The notes below the pieces were generated by a model that worked only from the letters and a program-made list of their open reading frames with translations, did not search any database and was not told where the DNA came from. Source: a virus. Taken from it: a stretch of 64,000 bases of DNA. How positions within the stretch are numbered: the stretch's first letter is position 1; every line of letters starts with the position of its first letter. Position numbers and translations under genes: made by a program. Of this stretch, positions 1-64,000 are shown in pieces. Location: positions 25,391 to 89,390 of IMG/VR virus record IMGVR_UViG_3300021478_000794; one strand, 5' to 3'.

Positions 1-314
1 TCATTACGGGAGTCGGAACGGCCTATCCGACGACCTGGACTCCTCCTCCGTCGATCGCCGGATCGGTTAGTAACCTCGGCGTCTGGACGAACCCGTCCTC
101 CGCTTTAAGCGATTTCCTTAACGTCCAGTACCTTTCGGTCGAGGCGGTTTGCGCGGTTACCCGGGCGAGGATTAAACCGGGCGAGCCGGTCCTCATCCTT
201 GACGAGCATATTATCTCGAAACCGGCCTTTACCCGGTTACTCCGGGAAAGCTTCGAGAAAATGATTACGCCGAAGGTCGAGACGATGCACGAAATCTCGG
301 ACTACGATAGTTAA
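1..314 (+). CDS. 5'-truncated hypothetical protein ending in the shared MHE-x-S-G-W-D-type tag
   Basis: Frame open from nt 3 to TAA at 312-314; ends ITPKVETMHEISDYDS*; not in the ORF track. Confidence 0.8.
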   Translation, partial: ITGVGTAYPTTWTPPPSIAGSVSNLGVWTNPSSALSDFLNVQYLSVEAVCAVTRARIKPGEPVLILDEHIISKPAFTRLLRESFEKMITPKVETMHEISDYDS

Positions 315-1075
315 GCCGTTACGGTAAAGTTAACCGTCGCGCTGGCCTGACGGTCGACGCCCCGGACGTAAACCGGGACGGTCCCGACGATTAGATCGTA
401 CGCCGGTACTACCACCGTCATTAAGGTCGGATTAACGAACGTCGGCGTCTTCGTCTTTCCGGCCCATTTTACGATATCCCCGTCGACGAAATTATTCCCG
501 ACTAGATTGAGCGTTAGCGTCCCGAGCGCGGCGCTCGCGGTCGACGGCGAAAGGCTACTTAGAACCGGCGCGGGGCCTAAGGCCGCCCGGAGATCTAAAT
601 AAAGCGGATTACTCGTAATCGCCGGGCCGCCGGTATTGTCCTGGACCGTAACGAGGATAACCCGGGAGGCTCCTAAGGTCGTCGGATCGAGTCCCGCGAC
701 CGTTAAGGTATTCGGATCGGTTAAGGTCGTCGGATAAGAGATCCCGTCTAGGAGGACGACGCAGCCGCTATCGAACCGCCCGCTCCCGTCTCCTTTTACG
801 ACGAACGAGAAAGGCGCTCCGTTCGTTCGCGCTACCCGGGGAGTAACCGAAGAAAGGTAAATCGGAAAAGTCGGAGCTGGGTCGAGGGAAGGAACGAAGG
901 AAGTAAATAACCCCGAAACCTTCATCGGATTAAACAGACTCGTCGCATCCACAACATCCGTCACCCGTAAGGTACCCGGGGATTGAACCGTAACGGGAGG
1001 GAGGAGGTTAAGCTGACGGAGGAACTCTTTGACCTGATTGTCAGCCGTCGGCGAATAAGTAATCGTGTAAGGCAT
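311..1075 (-). CDS. IPT/TIG (Ig-like) repeat virion protein
   Basis: Two Ig-like repeats (LSSVTP...G.F.SG; PVLSSLSP...GNNFVDG); start MPYT at 1075 lies 6 nt after a GTATTTA motif. Confidence 0.7.
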   Translation of the reverse strand: MPYTITYSPTADNQVKEFLRQLNLLPPVTVQSPGTLRVTDVVDATSLFNPMKVSGLFTSFVPSLDPAPTFPIYLSSVTPRVARTNGAPFSFVVKGDGSGRFDSGCVVLLDGISYPTTLTDPNTLTVAGLDPTTLGASRVILVTVQDNTGGPAITSNPLYLDLRAALGPAPVLSSLSPSTASAALGTLTLNLVGNNFVDGDIVKWAGKTKTPTFVNPTLMTVVVPAYDLIVGTVPVYVRGVDRQASATVNFTVTA

Positions 1076-1081
1076 GGACGA

Positions 1082-1098
1082 TAAATACCCGCGTTCTA
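1082..1098. promoter_or_regulatory. back-to-back class B (GTATTTA, minus) and class C (CGTTCTA, plus) motifs
   Basis: Same arrangement recurs at 49287-49301 between divergent genes. Confidence 0.6.
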
Positions 1099-1114
1099 GA
1101 TAATTAGAGGGACT

Positions 1115-1576
1115 ATGAGTTACGACAGTACCCCCGACACCCAAGAGCATATTTTTAAGGTCGCCTCGAACCTCGACGCTATCATATTTAATTTAAGCCA
1201 TCGCTCCCTCGTCCACGACCGATCGAAATTCGGGCCGGTCGAGAAGGAGGCCTTCGACCGGCTAACTCCCCGGCTTAAAAATTTAACATACGGGAGCGAG
1301 GAGTACCGGGCTTCCCTCCGGGAAATGAAACCGGCCCTCGCGCATCATTACGAGCATAATTCCCACCATCCCGAACATTACCCCGGCGGGGTTCTCGATA
1401 TGAGCCTCCTCGATATCCTAGAAATGTTGGCCGACTGGAAGGCGGCGGGTGAGCGGCACGACCCCCCTAACCCCCTCGATAAATCGATCGCCTACAACGC
1501 CGAACGCTTTAAACTCTCGCCTGAGATGACGAAAATCTTATCGACGACGGCGCGGGAACTGGGATGGATCGTATGA
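1115..1576 (+). CDS. DUF5662-like HD-fold protein
   Basis: HDRSK...ALAHHYEHNSHHPEHY...DILEMLADW pattern. Confidence 0.75.
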   Translation: MSYDSTPDTQEHIFKVASNLDAIIFNLSHRSLVHDRSKFGPVEKEAFDRLTPRLKNLTYGSEEYRASLREMKPALAHHYEHNSHHPEHYPGGVLDMSLLDILEMLADWKAAGERHDPPNPLDKSIAYNAERFKLSPEMTKILSTTARELGWIV

Positions 1577-1734
1577 CGAGGGACGAACTTTTTATCGTTA
1601 TCGCGAAGCTAAAGGAAGAGCACGGGGAGGCCTTCGATCGTTGGTACGATCAGGCCAATTTCCCGGATATCGAAGATTATTGCAAAACCGGCTTCGTCTT
1701 AGAACGCTTTTTCGAAGGAACGAGCGCCCTCTAA
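1573..1734 (+). CDS. small hypothetical protein (53 aa)
   Basis: ATGA overlap with upstream stop; MTRDELFIVIAKLKEEHG...; followed by terminator. Confidence 0.6.
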   Translation: MTRDELFIVIAKLKEEHGEAFDRWYDQANFPDIEDYCKTGFVLERFFEGTSAL

Positions 1735-1739
1735 AAATG

Positions 1740-1776
1740 AAAAAAGGCCGCCCCGGTTAAGGAGCGGCCTCTTTCT
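1740..1776. terminator. bidirectional intrinsic terminator
   Basis: A-tract, GGCCGC...GCGGCC stem, T-rich tail, between convergent genes. Confidence 0.75.
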
Positions 1777-1789
1777 AAAGGGTTAAATT

Positions 1790-2512
1790 TTACTCTTTAT
1801 CTTTAGGTTCCGGAACGGTCGGCTGGATCGGGTGGGCCGGTCCGATCGCTTCCGGATCGGTCGGGGGTGGGGTCGTTCCGCCGTTTCCTCCGTTCGGGGG
1901 AGGAGTCGTGGTCGGTAGTTGCGGAACGCGGGCCCACATCCACCCATAACCGGGAACGAAACACCAGACCCAACCGCTACCTTCCGGATCTTGGGCCGGG
2001 AGTTGCCCCGGTAGACCGCCCGGTTTCGGAGGTCTAACTTCGGGAATCCCGTAACCCGGATCGACCGGTCTTTCGGGATAGCCGTAACCGGGATCGACGG
2101 GACCTTGGGGAGGTCGAGAAGGCCAAGGAGGTTGCGGCATTGGAAATCCGATATCGACGTAAGGAGGTCGAGGCCGTGCCCAAGGCGGCGAGTAACCCGG
2201 GTCGACCGGCGGTCGAGCCCAAGGCGGGGAATAACCCGGATCGACCGGTCGGATAGGATACCCGTAACCGGGATCGACGGGCCTTTCCGGATACCCATAA
2301 CCGGGATCGACCGGCCCTTGGGGCGGTTTCGGTCGGATAGGTACCCCATAGCCGGGATCGACCGGTCTTTCGGGATATCCATAACCGGGATCGACCGGTC
2401 TTGAGGGAGGTTGCGGTTGAGTAGGGGGAGGACCGCCGGGCATAGGACCGCCGCCGACTTGGGTATCGGAATAAGTCAGAACGCCTTGGAAGATTACGGG
2501 GATAGCTGCCAT
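1790..2512 (-). CDS. proline-rich PVDPGY-repeat protein
   Basis: Eight PVDPGY units plus a GWVWCFVPGYGWMW segment. Confidence 0.75.
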   Translation of the reverse strand: MAAIPVIFQGVLTYSDTQVGGGPMPGGPPPTQPQPPSRPVDPGYGYPERPVDPGYGVPIRPKPPQGPVDPGYGYPERPVDPGYGYPIRPVDPGYSPPWARPPVDPGYSPPWARPRPPYVDIGFPMPQPPWPSRPPQGPVDPGYGYPERPVDPGYGIPEVRPPKPGGLPGQLPAQDPEGSGWVWCFVPGYGWMWARVPQLPTTTPPPNGGNGGTTPPPTDPEAIGPAHPIQPTVPEPKDKE

Positions 2513-2638
2513 AATTTAATCTTTTCGTGTAGTATGAGGTATAGGGGAGTAGGGATTATAGCGACGAGGTTTGACGCTACGATTAAACTACCGATGAAGA
2601 TAGATTAAAGGAAAAAGCTTCGTTAGTAGTTAAGGGAC

Positions 2639-3139
2639 GTGACGAACGATGTACTCGGTTTCGGAGGGGCCGTTCTCAACTTTAAAGTCGAGCGGCTCGG
2701 CCCGAGCGGCGAGCTTAAATTCTATCTAACGGCGGATCGACCCGGCTTCCGTTGGACTATCACCTACAACGGGGTCACTACCAAAAACGTAACCATGCTA
2801 GCCCTACAAAACGACCAACAAGTAACCGCCTCGATTCAACCGGTCGACGCGAAAGGAAATCCGGCGAAAGTCGACGGCGCTCCGGAATGGAGTTCCAGTA
2901 GCGAAGACGTCGCCGTCGTAAAGGCCGCTCCCGACGGACTGTCGGCGACTGTCGCCGGAGTCGATATCGGAACCTGCCAGATCAACGTTAAGGCGGACGC
3001 CGACCTCGGGGAAGGAACGACGGCGCTTACCGGTACGCTCGACGTCGAAGTAGTGGCGGGCTCGGCGGTAGCGCTCTCGATTACGACCGGTACTCCCGAA
3101 CCGAAGAAGGAAATAAATCCGCTCGGACCGAGAAAATAA
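2639..3139 (+). CDS. Ig-like domain protein
   Basis: QPVDAKGNPA...WSSSSEDVAVV...GTCQINV pattern; GTAGTTA motif 6 nt upstream of GTG. Confidence 0.6.
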   Translation: MTNDVLGFGGAVLNFKVERLGPSGELKFYLTADRPGFRWTITYNGVTTKNVTMLALQNDQQVTASIQPVDAKGNPAKVDGAPEWSSSSEDVAVVKAAPDGLSATVAGVDIGTCQINVKADADLGEGTTALTGTLDVEVVAGSAVALSITTGTPEPKKEINPLGPRK

Positions 3140-3150
3140 TTTTAACCAAT

Positions 3151-3191
3151 AAAAAGAAGCGGCGGAGGTCGAACCTCCGCCGTTTTCTTTT
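3151..3191. terminator. bidirectional intrinsic terminator
   Basis: aaaaagaagcggcggaggtcgaacctccgccgttttcttt hairpin between convergent genes. Confidence 0.8.
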
Positions 3192-3726
3192 AAATTAAGC
3201 CTCCGAACGCCTCGGGGGTAACCGGCTCCCCGTTATACGGGTTCTTCGCCCCCCATCCGAACGCGACCGCGTCGAGAAGGGTCGCCGAGTCGACCATCTC
3301 CGCTTCCATTAGAACCTTATGATCGATATTGAGAGGGATATCGCCGGTTCCGTCGTCCACGAACCAGAGGGAGTTAACCCCCCGATGCTTCATAATCTCT
3401 TGTATCGGCCAGCAATGCGCTTCCCGTAAAGCGCCGAGATTCCGGAAGACGACCCGGACCGGCTTCCCGTCCGCCGTATCTTTTAAAACTTGAATCTGGG
3501 AGTGGAGATGTTCCGGGGTAAAATTCGATCCGTCGACGAGAAGGGTATTCTTAACCCCGAGCGAATTCGTTAATTCCTCCCCGCTACCCGGACGGGCGTT
3601 TACGACGTGGAAGATACGAGCCATTCGTTCCATCGCGTCTAAACCGAGGGCCGGGAGGGCGTGAACCGAGGTAATCGCTTCGGGATCTACCTCCATGTCC
3701 GAAAGATCGACTAGTTCCTCATCCAT
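3190..3726 (-). CDS. hypothetical protein, possibly a degenerate AAA+/P-loop domain
   Basis: Last gene of the MoxR cluster; FHVVNARPGSGEE resembles a broken Walker A and RVVFRNL a broken Walker B. Confidence 0.5.
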   Translation of the reverse strand: MDEELVDLSDMEVDPEAITSVHALPALGLDAMERMARIFHVVNARPGSGEELTNSLGVKNTLLVDGSNFTPEHLHSQIQVLKDTADGKPVRVVFRNLGALREAHCWPIQEIMKHRGVNSLWFVDDGTGDIPLNIDHKVLMEAEMVDSATLLDAVAFGWGAKNPYNGEPVTPEAFGGLI

Positions 3727-3741
3727 ATTCTCTTCTCTTTT

Positions 3742-4992
3742 TTACTTCTTTACGCCTACCCCGGCGAAGATGTCCTTCCCTCGCCCTTTCTCCTCCTGGC
3801 CCTTAATCCAGTTCGGATCGTCGACGTAGGTCCGGATAATCTTACACCCCACCGGAATCGCCTCGGTCGAATGCTGAGAGGTTAGGACGAAGCACCACTT
3901 CGGCGGTACGATTAACTTCGGCGGAGGATTCGCGAACGCCCCGTCCGTTAGCATCATGTATCCATCCATATCCTTATAGAAGGGCTGCTTTAAAACCGCC
4001 GCGATCCCTTCCCAAGGGCTCGTCCCGCCCCCTCCCTCCATAGGGACGTAATTATGCGGCCGCATCGGGCCCTGCCGGATCCCGTCGTCGAAGGTAAAGA
4101 TATAAAGCTCCGCGACGTCCGGCTTAACGCTCTTTAGAATCGAGGTAAAATCGAATTGAATCCCGATATCGAAAACCGAACCGGAGACGTCGACGAAAAC
4201 CGCCATCTTACAAATCTTCGACCGCATTACGGGGACGTTCCGGGCCGGTAACCGGACGTTCGACCCGCTTATCTCGCCGAGCTGGGCGCGGACGCTCTGG
4301 AGCTTAGTTTCCTCCCGCGTCCACATATCCTCGTAAACTTCCGCTTCCCGGCTCTTAAACCAGTCCCGAACCGCCGCTTTCCAGAGTCCCGTCTCGATCG
4401 GTCGGTAGCCGGTCTGATTTAACTCGCGGCCCGCGCCGCCGCCCCGGCTTAGGCGTTTATCTTTTCCGTAACCGGGATGCAGTTCCGACATCCGGGTAAT
4501 CGGGTTCCGCTGTATCCGCTCAACGGCTTTCCGGACTTCGTCCTGAATAATCGGGTTCCCGTCTTCCCCGAGCGTTTTATTCCGCTCTTCGTCCGCTTCT
4601 TTCGAGGCCGAATGGGCGTACTTCTCCCCGAGCTTATCGTATTCCGGATCGTCCGCTCCGGACGGATCTCCCACTCCCGTTCCTTCGCCCTCGCCCTCGC
4701 CCGGTTCACCGCCCTCTCCCTCGCCTTCTCCCTCGCCCTCTCCCGGTTCGCCCGGTTCGCCTTTTTCGCCCTTTTTAGGTTTCGGCTTCTTCTTACCGCC
4801 CGGACCCGCGCCGCCTCCTCCGCCCTTCTCCTGATCGCGCCAATCTTCGGTCGACGTTTCGTAGGACGGAATAACCGCTCCCTTACCGTCCGGAGTAGCG
4901 TCGATCGCGCCCGATCCCTTCGGGATTTCCATCCCGGGCGCTAAAACGAGCCGTAAATCGCCGATCGTCGTCTTTAAGGAATTAAAAGGCAT
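3742..4992 (-). CDS. VWA-domain protein (DUF2201 C-terminal-like)
   Basis: MIDAS DVSGS, GGGGTS and LTDG motifs; G/E-rich linker. Confidence 0.8.
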   Translation of the reverse strand: MPFNSLKTTIGDLRLVLAPGMEIPKGSGAIDATPDGKGAVIPSYETSTEDWRDQEKGGGGGAGPGGKKKPKPKKGEKGEPGEPGEGEGEGEGEGGEPGEGEGEGTGVGDPSGADDPEYDKLGEKYAHSASKEADEERNKTLGEDGNPIIQDEVRKAVERIQRNPITRMSELHPGYGKDKRLSRGGGAGRELNQTGYRPIETGLWKAAVRDWFKSREAEVYEDMWTREETKLQSVRAQLGEISGSNVRLPARNVPVMRSKICKMAVFVDVSGSVFDIGIQFDFTSILKSVKPDVAELYIFTFDDGIRQGPMRPHNYVPMEGGGGTSPWEGIAAVLKQPFYKDMDGYMMLTDGAFANPPPKLIVPPKWCFVLTSQHSTEAIPVGCKIIRTYVDDPNWIKGQEEKGRGKDIFAGVGVKK

Positions 4993-5013
4993 ATCGAATA
5001 CATTTCGTTTTCT

Positions 5014-6576
5014 CTAACGCTGCCCCTGTAACCGTATAAGCCAGCTAACCATTCCCTTAAGGTCCGCCGGAGTTTTAAAGATTTCGGTCGGGCCGAAGGT
5101 AAACTCTTCCATCCCCTTCGCCGCGAGAAGGGCGGCCTGACGTCGAAAGTCGCGGACGGTCGTCTTAAACGGAACGGGCCCCTTTTCCGCCGCGATCTTT
5201 TGGAGCGCGATAATATTTGGCGAAAGCGGGATCCGGGGTATCGCCGAGCCTCCCGGCTCTTCCGCCGGAGCTTCCGCCGCCGGAACTTCTTCGGGCGTTA
5301 GAGGAGCTTCGGGAACCGCCGCCGGAGCTTCCGCTTCCGGAGCCGCCGCCGTAGCTTCCGGAGCTTCCGGAGCCGTCGGCGGTTCTTCGATCCCTCCTAA
5401 CGTTCGCTCCGCTTCCCGGGCGACGTCCGCCGCTAACTTTTTATTAAGGTCTTCTTGGGCCTCGACGACCGCTAAGTCGTCGGCATCGTCCCGCTCCTTA
5501 ATTAAGCGGTCGATCTCGTCGAGATTCGCGATCTCCGGGATCCCGACCGCCGCCGCGAACGGCTCCCAAGTCATCGGGCGCGTTCCCGCCGCCTTCATCC
5601 TCGCGTACGTCTCGACGATCTTCCGGGAGGTCGGGAAAGACTTTTTCCCGAGCTGGGTCGTTATCCCGATCGCCCGCGAGAGCCAGACCCACTCGGGCTG
5701 GGTAATATCGTCGGTATAAAAAATATCCGCTTCGCCTTCCTGATCGGCGACCCGCTTTAGTTTCTCGATAAGCCCGTAGGTATCGTGGGACTTAACGAAG
5801 ACGACGTCGCCCGGCTCGACGTAAACCTTCTGGCTGACGACCTCTTCGGAAGATTCCTCGCCCCGGTCGACTTTCCGCTTCCGCTTAACCTGGCGACCGA
5901 AGGATTTATTCTCAACGGCTTTTTCGAATTGGTTCGGGTCGATCCCCTTCGACTCCATATCGGTAATCATCGCCTGATATAGTTCGAGGCAAGTCTGATC
6001 GATTTCGACCGTTCCTTTTACCTCGCCCGGCTTAACGGGATACTTCTCCCGAACCGCTTTCGGGAGGTCCTTCCAGTAGATCCCGTTCTGGAGCGTCCAA
6101 TCCTGTCGCTCCTCGGTCCGGAGCCCCGAGGACCACTTCAGCGTCCGCTTTAGGAACTCGTTAATGTAGGCGTCCGTAACGATATTCCAGATCTGCATAT
6201 ACTCGATCTGAAACATCTTAATCTGGCGGACGTGACCGAAAATAAGGTGCATAGCCTCGTGAGCGATAACGAAGGCGATATCGCCCGCCGAGAGGCTCGC
6301 CGCGAACCAGACGTTAAAGTAGTAATCGATTTTACTATTAACCGGGTTAAACCCGACGCAAGCGGTCGAGATCTCCGGATCGGTCGTCAGGATCGGTTTC
6401 CCCATTAAGGCCCCCTTCCACCCCAGCCACCAATGGGCCGAGGCTAAGATCCGGGCCGCGAATTCGAGACGTTTATCGGCGAGCTGAAAAGTTCTTTCGG
6501 TCGCCGCTTGCTCCTCGGGAGTATGATATTTGTACTTCTCCCGTAGCTCCTCTAATTCTGTAATTGAGTGACCCAT
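5014..6576 (-). CDS. HExxH metallopeptidase-like protein (DUF2201 N-terminal-like)
   Basis: TACV...FVIAHEAMHLIFGH...WNIVTDAYIN. Confidence 0.8.
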   Translation of the reverse strand: MGHSITELEELREKYKYHTPEEQAATERTFQLADKRLEFAARILASAHWWLGWKGALMGKPILTTDPEISTACVGFNPVNSKIDYYFNVWFAASLSAGDIAFVIAHEAMHLIFGHVRQIKMFQIEYMQIWNIVTDAYINEFLKRTLKWSSGLRTEERQDWTLQNGIYWKDLPKAVREKYPVKPGEVKGTVEIDQTCLELYQAMITDMESKGIDPNQFEKAVENKSFGRQVKRKRKVDRGEESSEEVVSQKVYVEPGDVVFVKSHDTYGLIEKLKRVADQEGEADIFYTDDITQPEWVWLSRAIGITTQLGKKSFPTSRKIVETYARMKAAGTRPMTWEPFAAAVGIPEIANLDEIDRLIKERDDADDLAVVEAQEDLNKKLAADVAREAERTLGGIEEPPTAPEAPEATAAAPEAEAPAAVPEAPLTPEEVPAAEAPAEEPGGSAIPRIPLSPNIIALQKIAAEKGPVPFKTTVRDFRRQAALLAAKGMEEFTFGPTEIFKTPADLKGMVSWLIRLQGQR

Positions 6577-6599
6577 TCTACTTTAAGACATTTCGGTCT

Positions 6600-8360
6600 T
6601 TAAGGACGAACTCCCGTCGTCGCGGGAGCGGGAGTCCCGCCGACCGGCGCGGGAGCGCCGGGCCTCGTAGCCGGAGCGCCCCCTAACCCTCCGGCGACTT
6701 TCCCTTTTCCGGGCGCGGTCGCGACTTTCGCCGGAGTACCCTTCTTTTCGATTCCGTACTCGATATTCCCTTGGATCGTCGCGTCGATCTGGGTCTTACA
6801 CTTATTGTAGATATCAGTTTCGCCCCGGGTCGGAGGGAGGACGTGGGGGAGATCGGGCTGGCCCTGACTTGTCGCCCAAGCCTTCCGCCACTCTTCCGGC
6901 TTATTCTGCTTCACCCACAGGTACCAGCACAAATCCTGCCGGAGAACGATCCCCGCGACTTCGGGATGCATCGCGCAAATAATCCGCGAAAAATTCCCGA
7001 TATCGTCGAGCGGGATTTTCGCCTCCCCGTCGAGCGTCGTCTTCCTTAAGCCCGCCTCGATTACCCCGGCGATCTTCGCCCCCTTAGCTTGGTCGCCCTT
7101 TACTTCGGCGATCTTCGTCTCTAGCTCGGGAGCGTCGTTCCGGAGCGACGAAAGCGCCGCCGTCGCGTCGCCGAGGACCGCCCGCTTTAACTGTTCGAAA
7201 GGCATATTTACGCCCGTCGTTTTCGAAGAAATCTTATGATGTTGGGCGATCATATTAAACCCCCGGTTCCACCACGCCATACTCTCCGCCTTTTCCCCGG
7301 GCCGGGGATTAAAGACGTCGTTATTAAGGCGCTGAATCTTGCGCATTATATAATAAAGAACCCGAGGGGTAATAATATCGCGTAAATAGACCGGCTGGCC
7401 GTCTTTACCTTCCTGAGGGTCGGCGTTTAAGATCTCCTTATACCACCATCTTAGGCATTCCCGGGCGACGCTCATACCGACCTGCCCCTTACGGCCCGGC
7501 CCGACGTAGTGATGAATTTTGGGAGCCGCCTCGACCGTTATAATCGCGTCGAACCGTCCGCCGAGCGCCGACTCTAGCTCCTGGACCGCCCGGACGATAT
7601 CTTCCCGGGGCGGGTTAATCGCCGCCCAAACCGCCTTCAACTTCCGGAACGGAACGCCGTTAATCGTCCGGGCGTGCACTAGCTCGAAAAGCTGGTTCTG
7701 GGTGGCGTGAGAGACGCGGTTAATTTCGTCGAGGAAAATCATATCGACGTGCTCTAGGTCGTGCTTCCGGACGAATTCAAGGCACGCCTTCCCGGTCTCG
7801 TCCCGCCGGACGTTCGGGATACCGACGAGGTTTAGGTACGGGTCCATCGTCGGAGCGTTAAAATAAGCGACCTTCCATTGGACAGTTTCCGCCGATTGCT
7901 CGATCATGGTCGTCTTCCCGACTCCCGACTCCCCGATTACGAGGACGGCTTGGTCGACGTGCTTCATGGCGATCCGCATCTGCGTCTCCCATTCCGCCTC
8001 TTCCATATCGAAAAAGATCCGGTCGAGAGAGTTCCCCTTCTCCTGCCCTTTAGGGATATCCTCCATCGTCTGGGGGACGTCGGGCGTCCGGTCGTCGAAC
8101 CCGTAATCCGGTATCTCCCACTCCTCCCCCGTCTCCTCTTCCCGGTATTTCTTTCCGGCTTCGTCGATTCCGACCCGGCTCCGGGGAAAGGTAATGGACG
8201 GGAGCTTACTTTCTCGCTCAATTCTTTTCGCGATAAGCGCCGCTCGCTCTTCTTCGAGCGAAAGTTTCGGCTTATCCCCGTTCGAGGGCTTCGGCTTACC
8301 CTCGTTTAGAAAGGAGTCGATATCGTTAATTATGGAGGAGGAACCCTCTTCGTTTTTCAT
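6600..8360 (-). CDS. MoxR-type AAA+ ATPase
   Basis: Walker A GESGVGKT, Walker B IFLDEINR, sensor AAINP, ALGGRF arginine finger. Confidence 0.85.
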   Translation of the reverse strand: MKNEEGSSSIINDIDSFLNEGKPKPSNGDKPKLSLEEERAALIAKRIERESKLPSITFPRSRVGIDEAGKKYREEETGEEWEIPDYGFDDRTPDVPQTMEDIPKGQEKGNSLDRIFFDMEEAEWETQMRIAMKHVDQAVLVIGESGVGKTTMIEQSAETVQWKVAYFNAPTMDPYLNLVGIPNVRRDETGKACLEFVRKHDLEHVDMIFLDEINRVSHATQNQLFELVHARTINGVPFRKLKAVWAAINPPREDIVRAVQELESALGGRFDAIITVEAAPKIHHYVGPGRKGQVGMSVARECLRWWYKEILNADPQEGKDGQPVYLRDIITPRVLYYIMRKIQRLNNDVFNPRPGEKAESMAWWNRGFNMIAQHHKISSKTTGVNMPFEQLKRAVLGDATAALSSLRNDAPELETKIAEVKGDQAKGAKIAGVIEAGLRKTTLDGEAKIPLDDIGNFSRIICAMHPEVAGIVLRQDLCWYLWVKQNKPEEWRKAWATSQGQPDLPHVLPPTRGETDIYNKCKTQIDATIQGNIEYGIEKKGTPAKVATAPGKGKVAGGLGGAPATRPGAPAPVGGTPAPATTGVRP

Positions 8361-8387
8361 ACGCTTTAAAAATTGAATTCTAAATAC

Positions 8388-8510
8388 TTAACCGACCGAG
8401 GAGTACATTTCGGGCTCCGGTAAGCCGAACTCTAACTGGGTTTCGAAGATGAAAACGATTTGACCGTCTTCTTCTAGAACGAACTGAATCCCGGAGTCTC
8501 GATCGTTCAT
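8388..8510 (-). CDS. small hypothetical protein (40 aa)
   Basis: ATGA overlap with upstream gene; MNDRDSGIQFVLEEDG... Confidence 0.4.
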   Translation of the reverse strand: MNDRDSGIQFVLEEDGQIVFIFETQLEFGLPEPEMYSSVG

Positions 8511-8815
8511 AATTTTTCGATCCGGATCTGGAAGTAGCCCTTACCGGCGTCTACTTTAATTAAGGAACGGGTAAAGGATTGGCGTTTAATCCGGGCCGCG
8601 TCCGGGGTCTCCGCGCTCGCGACGACCGTATCGGTCCGGGTATCGACGATCCGGTAGATTTTCTTCTCCGGCCTCTCCGCGACCCAGGCTTCCGCCTCTT
8701 TCTCCCGGCCTCCGCCTTTTAGGAAAACGACCGTCTTCCAGGCGCACGCGATCGGCTGATACTCCTGGAGGAGGAGCGTCCCCGTACTCGCGGTAATCCA
8801 TCTTCTTTTCATCAT
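8507..8815 (-). CDS. hypothetical protein
   Basis: ORF with CGAAATGTA motif 6 nt upstream. Confidence 0.65.
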   Translation of the reverse strand: MMKRRWITASTGTLLLQEYQPIACAWKTVVFLKGGGREKEAEAWVAERPEKKIYRIVDTRTDTVVASAETPDAARIKRQSFTRSLIKVDAGKGYFQIRIEKL

Positions 8816-8843
8816 ACCCTCTACATTTCGTGAATCGCGAGGG

Positions 8844-9113
8844 CTAATTGAGGCCGATGATTTGCGGACGACGATCGGTATCGCCGAGCCGGGTTACCGG
8901 CGCGAAGCTTTCTAGCTCGGCCCGGGAAAGGAGCCGGTTTACCGGGAACGGGTTATTCGAGATCGGACCGCCGAGAACCGCGCCGCCCGGATTAATCTTT
9001 AACGCCCAAGCGTTCCGGAGCGCGTCCCCCATATCGTCCCCCTCGACGACCGCTCCGCCGAGGAACCGCTCCGGCGGACCGGGCTCGACGAACGATAGAT
9101 ACCAGAGACTCAT
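8844..9113 (-). CDS. hypothetical protein
   Basis: Likely start MSLWYLSF overlapping the upstream stop (ATGA). Confidence 0.6.
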   Translation of the reverse strand: MSLWYLSFVEPGPPERFLGGAVVEGDDMGDALRNAWALKINPGGAVLGGPISNNPFPVNRLLSRAELESFAPVTRLGDTDRRPQIIGLN

Positions 9114-9295
9114 CGGTTTTCCTCCTTCTCCTTCTCTTTTCGGGTCTTCGCCCGGACTTCCCGCCGGACGAGTTCCTCGCCGTACCACTTCTCAAACTGT
9201 CCCGGGGTCATCGACATCTTAATTAAGCAGATCGCGAGATCGTACTTTTCTAAGTCTTCCTTAGTAATCGGCGTCAACATTTTTCTCCTCTCCAA
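9110..9295 (-). CDS. hypothetical protein
   Basis: Short ORF in same-strand run. Confidence 0.5.
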   Translation of the reverse strand: MERRKMLTPITKEDLEKYDLAICLIKMSMTPGQFEKWYGEELVRREVRAKTRKEKEKEENR

Positions 9296-9299
9296 AAAT

Positions 9300-9326
9300 G
9301 AGCCGGGAGTATTACCTCCCGGCTCC
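9300..9326 (-). terminator. intrinsic terminator
   Basis: gagccgggag/ctcccggctc stem followed by a U-tract on the minus strand. Confidence 0.65.
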
Positions 9327-9328
9327 CC

Positions 9329-9398
9329 TGCCGCACCAGGCCTTACCCCGCCATGCCTTATCTCGCCATGCCAGGTCTCGCCTTGCCTTACCGTGCTC
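9329..9398. repeat. degenerate pentamer tandem array (14 units, N-R-Y-C-N)
   Basis: tgccg cacca ggcct taccc cgcca tgcct tatct cgcca tgcca ggtct cgcct tgcct taccg tgctc. Confidence 0.8.
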
Positions 9399-9415
9399 CG
9401 GCTTTCCGAAGATCG

Positions 9416-10528
9416 TTAAGAAAGAAGAGCTTTCCAAGCTTCTTCCAACTCTCTGGCTGAAGTCCCGTTCATCGTACTATTCGCTCGGGACTCTTCCGCC
9501 GAGATAAAGTTCTTGGTCTTCATAACCGGGACCGTCCGCGACCGGTCGTAAGAGACCGCTAGCGCCATCGCCAGTTTCGTATTCCCCCCGGCGATCGCCT
9601 TCCGGAAGGCCTCCATTATACGGTCGTGGGCCGCTACCTTCATAAAGTGGACCGTTACGTCGGGTTGCGAAGGATAGTCGAGGAAGTTCTTCAGCCAGTT
9701 CGAGGCTTCCTCGTTCGACATCGTTTCGTTGGCCAATTTCCCAACTTTTTCAATCAACTCCTTATTAAAGGTATCCTTCATCTCCAGGATCCGGACGACT
9801 TCTTTCGTTCGGATATGGACGAGTTTCGTATGACGGAAGGCGTACCCTTTCGACATCTTCAGTAAGTCCCCGTCGATCGTCGCCGCGACCTTAATTTCGA
9901 GGCACTTCGAGCCGTCGTGCGAGGAGTTTAGAAGGAGGTGCTGCTGGACTTCCTTCCCGCCGGGAAGAACGAGCTTCTCGTTAAGGGTAATAAAGGCGAA
10001 GACCTGGGCCCCGTTATTAAAGGAGCCGACCCGGGTAAACTCGCCCGAAGTCGCTTCGAGGAGCGGGATAACGTATTCGAGGATCTGTCGGTTCTGGACC
10101 GGAGTGTAGGTATCGCGCATTACCGCGAAGACCGTCTTCCGGTCGTCGGCCCGGCGGATCCCGGTAAAGGAGGGGACTACCCACTCGGCGTCCGGCTCGT
10201 CTTCGATTCCGGTAAGGACCGGCTTAATCCGGAAGGTTTCGACTTCGTAGTCGAGGCCGCCGAAGGCGAGGGCCTCTTCGATTTTTACCGTCGCCGGGAT
10301 CGCTCCGAAAACTCCCGAGGAGGGAGCCGGTTCCGCCGGAATAAGGTCGACCTGTACGGTAGCGGGAGCGCCGACTTCGATTACTTCGGCCTCGTCCGCC
10401 GGAGCGGTTTCGGGAAGTTCGAGGACGGGGGTTAAATTAAACCGACCGTAGAGCGAAAAATCGTTAAAAGCTTCGTCCGCTCGTTCGTCGTTTAGATCTA
10501 AGTTCGTTTCGTTATTTATATCGTTCAT
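9416..10528 (-). CDS. DUF932 family protein
   Basis: LDYEV, YTPVQN, GSFNNGAQVF, LLLNSSHDGS and RHT motifs. Confidence 0.8.
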   Translation of the reverse strand: MNDINNETNLDLNDERADEAFNDFSLYGRFNLTPVLELPETAPADEAEVIEVGAPATVQVDLIPAEPAPSSGVFGAIPATVKIEEALAFGGLDYEVETFRIKPVLTGIEDEPDAEWVVPSFTGIRRADDRKTVFAVMRDTYTPVQNRQILEYVIPLLEATSGEFTRVGSFNNGAQVFAFITLNEKLVLPGGKEVQQHLLLNSSHDGSKCLEIKVAATIDGDLLKMSKGYAFRHTKLVHIRTKEVVRILEMKDTFNKELIEKVGKLANETMSNEEASNWLKNFLDYPSQPDVTVHFMKVAAHDRIMEAFRKAIAGGNTKLAMALAVSYDRSRTVPVMKTKNFISAEESRANSTMNGTSARELEEAWKALLS

Positions 10529-10534
10529 ACCGTA

Positions 10535-10543
10535 TACATTTCG
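10535..10543 (-). promoter_or_regulatory. class A promoter motif CGAAATGTA (representative copy)
   Basis: Other copies at 4999, 8404, 8822, 16030, 31674, 35586(+), 43942(+), 55922, 56252, 57024, 57865, 60030; variant at 6587. Confidence 0.85.
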
Positions 10544-10592
10544 TGAGAAAATTCACGTTTTATATACAAAGAACGACCGGGGATAAATCTAA

Positions 10593-10892
10593 CTAGAAAA
10601 AGAGAGCGGTAACCTTCGACTTTAAGATCGCGAGCCGTTCGGAATCGACGAGACTCGTAACCTCGTCGGCGTTAAACATCCGTTCGACGACCGCTTCGAG
10701 GAAGGAAACGGTAATCTCCCCCATTAACTTCCGGATAACGAAGTTACTACAGAACTTCTCGACCCGGGCCGGATAGTTCTGCTTATCGGGGTCCGCAATC
10801 GGGTTCACCTCGATCAATAGCGCCAGTACTTCGGGACCCCGGCACGCCGGGATCTCCTGCATCGAATCCGCTTTTTGTAGATCAAAGGTCAT
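10593..10892 (-). CDS. hypothetical protein
   Basis: Translationally coupled ORF. Confidence 0.6.
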   Translation of the reverse strand: MTFDLQKADSMQEIPACRGPEVLALLIEVNPIADPDKQNYPARVEKFCSNFVIRKLMGEITVSFLEAVVERMFNADEVTSLVDSERLAILKSKVTALFF

Positions 10893-11575
10893 ATTGCCTC
10901 GCCGGGAAGAACCTTCTCCTCGCGAATTACCCGTACCATTTCGTTCCCGACGAGGGGACGTAATCCCGTTTGAAAGATGTATTTAAAAACGATCTTCGAC
11001 CAATTCTCCATCGCCTCATAATTTTCGGCCAATACCTCCCAAGGCGTTAACCGCGCTTTCGAAATATTAAGATCGTCGGTCTCCTCCCCGTTCCAGCGGA
11101 GGAGCTTTACTTCGTAGTAGAGGCCGAGATGGACCCGACCGAGCGGGTTCGAGTCGTCGTTTATTAACCCGACGAGTTCGATCCCCCGGATAAGCGAGGG
11201 TCCGACTTCTTCGAGGATCTCCCGGAGAACGGCGCTTAAAAAGGAGGGGTCCCCGGTATTGACGTGTCCGCCGAAGCCGAAACTAAACTGACGATGGAGC
11301 CGGGGGTCGCCTCCCTTCGGGCTCCGCCAATAGGAGAGGAATTGGAGCCGGTCGTGGACGGTAAAGTAAACGACGAGCTGCTTAAAGGAGGGGTCGTTCT
11401 CCGCTTTCGGGCGGGAGATCGGGACGAAGTTCCGCCGGTCGAGGAGGGGGAGATGCTCCGGGGCGAAAGGGACGATCCCCTGAAAGGCCCCTACGTCATC
11501 GAGAAGTTTCCGAGGGATCGTAAGGAGGGTTTCTATTTTCTCGGGCATAATCTTCTTTTTCCGTCTCCGTTCCAT
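10889..11575 (-). CDS. NUDIX-family phosphoesterase (COG4112-like)
   Basis: AENDPSFKQL, SFGFGGHVN, LREILEEV, GLINDD...VHLG. Confidence 0.8.
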   Translation of the reverse strand: MERRRKKKIMPEKIETLLTIPRKLLDDVGAFQGIVPFAPEHLPLLDRRNFVPISRPKAENDPSFKQLVVYFTVHDRLQFLSYWRSPKGGDPRLHRQFSFGFGGHVNTGDPSFLSAVLREILEEVGPSLIRGIELVGLINDDSNPLGRVHLGLYYEVKLLRWNGEETDDLNISKARLTPWEVLAENYEAMENWSKIVFKYIFQTGLRPLVGNEMVRVIREEKVLPGEAI

Positions 11576-12065
11576 TATTACCCGCCGTCGGCGGCGCGGC
11601 GACGATAATCTCCGGCTTTACCCCCGACCGCCGTAAGATCCCTTCGAGCCGTTTATAAAGAACCTCCATGTACTCGTCCCCGAGCCCGTTCTCCTCGAAG
11701 GAGGTAATCTGCTCCGAGTTCTTAAGATCGAGGAGAATTTCCGGTCGCCCGTTAACGAGGATCTTTTTCCTTAAGGAGCCGTTCGTCGGATGGGGCTCGT
11801 TCTCTAGTTCGAGCTTAAATTCCCGGTCTTTAAATTTTTCGGAAAGCCGCCGGAGTAAAATATCGTCCGATTTAACCTTCGATAGCAGGGTCAACGAAAG
11901 ATTAACGATTAACGAATGGTTTATCTCGGTGCAACCTCGAAGGGCGACCCCGGGTAGAGCGGTAACCGCTTGTTCGGCGATCCCTCGGGCGTCGGTTTCG
12001 TCTTTCCCGGCGACGACGATAAAAGCCGTCGAATTATCCGTCGTATAGAGAAAAGTCTTAGACAT
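11496..12065 (-). CDS. hypothetical protein
   Basis: ORF in operon. Confidence 0.6.
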   Translation of the reverse strand: MSKTFLYTTDNSTAFIVVAGKDETDARGIAEQAVTALPGVALRGCTEINHSLIVNLSLTLLSKVKSDDILLRRLSEKFKDREFKLELENEPHPTNGSLRKKILVNGRPEILLDLKNSEQITSFEENGLGDEYMEVLYKRLEGILRRSGVKPEIIVAAPPTAGNNGTETEKEDYARENRNPPYDPSETSR

Positions 12066-12107
12066 CTCTTTATACGTACGCCCCGACTTATTTCCTGATT
12101 CTTCATG

Positions 12108-12449
12108 TTAGAACGGTAAACCCTCTTCGTTCGTTTCTTCGTTCGGTCCGATTATTACCTCGATAATTTCGACCTCGCCGCTATCCAGGGCGAGCTGGAG
12201 TTTAGCGGCGAGATCGAGCGCCTTTTTAAAGTTCGGGATCGGTTTAAAATGTAAAATTACGGTCTCCTCTTCCGGCGCGAAAAAAATCGCGGCGAGATTA
12301 AGCGAAACGACGTGCAGTTCGAGGGAATTACCGGAAGGGCTCTCGAAGGTCGCCGCGACTTTTAAATCCTTATTCCCGCCCCGGAAGACGACCGCTTGGA
12401 GGCGGGCGATTAACTCTAAGACGCCCATTACGCTTATCGATCGTCCCAA
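12108..12449 (-). CDS. hypothetical protein with acidic C-terminus EEGLPF
   Basis: ORF in operon. Confidence 0.6.
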   Translation of the reverse strand: MGRSISVMGVLELIARLQAVVFRGGNKDLKVAATFESPSGNSLELHVVSLNLAAIFFAPEEETVILHFKPIPNFKKALDLAAKLQLALDSGEVEIIEVIIGPNEETNEEGLPF

Positions 12450-12679
12450 TTAACCGGTTCGGATTGCGCGGGGCGGGTCCCGAGTAAAGCCGCGACCGCC
12501 CGGATCCGGACCGGATCGAGATCGAACCGGTACCCGTAACATCCCGGGCAAAAGTTCTTCCCCCGGACGACAATCGATTCGCATCCCTCGCAAACGGCGT
12601 ACCCCTGGGGGTGGGCGATAATTTCCTCGGCGCGTTTTTTCCGGTCTAGCGGAGGCGGCGGCATAACAACGGCTTCCAT
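12434..12679 (-). CDS. zinc-ribbon protein
   Basis: CEGC...CPGC. Confidence 0.65.
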   Translation of the reverse strand: MEAVVMPPPPLDRKKRAEEIIAHPQGYAVCEGCESIVVRGKNFCPGCYGYRFDLDPVRIRAVAALLGTRPAQSEPVNWDDR

Positions 12680-12687
12680 ACTCTCGG

Positions 12688-14373
12688 TTAAATTACCCTC
12701 GTCGTATTCCCGGAATACTTATTATGTAGATAGGCGAAGAAGGAAGGCCAATCCCCCCGGTTTTCCTCGGTCGTAATCTCCGCTCGCGAGAGGTAACGGA
12801 TCCGGGCTTCGGTATGTTCCCGGCTAAAGCGGGTTAGGAAATCGACCGGCATCCAGACCGGGGTATAATTCCCGGTTTCCCCGCTCTTCGCCCGGACCCC
12901 GCGCCCGATCCGCTGGACGACCCGGACGAGGCTCGCTCCGCCCGCCGCGAGAACGACCGAACCGATCCCCCGGATATCCTCCCCTTCGTCGAAGATCGTC
13001 GAGGCGAGAAGAACCGGGGTCTCGCCCGCTTCGAAGGCGGCGACGATCGCCCGGCGTTTCTTAGTAGTATGGGAGCCGTGGATAATCCCGATCTTCGCGG
13101 CCTCGATCGGGTCGCTCGCCCGGGTAAAGTAGCCCCGGAGGTAGTAGAGCTGGGCGATCTTCTCGGCGAGGACGAGGGCGGGCCGCCCGGCGGCGAGCGA
13201 GGCCCGGACGAAATCGAGGAGATCGGCGTTCCGCTCCTCCGCGAGAATAAGCATATCCCGCCCATAATCGGGATAAAGGTAGGTCTCGTCGTCGTCCGGG
13301 TTTAAACCTTTTTCCCGGTCGACCTTTACCCGCTCCGTCCAGAGCGTCCCGTCCTCCCGGTCGACCCGTAACCCGGTAACGTAATAGTCGCTCGCCTCTT
13401 TTTCCGGCGACCAGCGGATCTTCCGCCGTTTCCCCGGCCCGTCGAGCGATTCCGGGAATTCCCGGGCGCAAGCGACCGCTTCAGCGATAAACCCGATTTT
13501 CTCCATCTCCGACCGCCGGACCCGGGTAACGATCGGTCCTCCGATCCCGATTATCGTCCAGTCGGAAACCGGGTCGTCGACCTCGGGGGTCCCGGTAAAC
13601 TGGAAGATCGGAGCCTCCTCGACCCGCCGTAAGATCCGGAGGTAAGCGTCGCCGGTAACCCGGTGGGCTTCGTCGATTATTACCGCTCCCGCTCCGGCCC
13701 AGAGCTTCGCGAGGTCCTTATCCCGGATCGTCCCCTTCGTAAAACCGTGGATCGAACTGAGCGTCTGAACGGTACTAAAGATAATTTTATCGGTCGGTCG
13801 CGGGCGTTCGCCGTCCCCGAGGAGCCCGACGAGATCCGCGATCTCGGGGCAGCGCATCTTTACCCGCTCCGCCGCTCCCCGCATTAGGCCGGTCCGATGG
13901 ACTAAAAAGAAGACCGGCTCGGTATACTCTAGGAGGATCCGGGCGAGGAGGGTTATCGATTCCGTCTTCCCGCTCCCGGTAACCCCTTCGACGGTCCCGC
14001 CGCCCGCCCGGAGTAGCTCCCGGGTCATACGGCGCTGGTGTTCCGCAAGCGTTATCCCCTCTAGGGCGAGACTTTCGACGAGCGGAAGGTAAGGAGCCGC
14101 GACCCCGGCCCATTCGGCCTCGTAGGGGCGGTAATCGACGGCGTATCCCTCTTTCCGGGCCTCGGCGACGATCTCCGAAGCGAGCCCCCGGAGAAATTGG
14201 CCTCCTTCGCTAATCATGTGCACTCGCCCGTCCCAGTACCCCTTCCGGAAAGCATCGATCTTATACCGGTCCGGGTTTAACCAGGAGAACCGGAACCGGA
14301 GCGTCTTAAAAATCGACCATTCGCTCGGTTCCCGCTCGATACAACCGAAAAGGCCTTTAAACACGATCCTCAT
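12688..14373 (-). CDS. uvsW: SF2 DEAH helicase, UvsW-like
   Basis: TGSGKT, DEAH, TGT and QRIGRGVR motifs. Confidence 0.85.
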   Translation of the reverse strand: MRIVFKGLFGCIEREPSEWSIFKTLRFRFSWLNPDRYKIDAFRKGYWDGRVHMISEGGQFLRGLASEIVAEARKEGYAVDYRPYEAEWAGVAAPYLPLVESLALEGITLAEHQRRMTRELLRAGGGTVEGVTGSGKTESITLLARILLEYTEPVFFLVHRTGLMRGAAERVKMRCPEIADLVGLLGDGERPRPTDKIIFSTVQTLSSIHGFTKGTIRDKDLAKLWAGAGAVIIDEAHRVTGDAYLRILRRVEEAPIFQFTGTPEVDDPVSDWTIIGIGGPIVTRVRRSEMEKIGFIAEAVACAREFPESLDGPGKRRKIRWSPEKEASDYYVTGLRVDREDGTLWTERVKVDREKGLNPDDDETYLYPDYGRDMLILAEERNADLLDFVRASLAAGRPALVLAEKIAQLYYLRGYFTRASDPIEAAKIGIIHGSHTTKKRRAIVAAFEAGETPVLLASTIFDEGEDIRGIGSVVLAAGGASLVRVVQRIGRGVRAKSGETGNYTPVWMPVDFLTRFSREHTEARIRYLSRAEITTEENRGDWPSFFAYLHNKYSGNTTRVI

Positions 14374-14379
14374 TTTATA

Positions 14380-14808
14380 TTAGCTATCCCATCCCGAGAT
14401 TTCGTGCATCTCCGCGATCTCGATTTCGTACCGGACCGCTCCGGCGAGCGAGTCGCCTTCGGAAACGGTAAAAAGCCGGTATCCGGCCCCGGTCGCATAC
14501 GTATTTATTACCCGGACGACTTCCTCTAACGAGGGAGCGCTCTTCTCCCAAAAGCGCTCGCTAAAAATCCGGTTCCAATTTAGTAAGAAATTAAGCGCCT
14601 CCGACCCGTTAATAACGGCCTTTAAACCGCTCGACGAATTCCAGAGGATCCGTTTTTCTAAAACTTTAAATTCGCCGTTCGCGATCTCTCCCGAAACGAT
14701 CGCGAGATCGGTATTACTTAAGACGATATTTAACGCCGGGTTGAGCGGTCGCCGGTAGACGACCGATTCGGTTTTTAGAAGCTTTAAAACCGTCTCGGAA
14801 TTAGGCAC
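14380..14808 (-). CDS. hypothetical protein with C-terminal tag
   Basis: Probable GTG start at 14808 just after the RuvC stop; ends EIEIAEMHEISGWDS*. Confidence 0.75.
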   Translation of the reverse strand: MPNSETVLKLLKTESVVYRRPLNPALNIVLSNTDLAIVSGEIANGEFKVLEKRILWNSSSGLKAVINGSEALNFLLNWNRIFSERFWEKSAPSLEEVVRVINTYATGAGYRLFTVSEGDSLAGAVRYEIEIAEMHEISGWDS

Positions 14809-14815
14809 GGGCTTT

Positions 14816-15298
14816 TTAGAGGGCGAATTTAAAGTCCCGGGCCGCCAGCGCCAGTAACCAGAGGGCGTCGGCGTGATTGTCGTCGAGAATTGCGACCCCG
14901 GGAAATTTACTTCGCGCCCCTTTAAGCATCGCCTCCTTATTGGAGTTCCCCTTTCCGGTCGCGAAACGCTTAATCTCGGTCGGAGAATAGCCTTTATAAT
15001 CAATCTCCCGCGCCGTCGCCCACCGCTCAATAATCGCCTGGAGCTTGGCCTGGTGGACGAGGGCCCCCTGCATTTTCGGCATAGCGTTCCGGGCCGCTTC
15101 GAAAACGACGAGTTTTAAAGGCGATTTCCCGCCCTCTAACGTGACCGCGATTTCGTTAAGCTTCGCTTCGAGCCGGAGCAGTTTCATCCCCCCACTCTCG
15201 TCGCGTCGGATCGATAGATCCCAAACTCCGCTCATCTCCGGCGTAACCGCCCAACCGCACGACGTCGCCGGATCGAGAGCTAGACAACTCATAATCAT
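14816..15298 (-). CDS. ruvC: RuvC-like Holliday junction resolvase
   Basis: LALDPATSCGWA, VVFE, PTEIKRFATGKGNSNKEAM, DNHADA. Confidence 0.85.
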   Translation of the reverse strand: MIMSCLALDPATSCGWAVTPEMSGVWDLSIRRDESGGMKLLRLEAKLNEIAVTLEGGKSPLKLVVFEAARNAMPKMQGALVHQAKLQAIIERWATAREIDYKGYSPTEIKRFATGKGNSNKEAMLKGARSKFPGVAILDDNHADALWLLALAARDFKFAL

Positions 15299-16011
15299 CT
15301 CCCTAATGAACGCCCATTCTGGCAATCCGAAGAGATAAAATCCGCCGTATGGAGAAGGATCCCGAGCGGCGTCGGGGCGACCGAATACTTACTCCCGGTA
15401 ACTAACGTCGACCAGCCCCCGTGGTGGAGACAGATCGCGCTTAAAGCCTGTTCGCTAAGGATAATCCCGTTCTTCGCGCAGATCCCGGCGACGATCGCCC
15501 CGTCGTCGACCGGTAGCCGGTTCGGACGGGCGATAAACCGGGGAACTTTAAACGGATCGATCGGCTCCCCGTTCTTTACGGCGTCGATCTTATAGGAAAT
15601 CGACGACTTCGTATCGTCAACCTCGACCGTAACCCCGAGTTTAAGGGCGTACTCGATCTGGGGGTTGGTCGCCGGTTCGGTATCGAAAACGTAGCGGTAA
15701 CTTTCCCCGAAAACGTAGCTACAGGCCTTATCGATATCGTGGAAGTAAGTCGCGGTAAAGACGTCGTCGATCGTAAACCGGCATTCGTCCAGTATACAGA
15801 GCGGTAAGATCGTCTGGACGTTATTCGCGACCTCTAAAATATGGTCGTAATAGCCGCCAGGATAACAATGGTGGTTAGCGCGACTAGCCGGAAAAGTCCG
15901 GATCGCCTCGATATTTTCCTTATGGAAAGCGATAATCCGGTCTTTCGTTTCCCCGTCGGAAAGAAAGTGGACTAAAACTTCGAGAAGAGGGTCGGGCTCG
16001 GCGTAAGTCAT
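15295..16011 (-). CDS. HD-domain phosphohydrolase
   Basis: PAS..HH..PGG...H, FHDIDK, HHG, LHTAD. Confidence 0.8.
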   Translation of the reverse strand: MTYAEPDPLLEVLVHFLSDGETKDRIIAFHKENIEAIRTFPASRANHHCYPGGYYDHILEVANNVQTILPLCILDECRFTIDDVFTATYFHDIDKACSYVFGESYRYVFDTEPATNPQIEYALKLGVTVEVDDTKSSISYKIDAVKNGEPIDPFKVPRFIARPNRLPVDDGAIVAGICAKNGIILSEQALSAICLHHGGWSTLVTGSKYSVAPTPLGILLHTADFISSDCQNGRSLGR

Positions 16012-16013
16012 AC

Positions 16014-16505
16014 TTAGTGCGTCTCTTCGTACATTTCGGCTCGCGCTCCCGCCGGTTTGTATTGAGCCGACCGGGTTAACGCGCAAATCTCCTTAATCGC
16101 CTCGAACTTCCGTTCAACGGTCTTTTGTATCCCCCAGAGCTGATCGACGATTTCCTCTAGATCGGAGAGGGTCGTCGAAAGTTCTCGGTAAGTTTTATCG
16201 TCCCAGATCGCCTGTTTTAACGATTCCTCGGTCGGGCGGGACCCCTTATATTTCGCCGCGTAACCGCCGTCGATTTTTAACTGGTGATAAAGGCGGCCCG
16301 CGTAGACGCAGATCTCCTGCTCGGCGACCCGCTTCCGTTTCCGCATCGTCGAGAGCCAGAACGCCGAGACGCTATACTGCTTAATCGCCGCTTCGAAGGA
16401 CTCCTGGGGGTTCTCGCCGAGGGCTTGATACTCCGAGGGGTCGAAGGAAATCGCTTTCCCGTTATGGACGAAATTAATTATGTAAGTTGGAGCTTTCGTA
16501 TGCAT
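16014..16505 (-). CDS. helical protein, possibly UvsY-like recombination mediator
   Basis: Size, helical character, PTE..LK..I..D..Y pattern and replication-gene context. Confidence 0.45.
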   Translation of the reverse strand: MHTKAPTYIINFVHNGKAISFDPSEYQALGENPQESFEAAIKQYSVSAFWLSTMRKRKRVAEQEICVYAGRLYHQLKIDGGYAAKYKGSRPTEESLKQAIWDDKTYRELSTTLSDLEEIVDQLWGIQKTVERKFEAIKEICALTRSAQYKPAGARAEMYEETH

Positions 16506-16514
16506 AAGGCCGGG

Positions 16515-19500
16515 CTACTCTTTCTTCTTAGAACCGTCGTTCCAATCCCAGAACGCTTCTACCTCGACGAATAAATCCTCTTTTGCCCCGTTCTCGACCG
16601 ATTCGACGAGAAGCTTCCCATCCCGGTACGGGTACGATACCCCCCAGCTCGGCCCGATCTCGACGTCCGTCTCGAACGGAACCTTAATCCAGCTCGTATC
16701 GAATTCCGGGAGTAACTCGGCGAAGTTCTCCTTAACCGAAGAAAGCCGGGTCCGGGCGAGTTCGGCGACCTCTTTCGCCTCTTCGAGCGGCGTATCGAAA
16801 AGGAGGGAATCGTGGACCGCCGCGAAGCTTAAGCTCCGGAGCGACCGTTTCGCGAACTCGGCGTGGATCGCGGCGAGGGCGACGATCGTTATATCGCTCG
16901 CGGCGCTCTGGACCGGGAAATTCTGGGCCTGACGCTTGGCCTCGTTCTGATCCGAGACGTCGCCGGAGTTAATACTCGCCGATAACCGCCGGATCCGCCC
17001 GAACGGGGACGGGTAATAGCCCTTCTTCGTTAGAAAGGCATGCACCTCATCCGTCCATTTCTTTAAATCCGGGTAGGCGACGTAAAACTTCTTTAAAAGA
17101 TTTTCCGCGACGTCGGCCCGGATCGCGTCCACCATTTCCTCGATCGCGCCGTAAGCGTACGGATCTTTTAGATTGAGCTTTAGTTCGTCCGCCGTTAGCT
17201 CGTAAATTTCCGACGGCGTATAGCCTCCGGCGACGAGGAGTTCCGCCCCCTCCTTCTTACAGGTAATAACGAGCCCTTGGGCTCCGGAACCGTAAATAAT
17301 TCCGAAGTTAAACCGTTTCGCGAGCGCCCGCATCTCCCGTTTTACCTTCGGCTCCGTACTCTCGGTAAACCGCTCCCCGAAAAGGAGAACGCTCGTTATC
17401 TTATGGAGATCTTCGCCTCGGAGATACGCCTCGATCATCTTCTTTTCGTTCGCTAAGGAGGCGACGACCCGTAGCTCGGCCTGACTCATGTCGGCCTGAA
17501 CGATTAGGCCCCGCTCGAACCGGGAGACGTACATATTCTTTACCTTCCCTTTCCGGGGAAAAGTCTGAAGCCTCTGGGCCCGGGTCCGTCCGGTAACCGT
17601 CCGTCCGGTCTCGATTTCGAGATGACTAAAGCCGTACCGGTCGAGTTCGTTCGTATCCGCGCCCCGGTCGAGTTCCCGGAAGGCTTTAATGAGCGGCTTA
17701 AAATAGCCGGAGTATTCCTTAACGATATCCTTATAGGTAAAGAAATCGGTGAGGGTGGGGTGGAGACCGATGAGCTGCGGCCGGGCTTCCTTCGAGAGGG
17801 AAGGAGCCCCGGTCTTCTCGGAGCGATAGTTTACCGGGAGCTTAAGATGGGTAAAAAAGAACTCGCCCATCTCCCCGCCCCCGTGGGTATTAAAGTTCGG
17901 CTTATAACCGGTCCCGGCGTTCGCCTTATAGTAAAGTTCCTCCTCCTCGTCGGCCTGGTACTCCTCGTCCTTAAGCCAGGGCTTCCATTTTTCGAGGTCG
18001 TCCTTCGCCGGATCGAGCGCCTCGTACCGGTCGGTATAGACGGCGTTAAAGACCGCTTTTACGAACTCGTTATCCTCGTACGGCGTCCCGTCCGCTAACC
18101 GGATCTCGCCCTCCTCGGTTAAAGTTCCGAGATTCGCTTTTAAGAGCTTTACGAACCGGGAGATCGCGCTCCGGACGTCCGGGGAAGCCGGAAAAAGCCG
18201 GACGAATTCCCGGTTTAGGTTCTTCGGCTGAAACATGAGTTCCCGGGCCTCTTTCCCGGCCTTCTCCCGCCGCTTAAGCTTAATAAAATCGATAATCGCC
18301 GGAGCCGACATTAGCTTATTGACCGCTTCCCGGAGAGCGATCTCGTGGTTCCGGCCCTCCCGGAAGCAAATTTCCCGGTCGACCTTTTGCCCGTTGAAGG
18401 CCATCTCCTCTAGCGCTTGCCCCTGAACCGACATTAGCCGGAACGCGATCTCTAGGAACGGTCCCCGGGGATCGGCCTTTAACTTCGCGATTAAAGCGTT
18501 CCGGATCCGGAAGTTAGCGATCGCGTCGTAAGCGTTATAAGGACCAAGAATAGCTAACGGGATCCGGGCGTACTCGCTCGCTTTAATCTTATTCTCCCGC
18601 TTATAATCCTCTAGGGTATCGTCGTAACAGTGGAGGTCGGTATAAAGGTTGCAGAGTTCCTTTAACCCCTGCGGGCCGGTCTCGTCGTTTACATAGGCGA
18701 GATACATGGTCTCCTGCCGGAGGCCGGGAAGCGGCTTCTTCCCCATCCCTAACCAAGGGTCGAACCGCGAGACGAGATTATCGAAAAGGAGGTTATGCCC
18801 TAAGGTTACCTTCCGCTCTTTCCGGAGAAGCCGCCCGATTAGGGCGGAAAGGGCGACTCGTTCGTTATGGGAAAAGAGGACCCCGACCCGGTGCCAGGTG
18901 GGGATACAGTACCCATGCTCCGGGTCCCGGGCGACCCCGAAGCTTAAGGTAATCGATTCGCGATGGAGGGCCGGGGTAATCGAGGTCGTCTCCCAGTCGT
19001 AACTTAGTTCCGTTAAGTTAGGATCGTCGATTAGTTCGGTTAGGAAATTCCGGGCCCGGTCGAAGGAGTCGAAGACGGTAATTTCCGCGTCGACGACGGT
19101 AATCTTCTTCCCGAGCGATCCGGCGAGCTTTTTAACCCGTTCCGCCCATCCGGTTATCTCCCGGACGTTCGTTAGAAGGATTGCGGGATGGAGGTCGGTA
19201 CTAACGACCGCTTTCGGGACCGTCTCGCTTAATCGCCGTAATTCCGGATCTAAGTTCCCGGCGGCGAGCGCCCGGGCGAGGATCGTCGGAAAGATATAGT
19301 CGAGGGTCGCGCCCGCCGAGGCTCCGGCGCTCGCCCGCCCGAGAAGCGGCCCGGTCGCCCCGTTCCCGAGGAGGAGGATATGTTCCGGACGGAGGAGGGT
19401 AACGAGTTCGGCGAACCGGGCGGCGTAAAAGAAGCTCTCCTCTTCCGTCGGCGGAATAATCTTATTATCCGGCCCGTAGCGGGGAGCGGTATTGAGATGG

Positions 19501-19883
19501 TAGAAGAAGACTTCCCCGGGATCGGTAACCTCCCGGATCTCGGCGACCCGGGTCCGGTCGGCCCGGGAAAGCTTATCGTAGGTCTCTAGAAAATTCCCGG
19601 TCGCGATCCCGGCCTCCCGGAGGACCATCTCGGTTAGCCGCCCGGCGTCGGAAGCGAACCCGAAGTTCGCGGTTAACTCGAAGTTCGTCGGCGCTTCCGT
19701 TACGACGATTAACCGGGGCCCGGTCGCGTTCCCCCGCCAGGCGAAATCCGGGACGCAGCTTAGGTCCGTTCCTTCGAGAACGAGGTTTCTAAGAGGCGAT
19801 TCCGCTTCCGGACGGCGTTTCCTCGGCGCTAAAGGCGGCCTTAGAAAGGTCGCCGTCGTTACTAACGTTGTTTTTGGTATCAT
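16515..19883 (-). CDS. polA: family A DNA polymerase with N-terminal UDG-like and 3'-5' exonuclease domains
   Basis: UDG-like VVTEAP...LLLGN...HPA; exonuclease YDWETT/HNLLFD/YNAYD; polymerase motifs ADMSQAELR, RALAKRFNFGIIYG, VHDS. Confidence 0.9.
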   Translation of the reverse strand: MIPKTTLVTTATFLRPPLAPRKRRPEAESPLRNLVLEGTDLSCVPDFAWRGNATGPRLIVVTEAPTNFELTANFGFASDAGRLTEMVLREAGIATGNFLETYDKLSRADRTRVAEIREVTDPGEVFFYHLNTAPRYGPDNKIIPPTEEESFFYAARFAELVTLLRPEHILLLGNGATGPLLGRASAGASAGATLDYIFPTILARALAAGNLDPELRRLSETVPKAVVSTDLHPAILLTNVREITGWAERVKKLAGSLGKKITVVDAEITVFDSFDRARNFLTELIDDPNLTELSYDWETTSITPALHRESITLSFGVARDPEHGYCIPTWHRVGVLFSHNERVALSALIGRLLRKERKVTLGHNLLFDNLVSRFDPWLGMGKKPLPGLRQETMYLAYVNDETGPQGLKELCNLYTDLHCYDDTLEDYKRENKIKASEYARIPLAILGPYNAYDAIANFRIRNALIAKLKADPRGPFLEIAFRLMSVQGQALEEMAFNGQKVDREICFREGRNHEIALREAVNKLMSAPAIIDFIKLKRREKAGKEARELMFQPKNLNREFVRLFPASPDVRSAISRFVKLLKANLGTLTEEGEIRLADGTPYEDNEFVKAVFNAVYTDRYEALDPAKDDLEKWKPWLKDEEYQADEEEELYYKANAGTGYKPNFNTHGGGEMGEFFFTHLKLPVNYRSEKTGAPSLSKEARPQLIGLHPTLTDFFTYKDIVKEYSGYFKPLIKAFRELDRGADTNELDRYGFSHLEIETGRTVTGRTRAQRLQTFPRKGKVKNMYVSRFERGLIVQADMSQAELRVVASLANEKKMIEAYLRGEDLHKITSVLLFGERFTESTEPKVKREMRALAKRFNFGIIYGSGAQGLVITCKKEGAELLVAGGYTPSEIYELTADELKLNLKDPYAYGAIEEMVDAIRADVAENLLKKFYVAYPDLKKWTDEVHAFLTKKGYYPSPFGRIRRLSASINSGDVSDQNEAKRQAQNFPVQSAASDITIVALAAIHAEFAKRSLRSLSFAAVHDSLLFDTPLEEAKEVAELARTRLSSVKENFAELLPEFDTSWIKVPFETDVEIGPSWGVSYPYRDGKLLVESVENGAKEDLFVEVEAFWDWNDGSKKKE

Positions 19884-20343
19884 ATTTCGGACTCCGGCGG
19901 AACGTATCGACGAAGCGGGTTAAATCCTCCTCGAACCACTTCTTAAAGAGAACGGGATACTTTTCCGTAACCCAGCTCGATAAATATAACCCGCAGTAGA
20001 CCAGTAGATCCCCCGCCCCGTCGATCCTCGGCCCGGGATCGTTATGACCGTGGTTCTCCATATCTTCGAACGACTTCGAGAGCCGGTCGTATTTCCGGTC
20101 GATATTGGCGGCGATCCCCCGGATCTCCCCCCGTTTCCGCCAGGAGTCCCCGTACCCGACCCCTTTACAAAAGGTCTGAACGTAAAGGTAAAAAAGAAGT
20201 TTCCCGAACTCGAACGACTTAAAACCGAGCGAGGCGTCGGTAACGTGGTCCGGGACCTCGATCTCGTCCGCGAGTTCGAGCTTCTCCGGCCCGTCGGTCC
20301 GTCCCTCCCAATTTACCGTTAACCGGAAACTAATTTTTTTCAT
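19789..20343 (-). CDS. nucleotide-modification-associated domain 1 (DUF1599-like) protein
   Basis: K...YGDSW..RG...I..NIDRKYDRL...DLLVY. Confidence 0.7.
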   Translation of the reverse strand: MKKISFRLTVNWEGRTDGPEKLELADEIEVPDHVTDASLGFKSFEFGKLLFYLYVQTFCKGVGYGDSWRKRGEIRGIAANIDRKYDRLSKSFEDMENHGHNDPGPRIDGAGDLLVYCGLYLSSWVTEKYPVLFKKWFEEDLTRFVDTFRRSPKYDTKNNVSNDGDLSKAAFSAEETPSGSGIAS

Positions 20344-20779
20344 CCCGTATTTTCTCCATGATATCCTTCGTTTTTCCGTAAACCGCTAACTCCTGTAAAT
20401 GAGAATAGAGAGAACCCCAATCCTCATAAACGAGAACCCCCTCTAAACTATGAAAAACGTTCTCTAGCGCGGTCCCGAACTTTCCGACGACGTAGCAAAC
20501 CTTCCCCCGTTCGTAGGCCATACCAAACTCGGTATGCCGCGATCCCCGGGGATAATCGACCTCCTTCGGTTCGGCGAAATTAATCACAATATCCGCTCCG
20601 AGTAAATCGAGCCGATCCATAGTAGCGAACGTTTTCGTCTCGCTCGGGCTCCCGACGATATCCCGCTCCCCGAAAACCCAGGTACTAGCGATTTCGAAGC
20701 CTAGGGCCTGTAAGGTGTGGGCGTATTTTTCGATATCCTCCCGCCGGGCGTACCGGGAGGCTAAGTAGACTTTTATCAT
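20330..20779 (-). CDS. nucleoside 2-deoxyribosyltransferase-like protein
   Basis: KVYLAS...D..DL..AD.V...G...EFGMAY..GK. Confidence 0.75.
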   Translation of the reverse strand: MIKVYLASRYARREDIEKYAHTLQALGFEIASTWVFGERDIVGSPSETKTFATMDRLDLLGADIVINFAEPKEVDYPRGSRHTEFGMAYERGKVCYVVGKFGTALENVFHSLEGVLVYEDWGSLYSHLQELAVYGKTKDIMEKIRDEKN

Positions 20780-20808
20780 TCTCCTCCTTAGAACGGGAAA
20801 GGAAGAGA

Positions 20809-23226
20809 TTAATTCGTCGTCGCCGCGATATAGTTTAGGTAATACCCTTCGACGGTTACCGGAGCCGCGAGAGTAACCGTAAAGCCGTAAGCGCTAATCG
20901 AGTCGTTCGCGACGCTCCACCCGATCGTCGGGTTTCCCGCCGGGACCGTAATCGAAGGGATAACGATCGGGACGGTCGTAAAATTCGGGTTAAAAGAGAT
21001 CGCGAAGACGGTTATTCCGAGCGGGATCGGGAGAGCCGCCGCCTGGGTAACGTCGAGCGAGGTAATCGGAGTCGGGGTCGAGGCGTCTTCCGCCGCGTTA
21101 AGGGAAGCGATAACGAAGTCGAGATGTTCGACCGAGAGAACCGGCTCCGGGATCGAGACCCGGACGGTATTCGCGGCGATGTAGCTGTAGGTCATCGGCA
21201 AATTCGCCGAAACGGTCGAAAGATGGAGGTTATCGAGCCCGGCGTCGGCGACGAAGGATAATACCGTCCAAGACCCAAAGTTCGGGTTAAAAATATCGAT
21301 ATAAGTCGTTCCCCCGGAGAGCCTAACGTAGAGCGTCGTATAGGAGATATTAAGCGCTTCCCGGAGGGCCCGGGGATTCGAGACGGAAAAGGAGGCCCCT
21401 TGGATAATCGTCGCTTCCGACGGATCCCCGAGGTAAAGGGGACCGAATCTATTCGCGATCTGATTAACGTAGGTAACGGAGCGGAGGCCGGGATCGCGGG
21501 TCGTTACCGTCTCGGTCGGGAACCGGCCTCCCGCCGAAATAAAGATATGGGCGTCGGCGGAAACGTTAAGACTCGGCGGGACGGAAGGGAAGAAGGGCTG
21601 GGAGAAGGGGCCGTGGGCGGTAAATTCGGAGTTCGAGACGTAAACGTACCGGTTCGGGGTCGTCCCGAGATCGGCGAAGGGGGCGTCGAGGATGCCCTGG
21701 CTCTTAACGCCCTGAATTAGGACCGGGGCCGGGATATCGTTCGCGAGCGGGCCCGCGATATTAACGTCCGGGTAGCGGGTCGCCGAGAGAAGGTTATTCG
21801 TAAAGAAGGGCTGGGATAAAAACGAGTGATCCCGGAGGACGGCCTGTCGGGTCGGGTTCCCGAGCGAGGCGAGGTTCGAGAGCCCGTAGGAGGTCCCGCC
21901 GATTACCGTCCCGCAGAAGACCCCCGCCGGGTTAACCGAATAGAAGAGGAGGTAGCTGAGGTTACAGTTAAAGAACTTCGCCGCGACCGCTCCCGAGGCG
22001 GTAAGAAGGGCGGAGTTATCGGAAACCGATAAGAGCGGGGAGATCGTCCGGACGTTAACGAACTCGGTCGCGGCGGTCGCCGCGACGACGTTAAGGAAGA
22101 CGTCGCCGACCGTATTAAAGAGCCGGAGCCCGTCGAGGGTTATCGTTATACTCGAAAGGGAGAGTTTTACGAAGGTCGAGTTCCGGAAATCGCCGGTAAA
22201 GGAGGCGTCGGTAAAGGGAGACGGATTTACGACGAGGGAGGCCGCGCTTTCGATCCGGTTCCAGTTTACCGTATTGTAGCGGGAATTATTTAAGAGCTTT
22301 AGCGGATAGACGTTGAGCGGGACGGAGTTCCGGACGAGTAAGCCGTCGATCTCGGTAAAGGTAATCCCGCTACTAGAGTAGGAGCCGAAGAGGCTCGCGG
22401 TCCCGCCGCCGAGAAGGAGCGCGGAATCGCGGATCTTAATCCCGAGATAGTTTAATCCCTCGAAGATCGTCCCGGTCCCGGCGCTCGTTAAAATCGCCGA
22501 ATCCTCGACGACGGCGACCAGCGGGTTCGGGTTCGAATTCGGGTCGAAATAGACGAGCGGACGGTTATTAAGCCGGACTTCGCAGCGATCGAGGACGAAC
22601 GGCGCGTTCGCGGGAGCGTGGAGATCGAGGAGCCCTTCCGTAATCGTCGCCGGAGCCCCGATATTCGAGATCGTACATTCCCGGAAAGTCGCCCCTTTCG
22701 GCATCGCCGTCCCCGCCGGGACCGAGAGGAGGGGAGCGTTATTCGAGATAAACTCGATCCCCTCGATTAACATTCCGCTCCCGGCGCACGCGGAAAAGAC
22801 CGGCGAGCCCGCCGCTCCCGAGACGACGGAGCCCGCCGCCCCGTAAATATCGACGTAATCGGAGCAGAGTTCAATCGGCCCCGTTTCGACCGTATTCGCC
22901 CCGATAACGAGGACCGCAACCTTCGCCCCCGAACCCGGAGTCCCGAACCGGGAGTTCGCCGCGACGTACCCCTCGTTTAAGGTACTAAAAGGCGAATCGA
23001 GATACCCGGCGATACTACTCCCGGTCTCGTCGAGAAAGTAGGAAAGCTGTTGGCCGACGAAGACGACCCCGGCGTAGGAGCCCATTCCCAAGAGATCCTT
23101 TATCCGGGCTAACTCGAAGGCCGAGGTCGGATCGCTCGCTTTCTTAAGCGGAACGTCCGGAGTTAGATACGAGTTCGCCGGATTAAAAGTAACGCTAATG
23201 CGTTTATCACCAGGGAGCAACGGCAT
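20809..23226 (-). CDS. large beta-rich virion protein (fibre/spike-like)
   Basis: 805 aa, S/T/N/V-rich beta-helix-like composition; GTAATTA motif upstream. Confidence 0.55.
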   Translation of the reverse strand: MPLLPGDKRISVTFNPANSYLTPDVPLKKASDPTSAFELARIKDLLGMGSYAGVVFVGQQLSYFLDETGSSIAGYLDSPFSTLNEGYVAANSRFGTPGSGAKVAVLVIGANTVETGPIELCSDYVDIYGAAGSVVSGAAGSPVFSACAGSGMLIEGIEFISNNAPLLSVPAGTAMPKGATFRECTISNIGAPATITEGLLDLHAPANAPFVLDRCEVRLNNRPLVYFDPNSNPNPLVAVVEDSAILTSAGTGTIFEGLNYLGIKIRDSALLLGGGTASLFGSYSSSGITFTEIDGLLVRNSVPLNVYPLKLLNNSRYNTVNWNRIESAASLVVNPSPFTDASFTGDFRNSTFVKLSLSSITITLDGLRLFNTVGDVFLNVVAATAATEFVNVRTISPLLSVSDNSALLTASGAVAAKFFNCNLSYLLFYSVNPAGVFCGTVIGGTSYGLSNLASLGNPTRQAVLRDHSFLSQPFFTNNLLSATRYPDVNIAGPLANDIPAPVLIQGVKSQGILDAPFADLGTTPNRYVYVSNSEFTAHGPFSQPFFPSVPPSLNVSADAHIFISAGGRFPTETVTTRDPGLRSVTYVNQIANRFGPLYLGDPSEATIIQGASFSVSNPRALREALNISYTTLYVRLSGGTTYIDIFNPNFGSWTVLSFVADAGLDNLHLSTVSANLPMTYSYIAANTVRVSIPEPVLSVEHLDFVIASLNAAEDASTPTPITSLDVTQAAALPIPLGITVFAISFNPNFTTVPIVIPSITVPAGNPTIGWSVANDSISAYGFTVTLAAPVTVEGYYLNYIAATTN

Positions 23227-23242
23227 ACGGTTTAGGCGTTAA

Positions 23243-23770
23243 TTACGATTCGGAGAGGCGACGGTTTAATTTCCGAACGAGCGCCGCTTCGTCCCATCCG
23301 CTCATCGTATGCATCGTTTCGACTTCCGGGACCTCCACCCAAAACTCCCCCAGTTGAGCGTTTTCCGGATCGTCCTTATTTTCCTCGTAATCGTTCATAA
23401 CCGCCCAGGTCATATCCTCGATGAACCAGGCGGCAATTAACGAGCCGATATCGGCGAGCTGCTTAATACTATCCGCGCCGGGAAAACTCGCGACGAGATG
23501 GAGGACGTTCGGCTCCTGGCGCGGGATCTTTTTCGTCGAAAAACTCCCGGCGTTCGGGTCGGGAAGCGAGATCGTCTCCCGGGCGAACTCGTCCGCCGCC
23601 GCCCAAAGCTCCTTCCCGAAGCGCTGGTAGAGGCGGTAGAGTTCCTTATTATTCTTAATTCCGGGAATCTTGCACGCCAGGACGTTCCCGTTATTTTTCT
23701 TAATAAATTCGAACGTTTTTAAATTGAACCGGTACGCCCGGGCGATTTTTAGAGCGAGATCGACGTCCAT
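23243..23770 (-). CDS. putative internal head protein with internal tag
   Basis: VPEVETMHTMSGWDE-A followed by a short tail ending LSES; lies among structural genes. Confidence 0.65.
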   Translation of the reverse strand: MDVDLALKIARAYRFNLKTFEFIKKNNGNVLACKIPGIKNNKELYRLYQRFGKELWAAADEFARETISLPDPNAGSFSTKKIPRQEPNVLHLVASFPGADSIKQLADIGSLIAAWFIEDMTWAVMNDYEENKDDPENAQLGEFWVEVPEVETMHTMSGWDEAALVRKLNRRLSES

Positions 23771-23775
23771 AAGCT

Positions 23776-24396
23776 TTAAAAGGAAGAATCGGGAATGTAG
23801 CCGCGTAAGATCGTCGGGTCGGCCTGGATCTTCCGGATCGTCTCGTTTTTCGCGTCGCCGAACCGGTAGATAACCGAGTCGATTGTAATATGGAGCGGGA
23901 GGCCGGTCTGGATGAAGACGTCTTCCGGGCGGACGTAGACGTCGAGGACCGTATAACGGAGTTCGAGGTAATCGAACTGATCCCCGATGGACGGGAAAAG
24001 GTCGTCCCGCTTTAGTTCGAGAAGTCCGACGCTCAACCGGATAAGCTGTTCGATTTCGAGACCCCGGGCGGTAAGCTGGTGCTTACGGCCTTCCGAATAG
24101 GACGGGTAACCGATTAAATTTAGTTTCCGAGAAAATTCGAGCCCGCCGACCTGTTCGCCCCAGATCGCCGCGATTTCGGAAGCTTTCGACACGCCTTTTT
24201 CTCCGGCGATAACTCCCGCCGAGTTCGCCGAGGTCGCCCGTTTATCTAGCTCGTAGTAGGGGAGCGAGGGACAGTGGACCCGGTAAAACTCGTCCCCATA
24301 TTTCAAAAGAGTCGCGTAATCGGGCGAGATTTTAAGCGGGTCGAATTCTTCGAATTTAATCGGGTAAGCGGGATTCGAGTAAGCGCCGAACTTCAC
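23776..24396 (-). CDS. head-closure/neck protein, gp14-like
   Basis: IWGE...FS, G.E, PSIGD pattern; near the gp13-like gene. Confidence 0.5.
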   Translation of the reverse strand: MKFGAYSNPAYPIKFEEFDPLKISPDYATLLKYGDEFYRVHCPSLPYYELDKRATSANSAGVIAGEKGVSKASEIAAIWGEQVGGLEFSRKLNLIGYPSYSEGRKHQLTARGLEIEQLIRLSVGLLELKRDDLFPSIGDQFDYLELRYTVLDVYVRPEDVFIQTGLPLHITIDSVIYRFGDAKNETIRKIQADPTILRGYIPDSSF

Positions 24397-24494
24397 GTCC
24401 TAGAATTACGGGGCAACCTTTCCGATAGCTTTTAAAGAGAAAACCGCTATAACGACTACCTTTGACCCATGAAATGAAATGAAAATCCCAAATA

Positions 24495-25721
24495 ATGAAA
24501 AACCCTAAATTCTTACTTCTAACCGCAACCTCTCTCTTAACGCTTACTTCTCTCGTTCTCCCGGCCCGGGCGGGGAACTATTACGTCGCGACGAACGGTA
24601 ACGATTCGTCCGGCGGTACCTCCTCGTCGTCCCCTTTCCGGACGATCGGGAAAGCCGCCTCGATCGCCTCTTCCGGGGATACCGTTAACGTCGCCGGAGG
24701 CTCGTATAATGAAACCGTAACGCTCGGGAAAAGCGGGACGAGCGACGCTCCGATTACCTTCCAAGGGTCCGACTCGACCGTTCTCGTCGGGAATTTATCC
24801 GTCGCCGGTAATAACCTCGTCGTTAACGGCTTTACCGTCTCTCCTCCTTCGGCGGGCCGGTTCGCGGCGATCTACATTCCGGGAACGAATAATCAAGTCG
24901 TCAACTGTACGGTCGTAAACTATGGAGCCGCCGCGAGCGACCAGGCCACGGCTATTTCCATAGACGGTTCGTTTAATCTCGTAAGCGGAGCCCTCATCCA
25001 CGACCTTAACGATATCGACGTTTTCCATCTCTTCGGCCACGACAATACCCTCTACAATTGTACCGTCTATAATATCCGCCTCCTCAACTACAACGCCAAT
25101 CATACGGACATATTCCAGACTTGGGATATCGGGAGCGCGAGCTATAATATCGTCGTCGATAGCTGCACGGTAACCAATTGTCAGTGCCAGCTCGGGAATA
25201 CCGAGACCACCTCCGCCGGGCGGATCCACGATTGGACCTTCCGGAATAACGTCTTCTCGAACATTAGTTACGCTCTCTATTCGGGAATTCCCGGGACCGT
25301 TTTTTACAATAACCTTTTCGACCGGGTTGGGACCGTTTTCGGTTACTCGGTAAGCTTATACGGAACCGCGCCCCGTTATAACTCCGACGGGGACGAGTTT
25401 ATTAACAACGTCTTCCTAAATAACCGCGAGGATATCCATATCCACGATAGTAACGCCTCCGCGCCTAAAAACCAGAATAACCGCTTTAGCGCTCAAGGCG
25501 GAAACTACAACTTCGTTAACGCCGCGAACGGCGATTACCATATCCGCCCGGGAAGCGTCCTAATCGGCGCGGGAGCGAATTTATCTTCCCTCTTTACTCA
25601 GGATAAAGACGGAAATAATAACCCGTCGAGCGGGGCCTGGAATATTGGGCCGTACGACGGCGGCGGAACCGTCTCCTCCTTACATTGGGATCGCGCTCAA
25701 ATCGCCTTGAACACTAAGTAG
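24495..25721 (+). CDS. secreted right-handed beta-helix protein (DUF1565/pectate-lyase-like)
   Basis: Signal peptide ending ARA; YYVATNGND...PFRTIGKA...GDTVNVAGGSY; C-terminal DYH...IGAG...WNIGPY. Confidence 0.8.
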   Translation: MKNPKFLLLTATSLLTLTSLVLPARAGNYYVATNGNDSSGGTSSSSPFRTIGKAASIASSGDTVNVAGGSYNETVTLGKSGTSDAPITFQGSDSTVLVGNLSVAGNNLVVNGFTVSPPSAGRFAAIYIPGTNNQVVNCTVVNYGAAASDQATAISIDGSFNLVSGALIHDLNDIDVFHLFGHDNTLYNCTVYNIRLLNYNANHTDIFQTWDIGSASYNIVVDSCTVTNCQCQLGNTETTSAGRIHDWTFRNNVFSNISYALYSGIPGTVFYNNLFDRVGTVFGYSVSLYGTAPRYNSDGDEFINNVFLNNREDIHIHDSNASAPKNQNNRFSAQGGNYNFVNAANGDYHIRPGSVLIGAGANLSSLFTQDKDGNNNPSSGAWNIGPYDGGGTVSSLHWDRAQIALNTK

Positions 25722-26399
25722 GTATTCGTTCAAGTCCTTAAGCTCTTCGCGGGCCTCGGAGACGAGGTTATCGCCGTTTAGAGTAAGGTTCTGGGCCGGG
25801 CCGGGTAAGACCCCCTGAAACTTGGAGCGGGTCTTCCCGAGCTGGAGCTTAGAGGAGGCGAGGCTATAGTCGCGGATCCAACGCTGATGCTCTAAACGGA
25901 CCTCGGAGAGCTTCCGGGGCATATGCCAGTAGTAAGCCGCCCGGAGGTTAAAGACCGGCGCGTAGACGAGGAGAGTATTATCTTGTTCTATCCAGTCCCA
26001 CTTCGGCTCGACCGAGGTCGCCCTCATCATCGTTTTCCGGTACCGTAAAAAGGTATCGTAATCGGCGAGCATAACCGAGTTAAGGGGGACCTGATCCCCT
26101 AAAAGCCCCATATAAAAGACGCTCGCCGGACGGACGTCGTCGGTAATAAACTGGACGTCGAAAACCCCGTACCCGCAATCGTGATCGAGCGGGTAAGAGC
26201 GGCATTCGGGCGAAATCGCGAGGATCCGCGAATAAATTAGCGGAATCCGCATCCCGTACGTTAAAAGGGCGTCGGTAATCGCGTTGTTAATCTGTTCGTC
26301 GGAAAGCTCGACCTGAAAAAGGCCCGAGCCGAGCTGGGAACGGACGTAGCTCCGGATCTCGGAAACGTTGTACCTATGGACCGCGAGATCGTTACTCAT
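25680..26399 (-). CDS. neck/head-tail adaptor protein, T4 gp13-like
   Basis: LG...VELSDEQI..AI; WIRDYSLA..K..LG..RSKF..LPG...LNG..L..EA. Confidence 0.8.
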   Translation of the reverse strand: MSNDLAVHRYNVSEIRSYVRSQLGSGLFQVELSDEQINNAITDALLTYGMRIPLIYSRILAISPECRSYPLDHDCGYGVFDVQFITDDVRPASVFYMGLLGDQVPLNSVMLADYDTFLRYRKTMMRATSVEPKWDWIEQDNTLLVYAPVFNLRAAYYWHMPRKLSEVRLEHQRWIRDYSLASSKLQLGKTRSKFQGVLPGPAQNLTLNGDNLVSEAREELKDLNEYLLSVQGDLSAIPM

Positions 26400-26572
26400 G
26401 TTCCGACCGTATTAAGCTGGTTTAGATTTTCGGCGTAAGCGATCGCGTCGTTCTGGTCGACGAAACCGGTCGTGACCTGGCCGTTAAATAAAACGATCCA
26501 GGTCTGATCCGATTGTCGGACGACGAGGTAATCGTTCGTATCGGTTACGTAGGTCTGAATAATCCAGTTCAA
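26396..26572 (-). CDS. small hypothetical protein (58 aa, TTG start)
   Basis: Fills gap; ATGA overlap with the neck gene; GTATTTTA motif upstream. Confidence 0.55.
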   Translation of the reverse strand: MNWIIQTYVTDTNDYLVVRQSDQTWIVLFNGQVTTGFVDQNDAIAYAENLNQLNTVGT

Positions 26573-26588
26573 AATCCCCTTAAAATAC

Positions 26589-27164
26589 CTACTTCGAGGC
26601 CGGAGAAGTCTCGGGTTTCGCCGAGTGCGGACGCCACTCGACCGTCTCTAGGTAATCCTCCCCGTAAGCCTTCTTAATATGGTGCTTTACCTTAGCCGGG
26701 TTGAGGCTTTCGAACCCGTCCTTATTGAGGATCCAGAGCCCGTCCGCATCTTGCCAGACCAGGTCCGCCTTATCCGTATTCGGGTTATCCTCCCGGTCGA
26801 GATGACTTAGCGGGGGAGGCGGTTCCCCGCTCTCTTTTAGCGGGTCGGGGATAAAAGCGGCGACGGTAGGCCGTTTAAGCGTCGCCTCGTGGGCCTCCAT
26901 TAGGGCGGCGTCGTCGAGGATAACCTCCTCTCGCGGGAGTCCCTCTTCTTTAAGCGTCTCGACGTCGGCGTAAACCGGCTTAATCCCGAGCCGTAGGAGC
27001 CAAGGCCACTCCGCTTTATCCGGGATAATCGGGTTCCCTTCCCGGTCCTGAATCCGCTGATCCCGCCAGAGGGTTATCTTAATTGGACGTTTATTGAAGC
27101 GGATATCGACGCTAATCGGGTAATCGTGCGTATTGACGAAAGCGACCACTACTTTTTCGGACAT
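26589..27164 (-). CDS. hypothetical protein
   Basis: ORF in structural run. Confidence 0.6.
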   Translation of the reverse strand: MSEKVVVAFVNTHDYPISVDIRFNKRPIKITLWRDQRIQDREGNPIIPDKAEWPWLLRLGIKPVYADVETLKEEGLPREEVILDDAALMEAHEATLKRPTVAAFIPDPLKESGEPPPPLSHLDREDNPNTDKADLVWQDADGLWILNKDGFESLNPAKVKHHIKKAYGEDYLETVEWRPHSAKPETSPASK

Positions 27165-27174
27165 AATACTTTTC

Positions 27175-30100
27175 CTATATAGACCGGAGATAGAACCGAG
27201 GAGAGGACGAACTCGCGTTCGGCGTCTTCGCCGCGTTAAGTACGTCCGAAGGGGAGAGGAGCTTCGAGAGACATCCCAACTTCGGGTCGAGATGGAACGG
27301 GTTCTTTAAACCGGCGAACGGGTTTTTAATCGCCAGGCTCGCCCCGAAATTCGTCAGCCAGGAGTTAATCGGCGCGAGAAGCTTATTGAGGTTGATCGAG
27401 AAATCGAAGCTCATGCAGGTACAGTTTACGCCGAGGTTTATCGACCCCATATTACCGAGCCCCGAAATAAGGGTCGTTAGTTTCCCAACGAGGCCGTAAA
27501 TCTGACTATTGATCGCGCCGATCGCGTTATTAATCCCGCCGATAACCGCTCCAGTCGCGACGTCGGTTACCCCGTTTAACTGAGTAATGAGGTTGAAGAG
27601 GGTATCCATCTTACAAATCGCATTCTGTAGCGCGTCGGTATTAAACCCGCCGCCGCTCGAATTAAAGTCGGAAGCGAAATCCGCTTGCGTCGAGGGAGAG
27701 CTAACGTCGGGATAATAGCCGAGAACCCCGTCGGAAGAGGATAAGCGGGCGGTCGAAAACCCGTTAAGCGGCTGTTCCCCGCTATAGGTATAATCGGCGG
27801 GATCGTAGATCGCTTGACTGACGACGTCGCAATGTCCCGTCGGGTAGTACGATTTAAAATAGGGGTTCGGGGAGGAACCCTTCTGATATATGATCGTATT
27901 CCCGATATTACTTAGGACCCGGCCCCCTTGGACCGAGAGGTTCGAGGCGGAGGTAACGAGCCCGGCCTGATACTCGTTTATCTTCGAGAAGAGGATTAGC
28001 GGATAGAAGCCGACTTCCGCCGCCGTCGGCGCGGCGGCGGCGACCGCCGAAAGGACCGCTTCGTAAGCGGAGGTTAAATCGGGGTTACCCGAAATAATAC
28101 TGGTTACGAAGGCCGTCTCTTCCGCGACCGTCTTCGGGGTCTTCGCGTAAGCGGTTAAAGCGCGGTAGATCGCGAGGACGTTCGCGACGTCCGCGAGATC
28201 GGTTAACGCCCCGAGCGCGGCGGTATCGGTCGCGATTATCGACGCCCGGGCCGCCGGATCGGTAACCGTATTAAGGGTCCGGGAAAGAACGATCGCGTTC
28301 GCGAGGGCGGTCGCGGCGACCGGGTCGACGACCGAGGTCCAGTAGGCGTCGAGCGCTTTCCCGCCGGTCCCGATCGGGGACGGGCCGGAAGTAATCGCTT
28401 CGAGATCCATTTCCGAAAAGAAATCGCCGGTAACCCTCTGAAGCTCCGTAAGGATTTCGTTAAGGAAAAAAGGATTAAAAGCCGCGTTCCCGAAGGCCGA
28501 TAACTCGGCGGAAACCGACTCCGGGGTCCCGAGCCCGAGCCGGACCGCTTCGTCGTAGAGGACTTGGTAGTTAGCGACGTATTCCGCGTCCGCGAGGTAT
28601 CCTCCTCCGACGAGGAGATCGACGTAAATCCGGAAATCGGGTAACGGGGAGGTATTACTGAGACGCTGCCCTAAGTCGCGGATCCGCTCGAATTGGGTAA
28701 AACGGTCTTCCGGGGTTACCGCGACCGTCGCGATCCGATTAAGGGCGTCGGTAAAGGTCGCCGGATCGTCCGCCGTTAAGCTCGTCCCGGGGTTATCGAG
28801 ATCGTTCGTTAGGATCGCTAAAGCCGCCGTTTCCGCCTCGGCTAGATCGGACGCGGTCGTAAAGGCCTCGTCGACGTACGATTTTAGGATCCAGTAGGTA
28901 TCCGGCATATTCACGGCATACTTATCTAAAACGGTCCATGTATAGGCGTTCGCGTCGATTAACCGGTTCGCCGCAATCCAGAGTAAATTCTCGACCTCCG
29001 CGTAGAGCGTTCCCGCCGCGACCGGGACGAGTCCTTCCCGTAAAGCAACGAGCCCTTCCCGCCGCCGGACCCCGGTTAACCGGGGATCCGCCGTAACGAC
29101 GACGGCGGTCCGGAAGTTCGGCGAAGCTTTCGGCCCGAAATTCGCTTCGCTCATCTCCAAGAAATCGTTCGCCGCCGATTCGACCGCTAAAAGGAGCGCC
29201 GTCGGGTCCGGTCCCCCGTAAACGTCCATTACGTACTGCGCGGCCTCTTTAATCGCGAGTAAGACCGGGTCGTCCGGGGTCCCTTTCGGGGTTAGTTCCG
29301 CCGCGACCTCGGCGAGAATATCGGGATCGGTCGCGTTCGCCGCGACTTCGGCCTCCGCCTCGGAGATCCCTTCCGGGGAATGTAAGGAAGGGAGGAACCG
29401 GACGGCGGTATCGAGCGCCGCCTTATTCCCGTCGATCTCTTCCGGAGTAAGCGGGACGAAGCAGTTCGTTAACCCGGTCGTATCGGTATTCCCGTTTATC
29501 TCGTCGAGGAGCGAGTTCGCAGCGTCGGTATCGAGGCTCGACGGCGGGGTCCGGAGAAGGATCCGCTGCCCCGTGAGGGTCTGGCCCGGCGGGGAATAAT
29601 CGTCGATCTCGACCGACATTAAGAAGGAGGTTAAAACGTAGCCGAGAAGTTGCCGGGCCCGGTCGTCGCCGTCTCCCGCCTCCCAGGCCAGCTGCAGGAT
29701 CCATTCCCGGACCGGAGGAGCGAGGATCCGGAGGGCGTCGAGGAGGGCCGGAACCTGCTTCTCAACCTCTTCGGCGAGCGCCTCGATAACGGAAAAATTT
29801 AAGGTTTCGTTCGTCTGGGTCGGGAGAATCGACTGAATCGTCGAGAGGTAGGCGTTCGCCTCGACCGCCGAAGACGGGTTATAACCGGACCCGGAGAGAT
29901 AGGTATAGTAATCGTTCCGGAGCGCGGTCCGGGACGGGAGAAAGATCCGGTACTCCTCTAAGCCCGCCGTGTCCATGACCTGGAGGACGGGAGTCGCGCT
30001 TCCGGTAATCTTCTTATCGGCGAGCGTCGGCTCCCCGGCGAGGAGCGAGTCGATCTCCGAGAAGACGTTCGCGAGCGCGACCCGTTCTAAGGCGACGGCG

Positions 30101-30198
30101 GTCGTCGTTAGCGTCGCGACGCCCGTCTGGGCGGAATTAAGCTGATTTAAGGCGGAATTCGCCTCGGTTAGGTAGTAATTGTAAGCCGCCGTACTCAC
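27175..30198 (-). CDS. large helical hypothetical virion protein (1007 aa)
   Basis: Long A/T/L-rich ORF downstream of spike genes. Confidence 0.65.
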   Translation of the reverse strand: MSTAAYNYYLTEANSALNQLNSAQTGVATLTTTAVALERVALANVFSEIDSLLAGEPTLADKKITGSATPVLQVMDTAGLEEYRIFLPSRTALRNDYYTYLSGSGYNPSSAVEANAYLSTIQSILPTQTNETLNFSVIEALAEEVEKQVPALLDALRILAPPVREWILQLAWEAGDGDDRARQLLGYVLTSFLMSVEIDDYSPPGQTLTGQRILLRTPPSSLDTDAANSLLDEINGNTDTTGLTNCFVPLTPEEIDGNKAALDTAVRFLPSLHSPEGISEAEAEVAANATDPDILAEVAAELTPKGTPDDPVLLAIKEAAQYVMDVYGGPDPTALLLAVESAANDFLEMSEANFGPKASPNFRTAVVVTADPRLTGVRRREGLVALREGLVPVAAGTLYAEVENLLWIAANRLIDANAYTWTVLDKYAVNMPDTYWILKSYVDEAFTTASDLAEAETAALAILTNDLDNPGTSLTADDPATFTDALNRIATVAVTPEDRFTQFERIRDLGQRLSNTSPLPDFRIYVDLLVGGGYLADAEYVANYQVLYDEAVRLGLGTPESVSAELSAFGNAAFNPFFLNEILTELQRVTGDFFSEMDLEAITSGPSPIGTGGKALDAYWTSVVDPVAATALANAIVLSRTLNTVTDPAARASIIATDTAALGALTDLADVANVLAIYRALTAYAKTPKTVAEETAFVTSIISGNPDLTSAYEAVLSAVAAAAPTAAEVGFYPLILFSKINEYQAGLVTSASNLSVQGGRVLSNIGNTIIYQKGSSPNPYFKSYYPTGHCDVVSQAIYDPADYTYSGEQPLNGFSTARLSSSDGVLGYYPDVSSPSTQADFASDFNSSGGGFNTDALQNAICKMDTLFNLITQLNGVTDVATGAVIGGINNAIGAINSQIYGLVGKLTTLISGLGNMGSINLGVNCTCMSFDFSINLNKLLAPINSWLTNFGASLAIKNPFAGLKNPFHLDPKLGCLSKLLSPSDVLNAAKTPNASSSSPRFYLRSI

Positions 30199-30515
30199 CT
30201 TAGATTCTCGTTAAAATTCGCCGGTTTCCATTGCGCGTCCCCCGGCCATTTATACCAAGGGCAGACGGCGTGTAGCGTCCCGGCTTTAAGATGGAGGAGA
30301 CAGTTACATACCCCGCACTTCCAGATCGGCCCGACCGCGACCCGTTTCGGGCAGGTCTCGCAGACCCTTAGCCGCGACTCGTAAAGCTCCGGCGGCGAGA
30401 AAGCGGGATCGCCCCGAACCTGGGCCGCGAGGGTCTCTTTCGCGGTATTAAAGAGCGACCGCATCGACTCGATAAAAGTGTACCGCTGAGGGGCGTTAAA
30501 TCGATGGTCTATCAT
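30195..30515 (-). CDS. Cys-rich protein (DUF6171-like)
   Basis: R...C..CP...C..C.C....KA......CP..KW. Confidence 0.7.
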   Translation of the reverse strand: MIDHRFNAPQRYTFIESMRSLFNTAKETLAAQVRGDPAFSPPELYESRLRVCETCPKRVAVGPIWKCGVCNCLLHLKAGTLHAVCPWYKWPGDAQWKPANFNENLR

Positions 30516-30802
30516 GGATTACAGAAAGTATCCGGCGACCCGTTACAAGACCGGTCGCCGCAAGTTAGCGAATTCGTCTGAACCTGAATCGCCTTATTAT
30601 TCGCGAAGACGTTCGACCCGTTCCCGATCGCCGCCCCGGTATGACAGGTGTTCCCGCAACAATGGGGCGGGATATGGTCGCCCTGCCGGACGATGCTCTG
30701 ATTATTGACGATAACGTCCGGACTCCCTTGGATAAAAGGGATCGGCGAATAGCAATGTCCGCAAGTCTTATCGACGTGCCACCGAATTACTGGGAGGCCA
30801 AT
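30512..30802 (-). CDS. PAAR spike-tip protein (T4 gp5.4-like), apparent ATT start
   Basis: My translation: IGLPVIRWHVDKTCGHCYSPIPFIQGSPDVIVNNQSIVRQGDHIPPHCCGNTCHTGAAIGNGSNVFANNKAIQVQTNSLTCGDRSCNGSPDTFCNP; AAGGAG 6 nt before ATT; absent from ORF track. Confidence 0.85.
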   Translation of the reverse strand: MGLPVIRWHVDKTCGHCYSPIPFIQGSPDVIVNNQSIVRQGDHIPPHCCGNTCHTGAAIGNGSNVFANNKAIQVQTNSLTCGDRSCNGSPDTFCNP

Positions 30803-30816
30803 ATAACGCTCCTTTC

Positions 30817-31224
30817 TTAGTACTCTTTTAGTTCTTCCGGGATCGCGAGCGGTAAAGGGCCCCGAAGCTCCTCGGGATTAAAATGAATCTTCGGCCCGGT
30901 AACGGCGACGTACCCGCTATCGCTCCGGATAATATTCGGGCCGGAGGCGTCCGAGATCGCGTTCCGCATCGTTATCTCCGTCGCCGAACCCATGACGATC
31001 CGGACGTAGTTCCCTTGGATAAGCTCGGTAACGTTCCCTTCGTCGTCGACCGTAAGGGAGTAGCCGTTCTTTCCGGCGGTCTGAACCTCTAGGGAAACTT
31101 CCCCGTCGGTTTTCCGGAGGTTAACGATCCAGCCCCACTCTTCAAGCCGGAGGGCGTGCGTTTCCTTTACTGGCGTAGGCGGGGTCGTCGACGTAGAGGA
31201 TGGCGTTGTAGAAGTTCCAGACAT
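30817..31224 (-). CDS. gp5/VgrG C-terminal-like spike beta-helix protein
   Basis: GNVTELIQGNYVRIVMGSATEI repeats and a GPKIHFN end; directly upstream of PAAR; start uncertain. Confidence 0.55.
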   Translation of the reverse strand: MSGTSTTPSSTSTTPPTPVKETHALRLEEWGWIVNLRKTDGEVSLEVQTAGKNGYSLTVDDEGNVTELIQGNYVRIVMGSATEITMRNAISDASGPNIIRSDSGYVAVTGPKIHFNPEELRGPLPLAIPEELKEY

Positions 31225-31429
31225 GGGTAATGATACGTTCGGGGTCTTTAACTCCGTGCATCCGGAGAAGCCGTTCCGCCCGGTCCGACGGGACATACTC
31301 CTCCGAACCATTCGGAAGAATAAGCGTAATCGAGTCATCATACGGAACCCGGCTAACCCGGAGAATAAGCTTACCCGGAATTTTTTCCGGCTCCGAATTT
31401 TCGTCGTCTTTAGGAAGGTCAATTAGCAT
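31142..31429 (-). CDS. hypothetical protein
   Basis: ORF in same-strand run. Confidence 0.55.
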   Translation of the reverse strand: MLIDLPKDDENSEPEKIPGKLILRVSRVPYDDSITLILPNGSEEYVPSDRAERLLRMHGVKDPERIITHVWNFYNAILYVDDPAYASKGNARPPA

Positions 31430-31667
31430 TTTTTCGAGTAACCCGGAAATGACCGGGTTCTTCGAAAAATACGCCCCAGACTACATCGAAGCAATTCGGG
31501 TCGACGAGGCCGTGGGTACGGAGGCTCTCCCGGAGGACGGTTTTTAGGGCGTCGAGCGGATCCTTCGCGCTTATCGCGACCGCCGCCGGACAGATCGGAT
31601 AGAAGATCTCGACGGTCCAGACCGGCTCTTCTTTTAGGCGGCGTCGGAAAGGGCGGAATAGGTTCAT
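31419..31667 (-). CDS. hypothetical protein
   Basis: CGAAATGTA motif 6 nt upstream. Confidence 0.6.
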   Translation of the reverse strand: MNLFRPFRRRLKEEPVWTVEIFYPICPAAVAISAKDPLDALKTVLRESLRTHGLVDPNCFDVVWGVFFEEPGHFRVTRKNAN

Positions 31668-31840
31668 ACCCTATACATTTCGCCCTAGTAGAGATTAAAT
31701 TCCGAGTGGACGAGCGGCGGCGGTCCCGAATAATAAGCCGGAGCCGGAGCGATTAGGCTCCCGTCCGAATCGTAATAGCCGCGACTCCGGTCGTTGTAGT
31801 TTCCCGAAGGATAACGGTAGGTCGAAGGGGGCGGGAAGGA

Positions 31841-32068
31841 TTAATAACGGCGACCGCTTCCGGGATAGCCGTTATACTCGGGATAGGTCGAGGTAGGGTA
31901 AGGAAGGATCGCGCCGGTACTCTGGACGGCGGTTACCCCGTGCCCTTCCCCGCCGCCGACGACGGCGAGCTGGCTTCCCGCTTTACCGTTTTGTTGCTGG
32001 GTTACGTTATAGGTGCATCCGGTCACCCAAAAAAGGGCTCCGGCGAGAACGAAAGAGAGAGGTTTCAT
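31841..32068 (-). CDS. small lipoprotein
   Basis: Signal peptide with lipobox VTGC. Confidence 0.6.
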   Translation of the reverse strand: MKPLSFVLAGALFWVTGCTYNVTQQQNGKAGSQLAVVGGGEGHGVTAVQSTGAILPYPTSTYPEYNGYPGSGRRY

Positions 32069-32200
32069 TTTCCCCTCTCCATTTCGCGGTACTTTATAGT
32101 CTTATGCCCTCCTCCGAAGAGGTCGACCCCAAGGAAATGAGCCGCGAAGAGCTAATGCGGGAGCTAGATAAAGCGGGCGAAGATACGGCGGCCCTCGAAC

Positions 32201-32527
32201 TTAACGGTTTAATCGCTCAGTCTCAGATCCGGTACGCGACGTTTTCGGATCTCCGTAAAAGCTTATCCCTTCCTCCCAAAGCCGCTCCTTAAAGAGGGAG
32301 GTTTTTCCCCACGGTATCATAACCGTAAAGTACCACTCCTCCCCTTCCGGGAGCGAGCGGGGCTGAACGGTCGTACGTCCGCCGACTTCCCCGACGATCG
32401 CCGCCGACTCCCAGAGTCGCCCCCGGACGGTATAAACGACGAACTCGACCCCCGGATTCGGGTCGTTAGCCGGAGCCTCCGGCGGAGGATCGGGAATCGG
32501 GCGTAACCGGTCGAAGGCGCTTCTCAT
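32201..32527 (-). CDS. hypothetical protein
   Basis: GTACTTA motif 6 nt upstream. Confidence 0.55.
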   Translation of the reverse strand: MRSAFDRLRPIPDPPPEAPANDPNPGVEFVVYTVRGRLWESAAIVGEVGGRTTVQPRSLPEGEEWYFTVMIPWGKTSLFKERLWEEGISFYGDPKTSRTGSETERLNR

Positions 32528-32543
32528 TTTAGATAAGTACGTT

Positions 32544-32584
32544 AAAAAGCCGTTCCCCCAGTTTTACTAGGGAAACGGCTTCTC
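32544..32584 (-). terminator. intrinsic terminator after the major capsid gene
   Basis: aagccgtt...aacggctt stem with A-tract on the plus strand. Confidence 0.75.
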
Positions 32585-32606
32585 TTAAAAGATCCTAACT
32601 TCGTTT

Positions 32607-34034
32607 CTACGGACCGAAACTGAAGTTGGTAGGATAGTTCTGGATGTTGCCCTTCGCGTAGTAGCGCGAGTTAACCGGCTTCTTCCCGAACTGGCTCGCC
32701 CACGCGGCCCGGTTCGTAAAATCGTCCAGCATTATCGTCGGAGTACGGTAGAGTAGAAGCCAGGGGGCAAAAATATAACCGGTTCTCATCCAGTTATCCC
32801 CTTTATACCCGAGGAGGTATTCGGTCGGGTCGGCGTGCGGGTCGGCGTAGACCTTGTATTTCCCGAGGAGGGTCCCGATAAAGGTAATACCGTCGACCTC
32901 ATTTTTATGAGGAGCCGGATCGAACTGCGGATGGGTCGCGAGGAGGGCCATTCCCTGCACCCCGACTACCAACCAGTTCGCCATGACCCGGTCGGTCGCC
33001 CGGAAGATAAAGGCATCGAGTTCGATAATCGCGTCGACGAAGGAGAGCTTATGCTCGGTCCAGGAGACCCCGCTCGGTAGCGTCGAATCCCAGGAGTTAA
33101 CCCCGGCCCCGGCCATATTATGGAGCTGGGTGAGGATATGTCGATCGATCTCAAACTGAATCTCAGAAGCGACCGCCGCCGACATCTGGGCCTCGACCTT
33201 CAGGCCGTGAAGGGACTTGAGGACCTGTTCGGCTTCTTGCGACCAGCGGGCGCGTAACGCGTACCGTTGGGCGGTAATAACCGAGGAACTGAGGGTAAAG
33301 TTGACCTGCGGGAGGTTGGTCGAACCTTCCGAATTCCAGGAGTAGGAGACCGTAACGACGTTCCCGGTATTCCCGGTAAGGGTTAGGCTAATCGCCCCGG
33401 TAACGTAATTAATCGTCCCGGCGGAAAGACCTCCGACGGCGGGGAAATTTCCGTTCGAATCGTCGACGTAGGTATCGCTCCCGTTCGTTAGAATAACGGT
33501 ACCGGGACGGATCGGGGTAAAGGCGATCGTCGCGTTGGTCGTACCGGTTCCGGCGGCGGTAAGCTGCTCGGAAGTAATCTGCTCCGAAGCGAAATCGCGG
33601 TTTGGGCCGTGACCTCCTCGGGAATCCCAGAGTTTATCCCCCTTCGTTACGTCGCCCTTAGTCGTTCCGGCGATGTAGTCGAGGAAAAAGACGTTGCCGC
33701 TGGGGCCTTCGAGGGGCTGTACGGTTACGAGTTCCGGCGTAATAAGATTCTCCGCCACCATCGAGATAACCGGGAAACCGAACTTTTCCCAAGCGCCGAC
33801 GTTGATCGTCTGGGAATCTTCGTTAATCGCGTCCTTCGCGAAAACGCGGGCATTTTCGAGCATTGCGGCGACGAAGATCTTTTTCTCGTCGCCCGGGATC
33901 GCGGCGACGATCTCCTTCCAGCCTCTAGCTTCGAGGATCGATTGGCCCTTCTTGAGGCCCCACGGGGTCTCAATCAGCTTTTCGAGCCTCTCCTGTTTCT
34001 CGCGGATAGCGCGAGATGAGATGTAATTTTGCAT
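32607..34034 (-). CDS. gp23: major capsid protein, T4 gp23-like
   Basis: LEN, VQPL.GP.G.VF, R.L.A.WS.E..Q.L...HG, EI..EIDR, LLGYKG...GY.FAP; Ig-like insertion. Confidence 0.92.
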   Translation of the reverse strand: MQNYISSRAIREKQERLEKLIETPWGLKKGQSILEARGWKEIVAAIPGDEKKIFVAAMLENARVFAKDAINEDSQTINVGAWEKFGFPVISMVAENLITPELVTVQPLEGPSGNVFFLDYIAGTTKGDVTKGDKLWDSRGGHGPNRDFASEQITSEQLTAAGTGTTNATIAFTPIRPGTVILTNGSDTYVDDSNGNFPAVGGLSAGTINYVTGAISLTLTGNTGNVVTVSYSWNSEGSTNLPQVNFTLSSSVITAQRYALRARWSQEAEQVLKSLHGLKVEAQMSAAVASEIQFEIDRHILTQLHNMAGAGVNSWDSTLPSGVSWTEHKLSFVDAIIELDAFIFRATDRVMANWLVVGVQGMALLATHPQFDPAPHKNEVDGITFIGTLLGKYKVYADPHADPTEYLLGYKGDNWMRTGYIFAPWLLLYRTPTIMLDDFTNRAAWASQFGKKPVNSRYYAKGNIQNYPTNFSFGP

Positions 34035-34245
34035 TTAGAAAACGAGGTTGTTCTTTTTAAGTTTTTCCGCAACAACCACCGTCCATTCTTCGGCTGAGAC
34101 GTCCCTCGTAAAAGGAGTCGCTTACTAGCCGGGGCTGATAAATGAAAGGGGGATCTCTCCTCCTTCACTTACAAGTACAGATATACTTCGATGGGCGAGA
34201 AAATGAAGGAGGGTGGGAAAAAGGGGGGCGGTATTTCTCCCCCGT

Positions 34246-35595
34246 ATGGAAGAAGATTTCTTTCGATCCCTAGAGGCGGAGGACCTTCGTCTCCTAAACG
34301 GTTACGACGAAGCCCGGCGGGGTACGCCCCGGGCGACCCTTTCCGACGACATAAACGAACTCGTTAAAGATTACGACTCCGCTAAGGCGATTAAGGGCCA
34401 GCTAGACGCCTTAAATTATTTCGGCTCGGTTATCGCCCGGTACGGTTCGATCGAAGCTTGGAAGAATTTCGATTTCGAAAAACGCGATAAAAGCGTCTTC
34501 GGACAGGATTGGTTCGAACAGGGGTTTAAGGAGATCAGCCTCTATTTCGTTATCGAATCGTCCCGGGGGAAGATTAAAAGCTTAGAGTTTTCGGATAAAA
34601 TTCTCCGGATCCGTATCATGGTTTACGGGAAATCGGGCGTAAGTAAGGCGGAAAATCTTCCCTCCTATTATTGGCACGAGAAGAAGAGCTATTTTCCCGC
34701 GAAAGCGATCCCGGTAAGTTGGCCGGGGCCGAGCTTACTCGCCGCTTCGCTCGACCCCGAAGTCCGGAAGCGAGCCTCGGAACTCGTCGGCGAAGCGTAC
34801 GGGAAATTTTTAAGCGGCCTCCTTCCGCCCGCTCCGGATATCGAAACGATGCATACGATAAGCGGCTGGGACGAGGCGAGGACCGCGCTCCCCCGGACGA
34901 CCGTCGATACGACCCCGATCCTTAAAGACCCGGAAGAAACGAAAAAAGTTGAAGACCGGTTAAAGGCCGCGAATTACTTCGATAGCGCTTTTACCCGTTC
35001 CTCCGAAATCACCGTTCAGAAATATTTTAAGCCCGGCGCGACGGAAAAAGATTTCCGGTCCGCTCGCCTTTATATGCGGATCGGACTCCGGCGCGGACGT
35101 TCCGGTTATCGTCCGGCTCTCCATATCGAAACCGACATTAGCGGAACCTACGCTCCCGGAGAGGATGTAACCTATCGACCGGTCCTTAAAAAGGATTACC
35201 CGGCGTCGGAAATCCCGGCGGTTTGGCCGGGGTACGCCTTAACTAGCCCTTCTCTCGTTCCCGAAGTTAGGAAGAAGGTTAGCGTTCTCTTCGCCGAGGC
35301 TTATAAGGTTTTCCTAAAAGCGCTCTCTCCGCCGCCTCCGGATATCGAAACTATGCATACTATTAGTAACTGGGACGAAGCTATAATCGGGAAATTCGAA
35401 GCGCCGGACGCCGATTCGAAGCCGTTTTCGATGTGGTCGAATACCGATAAATATGTCCCGGTCGGGAGCGAGGAAGACCGGGAGCTTCTTTACGGGATCG
35501 AAGAATCGGAAGAATCGGAAGCGACGGTCGGAGCTTTTCTCGCGGTCGGGAAGTTAATGGAAAGTATAAAAAGTAAAACCCCGCCCGAAATGTAG
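34246..35595 (+). CDS. tandem two-domain polyprotein, each domain ending in the tag; putative internal head protein
   Basis: Two homologous domains ending PDIETMHTISGWDE-A and PDIETMHTISNWDE-A; leader ends LLNGYDE-A; GTATTT motif upstream of MEEDFF. Confidence 0.8.
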   Translation: MEEDFFRSLEAEDLRLLNGYDEARRGTPRATLSDDINELVKDYDSAKAIKGQLDALNYFGSVIARYGSIEAWKNFDFEKRDKSVFGQDWFEQGFKEISLYFVIESSRGKIKSLEFSDKILRIRIMVYGKSGVSKAENLPSYYWHEKKSYFPAKAIPVSWPGPSLLAASLDPEVRKRASELVGEAYGKFLSGLLPPAPDIETMHTISGWDEARTALPRTTVDTTPILKDPEETKKVEDRLKAANYFDSAFTRSSEITVQKYFKPGATEKDFRSARLYMRIGLRRGRSGYRPALHIETDISGTYAPGEDVTYRPVLKKDYPASEIPAVWPGYALTSPSLVPEVRKKVSVLFAEAYKVFLKALSPPPPDIETMHTISNWDEAIIGKFEAPDADSKPFSMWSNTDKYVPVGSEEDRELLYGIEESEESEATVGAFLAVGKLMESIKSKTPPEM

Positions 35596-35601
35596 GAGGT
35601 A

Positions 35602-36015
35602 ATGAATAATATTACCGACTCGGAAATTTCTACCTTAACCCAATTCGTCGAAACGGTCCGTACTTTCGCGGGAGATCTTTCCGCTTACTTTACTAACCTT
35701 CGCGAAAAATTCTTACCCTTAACCGAACATAAGTTTGAGATTTGGGAGGACGATCTAAAGGCGAATACCTTTCTTTACCGCCTTCTCGACTCCGCTTCGA
35801 CGGGCCGTTCCCGAATCGATCCCGCGCTCTTAGAAGAAATCCGGGGCTTTATTGGCCCTTGGACCCCGAAAAAGGGCGAAGAAGAACTCGCGGCGGGCCG
35901 GGCTTCTTGGAAAGAGGTTCTCGCCTCGGTCCGAAAAAATCTAACGACGGGCGGCGATACTCTAAAGATCGCGATCGAGACTTCGGAAGAACTACTAACG
36001 GTTTTAGAGTACTAG
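35602..36015 (+). CDS. hypothetical protein
   Basis: CGAAATGTA and GGAGG upstream. Confidence 0.65.
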   Translation: MNNITDSEISTLTQFVETVRTFAGDLSAYFTNLREKFLPLTEHKFEIWEDDLKANTFLYRLLDSASTGRSRIDPALLEEIRGFIGPWTPKKGEEELAAGRASWKEVLASVRKNLTTGGDTLKIAIETSEELLTVLEY

Positions 36016-36018
36016 AAC

Positions 36019-36057
36019 GAAAAAAGAGGAGTCCGGTTACCCGGGCTCCTCTTTCTC
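36019..36057. terminator. bidirectional intrinsic terminator
   Basis: aaagaggag...ctcctcttt stem between convergent genes. Confidence 0.75.
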
Positions 36058-36071
36058 GATGCAAATATTAT

Positions 36072-37478
36072 TTAAAGCTGGCTGAACGGGTTCGTCCGGT
36101 GCCGAGTCATAATCCGGAGGAGATCGTGCTCCTCGGCCTTCGACTCTTTTAGCTTCTTCGATTCGCTCGCCGATCCGGAAGGCCCGATGACCTTACAGTC
36201 GCCGGGGCCGAGCGAAGATTTTCCGCTTCCCTTCGTCCCGTCCTTTACCTTCTGGTCCTCGCCGCCGACCTTCGTCGCCGTCTCCCCGGTCCCGTCTTCT
36301 AGATCTTCGTCGGTATCCGCCGCTTTCTTTCCGTCGCCCGGTCCGGCCATATCGCAGTCGCCCGGCCCGATCGCCGCCGTTCCCGATTTCCCGCCCTTCG
36401 TCCCGTCGGTCCCGGTTAGATCCTCTCTAATCCGCGACTCGTCTTCTTTCTCTTTCTTCGGCTTATTATCCGCCGTCGCTCCGGCTTTCGGTTTTTCTCC
36501 GGCCTTCTCCTTCTTCTTCGCGAGGATCTTCTTCATGAACTCCGGATCCCCTTCCGCGATCTTACTCGCGTCCTTAACGCCGTGTTCCCGACAGAGCGCG
36601 ACGAGCGCGGTCGAAATCTCTTTCTCCTCGCTAAGGGCGGTCTGAAGCGTCCCGATCTCGGTCTTCGCCCGGGCGAGAAGGGCCTTATTCCGTTCGATCC
36701 GCGCCTCCCACTCTTTCGACCCTTCGACCGTCGCGAGCTTCCGCCGGGCTTCTTCGAGTTCTTTAAGAAGGGGATGATGCACTCTAATCCGTTCCTTTAG
36801 CTCGTCGGCGAAATTCCGCCAGCGTTCCCCGTAAACCGCGCTCTCCCGGAGCCGGGCGATAACCTGGACCGCCGCTTTAAGTTCTTTCGATTCGAACGAA
36901 GTTTCCTTCCCGAAATCCTCTTCTCCGCCGCCTTCGTCGCCGTTCCCGCCGATCGGCGCTTCCGCGAAATCGTCTTCGCCGCCTTCCCCGCCTTCTTCCC
37001 CGCCCGATTTAGCGCTAGAGATTAGGCCGTGAACGTCGACTTCGCCTTTATCTAAAAATTCCTGATAAGCACCGGAAAGATCGGCGGTCTCTTCGGTTCC
37101 CGGGCTCATCCCCTTTAGGACCGCCTTTAGGACCTCGTCGAAAGCGCCCTGATCGACGGAGGAGCCTTCCATTCCCTCCTCGCCGCCGTTCTCTTCCCCT
37201 TCGACGCCCGGCGGAAGATCCGAGCCGCCTTCGGTCGGTTCGTCGACCTTATCCTCGAAACCGGCGCTAAAATCGTCCATCTCCTTTAGGAGCTTATTCC
37301 CGTAGGCCGATACGGCGCGATCTTCGGCGATATAGTTAGTGATCGTCGTCCTCATGTCGTCGAGTTCTTCGGTGAGGCCGACTTTCTCTTGAAAGCCGAG
37401 TTTTCGAACGTTGGTGGAGGTGATCCGCTTAAGAGCGACACCTACCTTACGCATTTCACCAATTAAATTTTTGGACAT
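36072..37478 (-). CDS. nested in-frame scaffold (gp22-like) product
   Basis: GTATTTAG motif at 37502-37509 inside the protease gene, upstream of in-frame ATG (MSKNLIGEM). Confidence 0.55.
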   Translation of the reverse strand: MSKNLIGEMRKVGVALKRITSTNVRKLGFQEKVGLTEELDDMRTTITNYIAEDRAVSAYGNKLLKEMDDFSAGFEDKVDEPTEGGSDLPPGVEGEENGGEEGMEGSSVDQGAFDEVLKAVLKGMSPGTEETADLSGAYQEFLDKGEVDVHGLISSAKSGGEEGGEGGEDDFAEAPIGGNGDEGGGEEDFGKETSFESKELKAAVQVIARLRESAVYGERWRNFADELKERIRVHHPLLKELEEARRKLATVEGSKEWEARIERNKALLARAKTEIGTLQTALSEEKEISTALVALCREHGVKDASKIAEGDPEFMKKILAKKKEKAGEKPKAGATADNKPKKEKEDESRIREDLTGTDGTKGGKSGTAAIGPGDCDMAGPGDGKKAADTDEDLEDGTGETATKVGGEDQKVKDGTKGSGKSSLGPGDCKVIGPSGSASESKKLKESKAEEHDLLRIMTRHRTNPFSQL

Positions 37479-38132
37479 AGGACTGGTTTGGGAAGTTGGA
37501 ACTAAATACTCTCGACTCTCGGCAGTTTCACTCGATTCTCTTTTCGCCGCTTTCGACGACCGGTTTTCTCCCGCGACCGGTTTAACCCGCGCTCCCGGGA
37601 CGGAGTTATCGGCGACGAAGTCCCAGGTAATAAGGGTAAACGACTCGGGGATAACCCGCTGGACCCCTTCGTTCATCGCCTCCTCGACTTCCCCTTCGCC
37701 CCGGGAAGAGATCCCGACCGGTACTCCGGCCTCTAGTAAAGCCCCGGCCTTCCGTCCGTCGGGGGTATTAAGAACCGTCGCCTCGCCCCAAATTTCCCCG
37801 TTCCCTTTATCCCAGGCCTTCGTAACGATATGCGAAATCGGGCCGGTTAACCGGGTTATCCCGTCTTCCGGATGCTCTAGCATCCCGACGACGCTATTTT
37901 CCCGGATCCGGTTCGTCCAGCTCTCCTCGTTTAGGACCCGATCGAAGAGCGCCTTCGGATAAATCCGGTTATTGGCGTTTTTCTCGTCGTACTTCTGAAA
38001 TAAGCCGCGCACCTTCATGAGCGGCTTAACGACGTCCGAGTTACCTTGGATTTCGATATCCTCCGTTAAATCGTCTTTAACGATTTCGAAACGGAAAGGG
38101 ATCGGAGCGGATTCTAGAATTTGACGTCCCAT
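36072..38132 (-). CDS. gp21: prohead protease (T4 gp21-like) fused to a scaffold-like region
   Basis: N.N.RIYP, G.LEHP, SH.V, LNTP.G, GISSRG.G, TWDFVA..S..GA; long acidic/coiled C-terminal region. Confidence 0.88.
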   Translation of the reverse strand: MGRQILESAPIPFRFEIVKDDLTEDIEIQGNSDVVKPLMKVRGLFQKYDEKNANNRIYPKALFDRVLNEESWTNRIRENSVVGMLEHPEDGITRLTGPISHIVTKAWDKGNGEIWGEATVLNTPDGRKAGALLEAGVPVGISSRGEGEVEEAMNEGVQRVIPESFTLITWDFVADNSVPGARVKPVAGENRSSKAAKRESSETAESREYLVPTSQTSPMSKNLIGEMRKVGVALKRITSTNVRKLGFQEKVGLTEELDDMRTTITNYIAEDRAVSAYGNKLLKEMDDFSAGFEDKVDEPTEGGSDLPPGVEGEENGGEEGMEGSSVDQGAFDEVLKAVLKGMSPGTEETADLSGAYQEFLDKGEVDVHGLISSAKSGGEEGGEGGEDDFAEAPIGGNGDEGGGEEDFGKETSFESKELKAAVQVIARLRESAVYGERWRNFADELKERIRVHHPLLKELEEARRKLATVEGSKEWEARIERNKALLARAKTEIGTLQTALSEEKEISTALVALCREHGVKDASKIAEGDPEFMKKILAKKKEKAGEKPKAGATADNKPKKEKEDESRIREDLTGTDGTKGGKSGTAAIGPGDCDMAGPGDGKKAADTDEDLEDGTGETATKVGGEDQKVKDGTKGSGKSSLGPGDCKVIGPSGSASESKKLKESKAEEHDLLRIMTRHRTNPFSQL

Positions 38133-38167
38133 ACGAAAGAAATTGCTACCTAAATACCCGGCGGGAA

Positions 38168-39133
38168 CTAATTCTTCATTAGGCTCCGGTCGACTTCCTC
38201 GGCCATCTCTTTTATCACCCCCGTCCGAATTATCCTTTCGGCGTCAATTTCATCGCTCTCTTCGAGGTAAGCCTCGATCTCGTCCTCGATCGATTCGGAC
38301 TTCTGGCTCCCGCCGAGCGAATCCTTTGCTCCGCGCATCGCGAGATTAATCTTCCGGGCGATCGACGATAAGGAGGCGTCGCTTACGACGATATGGGGCA
38401 TCTGCTCGTGCATCGCGTCTTTTATTTCCCGTCTAATCGCGTAGGCGCTCGGAACGTTACAAGTCGCCGTAACCGTATGGGTATAAAGCTCGAACTTCCC
38501 GTCGACCCGCTCCGACGGTAGAAGCCATAGATGGACCCAAACGCCCCGGGTAACGTTCTTAGCCTCTAGGTCGAACTCGATAATCGCGTTCGCTTTTAAA
38601 AGTTTCCGCCGGGTCTCGACCATCCGGGCCTCGTTTAAGGCCGCGTACTCCTCGGTATAAAAGCTCTCCCCTCGCGGAGCCCCTAGCGCCGCGTTTTTAG
38701 GAGCGGGCGACCGCCGAGGTTTAAAAACCGCGCCTTGCGAACCGGAAGGCGGTTTTTCTTCCCCGCCCGGTTCGATTTCCGGCGGCGGTTTTTCTCCGCT
38801 CGGCGCGACTCCCGACGACGGCGCGGCGGCGGACGGCGGCGCTTCGGCTTCCTTTCCTTCCGGCGAGTCAATACTCATCGCCGGAGTCCCGGAAGCGGGA
38901 GTCGGCGGAGCCGGAGCCCGAAAAACGGCGGCTTCCTCGGGGGAGGTATGCGAAGTATTAAGAATCGTTAGCTCGACCCCTTCGATCGGAGCCGAAGGGA
39001 GATAGCCGATAACCGTCGCCCCCCGCCATAGCTTCCCGTAAGCGACCGAATAGGCTCCGACCTTAATCCCGGTCGTTAAGATATTCGGGTTCGACCGGAG
39101 AGCGCTAACGACGGTTTGTAAATCATTAGTCAA
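38168..39133 (-). CDS. hypothetical head-associated protein
   Basis: Upstream of the protease; P/E-rich linker. Confidence 0.6.
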   Translation of the reverse strand: MTNDLQTVVSALRSNPNILTTGIKVGAYSVAYGKLWRGATVIGYLPSAPIEGVELTILNTSHTSPEEAAVFRAPAPPTPASGTPAMSIDSPEGKEAEAPPSAAAPSSGVAPSGEKPPPEIEPGGEEKPPSGSQGAVFKPRRSPAPKNAALGAPRGESFYTEEYAALNEARMVETRRKLLKANAIIEFDLEAKNVTRGVWVHLWLLPSERVDGKFELYTHTVTATCNVPSAYAIRREIKDAMHEQMPHIVVSDASLSSIARKINLAMRGAKDSLGGSQKSESIEDEIEAYLEESDEIDAERIIRTGVIKEMAEEVDRSLMKN

Positions 39134-40370
39134 CTAATTTACTCCATTCGCCCGCCCGTTCGACGTTCTTCTCTAGAACCGACTTCGCGACGACCGGTTT
39201 CGAAGTCCCTAACTCGAATTTTTCGAGTTTCGATAGTTCCTCGTTGAGCCGGATAACCGGCCCCTCTCCGGACCAGGGGCCCCGCGCTCCGCGCTCAAAG
39301 TTTTCCCGGGAGGCTTGCATATGCCGGAGCATGTTATGGACCTGCTTATCGGAGGCCGGAGGGATATCCTTCGCCGCCGGAGTCCCTTCCCGCTCTTCGC
39401 CGCCTTCCTCCTTATCCGGCGCTTCCGGAATCGGGTTATCCTCGGCGGCTTTCTCCTCTTCCGCGTCCCCGCCTTCTTTCGCCCCGAAGATTAACCGCCA
39501 GTCGTCCTCGGTAAATTTAAAGTCGTCGAACCGCTTCTCCTTCTCGTAATCCGACCCCGGATCGAGAGTTTTACGAAGAACGGTATCGACCGAGCGGCCC
39601 GGTAGCTGAGTAATATCCTCCCGGAGCTTCTCGGGAAGGTAAGCGATCGAATACTCCATTTGGACGATCGCCTCGAAAACCCGGAGTTTCGCGCTCTCGC
39701 TTAAAGACGGCTCGATCGAGACCCAGATTTTCCGGATCGCCTCCGAAGTCGTCGTCGCGTCCGGCTTTAACTCGGAGAGGTTAACGTCGGTCTCCTCATT
39801 AGTATCGAGAAAGCGGACGTGCGCCTTACTCGCGTCCTTCGTAACGACGACCGCTTTCCGGCCCCGGAAATTAACGATCCCGTTTAAATCGTTCGCCGGG
39901 TTCCCGGTCGGCCCGGGTACGGCGGCGGGCCGGGTCGTCGTCGCCGGAGTCGGGATCTTCGTTATCGGGAAAGCGTTCGGAGCCCCCGAGACCGTCATTC
40001 CCATCTCGAATAACGGCCCTCCCCGTTTATGCGCGAGCTGGGTAAACGGGACGGTCATAATCCCGTTCGACCCCCAGAGGAGAAACTTTAAATCGACGTT
40101 CTCTAGGAGATCGAGATTATCGACCGAGACTAAGGCGTAATCCGGGGTTTCGGCGAGGATCTTAACCTCGGTCGTCCCGTTTAAATAAGCGGTCCGGGCC
40201 GCGCCCGGCTTTAACCCGAGGCTTTCCCGGAGCTTCTTTACGCAACTATCATACTCCCGTTTCCGTCCGTTCTCGGTAAAGGAGCGTTTAATATTTCGCC
40301 ACCGCTTCTCGATCTCCCGAACCGGTTTCCCGCTTACGGCGGCGTAGCGTACTATGAGACCCGAAGACAT
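39126..40370 (-). CDS. hypothetical head/core protein
   Basis: N-terminal A..SGK...EIEKRW motif; several [LI]-x-E sites (LRE, LSE, LNE). Confidence 0.6.
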   Translation of the reverse strand: MSSGLIVRYAAVSGKPVREIEKRWRNIKRSFTENGRKREYDSCVKKLRESLGLKPGAARTAYLNGTTEVKILAETPDYALVSVDNLDLLENVDLKFLLWGSNGIMTVPFTQLAHKRGGPLFEMGMTVSGAPNAFPITKIPTPATTTRPAAVPGPTGNPANDLNGIVNFRGRKAVVVTKDASKAHVRFLDTNEETDVNLSELKPDATTTSEAIRKIWVSIEPSLSESAKLRVFEAIVQMEYSIAYLPEKLREDITQLPGRSVDTVLRKTLDPGSDYEKEKRFDDFKFTEDDWRLIFGAKEGGDAEEEKAAEDNPIPEAPDKEEGGEEREGTPAAKDIPPASDKQVHNMLRHMQASRENFERGARGPWSGEGPVIRLNEELSKLEKFELGTSKPVVAKSVLEKNVERAGEWSKLVD

Positions 40371-40381
40371 AATTTAAAATT

Positions 40382-40981
40382 TTAGAGAGGAGGAGGGGCT
40401 CCCGCTCCGCCGCCCGGAGCCGGAGGTCCGCCCGCCCCGCCCGGAGCCGGAGGTCCGCCGGGCGCTTCCCCGCCGGGAGCTTCCGCTCCGGCTTCGTCCT
40501 CGCCGGGGGCTCCGCCGCTCGGATTAGCGAGAACCTCGCTTAAAGCCTTAATGAGATGCGCCTTAAGCTTCCGGAGCATCTCCGAATCGTCCTCTTTTAG
40601 CTGGATCTGCTGACGTAAAATATTAAGGTTACTGGCGACGCTTTCCGGGGGCGCGTTATTAACGGGAATGGCGGCCTGGATAACCGTCGCGAGCTTCGTA
40701 TACTCCTCTTTCTCGGGGAGCATAGTTATCTCTTCGGAACGGTCGATAATCGTCTGATACGCTTGGTTTAACCAGGTAATCGCCCGCGAAACGTCGAGCC
40801 CTTCGACGACGTAGCCCGATTCGGAGACGATCCGCGAGAACCGAACTCCGGCGTTTTCCGTTTTCGTCTCCTTCGCGGTTTTCGCTTCTTTCTTCTCTTT
40901 TTCCGCCGCCTTAATCTTCGCCCGCTGGGTCGGATTTAACCGGGATAAATAAATCTGTCTTTCCCGACTTCGTAGATTCAT
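40382..40981 (-). CDS. hypothetical protein with G/P-rich tail
   Basis: ORF in structural run. Confidence 0.6.
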   Translation of the reverse strand: MNLRSRERQIYLSRLNPTQRAKIKAAEKEKKEAKTAKETKTENAGVRFSRIVSESGYVVEGLDVSRAITWLNQAYQTIIDRSEEITMLPEKEEYTKLATVIQAAIPVNNAPPESVASNLNILRQQIQLKEDDSEMLRKLKAHLIKALSEVLANPSGGAPGEDEAGAEAPGGEAPGGPPAPGGAGGPPAPGGGAGAPPPL

Positions 40982-40991
40982 ACCATTTTCG

Positions 40992-41468
40992 TTAATAAAG
41001 CTCGCAAGTCCCCGTCGTCCAGGCTTCCACCTTTAGCGACGCCCCGGTTACTTTTACCCGGACGACCAGCGTATCCATACCCTTATCTTTCGAGGTCGGC
41101 ATGAGAAAAGCGGCGTTAACCTTACCGCCCGGAACGACGGTTACAACTCCTCCCGTCCCGACCGGCGGCGCAAAAGTCGGTACCGACCAGACCGGAGGCG
41201 TTACGCTTGGATTACTAGCGGGAGAACCGTAAAGGTCGACGTCCTGCTTAATTAGAGCGGTCGAAAAGGCCGCCGTCGCGGGAACGTCGAACTCATTTCC
41301 CAGATACATGTCGACCTCGGTAAAATTCGAAACCACCTCACACTTCAGATACGAATACCCCGAACCGGCTATGGGCGACCCCCAAGACGTATAAAGCGAC
41401 CGCAAATCCCCGCCCGCCGAGAGGAAATGGGTGGAGGCTTGAAGGGAACGAGATAAATTATTTTGCAT
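40992..41468 (-). CDS. hypothetical beta-rich virion protein
   Basis: GTAGTTA motif upstream. Confidence 0.55.
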   Translation of the reverse strand: MQNNLSRSLQASTHFLSAGGDLRSLYTSWGSPIAGSGYSYLKCEVVSNFTEVDMYLGNEFDVPATAAFSTALIKQDVDLYGSPASNPSVTPPVWSVPTFAPPVGTGGVVTVVPGGKVNAAFLMPTSKDKGMDTLVVRVKVTGASLKVEAWTTGTCELY

Positions 41469-41504
41469 ATAACGCGCCGAGAGGTTTTCTAGTCCCTTAA
41501 CTAC

Positions 41505-43721
41505 TTATTGCGTCGATTGATAGGAGGGAGGCGGCGGGGCTTGAGGCGCGGCGGGAGAAGAAGGCTCGGCGGGGGTAACCGGTTTCGGCGGCGGCGGAAG
41601 TTTCCGGATCTCCTCTTCGCCCGGTTCTTTCTCCGGCTCGATCTCCGCTTCCGGCGCTTCCGGAACCTCCATTTTCTGGTACTGTTCCTCCGCCTCCCGC
41701 ATAAACCGTTCCCGGTCCCGGGCGAGGGTCTCCTGTTGCTGCCGGGAAAGATCCTTCGAAATCGTTAGCTCGGCGTCGTCGGTAAGGTAACGGACGGTCG
41801 CGAGAATATGCTTACAAAAGCCGGGCCGGGCCGCCGGATTCGTAAAGATCGGAGCCTTTCCGTTATCGGTCCGGCCCGCCGGAGTCGTTACCCCGGCCTT
41901 AACGTTCGCCCAGCTCATCCGATACTTAAAATCCTTGCAGTCGCACGACACCTCGACTAACATTCTCCGGAGATCGGAGCCCTTTAAAACCTGGGGCGGG
42001 ACCTTCTTTCCGAAAAAGCGCTGGATATTCTGGGCGGCTTTCCCGAGGACCCCTTTTAGTTTTTCGAGCCAGTTTACCTTCCCCTTCTCGGGGACGAATT
42101 TTACGTAACCCCTATGGGGCTTTCCTTCGGTTGACGGATGGGACTCGAAATTAAAGGCGAGATCGACCGTCCCGTCCTGCATCATGACGAGGGCGGGTGG
42201 CGAGGTATGGACCGCCCGGACGGTCCGTAACCGCGTCCGCCAGTAGCGGGCCGTCGCCGTTAGCATCTGGTTGTAGGTTAGGGATTCGAGGAGGAGCGTC
42301 GTCTCGCAAAGCGCATTAAAGAGAGCCCTTCTTAGGCTCTCCGCCGTATAATCCCGGACGACTAGTCTCGGGTAACCCGAGAGAAGATCCCGCCCGGTCG
42401 TTTGTAAAATCTTCTTTAACTGCGCGACATTACGCTCTTTCGTAAAGGCGGACCGGCTCGCCCGGGTCGACGTTTTTAACTCTCCCCAAGTCGTCTTAAC
42501 GAGTTCCCGGTTATTACGGGCGTCCATGATCGCGATCGGATGATTATCCGGAATACTCCGGCCTAATTTCTCTAGGTCCGAATTTCCTAACTCTAGGATC
42601 GCCGCGAAATTAATCGGGTTCCCGTTTGTATAAAGGTAACCATGCCAGAAGAGGATCCAATTCCAATTTTCGATCGCCTCCGCCGCCATTATCTTTAAAT
42701 ATTTCCGCATCGCCCTCGCATAGGCCGGATACATCGCCGGTTCCTTCGGCCGCATCGGCGGCGGATTTTCGTCGTACCAAGTCGCCGCCTTATTATCGGC
42801 ATTTAGAACCCGGGTTAAATTATGCCCTAAAGCGAGAATCGGCGCGTCGTCGGGACTCGCCGACCATTGGGTATCGTTAACCGGAAAATCCCGGTGGGTA
42901 GGGACATGGTACCAGACCCCATCTTTTAAATCGCCCTCCGGAAAGGCCGCCGGGGGCATATCTCCTCCGGCGGGATCTTTTACGTCCTCCCATCCTTTAG
43001 CCCCCGTCGTCCCGGTATCCGCCCCGGGCCTATCTCCTCCCATAGTCCCCGTAGCCGCCTCTTGCTCGAAAACGAGCGACTCGGTCCTCCCGCCTTTTTT
43101 AGCTTGACCGTGAGCCTTAAGGGCGTTCGCAATTATTTCGTCGGCGGTATTCCCGGCGGCGTTACTCGCCATCTCCTGCGCTTCCGTCGCCGTAAATCCC
43201 ATACCCCGAAGCCCTTTAATAGCGGCGGCGACTTCTCCGGGAGGAGGACCGGTCGGAGTTACCGGGGGCGGCGGAGTCGAGGATTGCTGCCCCGATTGAC
43301 TACTACTACTCGCTCTCTTTTGCTTATTGGCTTGCGACCGGTCGCAATGTTTCTGAATATGGAGAAGACCGTAATACTCGGTATTCTGACCGGTAGAACC
43401 GGGGCTCGAAATCCCGGTAATCGAAAGGTCCCGGATTTGCCGGAGCCCGTAGTCTCCATTTAAAAAATCGAAGAAAACGCGCCCATATTCGCTAAAGCTA
43501 TGGTCGGCACCTCGATATTGTACGAGGGTATCGATTACCGAGCGGACCCCCGTCCCGTCGAAAACGGGAGCGTCGTCTAACGTCCCCCAATCCTTTATAA
43601 AAACGTCGAAAGTCCCCGAACCGGGAATCGTCAGGGTCGTAACCGGCTCGTTAGCTAGTTTCGTCTTCGGATCGCGATCTTTAGCGGTTAGGGCGGTTAC
43701 GAGTTTCGGGTGAAGCGGCAT
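41505..43721 (-). CDS. multidomain protein with RuvA-CTD-like helical bundle and SWIM zinc finger
   Basis: AAIKGLRGMGFTATEA...ADEIIANAL; VSCDCKDF...FCKHILA. Confidence 0.7.
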   Translation of the reverse strand: MPLHPKLVTALTAKDRDPKTKLANEPVTTLTIPGSGTFDVFIKDWGTLDDAPVFDGTGVRSVIDTLVQYRGADHSFSEYGRVFFDFLNGDYGLRQIRDLSITGISSPGSTGQNTEYYGLLHIQKHCDRSQANKQKRASSSSQSGQQSSTPPPPVTPTGPPPGEVAAAIKGLRGMGFTATEAQEMASNAAGNTADEIIANALKAHGQAKKGGRTESLVFEQEAATGTMGGDRPGADTGTTGAKGWEDVKDPAGGDMPPAAFPEGDLKDGVWYHVPTHRDFPVNDTQWSASPDDAPILALGHNLTRVLNADNKAATWYDENPPPMRPKEPAMYPAYARAMRKYLKIMAAEAIENWNWILFWHGYLYTNGNPINFAAILELGNSDLEKLGRSIPDNHPIAIMDARNNRELVKTTWGELKTSTRASRSAFTKERNVAQLKKILQTTGRDLLSGYPRLVVRDYTAESLRRALFNALCETTLLLESLTYNQMLTATARYWRTRLRTVRAVHTSPPALVMMQDGTVDLAFNFESHPSTEGKPHRGYVKFVPEKGKVNWLEKLKGVLGKAAQNIQRFFGKKVPPQVLKGSDLRRMLVEVSCDCKDFKYRMSWANVKAGVTTPAGRTDNGKAPIFTNPAARPGFCKHILATVRYLTDDAELTISKDLSRQQQETLARDRERFMREAEEQYQKMEVPEAPEAEIEPEKEPGEEEIRKLPPPPKPVTPAEPSSPAAPQAPPPPSYQSTQ

Positions 43722-43914
43722 GGGTCTCCGTTAAAATACCCTTTTTCGGAGTCGTTCCTTCCAGGCCCGAGACGGCGGAGCGAACGAGGTTTATCGATTC
43801 CGCTTTTTCCCGCTTCCGCTTTTCCTCGTCGGCGATCGCTTTCGCCCGGGCCCGCCGCCGCTTCCGCCAGATCGTCCCCCCGAGAATGTAGTACTGGAGA
43901 ATGTTCTGATTCAT
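43681..43914 (-). CDS. small hypothetical protein
   Basis: GTAATTC motif 7 nt upstream. Confidence 0.5.
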   Translation of the reverse strand: MNQNILQYYILGGTIWRKRRRARAKAIADEEKRKREKAESINLVRSAVSGLEGTTPKKGILTETHAASPETRNRPNR

Positions 43915-43956
43915 GTCGTTAGAATTACTAACCCGGCCTCACGAAATGTAGAAGGT

Positions 43957-44403
43957 ATGAATTACACCGAACAAACCGAACAAGTAGAGCAGGAGGAATA
44001 CGTACCCCCATCCCCGGAATGCCGCTACCGCGCCGCGCTTAAAAATTCTTACGAGAAACTTTCCGCCCATTGCCATCGAACTTGGTCGGAGGACGTAAAC
44101 GCGAAAATCGACGTCCGGCCCTATATTGTTTTATTCGGGGATAGCTATACCGACGCTCTAAATGCGATGGAAGCGACGGTTGAAGACCATCGGGGCCGCT
44201 TTATAGAGTGGTTGGAGATCCGTAATTTTCTCGCGAAGAAGCAGGGTAAGCCCGCGTCTCAGGTCTCTTGGTGCGACATGTTGGGAGAGAAAGATCGACG
44301 AATCATGTTCGGACGTCCGGACGAACGGGAAGACGAAAAGGATAATTTAGCGATCTCGCCTTTCGGTTTTTTCCAGGAATTCTTCCGGAGACTCTTCGCT
44401 TAA
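43957..44403 (+). CDS. hypothetical protein
   Basis: CGAAATGTA motif 6 nt upstream. Confidence 0.65.
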   Translation: MNYTEQTEQVEQEEYVPPSPECRYRAALKNSYEKLSAHCHRTWSEDVNAKIDVRPYIVLFGDSYTDALNAMEATVEDHRGRFIEWLEIRNFLAKKQGKPASQVSWCDMLGEKDRRIMFGRPDEREDEKDNLAISPFGFFQEFFRRLFA

Positions 44404-44897
44404 TCGGTTTTCGTATCCTTCGAGAAGACCTTCCCGACGTCGTTCTTTTCGAAAGCGTCCTTCGAATATTCCTTATCCGGGTCGCGCTTCCCGATCTCAC
44501 CTTCTTCCCCGACGTCGTCAATTACCCGGTTAACCGTAAAATAGACCTTTACGACGTTCTCGTCCTGCATCCGGGAAACGATCGCGAACCCCTTATCGTA
44601 GCACCACTCCTGCATCCCCGCTAAACTAAACGATTCCTCGTTATGGTCCGCGTAGGCCTGGGGATCGAAATAGACGCAGAGCAGCTCATCGTTCTCTTTC
44701 GCCGGACGGACGAAAGCGTCCTTCCCGAAAACCTTATTAAGCGACGCGAGTAAGGGGCCGAAATCCGCCGGATAAAGATCCTCGGCCTCGATCGGGTCGA
44801 TTTCCTCTTCCCCGCCGGAACCGGGATTTTCGTCCGAGAGATCGCTCGAAAGACGCTGGTTGAGCTTCTCGATTAATTTTTCCAGGGAAAGAGCCAT
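44400..44897 (-). CDS. acidic hypothetical protein
   Basis: ORF in structural run. Confidence 0.6.
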   Translation of the reverse strand: MALSLEKLIEKLNQRLSSDLSDENPGSGGEEEIDPIEAEDLYPADFGPLLASLNKVFGKDAFVRPAKENDELLCVYFDPQAYADHNEESFSLAGMQEWCYDKGFAIVSRMQDENVVKVYFTVNRVIDDVGEEGEIGKRDPDKEYSKDAFEKNDVGKVFSKDTKTD

Positions 44898-44901
44898 TCT
44901 T

Positions 44902-45306
44902 TTAGAGAGTGCCGTTGGTAAAATTAGTCGAAGTCGAAGGAGCGACCGTTACGATCCCGAAATTGACCTGGGCCCCGCCGGACGAGGAAGCTAAAAGTCT
45001 TAGGAAAGAAGCCGAAGTCCGTACATTTATCATAACCCGGTTCGTAATAATCGAGGGATTAATCGGGGTTAAAACCCCGCTACAGCTAAAGTTCCCGGCG
45101 ACCCCGCCCTCGACCGAATCGCTCGGGAGATCGGTAAAGGCCGCCGGGACGTTGGAATTGGCGACCTGGATCCGGTAGCTTATGTAGTTTACGGTATCGA
45201 GATTTTCAAGAAAGATCGCGAGTCCCTCCGCGTTCGGGGCGCTAACCGTAAAAACGGGGGATTCCGTCGAAGTAATTGTAGCGGTCGAGTAGCGGTCGAG
45301 AATCAT
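44902..45306 (-). CDS. hypothetical beta-sandwich virion protein
   Basis: GTATTTAG motif upstream. Confidence 0.55.
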   Translation of the reverse strand: MILDRYSTATITSTESPVFTVSAPNAEGLAIFLENLDTVNYISYRIQVANSNVPAAFTDLPSDSVEGGVAGNFSCSGVLTPINPSIITNRVMINVRTSASFLRLLASSSGGAQVNFGIVTVAPSTSTNFTNGTL

Positions 45307-45331
45307 ACGCGGTTACGCCCTAAATACCGCG

Positions 45332-47005
45332 TCACTGAACGAAGACGCTAAGATCCCCGACGGCGGCGGTAAAGGTTCCGGTCGTTAGGAGGCCGAGCCG
45401 CTCGCCCGCGTTTATCGTCGTAACGGTTAGCGAAAGCGTTACGTTAAGCGCCGGGGTCCCGTTCGCATTAAACGAACCGCTATGGACGGGAGTCCCTCCC
45501 GAAAGCGGGGTCCCGCTTCCGGCTTTAACGATCGTAATCGTCGCCGCCGCGCCGTTCGCGACCTCGACAATCCCAGTTATCCCGGTAATCGTTAAGGAAC
45601 GGTTCGCGATAAAGATCGTCGCCCCGTTCGGGTTCATCCCAGCTATCCAGCCGATCGACTTTATCTCCTGAACCGGGCTGGTCGACGGATTTAGAAGGGT
45701 AAGGGTATTCCCGGCGATCGACTGGATAGTTAAGGTTCCGGGAACCCCGGGTCCCGCCGCCGAGTCGACGTAGACGACCTGCCCGACTACCATCCAGCTC
45801 GCGTCCGCGACCGTTAGCGTCGCCGTCCCCCCGACCGGCGGAACGGTAAAGCTATTCGAGGTAAGGGTATAGGCGTTCGTTCCCGGCGCTCCTTTCGGGC
45901 CGGTCGGCCCGAGCGCGGGCCCGATATCGGTCCAGGTCCCAGGAGCCGTCCAGACCCAGCCGTGCCCGGTATCGAGCGCGATCCATAAGTCCCCGAGCGT
46001 ATTCCCGGTCGCCGGTAACGCCGACGAGATCGGGACCGTACCCTTTATAATAATGCTCGTCCCGGGAGCGCCGCCGGGGCTCGTTAGGCTTCCGATCGGG
46101 ACCGCGCTCCCCGAAACGGCGGCTCCGATCCCCGAGCTTACCGAATTAAGGAGGGTAAGGGTATTCCCGGCCTTATTTAAAACCGTTAAAACCCCCGATT
46201 TACCGACTCCGCCGCCCGCCCGGTCGAGAGCGAGAACCTGCCCCGGAACGATCCAGCTCCCATCGACCACGGTAATCGGCGCGGTCGAACCGTAAGGCGG
46301 AACGATAAAGCCGCTCGCCGTCGTCGTACAAGCGTTTACCCCCGGAGGCCCCTGCGGCCCGGTCGCGACGAGGACCCCGTGGCAGGCGTTATCCCCGCCG
46401 ATATAGTCGAGCGGGTTCCCGCTTAAAGCGTTAAGGAGCCCGGACCCCGCCGTACTCGCTACCGGGATCGGATCCGCGCCGCCGGGAGCGTGCGCGGGAG
46501 CGTGCTTCGCCGGAGGGAAGGTCGCCGGAGGATTTTTTATCCCCGCCCAGAGGACCGAATCGGCGTACGCGGCCCGGTCGACGATATTATCCCCGTTAAT
46601 ATCGTAGACGCTTTTAAGCATCGTATCGGGGGTAACTCCCCCGTTCGGCGGGACGCCGGTTAGAGCGCTATAGTCGAGCAGACCGTAAGCGCCGGTACTA
46701 AGGAGGACCTTATCCGGATCGTTTAAAGGCGGCGGAAGAAGACCCGGAATCGGGTCGGTACCGTTTGTAGCGTGAGAGGGGGCGTGCTTCGAAGGGGGGA
46801 AGGTCGCCGGTATACCGGTTATAACCTCCCAGCCAATCTCCGCCCATTCTACGGCCCCGTCTAAAAAGTAACGGGTCGGGTTCTCGGTCGGCGAAGGCGG
46901 TAAGCCGGTTCCGTTACCGGTTCCGCCGCCGCCTCCTCCTCCGCCCGCCGGAAGACCGGTCGCGGGCGGGGGTCGGTATTTTATAATCGTCGTCGGAAGG
47001 GCCAT
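45332..47005 (-). CDS. tail fibre-like protein with short collagen segments and internal duplications
   Basis: TFPP.KHAP.HA twice; GPQGPPG/GPTGPKGAPG; duplicated NA.T.T...F.VPP.G domain. Confidence 0.7.
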   Translation of the reverse strand: MALPTTIIKYRPPPATGLPAGGGGGGGGTGNGTGLPPSPTENPTRYFLDGAVEWAEIGWEVITGIPATFPPSKHAPSHATNGTDPIPGLLPPPLNDPDKVLLSTGAYGLLDYSALTGVPPNGGVTPDTMLKSVYDINGDNIVDRAAYADSVLWAGIKNPPATFPPAKHAPAHAPGGADPIPVASTAGSGLLNALSGNPLDYIGGDNACHGVLVATGPQGPPGVNACTTTASGFIVPPYGSTAPITVVDGSWIVPGQVLALDRAGGGVGKSGVLTVLNKAGNTLTLLNSVSSGIGAAVSGSAVPIGSLTSPGGAPGTSIIIKGTVPISSALPATGNTLGDLWIALDTGHGWVWTAPGTWTDIGPALGPTGPKGAPGTNAYTLTSNSFTVPPVGGTATLTVADASWMVVGQVVYVDSAAGPGVPGTLTIQSIAGNTLTLLNPSTSPVQEIKSIGWIAGMNPNGATIFIANRSLTITGITGIVEVANGAAATITIVKAGSGTPLSGGTPVHSGSFNANGTPALNVTLSLTVTTINAGERLGLLTTGTFTAAVGDLSVFVQ

Positions 47006-47020
47006 TTCTTCGTCCCCTAA

Positions 47021-48493
47021 TTACGACGTTTCCGGCCCCCCGTTCGTTCCCCCTTTACCCATCGCCGCGACCCGCGCCTTTATCCGGTCGAGATTAAAAC
47101 CGCTCTTTTTCGCGGCGGCGGCCCGCCCCGGCCCGCCCTTCGCGTTCGCGGTCGTCGAATTCGTCTCCTCCTTCGTATCGTCCGCCGGGATATATTCCCC
47201 GTCGTCGTAGAGCGTATAAATCGGGTAATCGACGTTAACGTTAACGATAACCCCGGTCTCTTCATTACGATTTTTTAATAATTTGAGCCGCATCTTATTC
47301 TCTTTCCGCATCTCCTCGCTCTGGAGAATCGCGACGACGTAGTCGGAATGGCGGGCGATATCCATCGAGGCCGAGATTTGCGCCATGGTCACGTTCTCTA
47401 GATTTTTAAACGCTTCCCGGTTGAGCTGGGCGGCGGCGATAACCGGGATCTCCCGCTCGATCGCGATCGACCGGATCCCGGCGTAAAGATCCCCGATCGC
47501 GTTAAAATCCTGAAGCGTCCGGTCTTTCTTCATGATCTGGGGGTAATCGACAACTAAGAGGCCGGTTTCGTGCTCGGTCTGGTCGAGAACGTCGAGATAA
47601 GCCTTTAACTCGGGGATATCGATCGTTCCGTTCCCGAAATTCTTAATATGGAGGCTCCCGCAGTAGTTGGCGATCTCCGTATTAAAAGCGACGTTAAATT
47701 TCGGAAGATCGATCTTTAAAAAGTCCTTCGATTTTTTACTAACCCGGAAGCAAAACCGCCCGTAAACCTGCTTCTCGGACATCTCCATCGAGATATAGGT
47801 TACCTTCCGACCGTACGGCTGCTGCAAGGCGGGCATCATCCAGTTTAACATAGTCCCGCTTTTAAAGACGCCCGGAATTCCGACGACCGTAATCATCTCC
47901 CCGGGCCGAATCCCGCCTTCTAAAACCCGTTCTAAAGTCGGCATCCCGATCGGTAAGAAATCTCCAACGAGAGTATCGAGAATAAACTGCCCCGGGTCGC
48001 GGGTCGCCGGAGTAACCGTAATCCCGGCTTTTCCGGTATCGTTCCCGATCGCGTAAGCCTTATCGATTAGGGGCCGGATCTTATCGATCTCCCCGGCCTG
48101 AAGATGATTTAGGGCGGCGTCGACCGCGTATAAAAGCTCCTGGTCCCGGGCCCAAGACCGGACGACTTGAACCGAGTAACGGGGATTTTGGGGCTGGGCC
48201 CGGTAGAGGATCTCGACCTCCTCGATTACCGACTTCTTATCGGACGGAATCGGGAGCCGGTTATCGATATCCTTTAAAATCTCCTGCCGGAGCGTCTCGG
48301 GAGCCGGATGCTCGTTCCCGAGGGCCCGGATCGTTAGGTAAGCCTGAGCGATTTCGCGATGGATAACGTCGTCGAAATAGCTCGGTTTCCAGATCCCTAC
48401 GTAGGTCCCGTAAATCTCAGGAAGCTGGAGGAGAAGGACGAGAAGTTCGCGCTGGAACCGGGGGGTCCAGGGGTTCTTATTTTGATTTAGCAT
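47021..48493 (-). CDS. DnaB/gp41-like replicative helicase
   Basis: GIPGVFKS, YISMEM, LVVDY, AAQLNRE, LKNR. Confidence 0.85.
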   Translation of the reverse strand: MLNQNKNPWTPRFQRELLVLLLQLPEIYGTYVGIWKPSYFDDVIHREIAQAYLTIRALGNEHPAPETLRQEILKDIDNRLPIPSDKKSVIEEVEILYRAQPQNPRYSVQVVRSWARDQELLYAVDAALNHLQAGEIDKIRPLIDKAYAIGNDTGKAGITVTPATRDPGQFILDTLVGDFLPIGMPTLERVLEGGIRPGEMITVVGIPGVFKSGTMLNWMMPALQQPYGRKVTYISMEMSEKQVYGRFCFRVSKKSKDFLKIDLPKFNVAFNTEIANYCGSLHIKNFGNGTIDIPELKAYLDVLDQTEHETGLLVVDYPQIMKKDRTLQDFNAIGDLYAGIRSIAIEREIPVIAAAQLNREAFKNLENVTMAQISASMDIARHSDYVVAILQSEEMRKENKMRLKLLKNRNEETGVIVNVNVDYPIYTLYDDGEYIPADDTKEETNSTTANAKGGPGRAAAAKKSGFNLDRIKARVAAMGKGGTNGGPETS

Positions 48494-49280
48494 CGAAGGT
48501 TACCCGGAACGGGGGGATATCTTTTATAAATTCGTTCTTCCGGTCCCGGAATTGTAGCCCCACCTGATACGCGAGAGGGAACTCTTCCTCCGCCGCCGGA
48601 ACGACGGTAAAGGTCCGGGCGATCGGGTTAAACGAGGTCGCGGCGTAGAAGAGCGCCTCGAAAGCCGCCCGCCGGTATTCGTTCCGGTCGCCTTCGAGCT
48701 TCTTCGAGACGAGACGGGTCTTCCCCGAGATCCAGATCTTTTCCCGGGCCGCCCCGAGCGCCCGGACCTCGTCGAGGCTAAACCCGTAGTAAACCCAGAT
48801 CGGCGGCGCGGTTAAAATAAACCCCGTCTTAAGCTCGAAAAGATCCGGCTCTTCCTTCCCGGTCGACATTAACCGGAAATACTCCTTTAGATAGTTGCAC
48901 TCCGCCGGGTAAACGTTCCGGAAAACCTCGGACCGGACGGTATGGAACCCGCTATAGGTAAGCCGTTCCCGGAACTCTTCGTAGTGGAGCTGGGCCCGGT
49001 CCTCGATAAGGTAGGCGGGATAAAATCCTTCCCCGCTCTCCGACCGGGCCCGTTTAAATCCTTCCATCTGACACTGGACGTAAAGGGAGAATTCCGGGTC
49101 GCCGAGTTCCTCCCGGACGGCCTCGATTATCCGCCAATTCTTCCCGAGATTCGCGACCGCGCTCGTCGGGAGAAGGGGGAAGGCTCCTTGGACGACGCTC
49201 CGGACGACCGCGAGCGTCGAAGTCTTCGAGACGTTCTTCTCAAACCAGCCAATTAGTTTTAAAAGCGGTATCTCGTCCAC
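48477..49280 (-). CDS. hypothetical protein upstream of the helicase
   Basis: Overlaps helicase start; CGTTCTA motif 6 nt upstream of GTG. Confidence 0.6.
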   Translation of the reverse strand: MDEIPLLKLIGWFEKNVSKTSTLAVVRSVVQGAFPLLPTSAVANLGKNWRIIEAVREELGDPEFSLYVQCQMEGFKRARSESGEGFYPAYLIEDRAQLHYEEFRERLTYSGFHTVRSEVFRNVYPAECNYLKEYFRLMSTGKEEPDLFELKTGFILTAPPIWVYYGFSLDEVRALGAAREKIWISGKTRLVSKKLEGDRNEYRRAAFEALFYAATSFNPIARTFTVVPAAEEEFPLAYQVGLQFRDRKNEFIKDIPPFRVTFDAKSK

Positions 49281-49306
49281 GATTAATAGAACGCGTATTT
49301 ACCCGC

Positions 49307-51136
49307 ATGTACCCGTCCCTCCCGATTTCTACCGCCTCGATTAGGGATCTCTGCGAAGCGACGGATTTCCTACAAACCGAACTCGAATATGGGGATAAGA
49401 CTTACCTTCATAACACTTTCACGACCTACACGTTTAACGGCGAATCCCTCATCCTCGTCGATACCGGAGTCCGCCGGACGGTCCGGATTACGCAGACCCC
49501 GAATATTAAGCGCTCGGTCGTTATTAAGGACGCGACCGGGAACGCCGGGAACGCCCCGATTACGGTCGTCGTCGCCCCGAATACGACCGGCGACGCGAAC
49601 CTCCAGGGGTTAACCGAGAAGGCCTTCCAGCTCTACGTCCCCTACGGAGCGCTCGAACTTACCGCGAACGGGAAGAGTTGGACGGCGACGGTCCCCCGCT
49701 CGACCGCTATCGGGACCCGGGGATTCCGTCTCCCGCAGAACCTCAACCTCGCCCTTCCCCCGGCCTACGGGGCCGTCGGGCAGAAGTTCCCCGCCCTCGT
49801 CTATTTCCCGGCTTCGATGGCCGGGGAGGACATCGTCCCGGCGACCTATAACGGGCTCTGCGGCTCGGTAAACTATTACTCCCAGCTTTCCGTCGCCGAC
49901 TCGTCCGCGACCCTAACCGCTCTCTTCGCGACCCCCGACCCGACCGATACTTCCGCCCACGTCCTCAACGAACTCGTTATTACGACCGATACAACCTTTA
50001 ACGTCCCGGACGATTTCCCCTCCCTTCTCGCGGCGAACGTCTATCTCGGCGATAAGCAGATCCTCCCCGACGTTACGGTTACGATTACCCTCGACGGCGA
50101 CGCGGTTACCGGCCTCCTTACCTTCGACCACCCCCAAGCCAGTCAGATCGTTATTACGGGCCGCCCCCCGCTAACCTTCCAGCCGGAGAGTACCTCCGTC
50201 TTTCAGACCGTCCCCGGCGCTATTCTCATAGATATAACGATGATCCCGACCCAGCTCGCCCAATTCCCGATCGGGAGCTTTATTACGATCGATAATATCG
50301 TAGGATGGCCGCTCGGGGTTACCACTCCCAATCAGCCGGGCGGCCTCGTCCGGTGGGCGGGGACCTGGCCGGTCGTCGCCCACGTCCAGAACCAGTTCGG
50401 GAATAACGCCCGGATCCAGATTACCGATTGGGCCCCGAATTTCCCGACGACCCCGATGGTCCCGCTACAGGCCCGCTGGCGTTCGTTCCCGACGATCGTC
50501 CAGGTCTCCGGCTCGGGCTCGCTCCAATTCTATTCCGACGGCTATACTTTTAACGAGGTCCTCTTCGTCGGCCAGAGTCTCGCCGCGACCGGCCTAACGG
50601 TCCACGGGATCCTTAACCTAAACGACGTCGCGATCGTCGGGTTCGCGAATAACGGAATCTACGGCGGTTACCGGGCCGTTATTTTCGATAAAAACCTCTA
50701 CCTATGCTCGAACGGGACGGGCTTATTCCTCGAACGGGGGGCGATCTGGGAAGGGGACCTCTCCCCGAGCGATAGTACGACGTTTATCGTCGGGAACGGG
50801 ACCGGGCTCGTCGCGAATAACGCCCAGATCGGCCTTAACCCGCTCTTCGCCTCCGGGAACCAGTCGAACGGCGTCTCCCTAAATAAGCTTTCCTTCCTCG
50901 AACTCGATAATAGTAAGATTATCTACAACGGCGGCGACGGGCTCTACGCCGTAGCTCAATCGCTCGCCTCGGGGCAGTCGAATACGGTTAGTAATAATAC
51001 GACCTGGGATCTAGAGGTCGCGGACGACGGCTTAATCCGGATGGTCGCGACGAGCGTCTTAAAGCTCGCCTCGCCGAACGGGTTTATGAATCCGGACGGG
51101 AGCCGGATCGAACTAACGACCGCCCCCTCGAAATGA
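49307..51136 (+). CDS. tail spike/fibre-like protein with C-terminal beta-helix
   Basis: N-terminal IKDATGNA module; GN..G/N..G repeats. Confidence 0.65.
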   Translation: MYPSLPISTASIRDLCEATDFLQTELEYGDKTYLHNTFTTYTFNGESLILVDTGVRRTVRITQTPNIKRSVVIKDATGNAGNAPITVVVAPNTTGDANLQGLTEKAFQLYVPYGALELTANGKSWTATVPRSTAIGTRGFRLPQNLNLALPPAYGAVGQKFPALVYFPASMAGEDIVPATYNGLCGSVNYYSQLSVADSSATLTALFATPDPTDTSAHVLNELVITTDTTFNVPDDFPSLLAANVYLGDKQILPDVTVTITLDGDAVTGLLTFDHPQASQIVITGRPPLTFQPESTSVFQTVPGAILIDITMIPTQLAQFPIGSFITIDNIVGWPLGVTTPNQPGGLVRWAGTWPVVAHVQNQFGNNARIQITDWAPNFPTTPMVPLQARWRSFPTIVQVSGSGSLQFYSDGYTFNEVLFVGQSLAATGLTVHGILNLNDVAIVGFANNGIYGGYRAVIFDKNLYLCSNGTGLFLERGAIWEGDLSPSDSTTFIVGNGTGLVANNAQIGLNPLFASGNQSNGVSLNKLSFLELDNSKIIYNGGDGLYAVAQSLASGQSNTVSNNTTWDLEVADDGLIRMVATSVLKLASPNGFMNPDGSRIELTTAPSK

Positions 51137-51235
51137 GTAACGAAGAAATTATCGGAATTTTAAAGTCGATTCAAGATCACCTAAAGCGGATCGAAGACCG
51201 GATCGCCGCGCTAGAGCCCCCGCCCGTAATCGACC

Positions 51236-51655
51236 CTAAGAAATCTCCATCGGAGGAACCCTAAAGAATTTATCCGCCGGAATGCCGTCTTCGTTTGTAT
51301 CGTTCCAATTGTTCGCGTCCTTAAAGCGACGCTTTAAGGTTTTCGCCATTTTTTCCGCGAGGGCGACGGAGTCCTTATGGACGTAGAAGATGGCGTAAAA
51401 ATTCCCCCGGCTAAGGCTCTCCTCTCGGGAGTGGGTATCGAGGTGGACGAGATGGTAGCGTACGAGCGGAAACTCCTCTTTATTTATTCCGGTAAATTCG
51501 AAGAAAATCTCCTCCCCGCCCCGCTTTAAGCGTTCCCTTAAAACGGCGAGCGTCTCCGGGCGGAGAACGTGGTTAAGTAAGTGCTCGACCTTCTCCGGAT
51601 CGTTGGAAAGTTCGATCCTTATCTCGTCGCCCTCGTTAGTTGTAAATTGTATCAT
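51236..51655 (-). CDS. hypothetical protein
   Basis: ORF with purine-rich leader. Confidence 0.6.
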   Translation of the reverse strand: MIQFTTNEGDEIRIELSNDPEKVEHLLNHVLRPETLAVLRERLKRGGEEIFFEFTGINKEEFPLVRYHLVHLDTHSREESLSRGNFYAIFYVHKDSVALAEKMAKTLKRRFKDANNWNDTNEDGIPADKFFRVPPMEIS

Positions 51656-51707
51656 TATTTCTCCCTCTCTCTCTAGAACTCCGGTCGATCGGTATTTTAC
51701 CGCCGAT

Positions 51708-52274
51708 ATGCCGCTACCTCTAGCTCCCGCCGCCGAGATCTCCGATATCGTCGAGGGTATTAACGAGATGTATAACGGGTCGCCGCTCCCCTTTACCGAG
51801 CTTCTCGTAACGACGGCGACCTACCGCTACGATTATCCCGACCCGGCCTACGCCGTCCTCCTCGTCGCGACCGGCTTCCAGAAAACGATCCAGATCCCAG
51901 CGACCGTCCCGGTCGGAACCCGGCTCCTAATTAAGGATATGTCGGGGAACGCCGGGACGAACATGATTATCATCGAGCCCCTCGACGGCCTCCTAATCGA
52001 CGGAGTAAACGTCCCGCTCCTGATAAATGTTAATTTCGGCTCGGTCCTTATTATCGTCGCCGACGAAGGGCTTTACACCGTCGGGCGCTATTTTATCCAG
52101 AGTCAGTATTTCGATTCCCTCTGCGTCTTCGATACCCGGATCGACTCCTCGGTAACGATCGGCTCGGCGACCAACGGCCTCTCGGTCGGCCCCTTAACGA
52201 TTAACGCGGTCGACGCGAATAATAACGACGTCGTCGTTACCGTCGCGGCGGGAGCGAGATGGGTCGTAATTTAA
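51708..52274 (+). CDS. fibre-associated protein, paralog of the 49307 N-terminus
   Basis: MPLPL...IKDMSGNAGTN.I; GTATTTTA motif upstream. Confidence 0.65.
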   Translation: MPLPLAPAAEISDIVEGINEMYNGSPLPFTELLVTTATYRYDYPDPAYAVLLVATGFQKTIQIPATVPVGTRLLIKDMSGNAGTNMIIIEPLDGLLIDGVNVPLLINVNFGSVLIIVADEGLYTVGRYFIQSQYFDSLCVFDTRIDSSVTIGSATNGLSVGPLTINAVDANNNDVVVTVAAGARWVVI

Positions 52275-52278
52275 CGGT

Positions 52279-52557
52279 ATGGCGGAACAAACCATATTTC
52301 AATCGGGGCAGGAATTCGGCGCGAGCGACGTCGTAACGAATATTAAGCTCGAAGATATCGTTAACGCGATCGTCGTCGATTATCCCGCCCTAGCCCAGGC
52401 GATAATGAACTCCGGCGCGACCGACCCGAACGCCCTCGTCCGCTTTACCGGGAACCAGCTCCAACTCCGGAACGCCGAGAGCGGCCTCTGGCACTCGATC
52501 TGGATAAAAGGGTCGGCGGGCGAGGAAGAGATCGTCCTAGGGCAAGGGACAACGTAG
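52279..52557 (+). CDS. hypothetical virion protein
   Basis: GTAATTT motif 6 nt upstream. Confidence 0.55.
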   Translation: MAEQTIFQSGQEFGASDVVTNIKLEDIVNAIVVDYPALAQAIMNSGATDPNALVRFTGNQLQLRNAESGLWHSIWIKGSAGEEEIVLGQGTT

Positions 52558-52566
52558 GAAAGAGAT

Positions 52567-52842
52567 ATGAGTATCGCTTGTTACTCAGCCTTAAAAGAAG
52601 CGGTCGAACGCTTAGAAGAGATTAGCCTCTCCCCCGAACCTAAACCCCCCGGCCTCGGTCTCGGAGGGGAGATGGCGAAGACCGGTTATAAGCCCTCCTC
52701 CTCCCAATCGAGTCTCCCGGCCCACGCCGCCTCCGACGAGGATAAATTTAGCGAAATAACTCAACGCCTCGACGATCTCGAAAGCATGATTATGAACGTC
52801 ATGGAAAAAACGGGGATGTTTAAGAAACCGGGAAACCCTTAA
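52567..52842 (+). CDS. hypothetical protein
   Basis: ORF in run. Confidence 0.55.
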   Translation: MSIACYSALKEAVERLEEISLSPEPKPPGLGLGGEMAKTGYKPSSSQSSLPAHAASDEDKFSEITQRLDDLESMIMNVMEKTGMFKKPGNP

Positions 52843-52852
52843 ACCAAATTCT

Positions 52853-53506
52853 ATGCCACTCACGAAAAAAGGCCGGAAGATAATGCGCGCCATGAAGGAC
52901 GAATACGGCGCGGATAAGGGCGAAGAGGTTTTCTACGCTTCGCGGAATAAGGGAACGATCTCGGGAGTCGATCCGGAGAGTCGTAAAAAGAAAACGAAGA
53001 AAAAGAAGACCGAGGAGATGACGACGACGCTTAATATCGGCGGTTCCGGCTCCCAAACCCTTCCTCCCTCGCGACCGAAACTCCGGCTTAAACCGAAAGC
53101 GGCGCTTCCCCTTAAGAAAAAGAAGAAAGCTCCGCCGGAGAAAATCGTCCGGAACTATACGGGCCGGGAAACGGGCGAGGAAGAAGCGGAGCGCCGGGTT
53201 ATGCGGATGGTCGCGGAGTACGAGAAGGCGAACGGGATCTCCCTAACCGAGCAGCCCGCCGCCGGAGCGCCCGGAGCGCCCGGGCCTAACCCCGGGGCCG
53301 GGGCTAGCCCTAGCCAGCAGCAACCGAAACCCCGGGAGCAAATTAAGATTCTCGCCGGAGGCGATACTTGGATCGTTACCTACGTCGATAAGAGTAGGGG
53401 ATGGTGCGTTTATCAGCAACAAGGCGGCGTCGGGACCGCTAAATTTAAGCTCGGTCCCATTAAGACCTTAAAGGACGCTTTTACGTCGGTCGCGGCTTAC
53501 TTCTAA
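52853..53506 (+). CDS. basic hypothetical head-associated protein
   Basis: MPLTKKGRKIM..M...YG..KG..VFYAS.NKG.I motif familiar from phage proteins. Confidence 0.6.
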   Translation: MPLTKKGRKIMRAMKDEYGADKGEEVFYASRNKGTISGVDPESRKKKTKKKKTEEMTTTLNIGGSGSQTLPPSRPKLRLKPKAALPLKKKKKAPPEKIVRNYTGRETGEEEAERRVMRMVAEYEKANGISLTEQPAAGAPGAPGPNPGAGASPSQQQPKPREQIKILAGGDTWIVTYVDKSRGWCVYQQQGGVGTAKFKLGPIKTLKDAFTSVAAYF

Positions 53507-53657
53507 AACTGGGTCGGCCATAGGATACAAGCCACAAAAAGGGATATCATAAGGAACTCGGGGACCATCTGGGTTATTTCGTATTCCACACCCAGTTTAC
53601 GAGGATTAAAGCTAGGATTCCGAGCGCGAATTGCCACCAGCTCATACCGTTTCCCTT

Positions 53658-54035
53658 TTAGAGCGCCGACTCGAACTTAACGAGAATCTCGTCCGCGATC
53701 GGAGCCTTCTGCGTCGAGAGGACCGCTTTCATATAATTAATCTGCGCCGGGGTAAAGAGGATCGAAACGTAATTCGCCGCCGAGGTCGTCGCCCCGACCG
53801 ACTTTTCTAAGGCCTCGGCGTGCCGCCGACCGTCCTCTAAGACCTCGTTGAATTCCCGCCGGTTGGTTACGACCGGATCGGGCCGGAGCGGTTTCTCGTA
53901 GCCAACTTTCGCCTCGACCGGAGCCTCTTTTTCCTTCGGTTTCGGTCCCGGCTTTTTCTTTACCGGAACCGGCTGCTGGATAATATCCTCGTCGGAAATA
54001 TTTACGACGGGCGCTTCGTCTTCGTTATTACTCAT
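53658..54035 (-). CDS. hypothetical protein
   Basis: Coupled ORF. Confidence 0.55.
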   Translation of the reverse strand: MSNNEDEAPVVNISDEDIIQQPVPVKKKPGPKPKEKEAPVEAKVGYEKPLRPDPVVTNRREFNEVLEDGRRHAEALEKSVGATTSAANYVSILFTPAQINYMKAVLSTQKAPIADEILVKFESAL

Positions 54036-54319
54036 AGGACGGACATCGGCGGTTCTTCGCTAAAAGGGGAATCGTGGGCTTTCTGAAAGGCTTCTAAAAT
54101 CGAGTCGTATTCCGGGGAGGACGTTTCGGGCCGCCGCTTTAACCATTCGGTCATCTGGTCAATCCGGCGGGTCGTGGTTATGACCGAGACAGCGGGGAGG
54201 ATCGAGGCGCGGAGCGCGAAATCGAACGCCTCGGCGGCTTCCGGAAAGTTCCCGGTCGAATTAAAAAGGGCGCGGAGCCGGGAGGCGTCGCTTCGGGAGA
54301 GAATTAGGGAAGCATGCAT
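54032..54319 (-). CDS. hypothetical protein
   Basis: Coupled ORF. Confidence 0.55.
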   Translation of the reverse strand: MHASLILSRSDASRLRALFNSTGNFPEAAEAFDFALRASILPAVSVITTTRRIDQMTEWLKRRPETSSPEYDSILEAFQKAHDSPFSEEPPMSVL

Positions 54320-54325
54320 AATGGG

Positions 54326-54478
54326 TTAAGTATCCGGATCGACCGGAACCGAAAGACCTTTACCGGCGGCGTAAAACTCGGCGAGCGCCTTCCGCTGGCC
54401 GAGGGTAAGATCTTCGAAAGCGATCCGGCCCTCTAACCATTCCACGAACCAATTTACTTTAACGGCGGTTTCCGTCAT
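54326..54478 (-). CDS. small hypothetical protein (50 aa)
   Basis: MTETAVKVNWFVEWLEGR...; fills the gap after the tRNA. Confidence 0.45.
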   Translation of the reverse strand: MTETAVKVNWFVEWLEGRIAFEDLTLGQRKALAEFYAAGKGLSVPVDPDT

Positions 54479-54499
54479 AAAGCGGGGAAAAGGAGTAAA

Positions 54500-54572
54500 T
54501 TGCGGGGGGAGGATTTGAACCTCCGATCTCCTGGTTATGAGCCAGACGACTTAACCACTGGTCCACCCCGCG
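54500..54572 (-). tRNA. tRNA-Met(CAT), initiator-like
   Basis: CGCGGGG/CCCCGCA acceptor stem with C1:A72 mismatch, CTCATAA loop, GGTTCAAATCC T-arm; CCA not encoded. Confidence 0.9.
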
Positions 54573-54590
54573 ATTCGAAAACTTATCGAA

Positions 54591-54803
54591 CTATCGGATC
54601 TCGGTATAGCTCGAAAATCGGCAATTCTGGAAGGTCGCCTTAAAAATTTGTTGAGCGGTCCCGGCGTCCGGCGCTTCGACGACCGTGTACTGGGTACTCC
54701 CGTTTCCCGGGAGGAAGTAGGCGATCTTAAATTTTCGCGGAGTCCCGTAAACGACGGTAAGCGAAACGATCGCGATCGTAAGGAATAGCATTAGTTTTTT
54801 CAT
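54591..54803 (-). CDS. small secreted protein
   Basis: MKKLMLFLTIAIVSLTVVYG signal peptide. Confidence 0.6.
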   Translation of the reverse strand: MKKLMLFLTIAIVSLTVVYGTPRKFKIAYFLPGNGSTQYTVVEAPDAGTAQQIFKATFQNCRFSSYTEIR

Positions 54804-54813
54804 AAAAGGTCTT

Positions 54814-55071
54814 TCAGTAATAGCGAACGGCTCGGCCCCGCTCGTCGTAGTAGATCTTGGGTTTCTGGGTAGCGGCCCGGCGGGCCGGGAGGGAGGTCGA
54901 GTAATAGCGGCTCCCCCCGAGTAACTTCCTACAAATCCACTCGGGCGTATAACGGGCGAGATCGGGCCGCGCTTCCATCTCCGAGCGGCACATCGTCCAA
55001 GGTTCATGTTCCGCTCTCTTCCGTTTCGGCTCGTCCCAGGCCTCTCCCGTAAAAAGTAATTGACGGGACAC
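54814..55071 (-). CDS. hypothetical protein
   Basis: CGTTCTA motif upstream. Confidence 0.55.
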   Translation of the reverse strand: MSRQLLFTGEAWDEPKRKRAEHEPWTMCRSEMEARPDLARYTPEWICRKLLGGSRYYSTSLPARRAATQKPKIYYDERGRAVRYY

Positions 55072-55096
55072 TCTTCCCCTTTAGAACGACGAGAAG

Positions 55097-55321
55097 TTAT
55101 TTTTGGTAAAAGAACCGGGGCGGCCAGTAAAGCCGCGCTTCTTCTTTATCCGCCTCTAGGAGCGCGTTAGTGCAAAGCTGGAAGAAATGGCTTCGGTCTT
55201 TAAATCCGAATTTACGTACAACTTCTTCTAGGCGTTCCAAATTCTCTAAGCGGACGCTCGTCGTTCGTTTATCCACGGTTTTAATAGTCGATTTAGTTCG
55301 TATCATAGTTTCAGTTTTCAA
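55097..55321 (-). CDS. ribbon-helix-helix DNA-binding protein
   Basis: RTTSVRL...LE......G...RS.F. Confidence 0.6.
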   Translation of the reverse strand: MKTETMIRTKSTIKTVDKRTTSVRLENLERLEEVVRKFGFKDRSHFFQLCTNALLEADKEEARLYWPPRFFYQK

Positions 55322-55327
55322 TAATTT

Positions 55328-62047: not shown

Positions 62048-64000
62048 GTGGGCTCGGAATTCGATACCTTAGTCGGCGCGGTTCTCGACGGCGAGGATCT
62101 CGCGATCCTCGACCGGCTCTCCGAAAAGGAAAAAGAGATCGCTTGGGAAATGCTCCTATCGATGCGGGCTTCGGGGAACTACGCCCCGATTCAGGATTTT
62201 TGGCAGCTCGATTACGAGGTCGCGCCGCCGACCCCGGAAGAGTTCCTAACCGACGATAACTATCTCGGACCGGTCGGGCGGGACTTGTATCCGAAGTGGA
62301 AGGAGACCTTCTACCATATCATGGATCCCCGATCGGATATCCACGAGCTAATCCTTCGCGGCTGTCTCGGGAGCGGAAAGACATTATTCTGCTCGACAAT
62401 AATGACGTACATTATCTGTTGGTTGATGCATCTTAAATCGCCGATCGCCACCCTTCTCGATACCTATTCCGATACCTCCTCGATCTTTCTCGCCGAGCTT
62501 TCGACCGATAAAGACCAGCTTAAGAAAAACATGTGGACGACGACGCTCCGGATGTTAAAACTCTGCCCCTTTATCCAGTCGCGAGCGCATCTTAAAGCGG
62601 AGGGGAACTACGACGATATGCTTCTCCGGCTCCCGAAGAACATCATCCTCTCGGGAGGCTCCCTCGCCGCCCACGTTTTAGGGCAAAACCTCTTCGGCGT
62701 CTTCATGGACGAGGCAAACTTCCGCCGGAGCGCCGATCCACAAGAAGAAGCATATGCTTTTTATTACAAACTCCGCCGCCGGGTCGAAGGCCGCTTTCTC
62801 CGCCGGACCGGGATGGGTTTCGTTGGTTTAATTTCATCAGAGGGCGGAGAGGGAGTTTTTCTCGATCGCCATTGTAACGAGATTCAGGAACGGGCTAAAA
62901 AAGGAATCCCGAACGACGCCCATATCGTCCAATTTGCGGAGTGGGATATCCGGCCTATTCCCGATCTCTCGGGCGAGAAATTCCTCGTCGATATCGGGGA
63001 TAACCTCCGTTCGCCGCATATCCTCGGCGACGGGGAAGCGGTCCGCTCCGGAGCCCAAGTCATCGAGGTCCCGGTCGAATACCGGAACGATGCCGAACGA
63101 GAACTAGTCCACTTTTTAATGGACGTCGCCGGGAAAGTTCCCGGGCGTGCGCATCGATATTTTTACAACGTCGAGGCCGCGCTCCGGAGTTTACGGCTCC
63201 GGAATCCTGTACTTTCTGAAATTGCGGAATTGGCATTGGATACAGAATTCGAGGGAAGCGATTATCTCGACGAACCGGCGCTCCTTACGAAAATCCAAGG
63301 CCGTTGGCGTCCCCGGATCCTCCCGCTCGCGGCCCGCTTTATCCATATCGATCTCGCGAAAAACGACGACGTCGCCGGATTCGCTATGGTACACGTCGGC
63401 GACTTCGATCGCGGCGGGACCCCGATTATCCACGTCGACTTTGCGATCTGCTTCCAGGCGAGCGCGAAGAAGCCGATCGATTACGATAAGATCCTCCGGT
63501 TAATCTTCTGGCTCCGGGACTCCGGCTTTTCGATCGAAAAGATCTCTTACGACTCCTACCAGAGCCAGCACTCCCTTAATACCCTCGAAAAGGAGGGGCT
63601 CGTCGCCGAGCTACGATCCGTAGACCGGATGAAAGATATGGACCGGGGCAGAAAAATTCAACCAGAATATTTCCTCTTTAGGTCAATGCTCTCGGAAGAC
63701 AGAATCCTAAACCCGATTTCGCCTCTCTTAAGAAGAGAAATTTTACAGTTAATATCGGTCGAGGAAAAGCCGGACCACGAAAAGAACGAGTCGAAAGACA
63801 TGATCGACGCGATCGTCGGAGCCGTTTCTAATTTGATTGAAAGTACAAATTTGACAGCCCCGCCATCGGAAGAAGAACTTTTCCCAATGATGGGAACAAT
63901 GAGGGGGACCGAACGGGGTCGACCGAAGCCGCCGATCGACGAACAACAATTAGTCGAGCCGAATTACGCCCGAGGCGATAACGTCTTCTTTAATCCTTAG
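62048..64000 (+). CDS. terL: large terminase subunit
   Basis: GCLGSGKT Walker A, FMDEAN Walker B, ISS, nuclease HIDLA...D, SYDSYQS, KDMIDA. Confidence 0.88.
   Translation: MGSEFDTLVGAVLDGEDLAILDRLSEKEKEIAWEMLLSMRASGNYAPIQDFWQLDYEVAPPTPEEFLTDDNYLGPVGRDLYPKWKETFYHIMDPRSDIHELILRGCLGSGKTLFCSTIMTYIICWLMHLKSPIATLLDTYSDTSSIFLAELSTDKDQLKKNMWTTTLRMLKLCPFIQSRAHLKAEGNYDDMLLRLPKNIILSGGSLAAHVLGQNLFGVFMDEANFRRSADPQEEAYAFYYKLRRRVEGRFLRRTGMGFVGLISSEGGEGVFLDRHCNEIQERAKKGIPNDAHIVQFAEWDIRPIPDLSGEKFLVDIGDNLRSPHILGDGEAVRSGAQVIEVPVEYRNDAERELVHFLMDVAGKVPGRAHRYFYNVEAALRSLRLRNPVLSEIAELALDTEFEGSDYLDEPALLTKIQGRWRPRILPLAARFIHIDLAKNDDVAGFAMVHVGDFDRGGTPIIHVDFAICFQASAKKPIDYDKILRLIFWLRDSGFSIEKISYDSYQSQHSLNTLEKEGLVAELRSVDRMKDMDRGRKIQPEYFLFRSMLSEDRILNPISPLLRREILQLISVEEKPDHEKNESKDMIDAIVGAVSNLIESTNLTAPPSEEELFPMMGTMRGTERGRPKPPIDEQQLVEPNYARGDNVFFNP

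Follow-up and report, generated by a model that had tools for sequence, protein, structure and literature searches.

A tag-jointed polyprotein encoded between the major capsid and prohead protease genes of an uncultured soil jumbo phage: a possible C-terminal head-loading signal

Results

In an uncultured soil jumbo phage, known from metagenomes alone, a gene located between those of the major capsid protein (MCP) and the prohead protease was found to encode a polyprotein whose two homologous modules each end in a short tag; the same tag closes stand-alone proteins of this phage at their stop codons. Cutting after the Glu residue of the tags is well supported by comparison among related sequences. 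The best explanation, to which we give a probability of about one half, is that the tag-jointed precursor is loaded into the head and cut after each tag by a gp21-type protease. Judged from its sequence, the arrangement resembles the system of phage T4 in which proteins are loaded into the head and cut, in what seems to be a new form with the signal at the C-terminus.

Organization of the polyprotein and its gene

The features of the window (the whole stretch of 64,000 nucleotides analyzed, part of an 89,390-bp record) are collected in Table 1. The 449-aa polyprotein is identical to the database protein P0001, which is encoded on a 254,649-bp contig. Its translation agrees with the layout given in the initial annotation: a 22-aa leader (...GYDE/A, the slash marking the predicted cut), domain 1 (...IETMHTISGWDE/A), domain 2 (...IETMHTISNWDE/A) and a 71-aa acidic tail. 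In full, the three joints read LLNGYDE/ARRGTPRAT, PDIETMHTISGWDE/ARTALPRTT and PDIETMHTISNWDE/AIIG.

Table 1. Position and character of the features discussed, in window coordinates.
Feature	Position	Strand	Basis and remarks
Focal polyprotein gene	34246..35595	+	449 aa + stop; ATG start; ORF list
Alternative in-frame GTG start of the focal gene	34213	+	Sequence
Leader MEEDFF...LLNGYDE	34246..34311	+	22 aa; bare G-Y-D-E/A site that lacks the preceding MH half of a tag
Module 1 including C-terminal tag	34312..34875	+	188 aa; BLASTP against module 2; AF2
Tag 1, P-D-I-E-T-M-H-T-I-S-G-W-D-E	34834..34875	+	Predicted cut after 34875
Module 2 including tag	34876..35379	+	168 aa; BLASTP; folded at residues ~220-360 (AF2)
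Tag 2, P-D-I-E-T-M-H-T-I-S-N-W-D-E	35338..35379	+	Predicted cut after 35379
Acidic tail AIIGKFE...PFSMWSNTDKYVPVGSEEDRELLYG...FLAVGKLMES	35380..35592	+	71 aa; pI 4.3, net charge -8
Gene directly downstream of the focal gene, co-oriented	35602..36015	+	137 aa; without family match; rich in [LI]-x-E (5 sites)
GTATTT hexamer	34231..34236	+	15 nt before the focal ATG; common to the protease gene and other structural-region genes
MCP, gp23 type	32607..34034	-	PF07068 4.6e-45, phrog_138; divergent from the focal gene
Prohead protease, S77/gp21 family	36072..38132	-	PF03420 2.6e-15, phrog_207 1.4e-30; two genes from the focal gene
Second internal-tag protein	23243..23770	-	175 aa; ...VETMHTMSGWDE/AALVRKLNRRLSES
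Stand-alone tagged protein, ...IAEMHEISGWDS-stop	14380..14808	-	142 aa; P0023-26; directly upstream of DNA helicase gene
Stand-alone tagged protein, ...SNMHEVSAWDA-stop	57049..57450	-	133 aa; ribosomal L7/L12 C-terminal domain, PF00542 2.7e-10
Stand-alone tagged protein, ...IETMHEVSGWDA-stop	59326..59658	-	110 aa; P0029
Stand-alone tagged protein, ...IEIMHEFSGWDA-stop	59655..60023	-	122 aa; stop codon overlapping the start codon of the tagged gene at 59326..59658
Stand-alone tagged protein, 3' part, ...VETMHEISDYDS-stop	1..314	+	142 aa; starts 114 nt before the window

The homology of the two domains, also proposed in the initial annotation, was borne out by BLASTP, which gave 38% identity at E = 8e-32 in an alignment beginning with the first residue past each E/A. 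In the AF2 model two folded domains are surrounded by the leader, the tags and the tail, all of which have a pLDDT below 50. Module 1 is a folded alpha/beta domain (residues ~35-192, pLDDT ~80), tag 1 lies within the low-scoring segment of residues 195-217, and the leader is helical.

The leader of P0003 showed 94% identity to the focal leader over 18 aa, and a leader with the same GYDE/A end is present in P0007. The tail is the best-conserved part of the polyprotein family: most invariant columns of alignment A1 are located there, and the tails of seven proteins form one cluster. It is a candidate for a C-terminal propeptide or a docking segment.

The focal modules gave no match in Pfam or PHROG, Foldseek against the PDB found nothing at E <= 0.001, and a PDB sequence search yielded no match. 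A wide structure search with VIA-align reached a best Z of 6.0, for generic alpha+beta arrangements only, which gives no fold assignment and does not imply a novel fold. The designation of the two domains as effectors, having neither a Pfam or PHROG match nor a structural one behind it, found no support. The pI values of the individual modules were uninformative.

The divergent orientation of the focal and MCP genes and the GTATTT motif upstream of the focal gene were both present as first described. The same hexamer was found 12-27 nt ahead of seven other gene starts, that of the protease included, with about 0.3 occurrences expected by our own estimate. A CGAAATGTA motif is located 16 nt upstream of the gene that follows, still within the 3' end of the focal ORF.

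A family of tag-jointed polyproteins

Database searches revealed a family of tag-jointed polyproteins with 1 to 11 modules each, among them P0002, P0003, P0005, P0006 and P0007 as homologues of the focal protein. The family tag reads P-x-[IV]-E-x-M-H-x-x-[SRT]-G-[WY]-D-E and is followed by a small residue; the tag is flexible, and the modules, folded and about 90-320 aa long, are unrelated or paralogous. Homologous modules occur in varying order and number, and whole modules have been swapped, gained and lost exactly at the tags. Among the clusters of paralogous modules, the one that includes the focal module is the largest, its 27 members being spread over several polyproteins.

Internal tags carry [WYF]-D-E in 86 of 87 cases, and the residue after the junction is S, A, G or T in 83 of 88. 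Position P3 of the 88 junctions is occupied by Y (55), W (28) or F (5), and never by L or I. The last residue of terminal tags is A, S, D or E, and two proteins, P0015 and L071:3739-4086, have WDE-stop endings. Within the 10 residues after the tag, [LI]-x-E was found at 31 of 88 junctions against a background of 7.8% (p = 2.5e-13).

All 16 stand-alone proteins with a terminal tag stop exactly one residue past [WY]D; the common WD+1 register of internal and stop-terminated copies, first noticed in the window, extends to the family. The strict rule proposed together with it, MHT in internal and MHE in terminal copies, holds in the window and is a strong tendency only across the family, being contradicted by internal MHE in P0004, P0012 and P0015 and by terminal MHT in P0030. 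Tag position 3 tracks the last residue of the tag rather than its internal or terminal position: it is Glu in 8 of 89 Glu-ending tags compared with 13 of 16 tags ending otherwise (Fisher p = 6e-9, for rows that are not phylogenetically independent). This Thr/Glu covariation with the last residue provides a precise, testable rule for what a reader or a protease needs.

Pfam analysis of 18 polyproteins gave no domain above cut-off; only sub-threshold matches to Methyltransf_23, Cerato-platanin and DUF3679 were obtained, the last of which covers the tag variant MHxMRGYDE. No match to the focal protein was found by tblastn among 50,697 phage records. Scans of IMG/VR with the focal protein, P0004 and a degenerate tag pattern yielded chance hits only, as did the scan of GTDB genomes; the metagenome scan with alignment A1 found nothing, and the ESM Atlas gave no usable match. 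The metagenome scan with the tag pattern identified one informative contig, Ga0210402_10000046, plus L119, and its other matches, about 100, proved to be an unrelated repeated peptide, ...EGMHRFHGFDEGIFEEAER. No published description of a tag-jointed polyprotein system was found.

Tag copies in the phage and stand-alone tagged proteins

The pattern MH..[ST].[WY]D was counted 9 times over the 89,390 bp of the record, where shuffled sequences gave 0.005: five terminal copies (WD[AS] then stop) and three internal ones (WDE-A) within the window, and one further terminal copy upstream of it. In six small proteins of the record the stop codon follows exactly one residue past [WY]D. The same phage has at least 30 tags, P0001, P0004 and P0008 being encoded together on the one 254,649-bp contig; P0008 is identical to an ORF of L055, with the same odd dinucleotide signature present. 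The signature of the phage is poor in CpA/TpG. At least 11 stand-alone proteins of this phage have the tag hard-wired, which suggests that it is a common C-terminal address for one partner.

The tag codons differ synonymously, Ser being encoded by both TCN and AGY, indicating that selection acts on the peptide and not on a DNA repeat. A DNA repeat or a recent duplication as the source of the tags was discarded for the same reason.

The tags are also kept among orthologues. In P0034 and P0037, orthologues of the second internal-tag protein, both the tag and the 14-aa extension are retained, and the orthologues of the protein at the left end of the window (P0033, P0035, P0036, P0038 and P0039) all end in ...YDS. 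In P0030, the T3 orthologue, the body of the protein is kept (77% identity overall, with the 30 residues before the tag almost identical) and 7 of the 13 tag residues have changed, bringing the tag closer to the RGYD type found in the polyproteins P0007, P0010 and P0013. This change suggests that the tags evolve together with a shared reader.

The tagged genes 59655-60023 and 59326-59658 adjoin each other, and the stop codon of the former overlaps the start codon of the latter (GC-ATG-A); within an operon, this arrangement corresponds to a tag junction. Other tagged genes are located in non-head contexts: one adjoins the gene for the replication helicase (12688-14373, phrog_16 at 7e-48), others are found among small genes of the CGAAATGTA upstream-motif class, and the 10-module P0008 has collagen-like tail-fibre genes as neighbours. 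The tagged domains include the L7/L12 C-terminal domain (CTD) and a WGR domain. For the tagged protein adjacent to the helicase, AF2 gave a pLDDT of 44 and no usable model.

Predicted cleavage after the tags and the candidate enzyme

The initial annotation had predicted that the polyprotein is cut at DE/A by the prohead protease. The first half of this prediction is well supported by comparison: the internal Glu, the small residue that follows it, the swapping of modules at the tags, the stops at +1, the WDE-stop endings, the start of the module homology right past E/A and the low pLDDT of leader, tags and tail all argue for cutting after Glu. Since Glu is near-invariant in internal tags and the last residue varies in terminal ones, it would be needed only where a bond is to be cut.

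The second half, the enzyme, is plausible but unproven, and the neighbouring gp21-type protease is the most likely candidate. Its protein of 686 aa consists of a protease (residues ~30-200) fused to an acidic, coiled extension of ~480 aa. The protease aligns to T4 gp21 (5JBL) at 9e-11, with LEHP and GISSRG, that is, the catalytic His and Ser, in place. Proteases of the gp21 family cut after Glu (PMC9026906): T4 gp21 after L/I-x-E, and the homologues of phiKZ and SPN3US after S/A-x-E (PMC9026906; PMC10052503). A site scan of the MCP identified S-I-L-E/A (residues 32-36) as its sole hydrophobic-x-E-[ASG] site, and the protease itself has Q-I-L-E/S at residues 4-8.

These sites favour the neighbouring protease as the enzyme, together with its S77 homology, the enrichment of L-x-E after the tags, and the location of the focal gene between the MCP and protease genes with a common upstream hexamer. 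What stands against it is the residue at P3, which is Trp, Tyr or Phe here, compared with Leu or Ile in T4 and Ser or Ala in phiKZ. To our knowledge, these aromatic residues at P3 are undocumented for any S77 protease; if this is nevertheless the enzyme, the specificity of gp21-type proteases would be extended to aromatic P3. The sequence read comprises 89 kb and 29 kb of a genome of ~254 kb, and another protease may exist.

Discussion

According to the explanation that we favour, the precursor, composed of leader, module 1, module 2 and tail, would be made along with the head genes and enter the assembling prohead, where the acidic tail and/or the leader, or the tags, would dock onto the head core, maybe the 686-aa protease-scaffold fusion. 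The gp21-type serine protease would cut after each G-[WY]-D-E; leader and tail would be discarded, and the tag would stay as the new C-terminus of each module. The tag would be a common C-terminal address read by one partner, with cleavage giving the internal copies the terminal form. We infer the cutting, this protease as its enzyme, the presence of the products inside the capsid and their later fate, be it injection or use as internal head or inner-body material; head loading and injection as such are put forward on the same footing.

In T4, targeting has to come before cleavage. The initial suggestion that the tags are unmasked by cleavage therefore conflicts with the tag as a loading signal.

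The occurrence of tagged genes beyond the head module, beside the helicase gene, among the CGAAATGTA-class small genes and, for P0008, beside tail-fibre genes, speaks against loading into the head, and the tagged L7/L12 CTD and WGR domains do not by themselves indicate head cargo.

If the tag does serve for loading into the head, tailed phages would have their first example of a capsid-targeting signal that is C-terminal and retained. Loading and cutting would explain how giant phages build and diversify their sets of internal or injected proteins, by shuffling modules at a conserved joint, and the 13-residue tag, or the tag plus cut site, would be a handle for packaging foreign proteins into phage heads.

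More tentatively, the tag could be a general C-terminal address code, with a dedicated receptor that sorts at least 30 modules, either single or released from polyproteins, as programmable cargo loading. The address would consist of 13 residues and, to be read, would require a free C-terminus in a fixed register together with Glu at one of two positions; the receptor might be the protease-scaffold of the head in its zymogen form, the inside of the capsid or a MoxR-VWA machine. Such a cargo-loading system, if real, would have no described counterpart in phages.

It is rather doubtful that the tags are cut by a different Glu-specific protease and that the free tag docks proteins on a cytoplasmic hub in the infected cell, and not in the capsid. 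Candidates are the MoxR-type AAA+/split DUF2201 metallopeptidase-VWA cluster (window 3190-8360), a hub of replication or translation, and machinery for degradation. Tagged genes in the replication cluster and among the CGAAATGTA-class small genes would fit such a hub, as would the tagged L7/L12 CTD and WGR domains. Genes for an HExxH peptidase of the DUF2201_N type, for a second half from the same PHROG family and for an AAA+ ATPase are present in the phage. L071 has two tagged genes, and a small VWA-like gene (sub-threshold) is located two genes upstream of the first; moreover, the invariant Asp together with the free carboxylate would match a reader of the metal-site or carboxylate-clamp type. 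However, the peptidase match (9.5e-5) is just under the Pfam cut-off, Glu at P1 before a small P1' residue is characteristic of the S77 family, an enrichment of L-x-E sites is seen directly past the tags, and the focal gene shares its upstream hexamer with the head region in which it lies.

The products might also reside inside the head after processing by the prohead protease and yet be structural, as scaffold, core or inner body of the kind seen in phiKZ-type phages with its paralogous, heavily processed proteins, and not injected effectors. This is unlikely. The heads of phiKZ-type phages are filled with cleaved paralogous proteins (PMC9026906), the focal module is part of the 27-member paralogous cluster, and neither an enzymatic nor a known fold was matched; the high diversity and quick turnover of module content, however, fit accessory cargo better, and some tagged proteins carry nucleic-acid-binding or ribosome-related domains.

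It is improbable that the tags remain uncut and act as repeated short linear motifs of a multivalent scaffold, binding a partner at internal sites as well as at C-termini. The tags do lie in disordered linkers of the AF2 model, as binding motifs do. A binding motif alone, however, would not account for a Glu that is near-invariant in internal tags and not in terminal ones, for the stop codons that all 16 terminal copies have precisely at +1 and the WDE-stop endings, or for the shuffling of whole modules and the stop/start overlaps in place of junctions.

Self-cleavage, with the His, Ser/Thr, Asp and Glu of the tag as a cis-acting element, was rejected as scarcely credible: His and Asp are invariant and Ser/Thr common, all within a 10-residue motif, but entire lineages have Arg in place of Ser (MHxMRGYDE), the unrelated upstream modules offer no common fold for an active site, and the leader site GYDE/A lacks the MH half.

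Loading into the head followed by cutting after the tags can be compared with several known systems. The T4 internal proteins IPI, IPII, IPIII and Alt, which carry the capsid-targeting sequence (CTS) and are processed by gp21 (PMC9026906), combine a short common peptide on unrelated proteins with an adjacent S77 cut after Glu, as proposed for the tagged proteins. In both cases the phage also has a capsid protein of the gp23 type and a protease of the gp21 type, the C-terminus of Alt is trimmed too, and the cargo set turns over fast. The CTS is N-terminal, about 10 aa long and removed, whereas the tag is located upstream of the predicted cut and would be retained at the C-terminus; the focal protein does have, apart from its tags, a 22-aa leader ending in GYDE/A. 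Further differences from T4 are the tags that end stand-alone proteins at the stop codon, Trp/Tyr instead of Leu/Ile at P3, and polyproteins of up to 11 modules.

The jumbo phages phiKZ, 201phi2-1 and SPN3US, with their processed head and ejection proteins (proteases gp175 and gp245; PMC10052503, PMC9026906), resemble the present phage, as interpreted here, in having a gp21-related protease that cuts after Glu, many processed head proteins, paralogous families and several cuts per precursor. Their sites are S/A-x-E with almost no other determinants, whereas P3 is aromatic at 88 of 88 junctions here; their propeptides are N-terminal except for that of the protease itself, and no long tag or tag-jointed polyproteins have been described for them.

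Two functional analogies concern the tag and the tail. Encapsulin cargo-loading peptides are short C-terminal peptides that send diverse cargo inside an HK97-fold shell, and scaffold proteins of herpesviruses and phages have a conserved C-terminal tail, analogous to the 71-aa tail, that binds the capsid and is cut off by the assembly protease. Neither has a known sequence relation to the tag or the tail, and encapsulin cargo does not consist of polyproteins.

Polyvalent proteins of phages and conjugative elements (Iyer et al. 2017, PMC5512222) are also large, mosaic, fast-evolving multi-domain proteins that are predicted to be packaged and possibly processed. They contain known effector domains and often a built-in MPTase peptidase, neither of which was found by Pfam above cut-off in the modules of the 18 polyproteins; the modules described here are set apart by one repeated tag and cut site.

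Layout of the polyprotein and its surroundings

The 89,390-bp virus record from which the window was taken (bases 25391-89390) carries the IMG/VR label 'provirus' and is about 40% complete by CheckV. P0001, a database protein identical to the focal one, is assigned to a 254,649-bp contig, indicating that the window DNA comes from a jumbo phage.

The focal ORF sequence confirmed the layout proposed in the initial annotation: a leader, two domains and a tail, joined at DE/A. The proposed homology of the two domains was also borne out: they are 38% identical (E 8e-32), and the alignment begins at the first residue past each E/A, with ARRGTPRAT of module 1 facing ARTALPRTT of module 2. As annotated, the gene is divergent from the major capsid gene and has an upstream GTATTT hexamer; this hexamer lies 12-27 nt 5' of the start of the focal gene, the protease gene and six others, against about 0.3 expected by our own estimate.

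The AlphaFold2 model, built on a 7-sequence alignment, contained two folded alpha/beta domains (residues ~35-192 and ~220-360, pLDDT ~80); pLDDT fell below 50 in the leader, in both tags and in the tail, all of which look like flexible linkers in the model. The focal protein had no match in Pfam, PHROG, PDB sequences, the phage database or Atlas. Its fold search gave nothing in Foldseek at E<=0.001 and a best VIA Z of 6.0, and no assignment was made. No portal or terminase was identified within the window.

Features of the focal protein (residues) and of the window (nucleotide positions)
Feature	Position	Strand	Description
Focal ORF	34246..35595	+	449 aa; in-frame GTG at 34213 would give 11 more residues
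Leader	residues 1-22		ends ...LLNGYDE/A
Module 1	residues 23-210		ends ...PDIETMHTISGWDE/A
Module 2	residues 211-378		ends ...PDIETMHTISNWDE/A
Tail	residues 379-449		ends at stop; pI 4.3
gp23-type major capsid gene (MCP)	32607..34034	-	PF07068, 4.6e-45
137-aa ORF	directly after focal gene	+	co-oriented with focal gene
Protease protein	36072..38132	-	686 aa; first ~200 residues Peptidase_S77 / T4 gp21 domain (PF03420 2.6e-15, phrog_207 1.4e-30)
738-aa protein	41505-43721	-	upstream end of the protease gene's minus-strand run; phrog_18980, 4.6e-10; SWIM-like CxC...CxH near residue 590-640
ATPase cluster	3190-8360	-	contains a MoxR-like AAA+ ATPase (phrog_1297) and a pair of adjacent genes, each matching one half of the same PHROG family
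tRNA-Met (CAT)	54499-54573	-	
Tagged 133-aa protein	57049-57450	-	ribosomal L7/L12 C-terminal domain (PF00542, 2.7e-10)
CGAAATGTA copies	5007, 8830, 10543, 31682, 35586, 43942, 55930, 57032, 57873, 60038 and others		

The tag recurs throughout the phage

The 89-kb record contains nine matches to MH..[ST].[WY]D, where shuffled sequence gives 0.005. Six of them form the C-termini of small proteins that are unrelated to one another, the stop codon falling exactly one residue past [WY]D (WDA, WDS or YDS); three are internal, all WDE-A, two of them in the focal ORF and one in 23243..23770. A DNA repeat as the basis of the tag was ruled out: codons of the nine copies vary at synonymous sites, Ser being encoded by both TCN and AGY, so selection acts on the peptide. 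The stop codon of tagged gene 59655-60023 overlaps the start codon of another, 59326-59658 (GC-ATG-A); at the operon level this pair corresponds to a polyprotein of two modules.

In all, this phage has at least 30 tags. The 254,649-bp contig is listed for P0001, P0004 (five modules), P0008 (ten modules) and several tagged singletons; an ORF on Ga0210402_10000046 is an exact match to P0008. The window, the whole 89-kb record and the metagenome pieces of Ga0210402_10000046 (L048, L055, L071) have in common an extreme, strand-symmetric dinucleotide bias at 56% GC (CpA and TpG observed/expected ~0.3, CpG ~1.5). On Ga0210402_10000046 a tagged singleton, the two-module P0019 and P0008 stand head to tail on one strand, next to collagen-like fibre genes, with tagged P0031 further upstream on that strand.

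Piece L071, of the same or a near-identical phage, encodes a tagged 115-aa protein with a WGR domain (3739-4086, +; PF05406, 27.3 bits, cut-off 22), the next gene beginning 1 nt later. At L071:4957-7905, beside the tagged genes and on DNA with the phage dinucleotide signature, lie genes for a PAP2 phosphatase and a Wzx-like polysaccharide flippase (PF13440, 1.9e-77), which belong either to the phage as auxiliary genes or to flanking host DNA. The DNA pattern of the tag further picked up a widespread, unrelated conserved peptide, ...ADDVEGMHRFHGFDEGIFEEAER..., in roughly 100 contigs from soil metagenomes (L016-L133); it is probably one frame of a common mobile element.

A family of shuffled modules

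A profile search of 1.84 billion representative proteins and a word search with the tag profile yielded about 35 relatives, all metagenomic, with one module (P0005, P0006), two to five (P0002, P0003, P0004, P0007) or seven to eleven (P0011, P0009, P0008, P0010). With tags removed, modules cluster across proteins in differing orders, whole modules being present or absent; modules 1-3-4-5 of P0008, for example, correspond to 1-5-6-7 of P0010 and 1-2-3-4 of P0011. The best-conserved part of P0001, P0002, P0003, P0005, P0006 and P0007 is a tail of 60-70 aa (PFSMW.NTDKYVPV.SEED.ELLYG...). Modules of the focal type are also found within two very large proteins without the tag, P0014 (910 aa) and P0016 (3260 aa).

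Tags vary by lineage (ETMHTISGWDE, EDMHxMRGYDE, EPEEMHxITG[WY]DE and HEELHTDISGYDE), so that the tag Ser is not invariant, whereas His and G-[WYF]-D-E are. Pfam DUF3679 gave a match just short of its threshold (21.1 bits, cut-off 22) that coincides exactly with the MHxMRGYDE tag of P0007 (residues 221-232) and P0013 (632-646); a control search found DUF3679 in Bacillus subtilis.

Probable cleavage after Glu and the candidate enzyme

Junction statistics rest on 88 regex hits, one of which, in P0008, looks spurious; with that match set aside, Glu follows [WYF]D in 86/87 junctions. A small residue (S, A, G or T) occupies P1' in 83 junctions, and P4 is Gly in 77; P3, over all 88, is Y (55), W (28) or F (5). 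In 16 proteins with a terminal tag the last residue is A, S, D or E and always stands at +1, the register that had been proposed for stop-terminated copies; P0015 and the WGR-domain protein stop directly after ...WDE. A requirement for Glu thus exists only where a peptide bond follows, as expected of a Glu-specific endopeptidase, and the mature end can be read from the stop-terminated copies. From this comparison, which gives good support to the annotated cut at DE/A, we put the probability that the polyprotein is cut after [WY]DE at about 0.8.

The initial annotation named the neighbouring prohead protease as the enzyme, and its premise, cleavage after Glu by the T4 gp21 family, agrees with the literature: S77 enzymes cut after Glu, T4 gp21 at L/I-x-E (a Glu-Ala bond when first observed), the phiKZ enzyme at S/A-x-E and SPN3US gp245 also after Glu, and Asp at P1 blocks T4 CTS processing (PMC9026906, PMC10052503). 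The S77 domain aligned with the T4 gp21 structure 5JBL at 9e-11, His (LEHP) and Ser (GISSRG) being in place. The MCP has a single hydrophobic-x-E-[ASG] site, SILE/A at residues 32-36, and the protease has QILE/S at residues 4-8, recalling the N-terminal site that a published review notes for gp21. An [LI]-x-E (typically R-L-T-E) follows within 10 residues of the tag in 31/88 junctions (background 7.8%, p 2.5e-13), which suggests a second, classic cut trimming the next module. This Glu specificity, the ILE sites, the [LI]-x-E enrichment and the common GTATTT hexamer make the protease a plausible cutter. Against it count the aromatic P3, undocumented for the S77 family, the ~135 kb of genome outside the DNA read, and the presence in the record of a DUF2201_N-like HExxH peptidase (22.6 bits, Pfam cut-off 23.2) encoded by one gene of the adjacent pair in the cluster with the MoxR-like ATPase. 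On balance the prohead protease is slightly favoured. Its C-terminal part is an acidic, Gly/Glu-rich, coiled extension of ~480 aa with two ...GPGDC... repeats near the end, and may be a fused scaffold.

What reads the tag

Terminal copies cannot be accounted for by cleavage alone; some partner must therefore read the tag. The residue after M-H is Glu in 13/16 tags ending in A, S or D, against 8/89 ending in Glu, where Thr dominates (Fisher p 6e-9 on non-independent rows; 6e-4 when collapsed by family). This would follow if the reader requires a single carboxylate, which may be at either of the two positions, or if every tag retains for the protease one hydrophobic-x-Glu site, M-H-E or W-D-E. 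The annotated division into internal MHT and terminal MHE therefore holds as a tendency but not as an absolute rule: P0004, P0012 and P0015 have internal MHE and P0030 a terminal MHT. P0030 is the orthologue of a helicase-adjacent tagged protein, 77% identical overall and near-identical over the 30 residues before the tag; 7/13 tag residues have changed, to ...EDMHTFRGYDS, so the tag evolves faster than its carrier. The P0030 tag resembles the RGYD tags of other lineages.

In the most economical model the tag would dock cargo to the head core and also carry the cut site, the docking site being perhaps the groove in which the protease-scaffold fusion binds its substrates. In the focal protein, the conserved leader and tail may serve as further propeptides for docking, as the capsid-binding C-terminal tails do in scaffold proteins. 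The packaging and injection proposed initially fare differently: we give even odds to head loading of the tagged products, and their injection as effectors is speculative. A weak point of the head-cargo model is that some tagged genes lie in non-head contexts: that of a 142-aa protein is directly upstream of the helicase, and the L7/L12-domain gene and the 59.3-60.0-kb pair belong to a series of small genes preceded by CGAAATGTA motifs.

The closest known system is that of the T4 CTS-bearing internal proteins and Alt, followed by the processed head proteins of phiKZ/SPN3US and the polyvalent-protein concept (PMC5512222). The T4 CTS is N-terminal and removed, whereas the tag is C-terminal and retained; P3 is aromatic, unlike the L/I-x-E of T4 gp21 and the S/A-x-E of phiKZ; and, in contrast to polyvalent proteins, known effector or peptidase domains are absent. 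Given these differences, the polyprotein would be a separate form of protease-processed head cargo, a member of none of the three. Full-text literature searches found no description of tag-jointed phage polyproteins.

Most genes lack a Shine-Dalgarno sequence. Of the 15 copies of CGAAATGTA in the record, about 10 precede a gene start at a spacing of exactly 15 nt, counted from the first base to the ATG; one copy falls within the 3' end of the focal ORF, where it serves the 137-aa gene.
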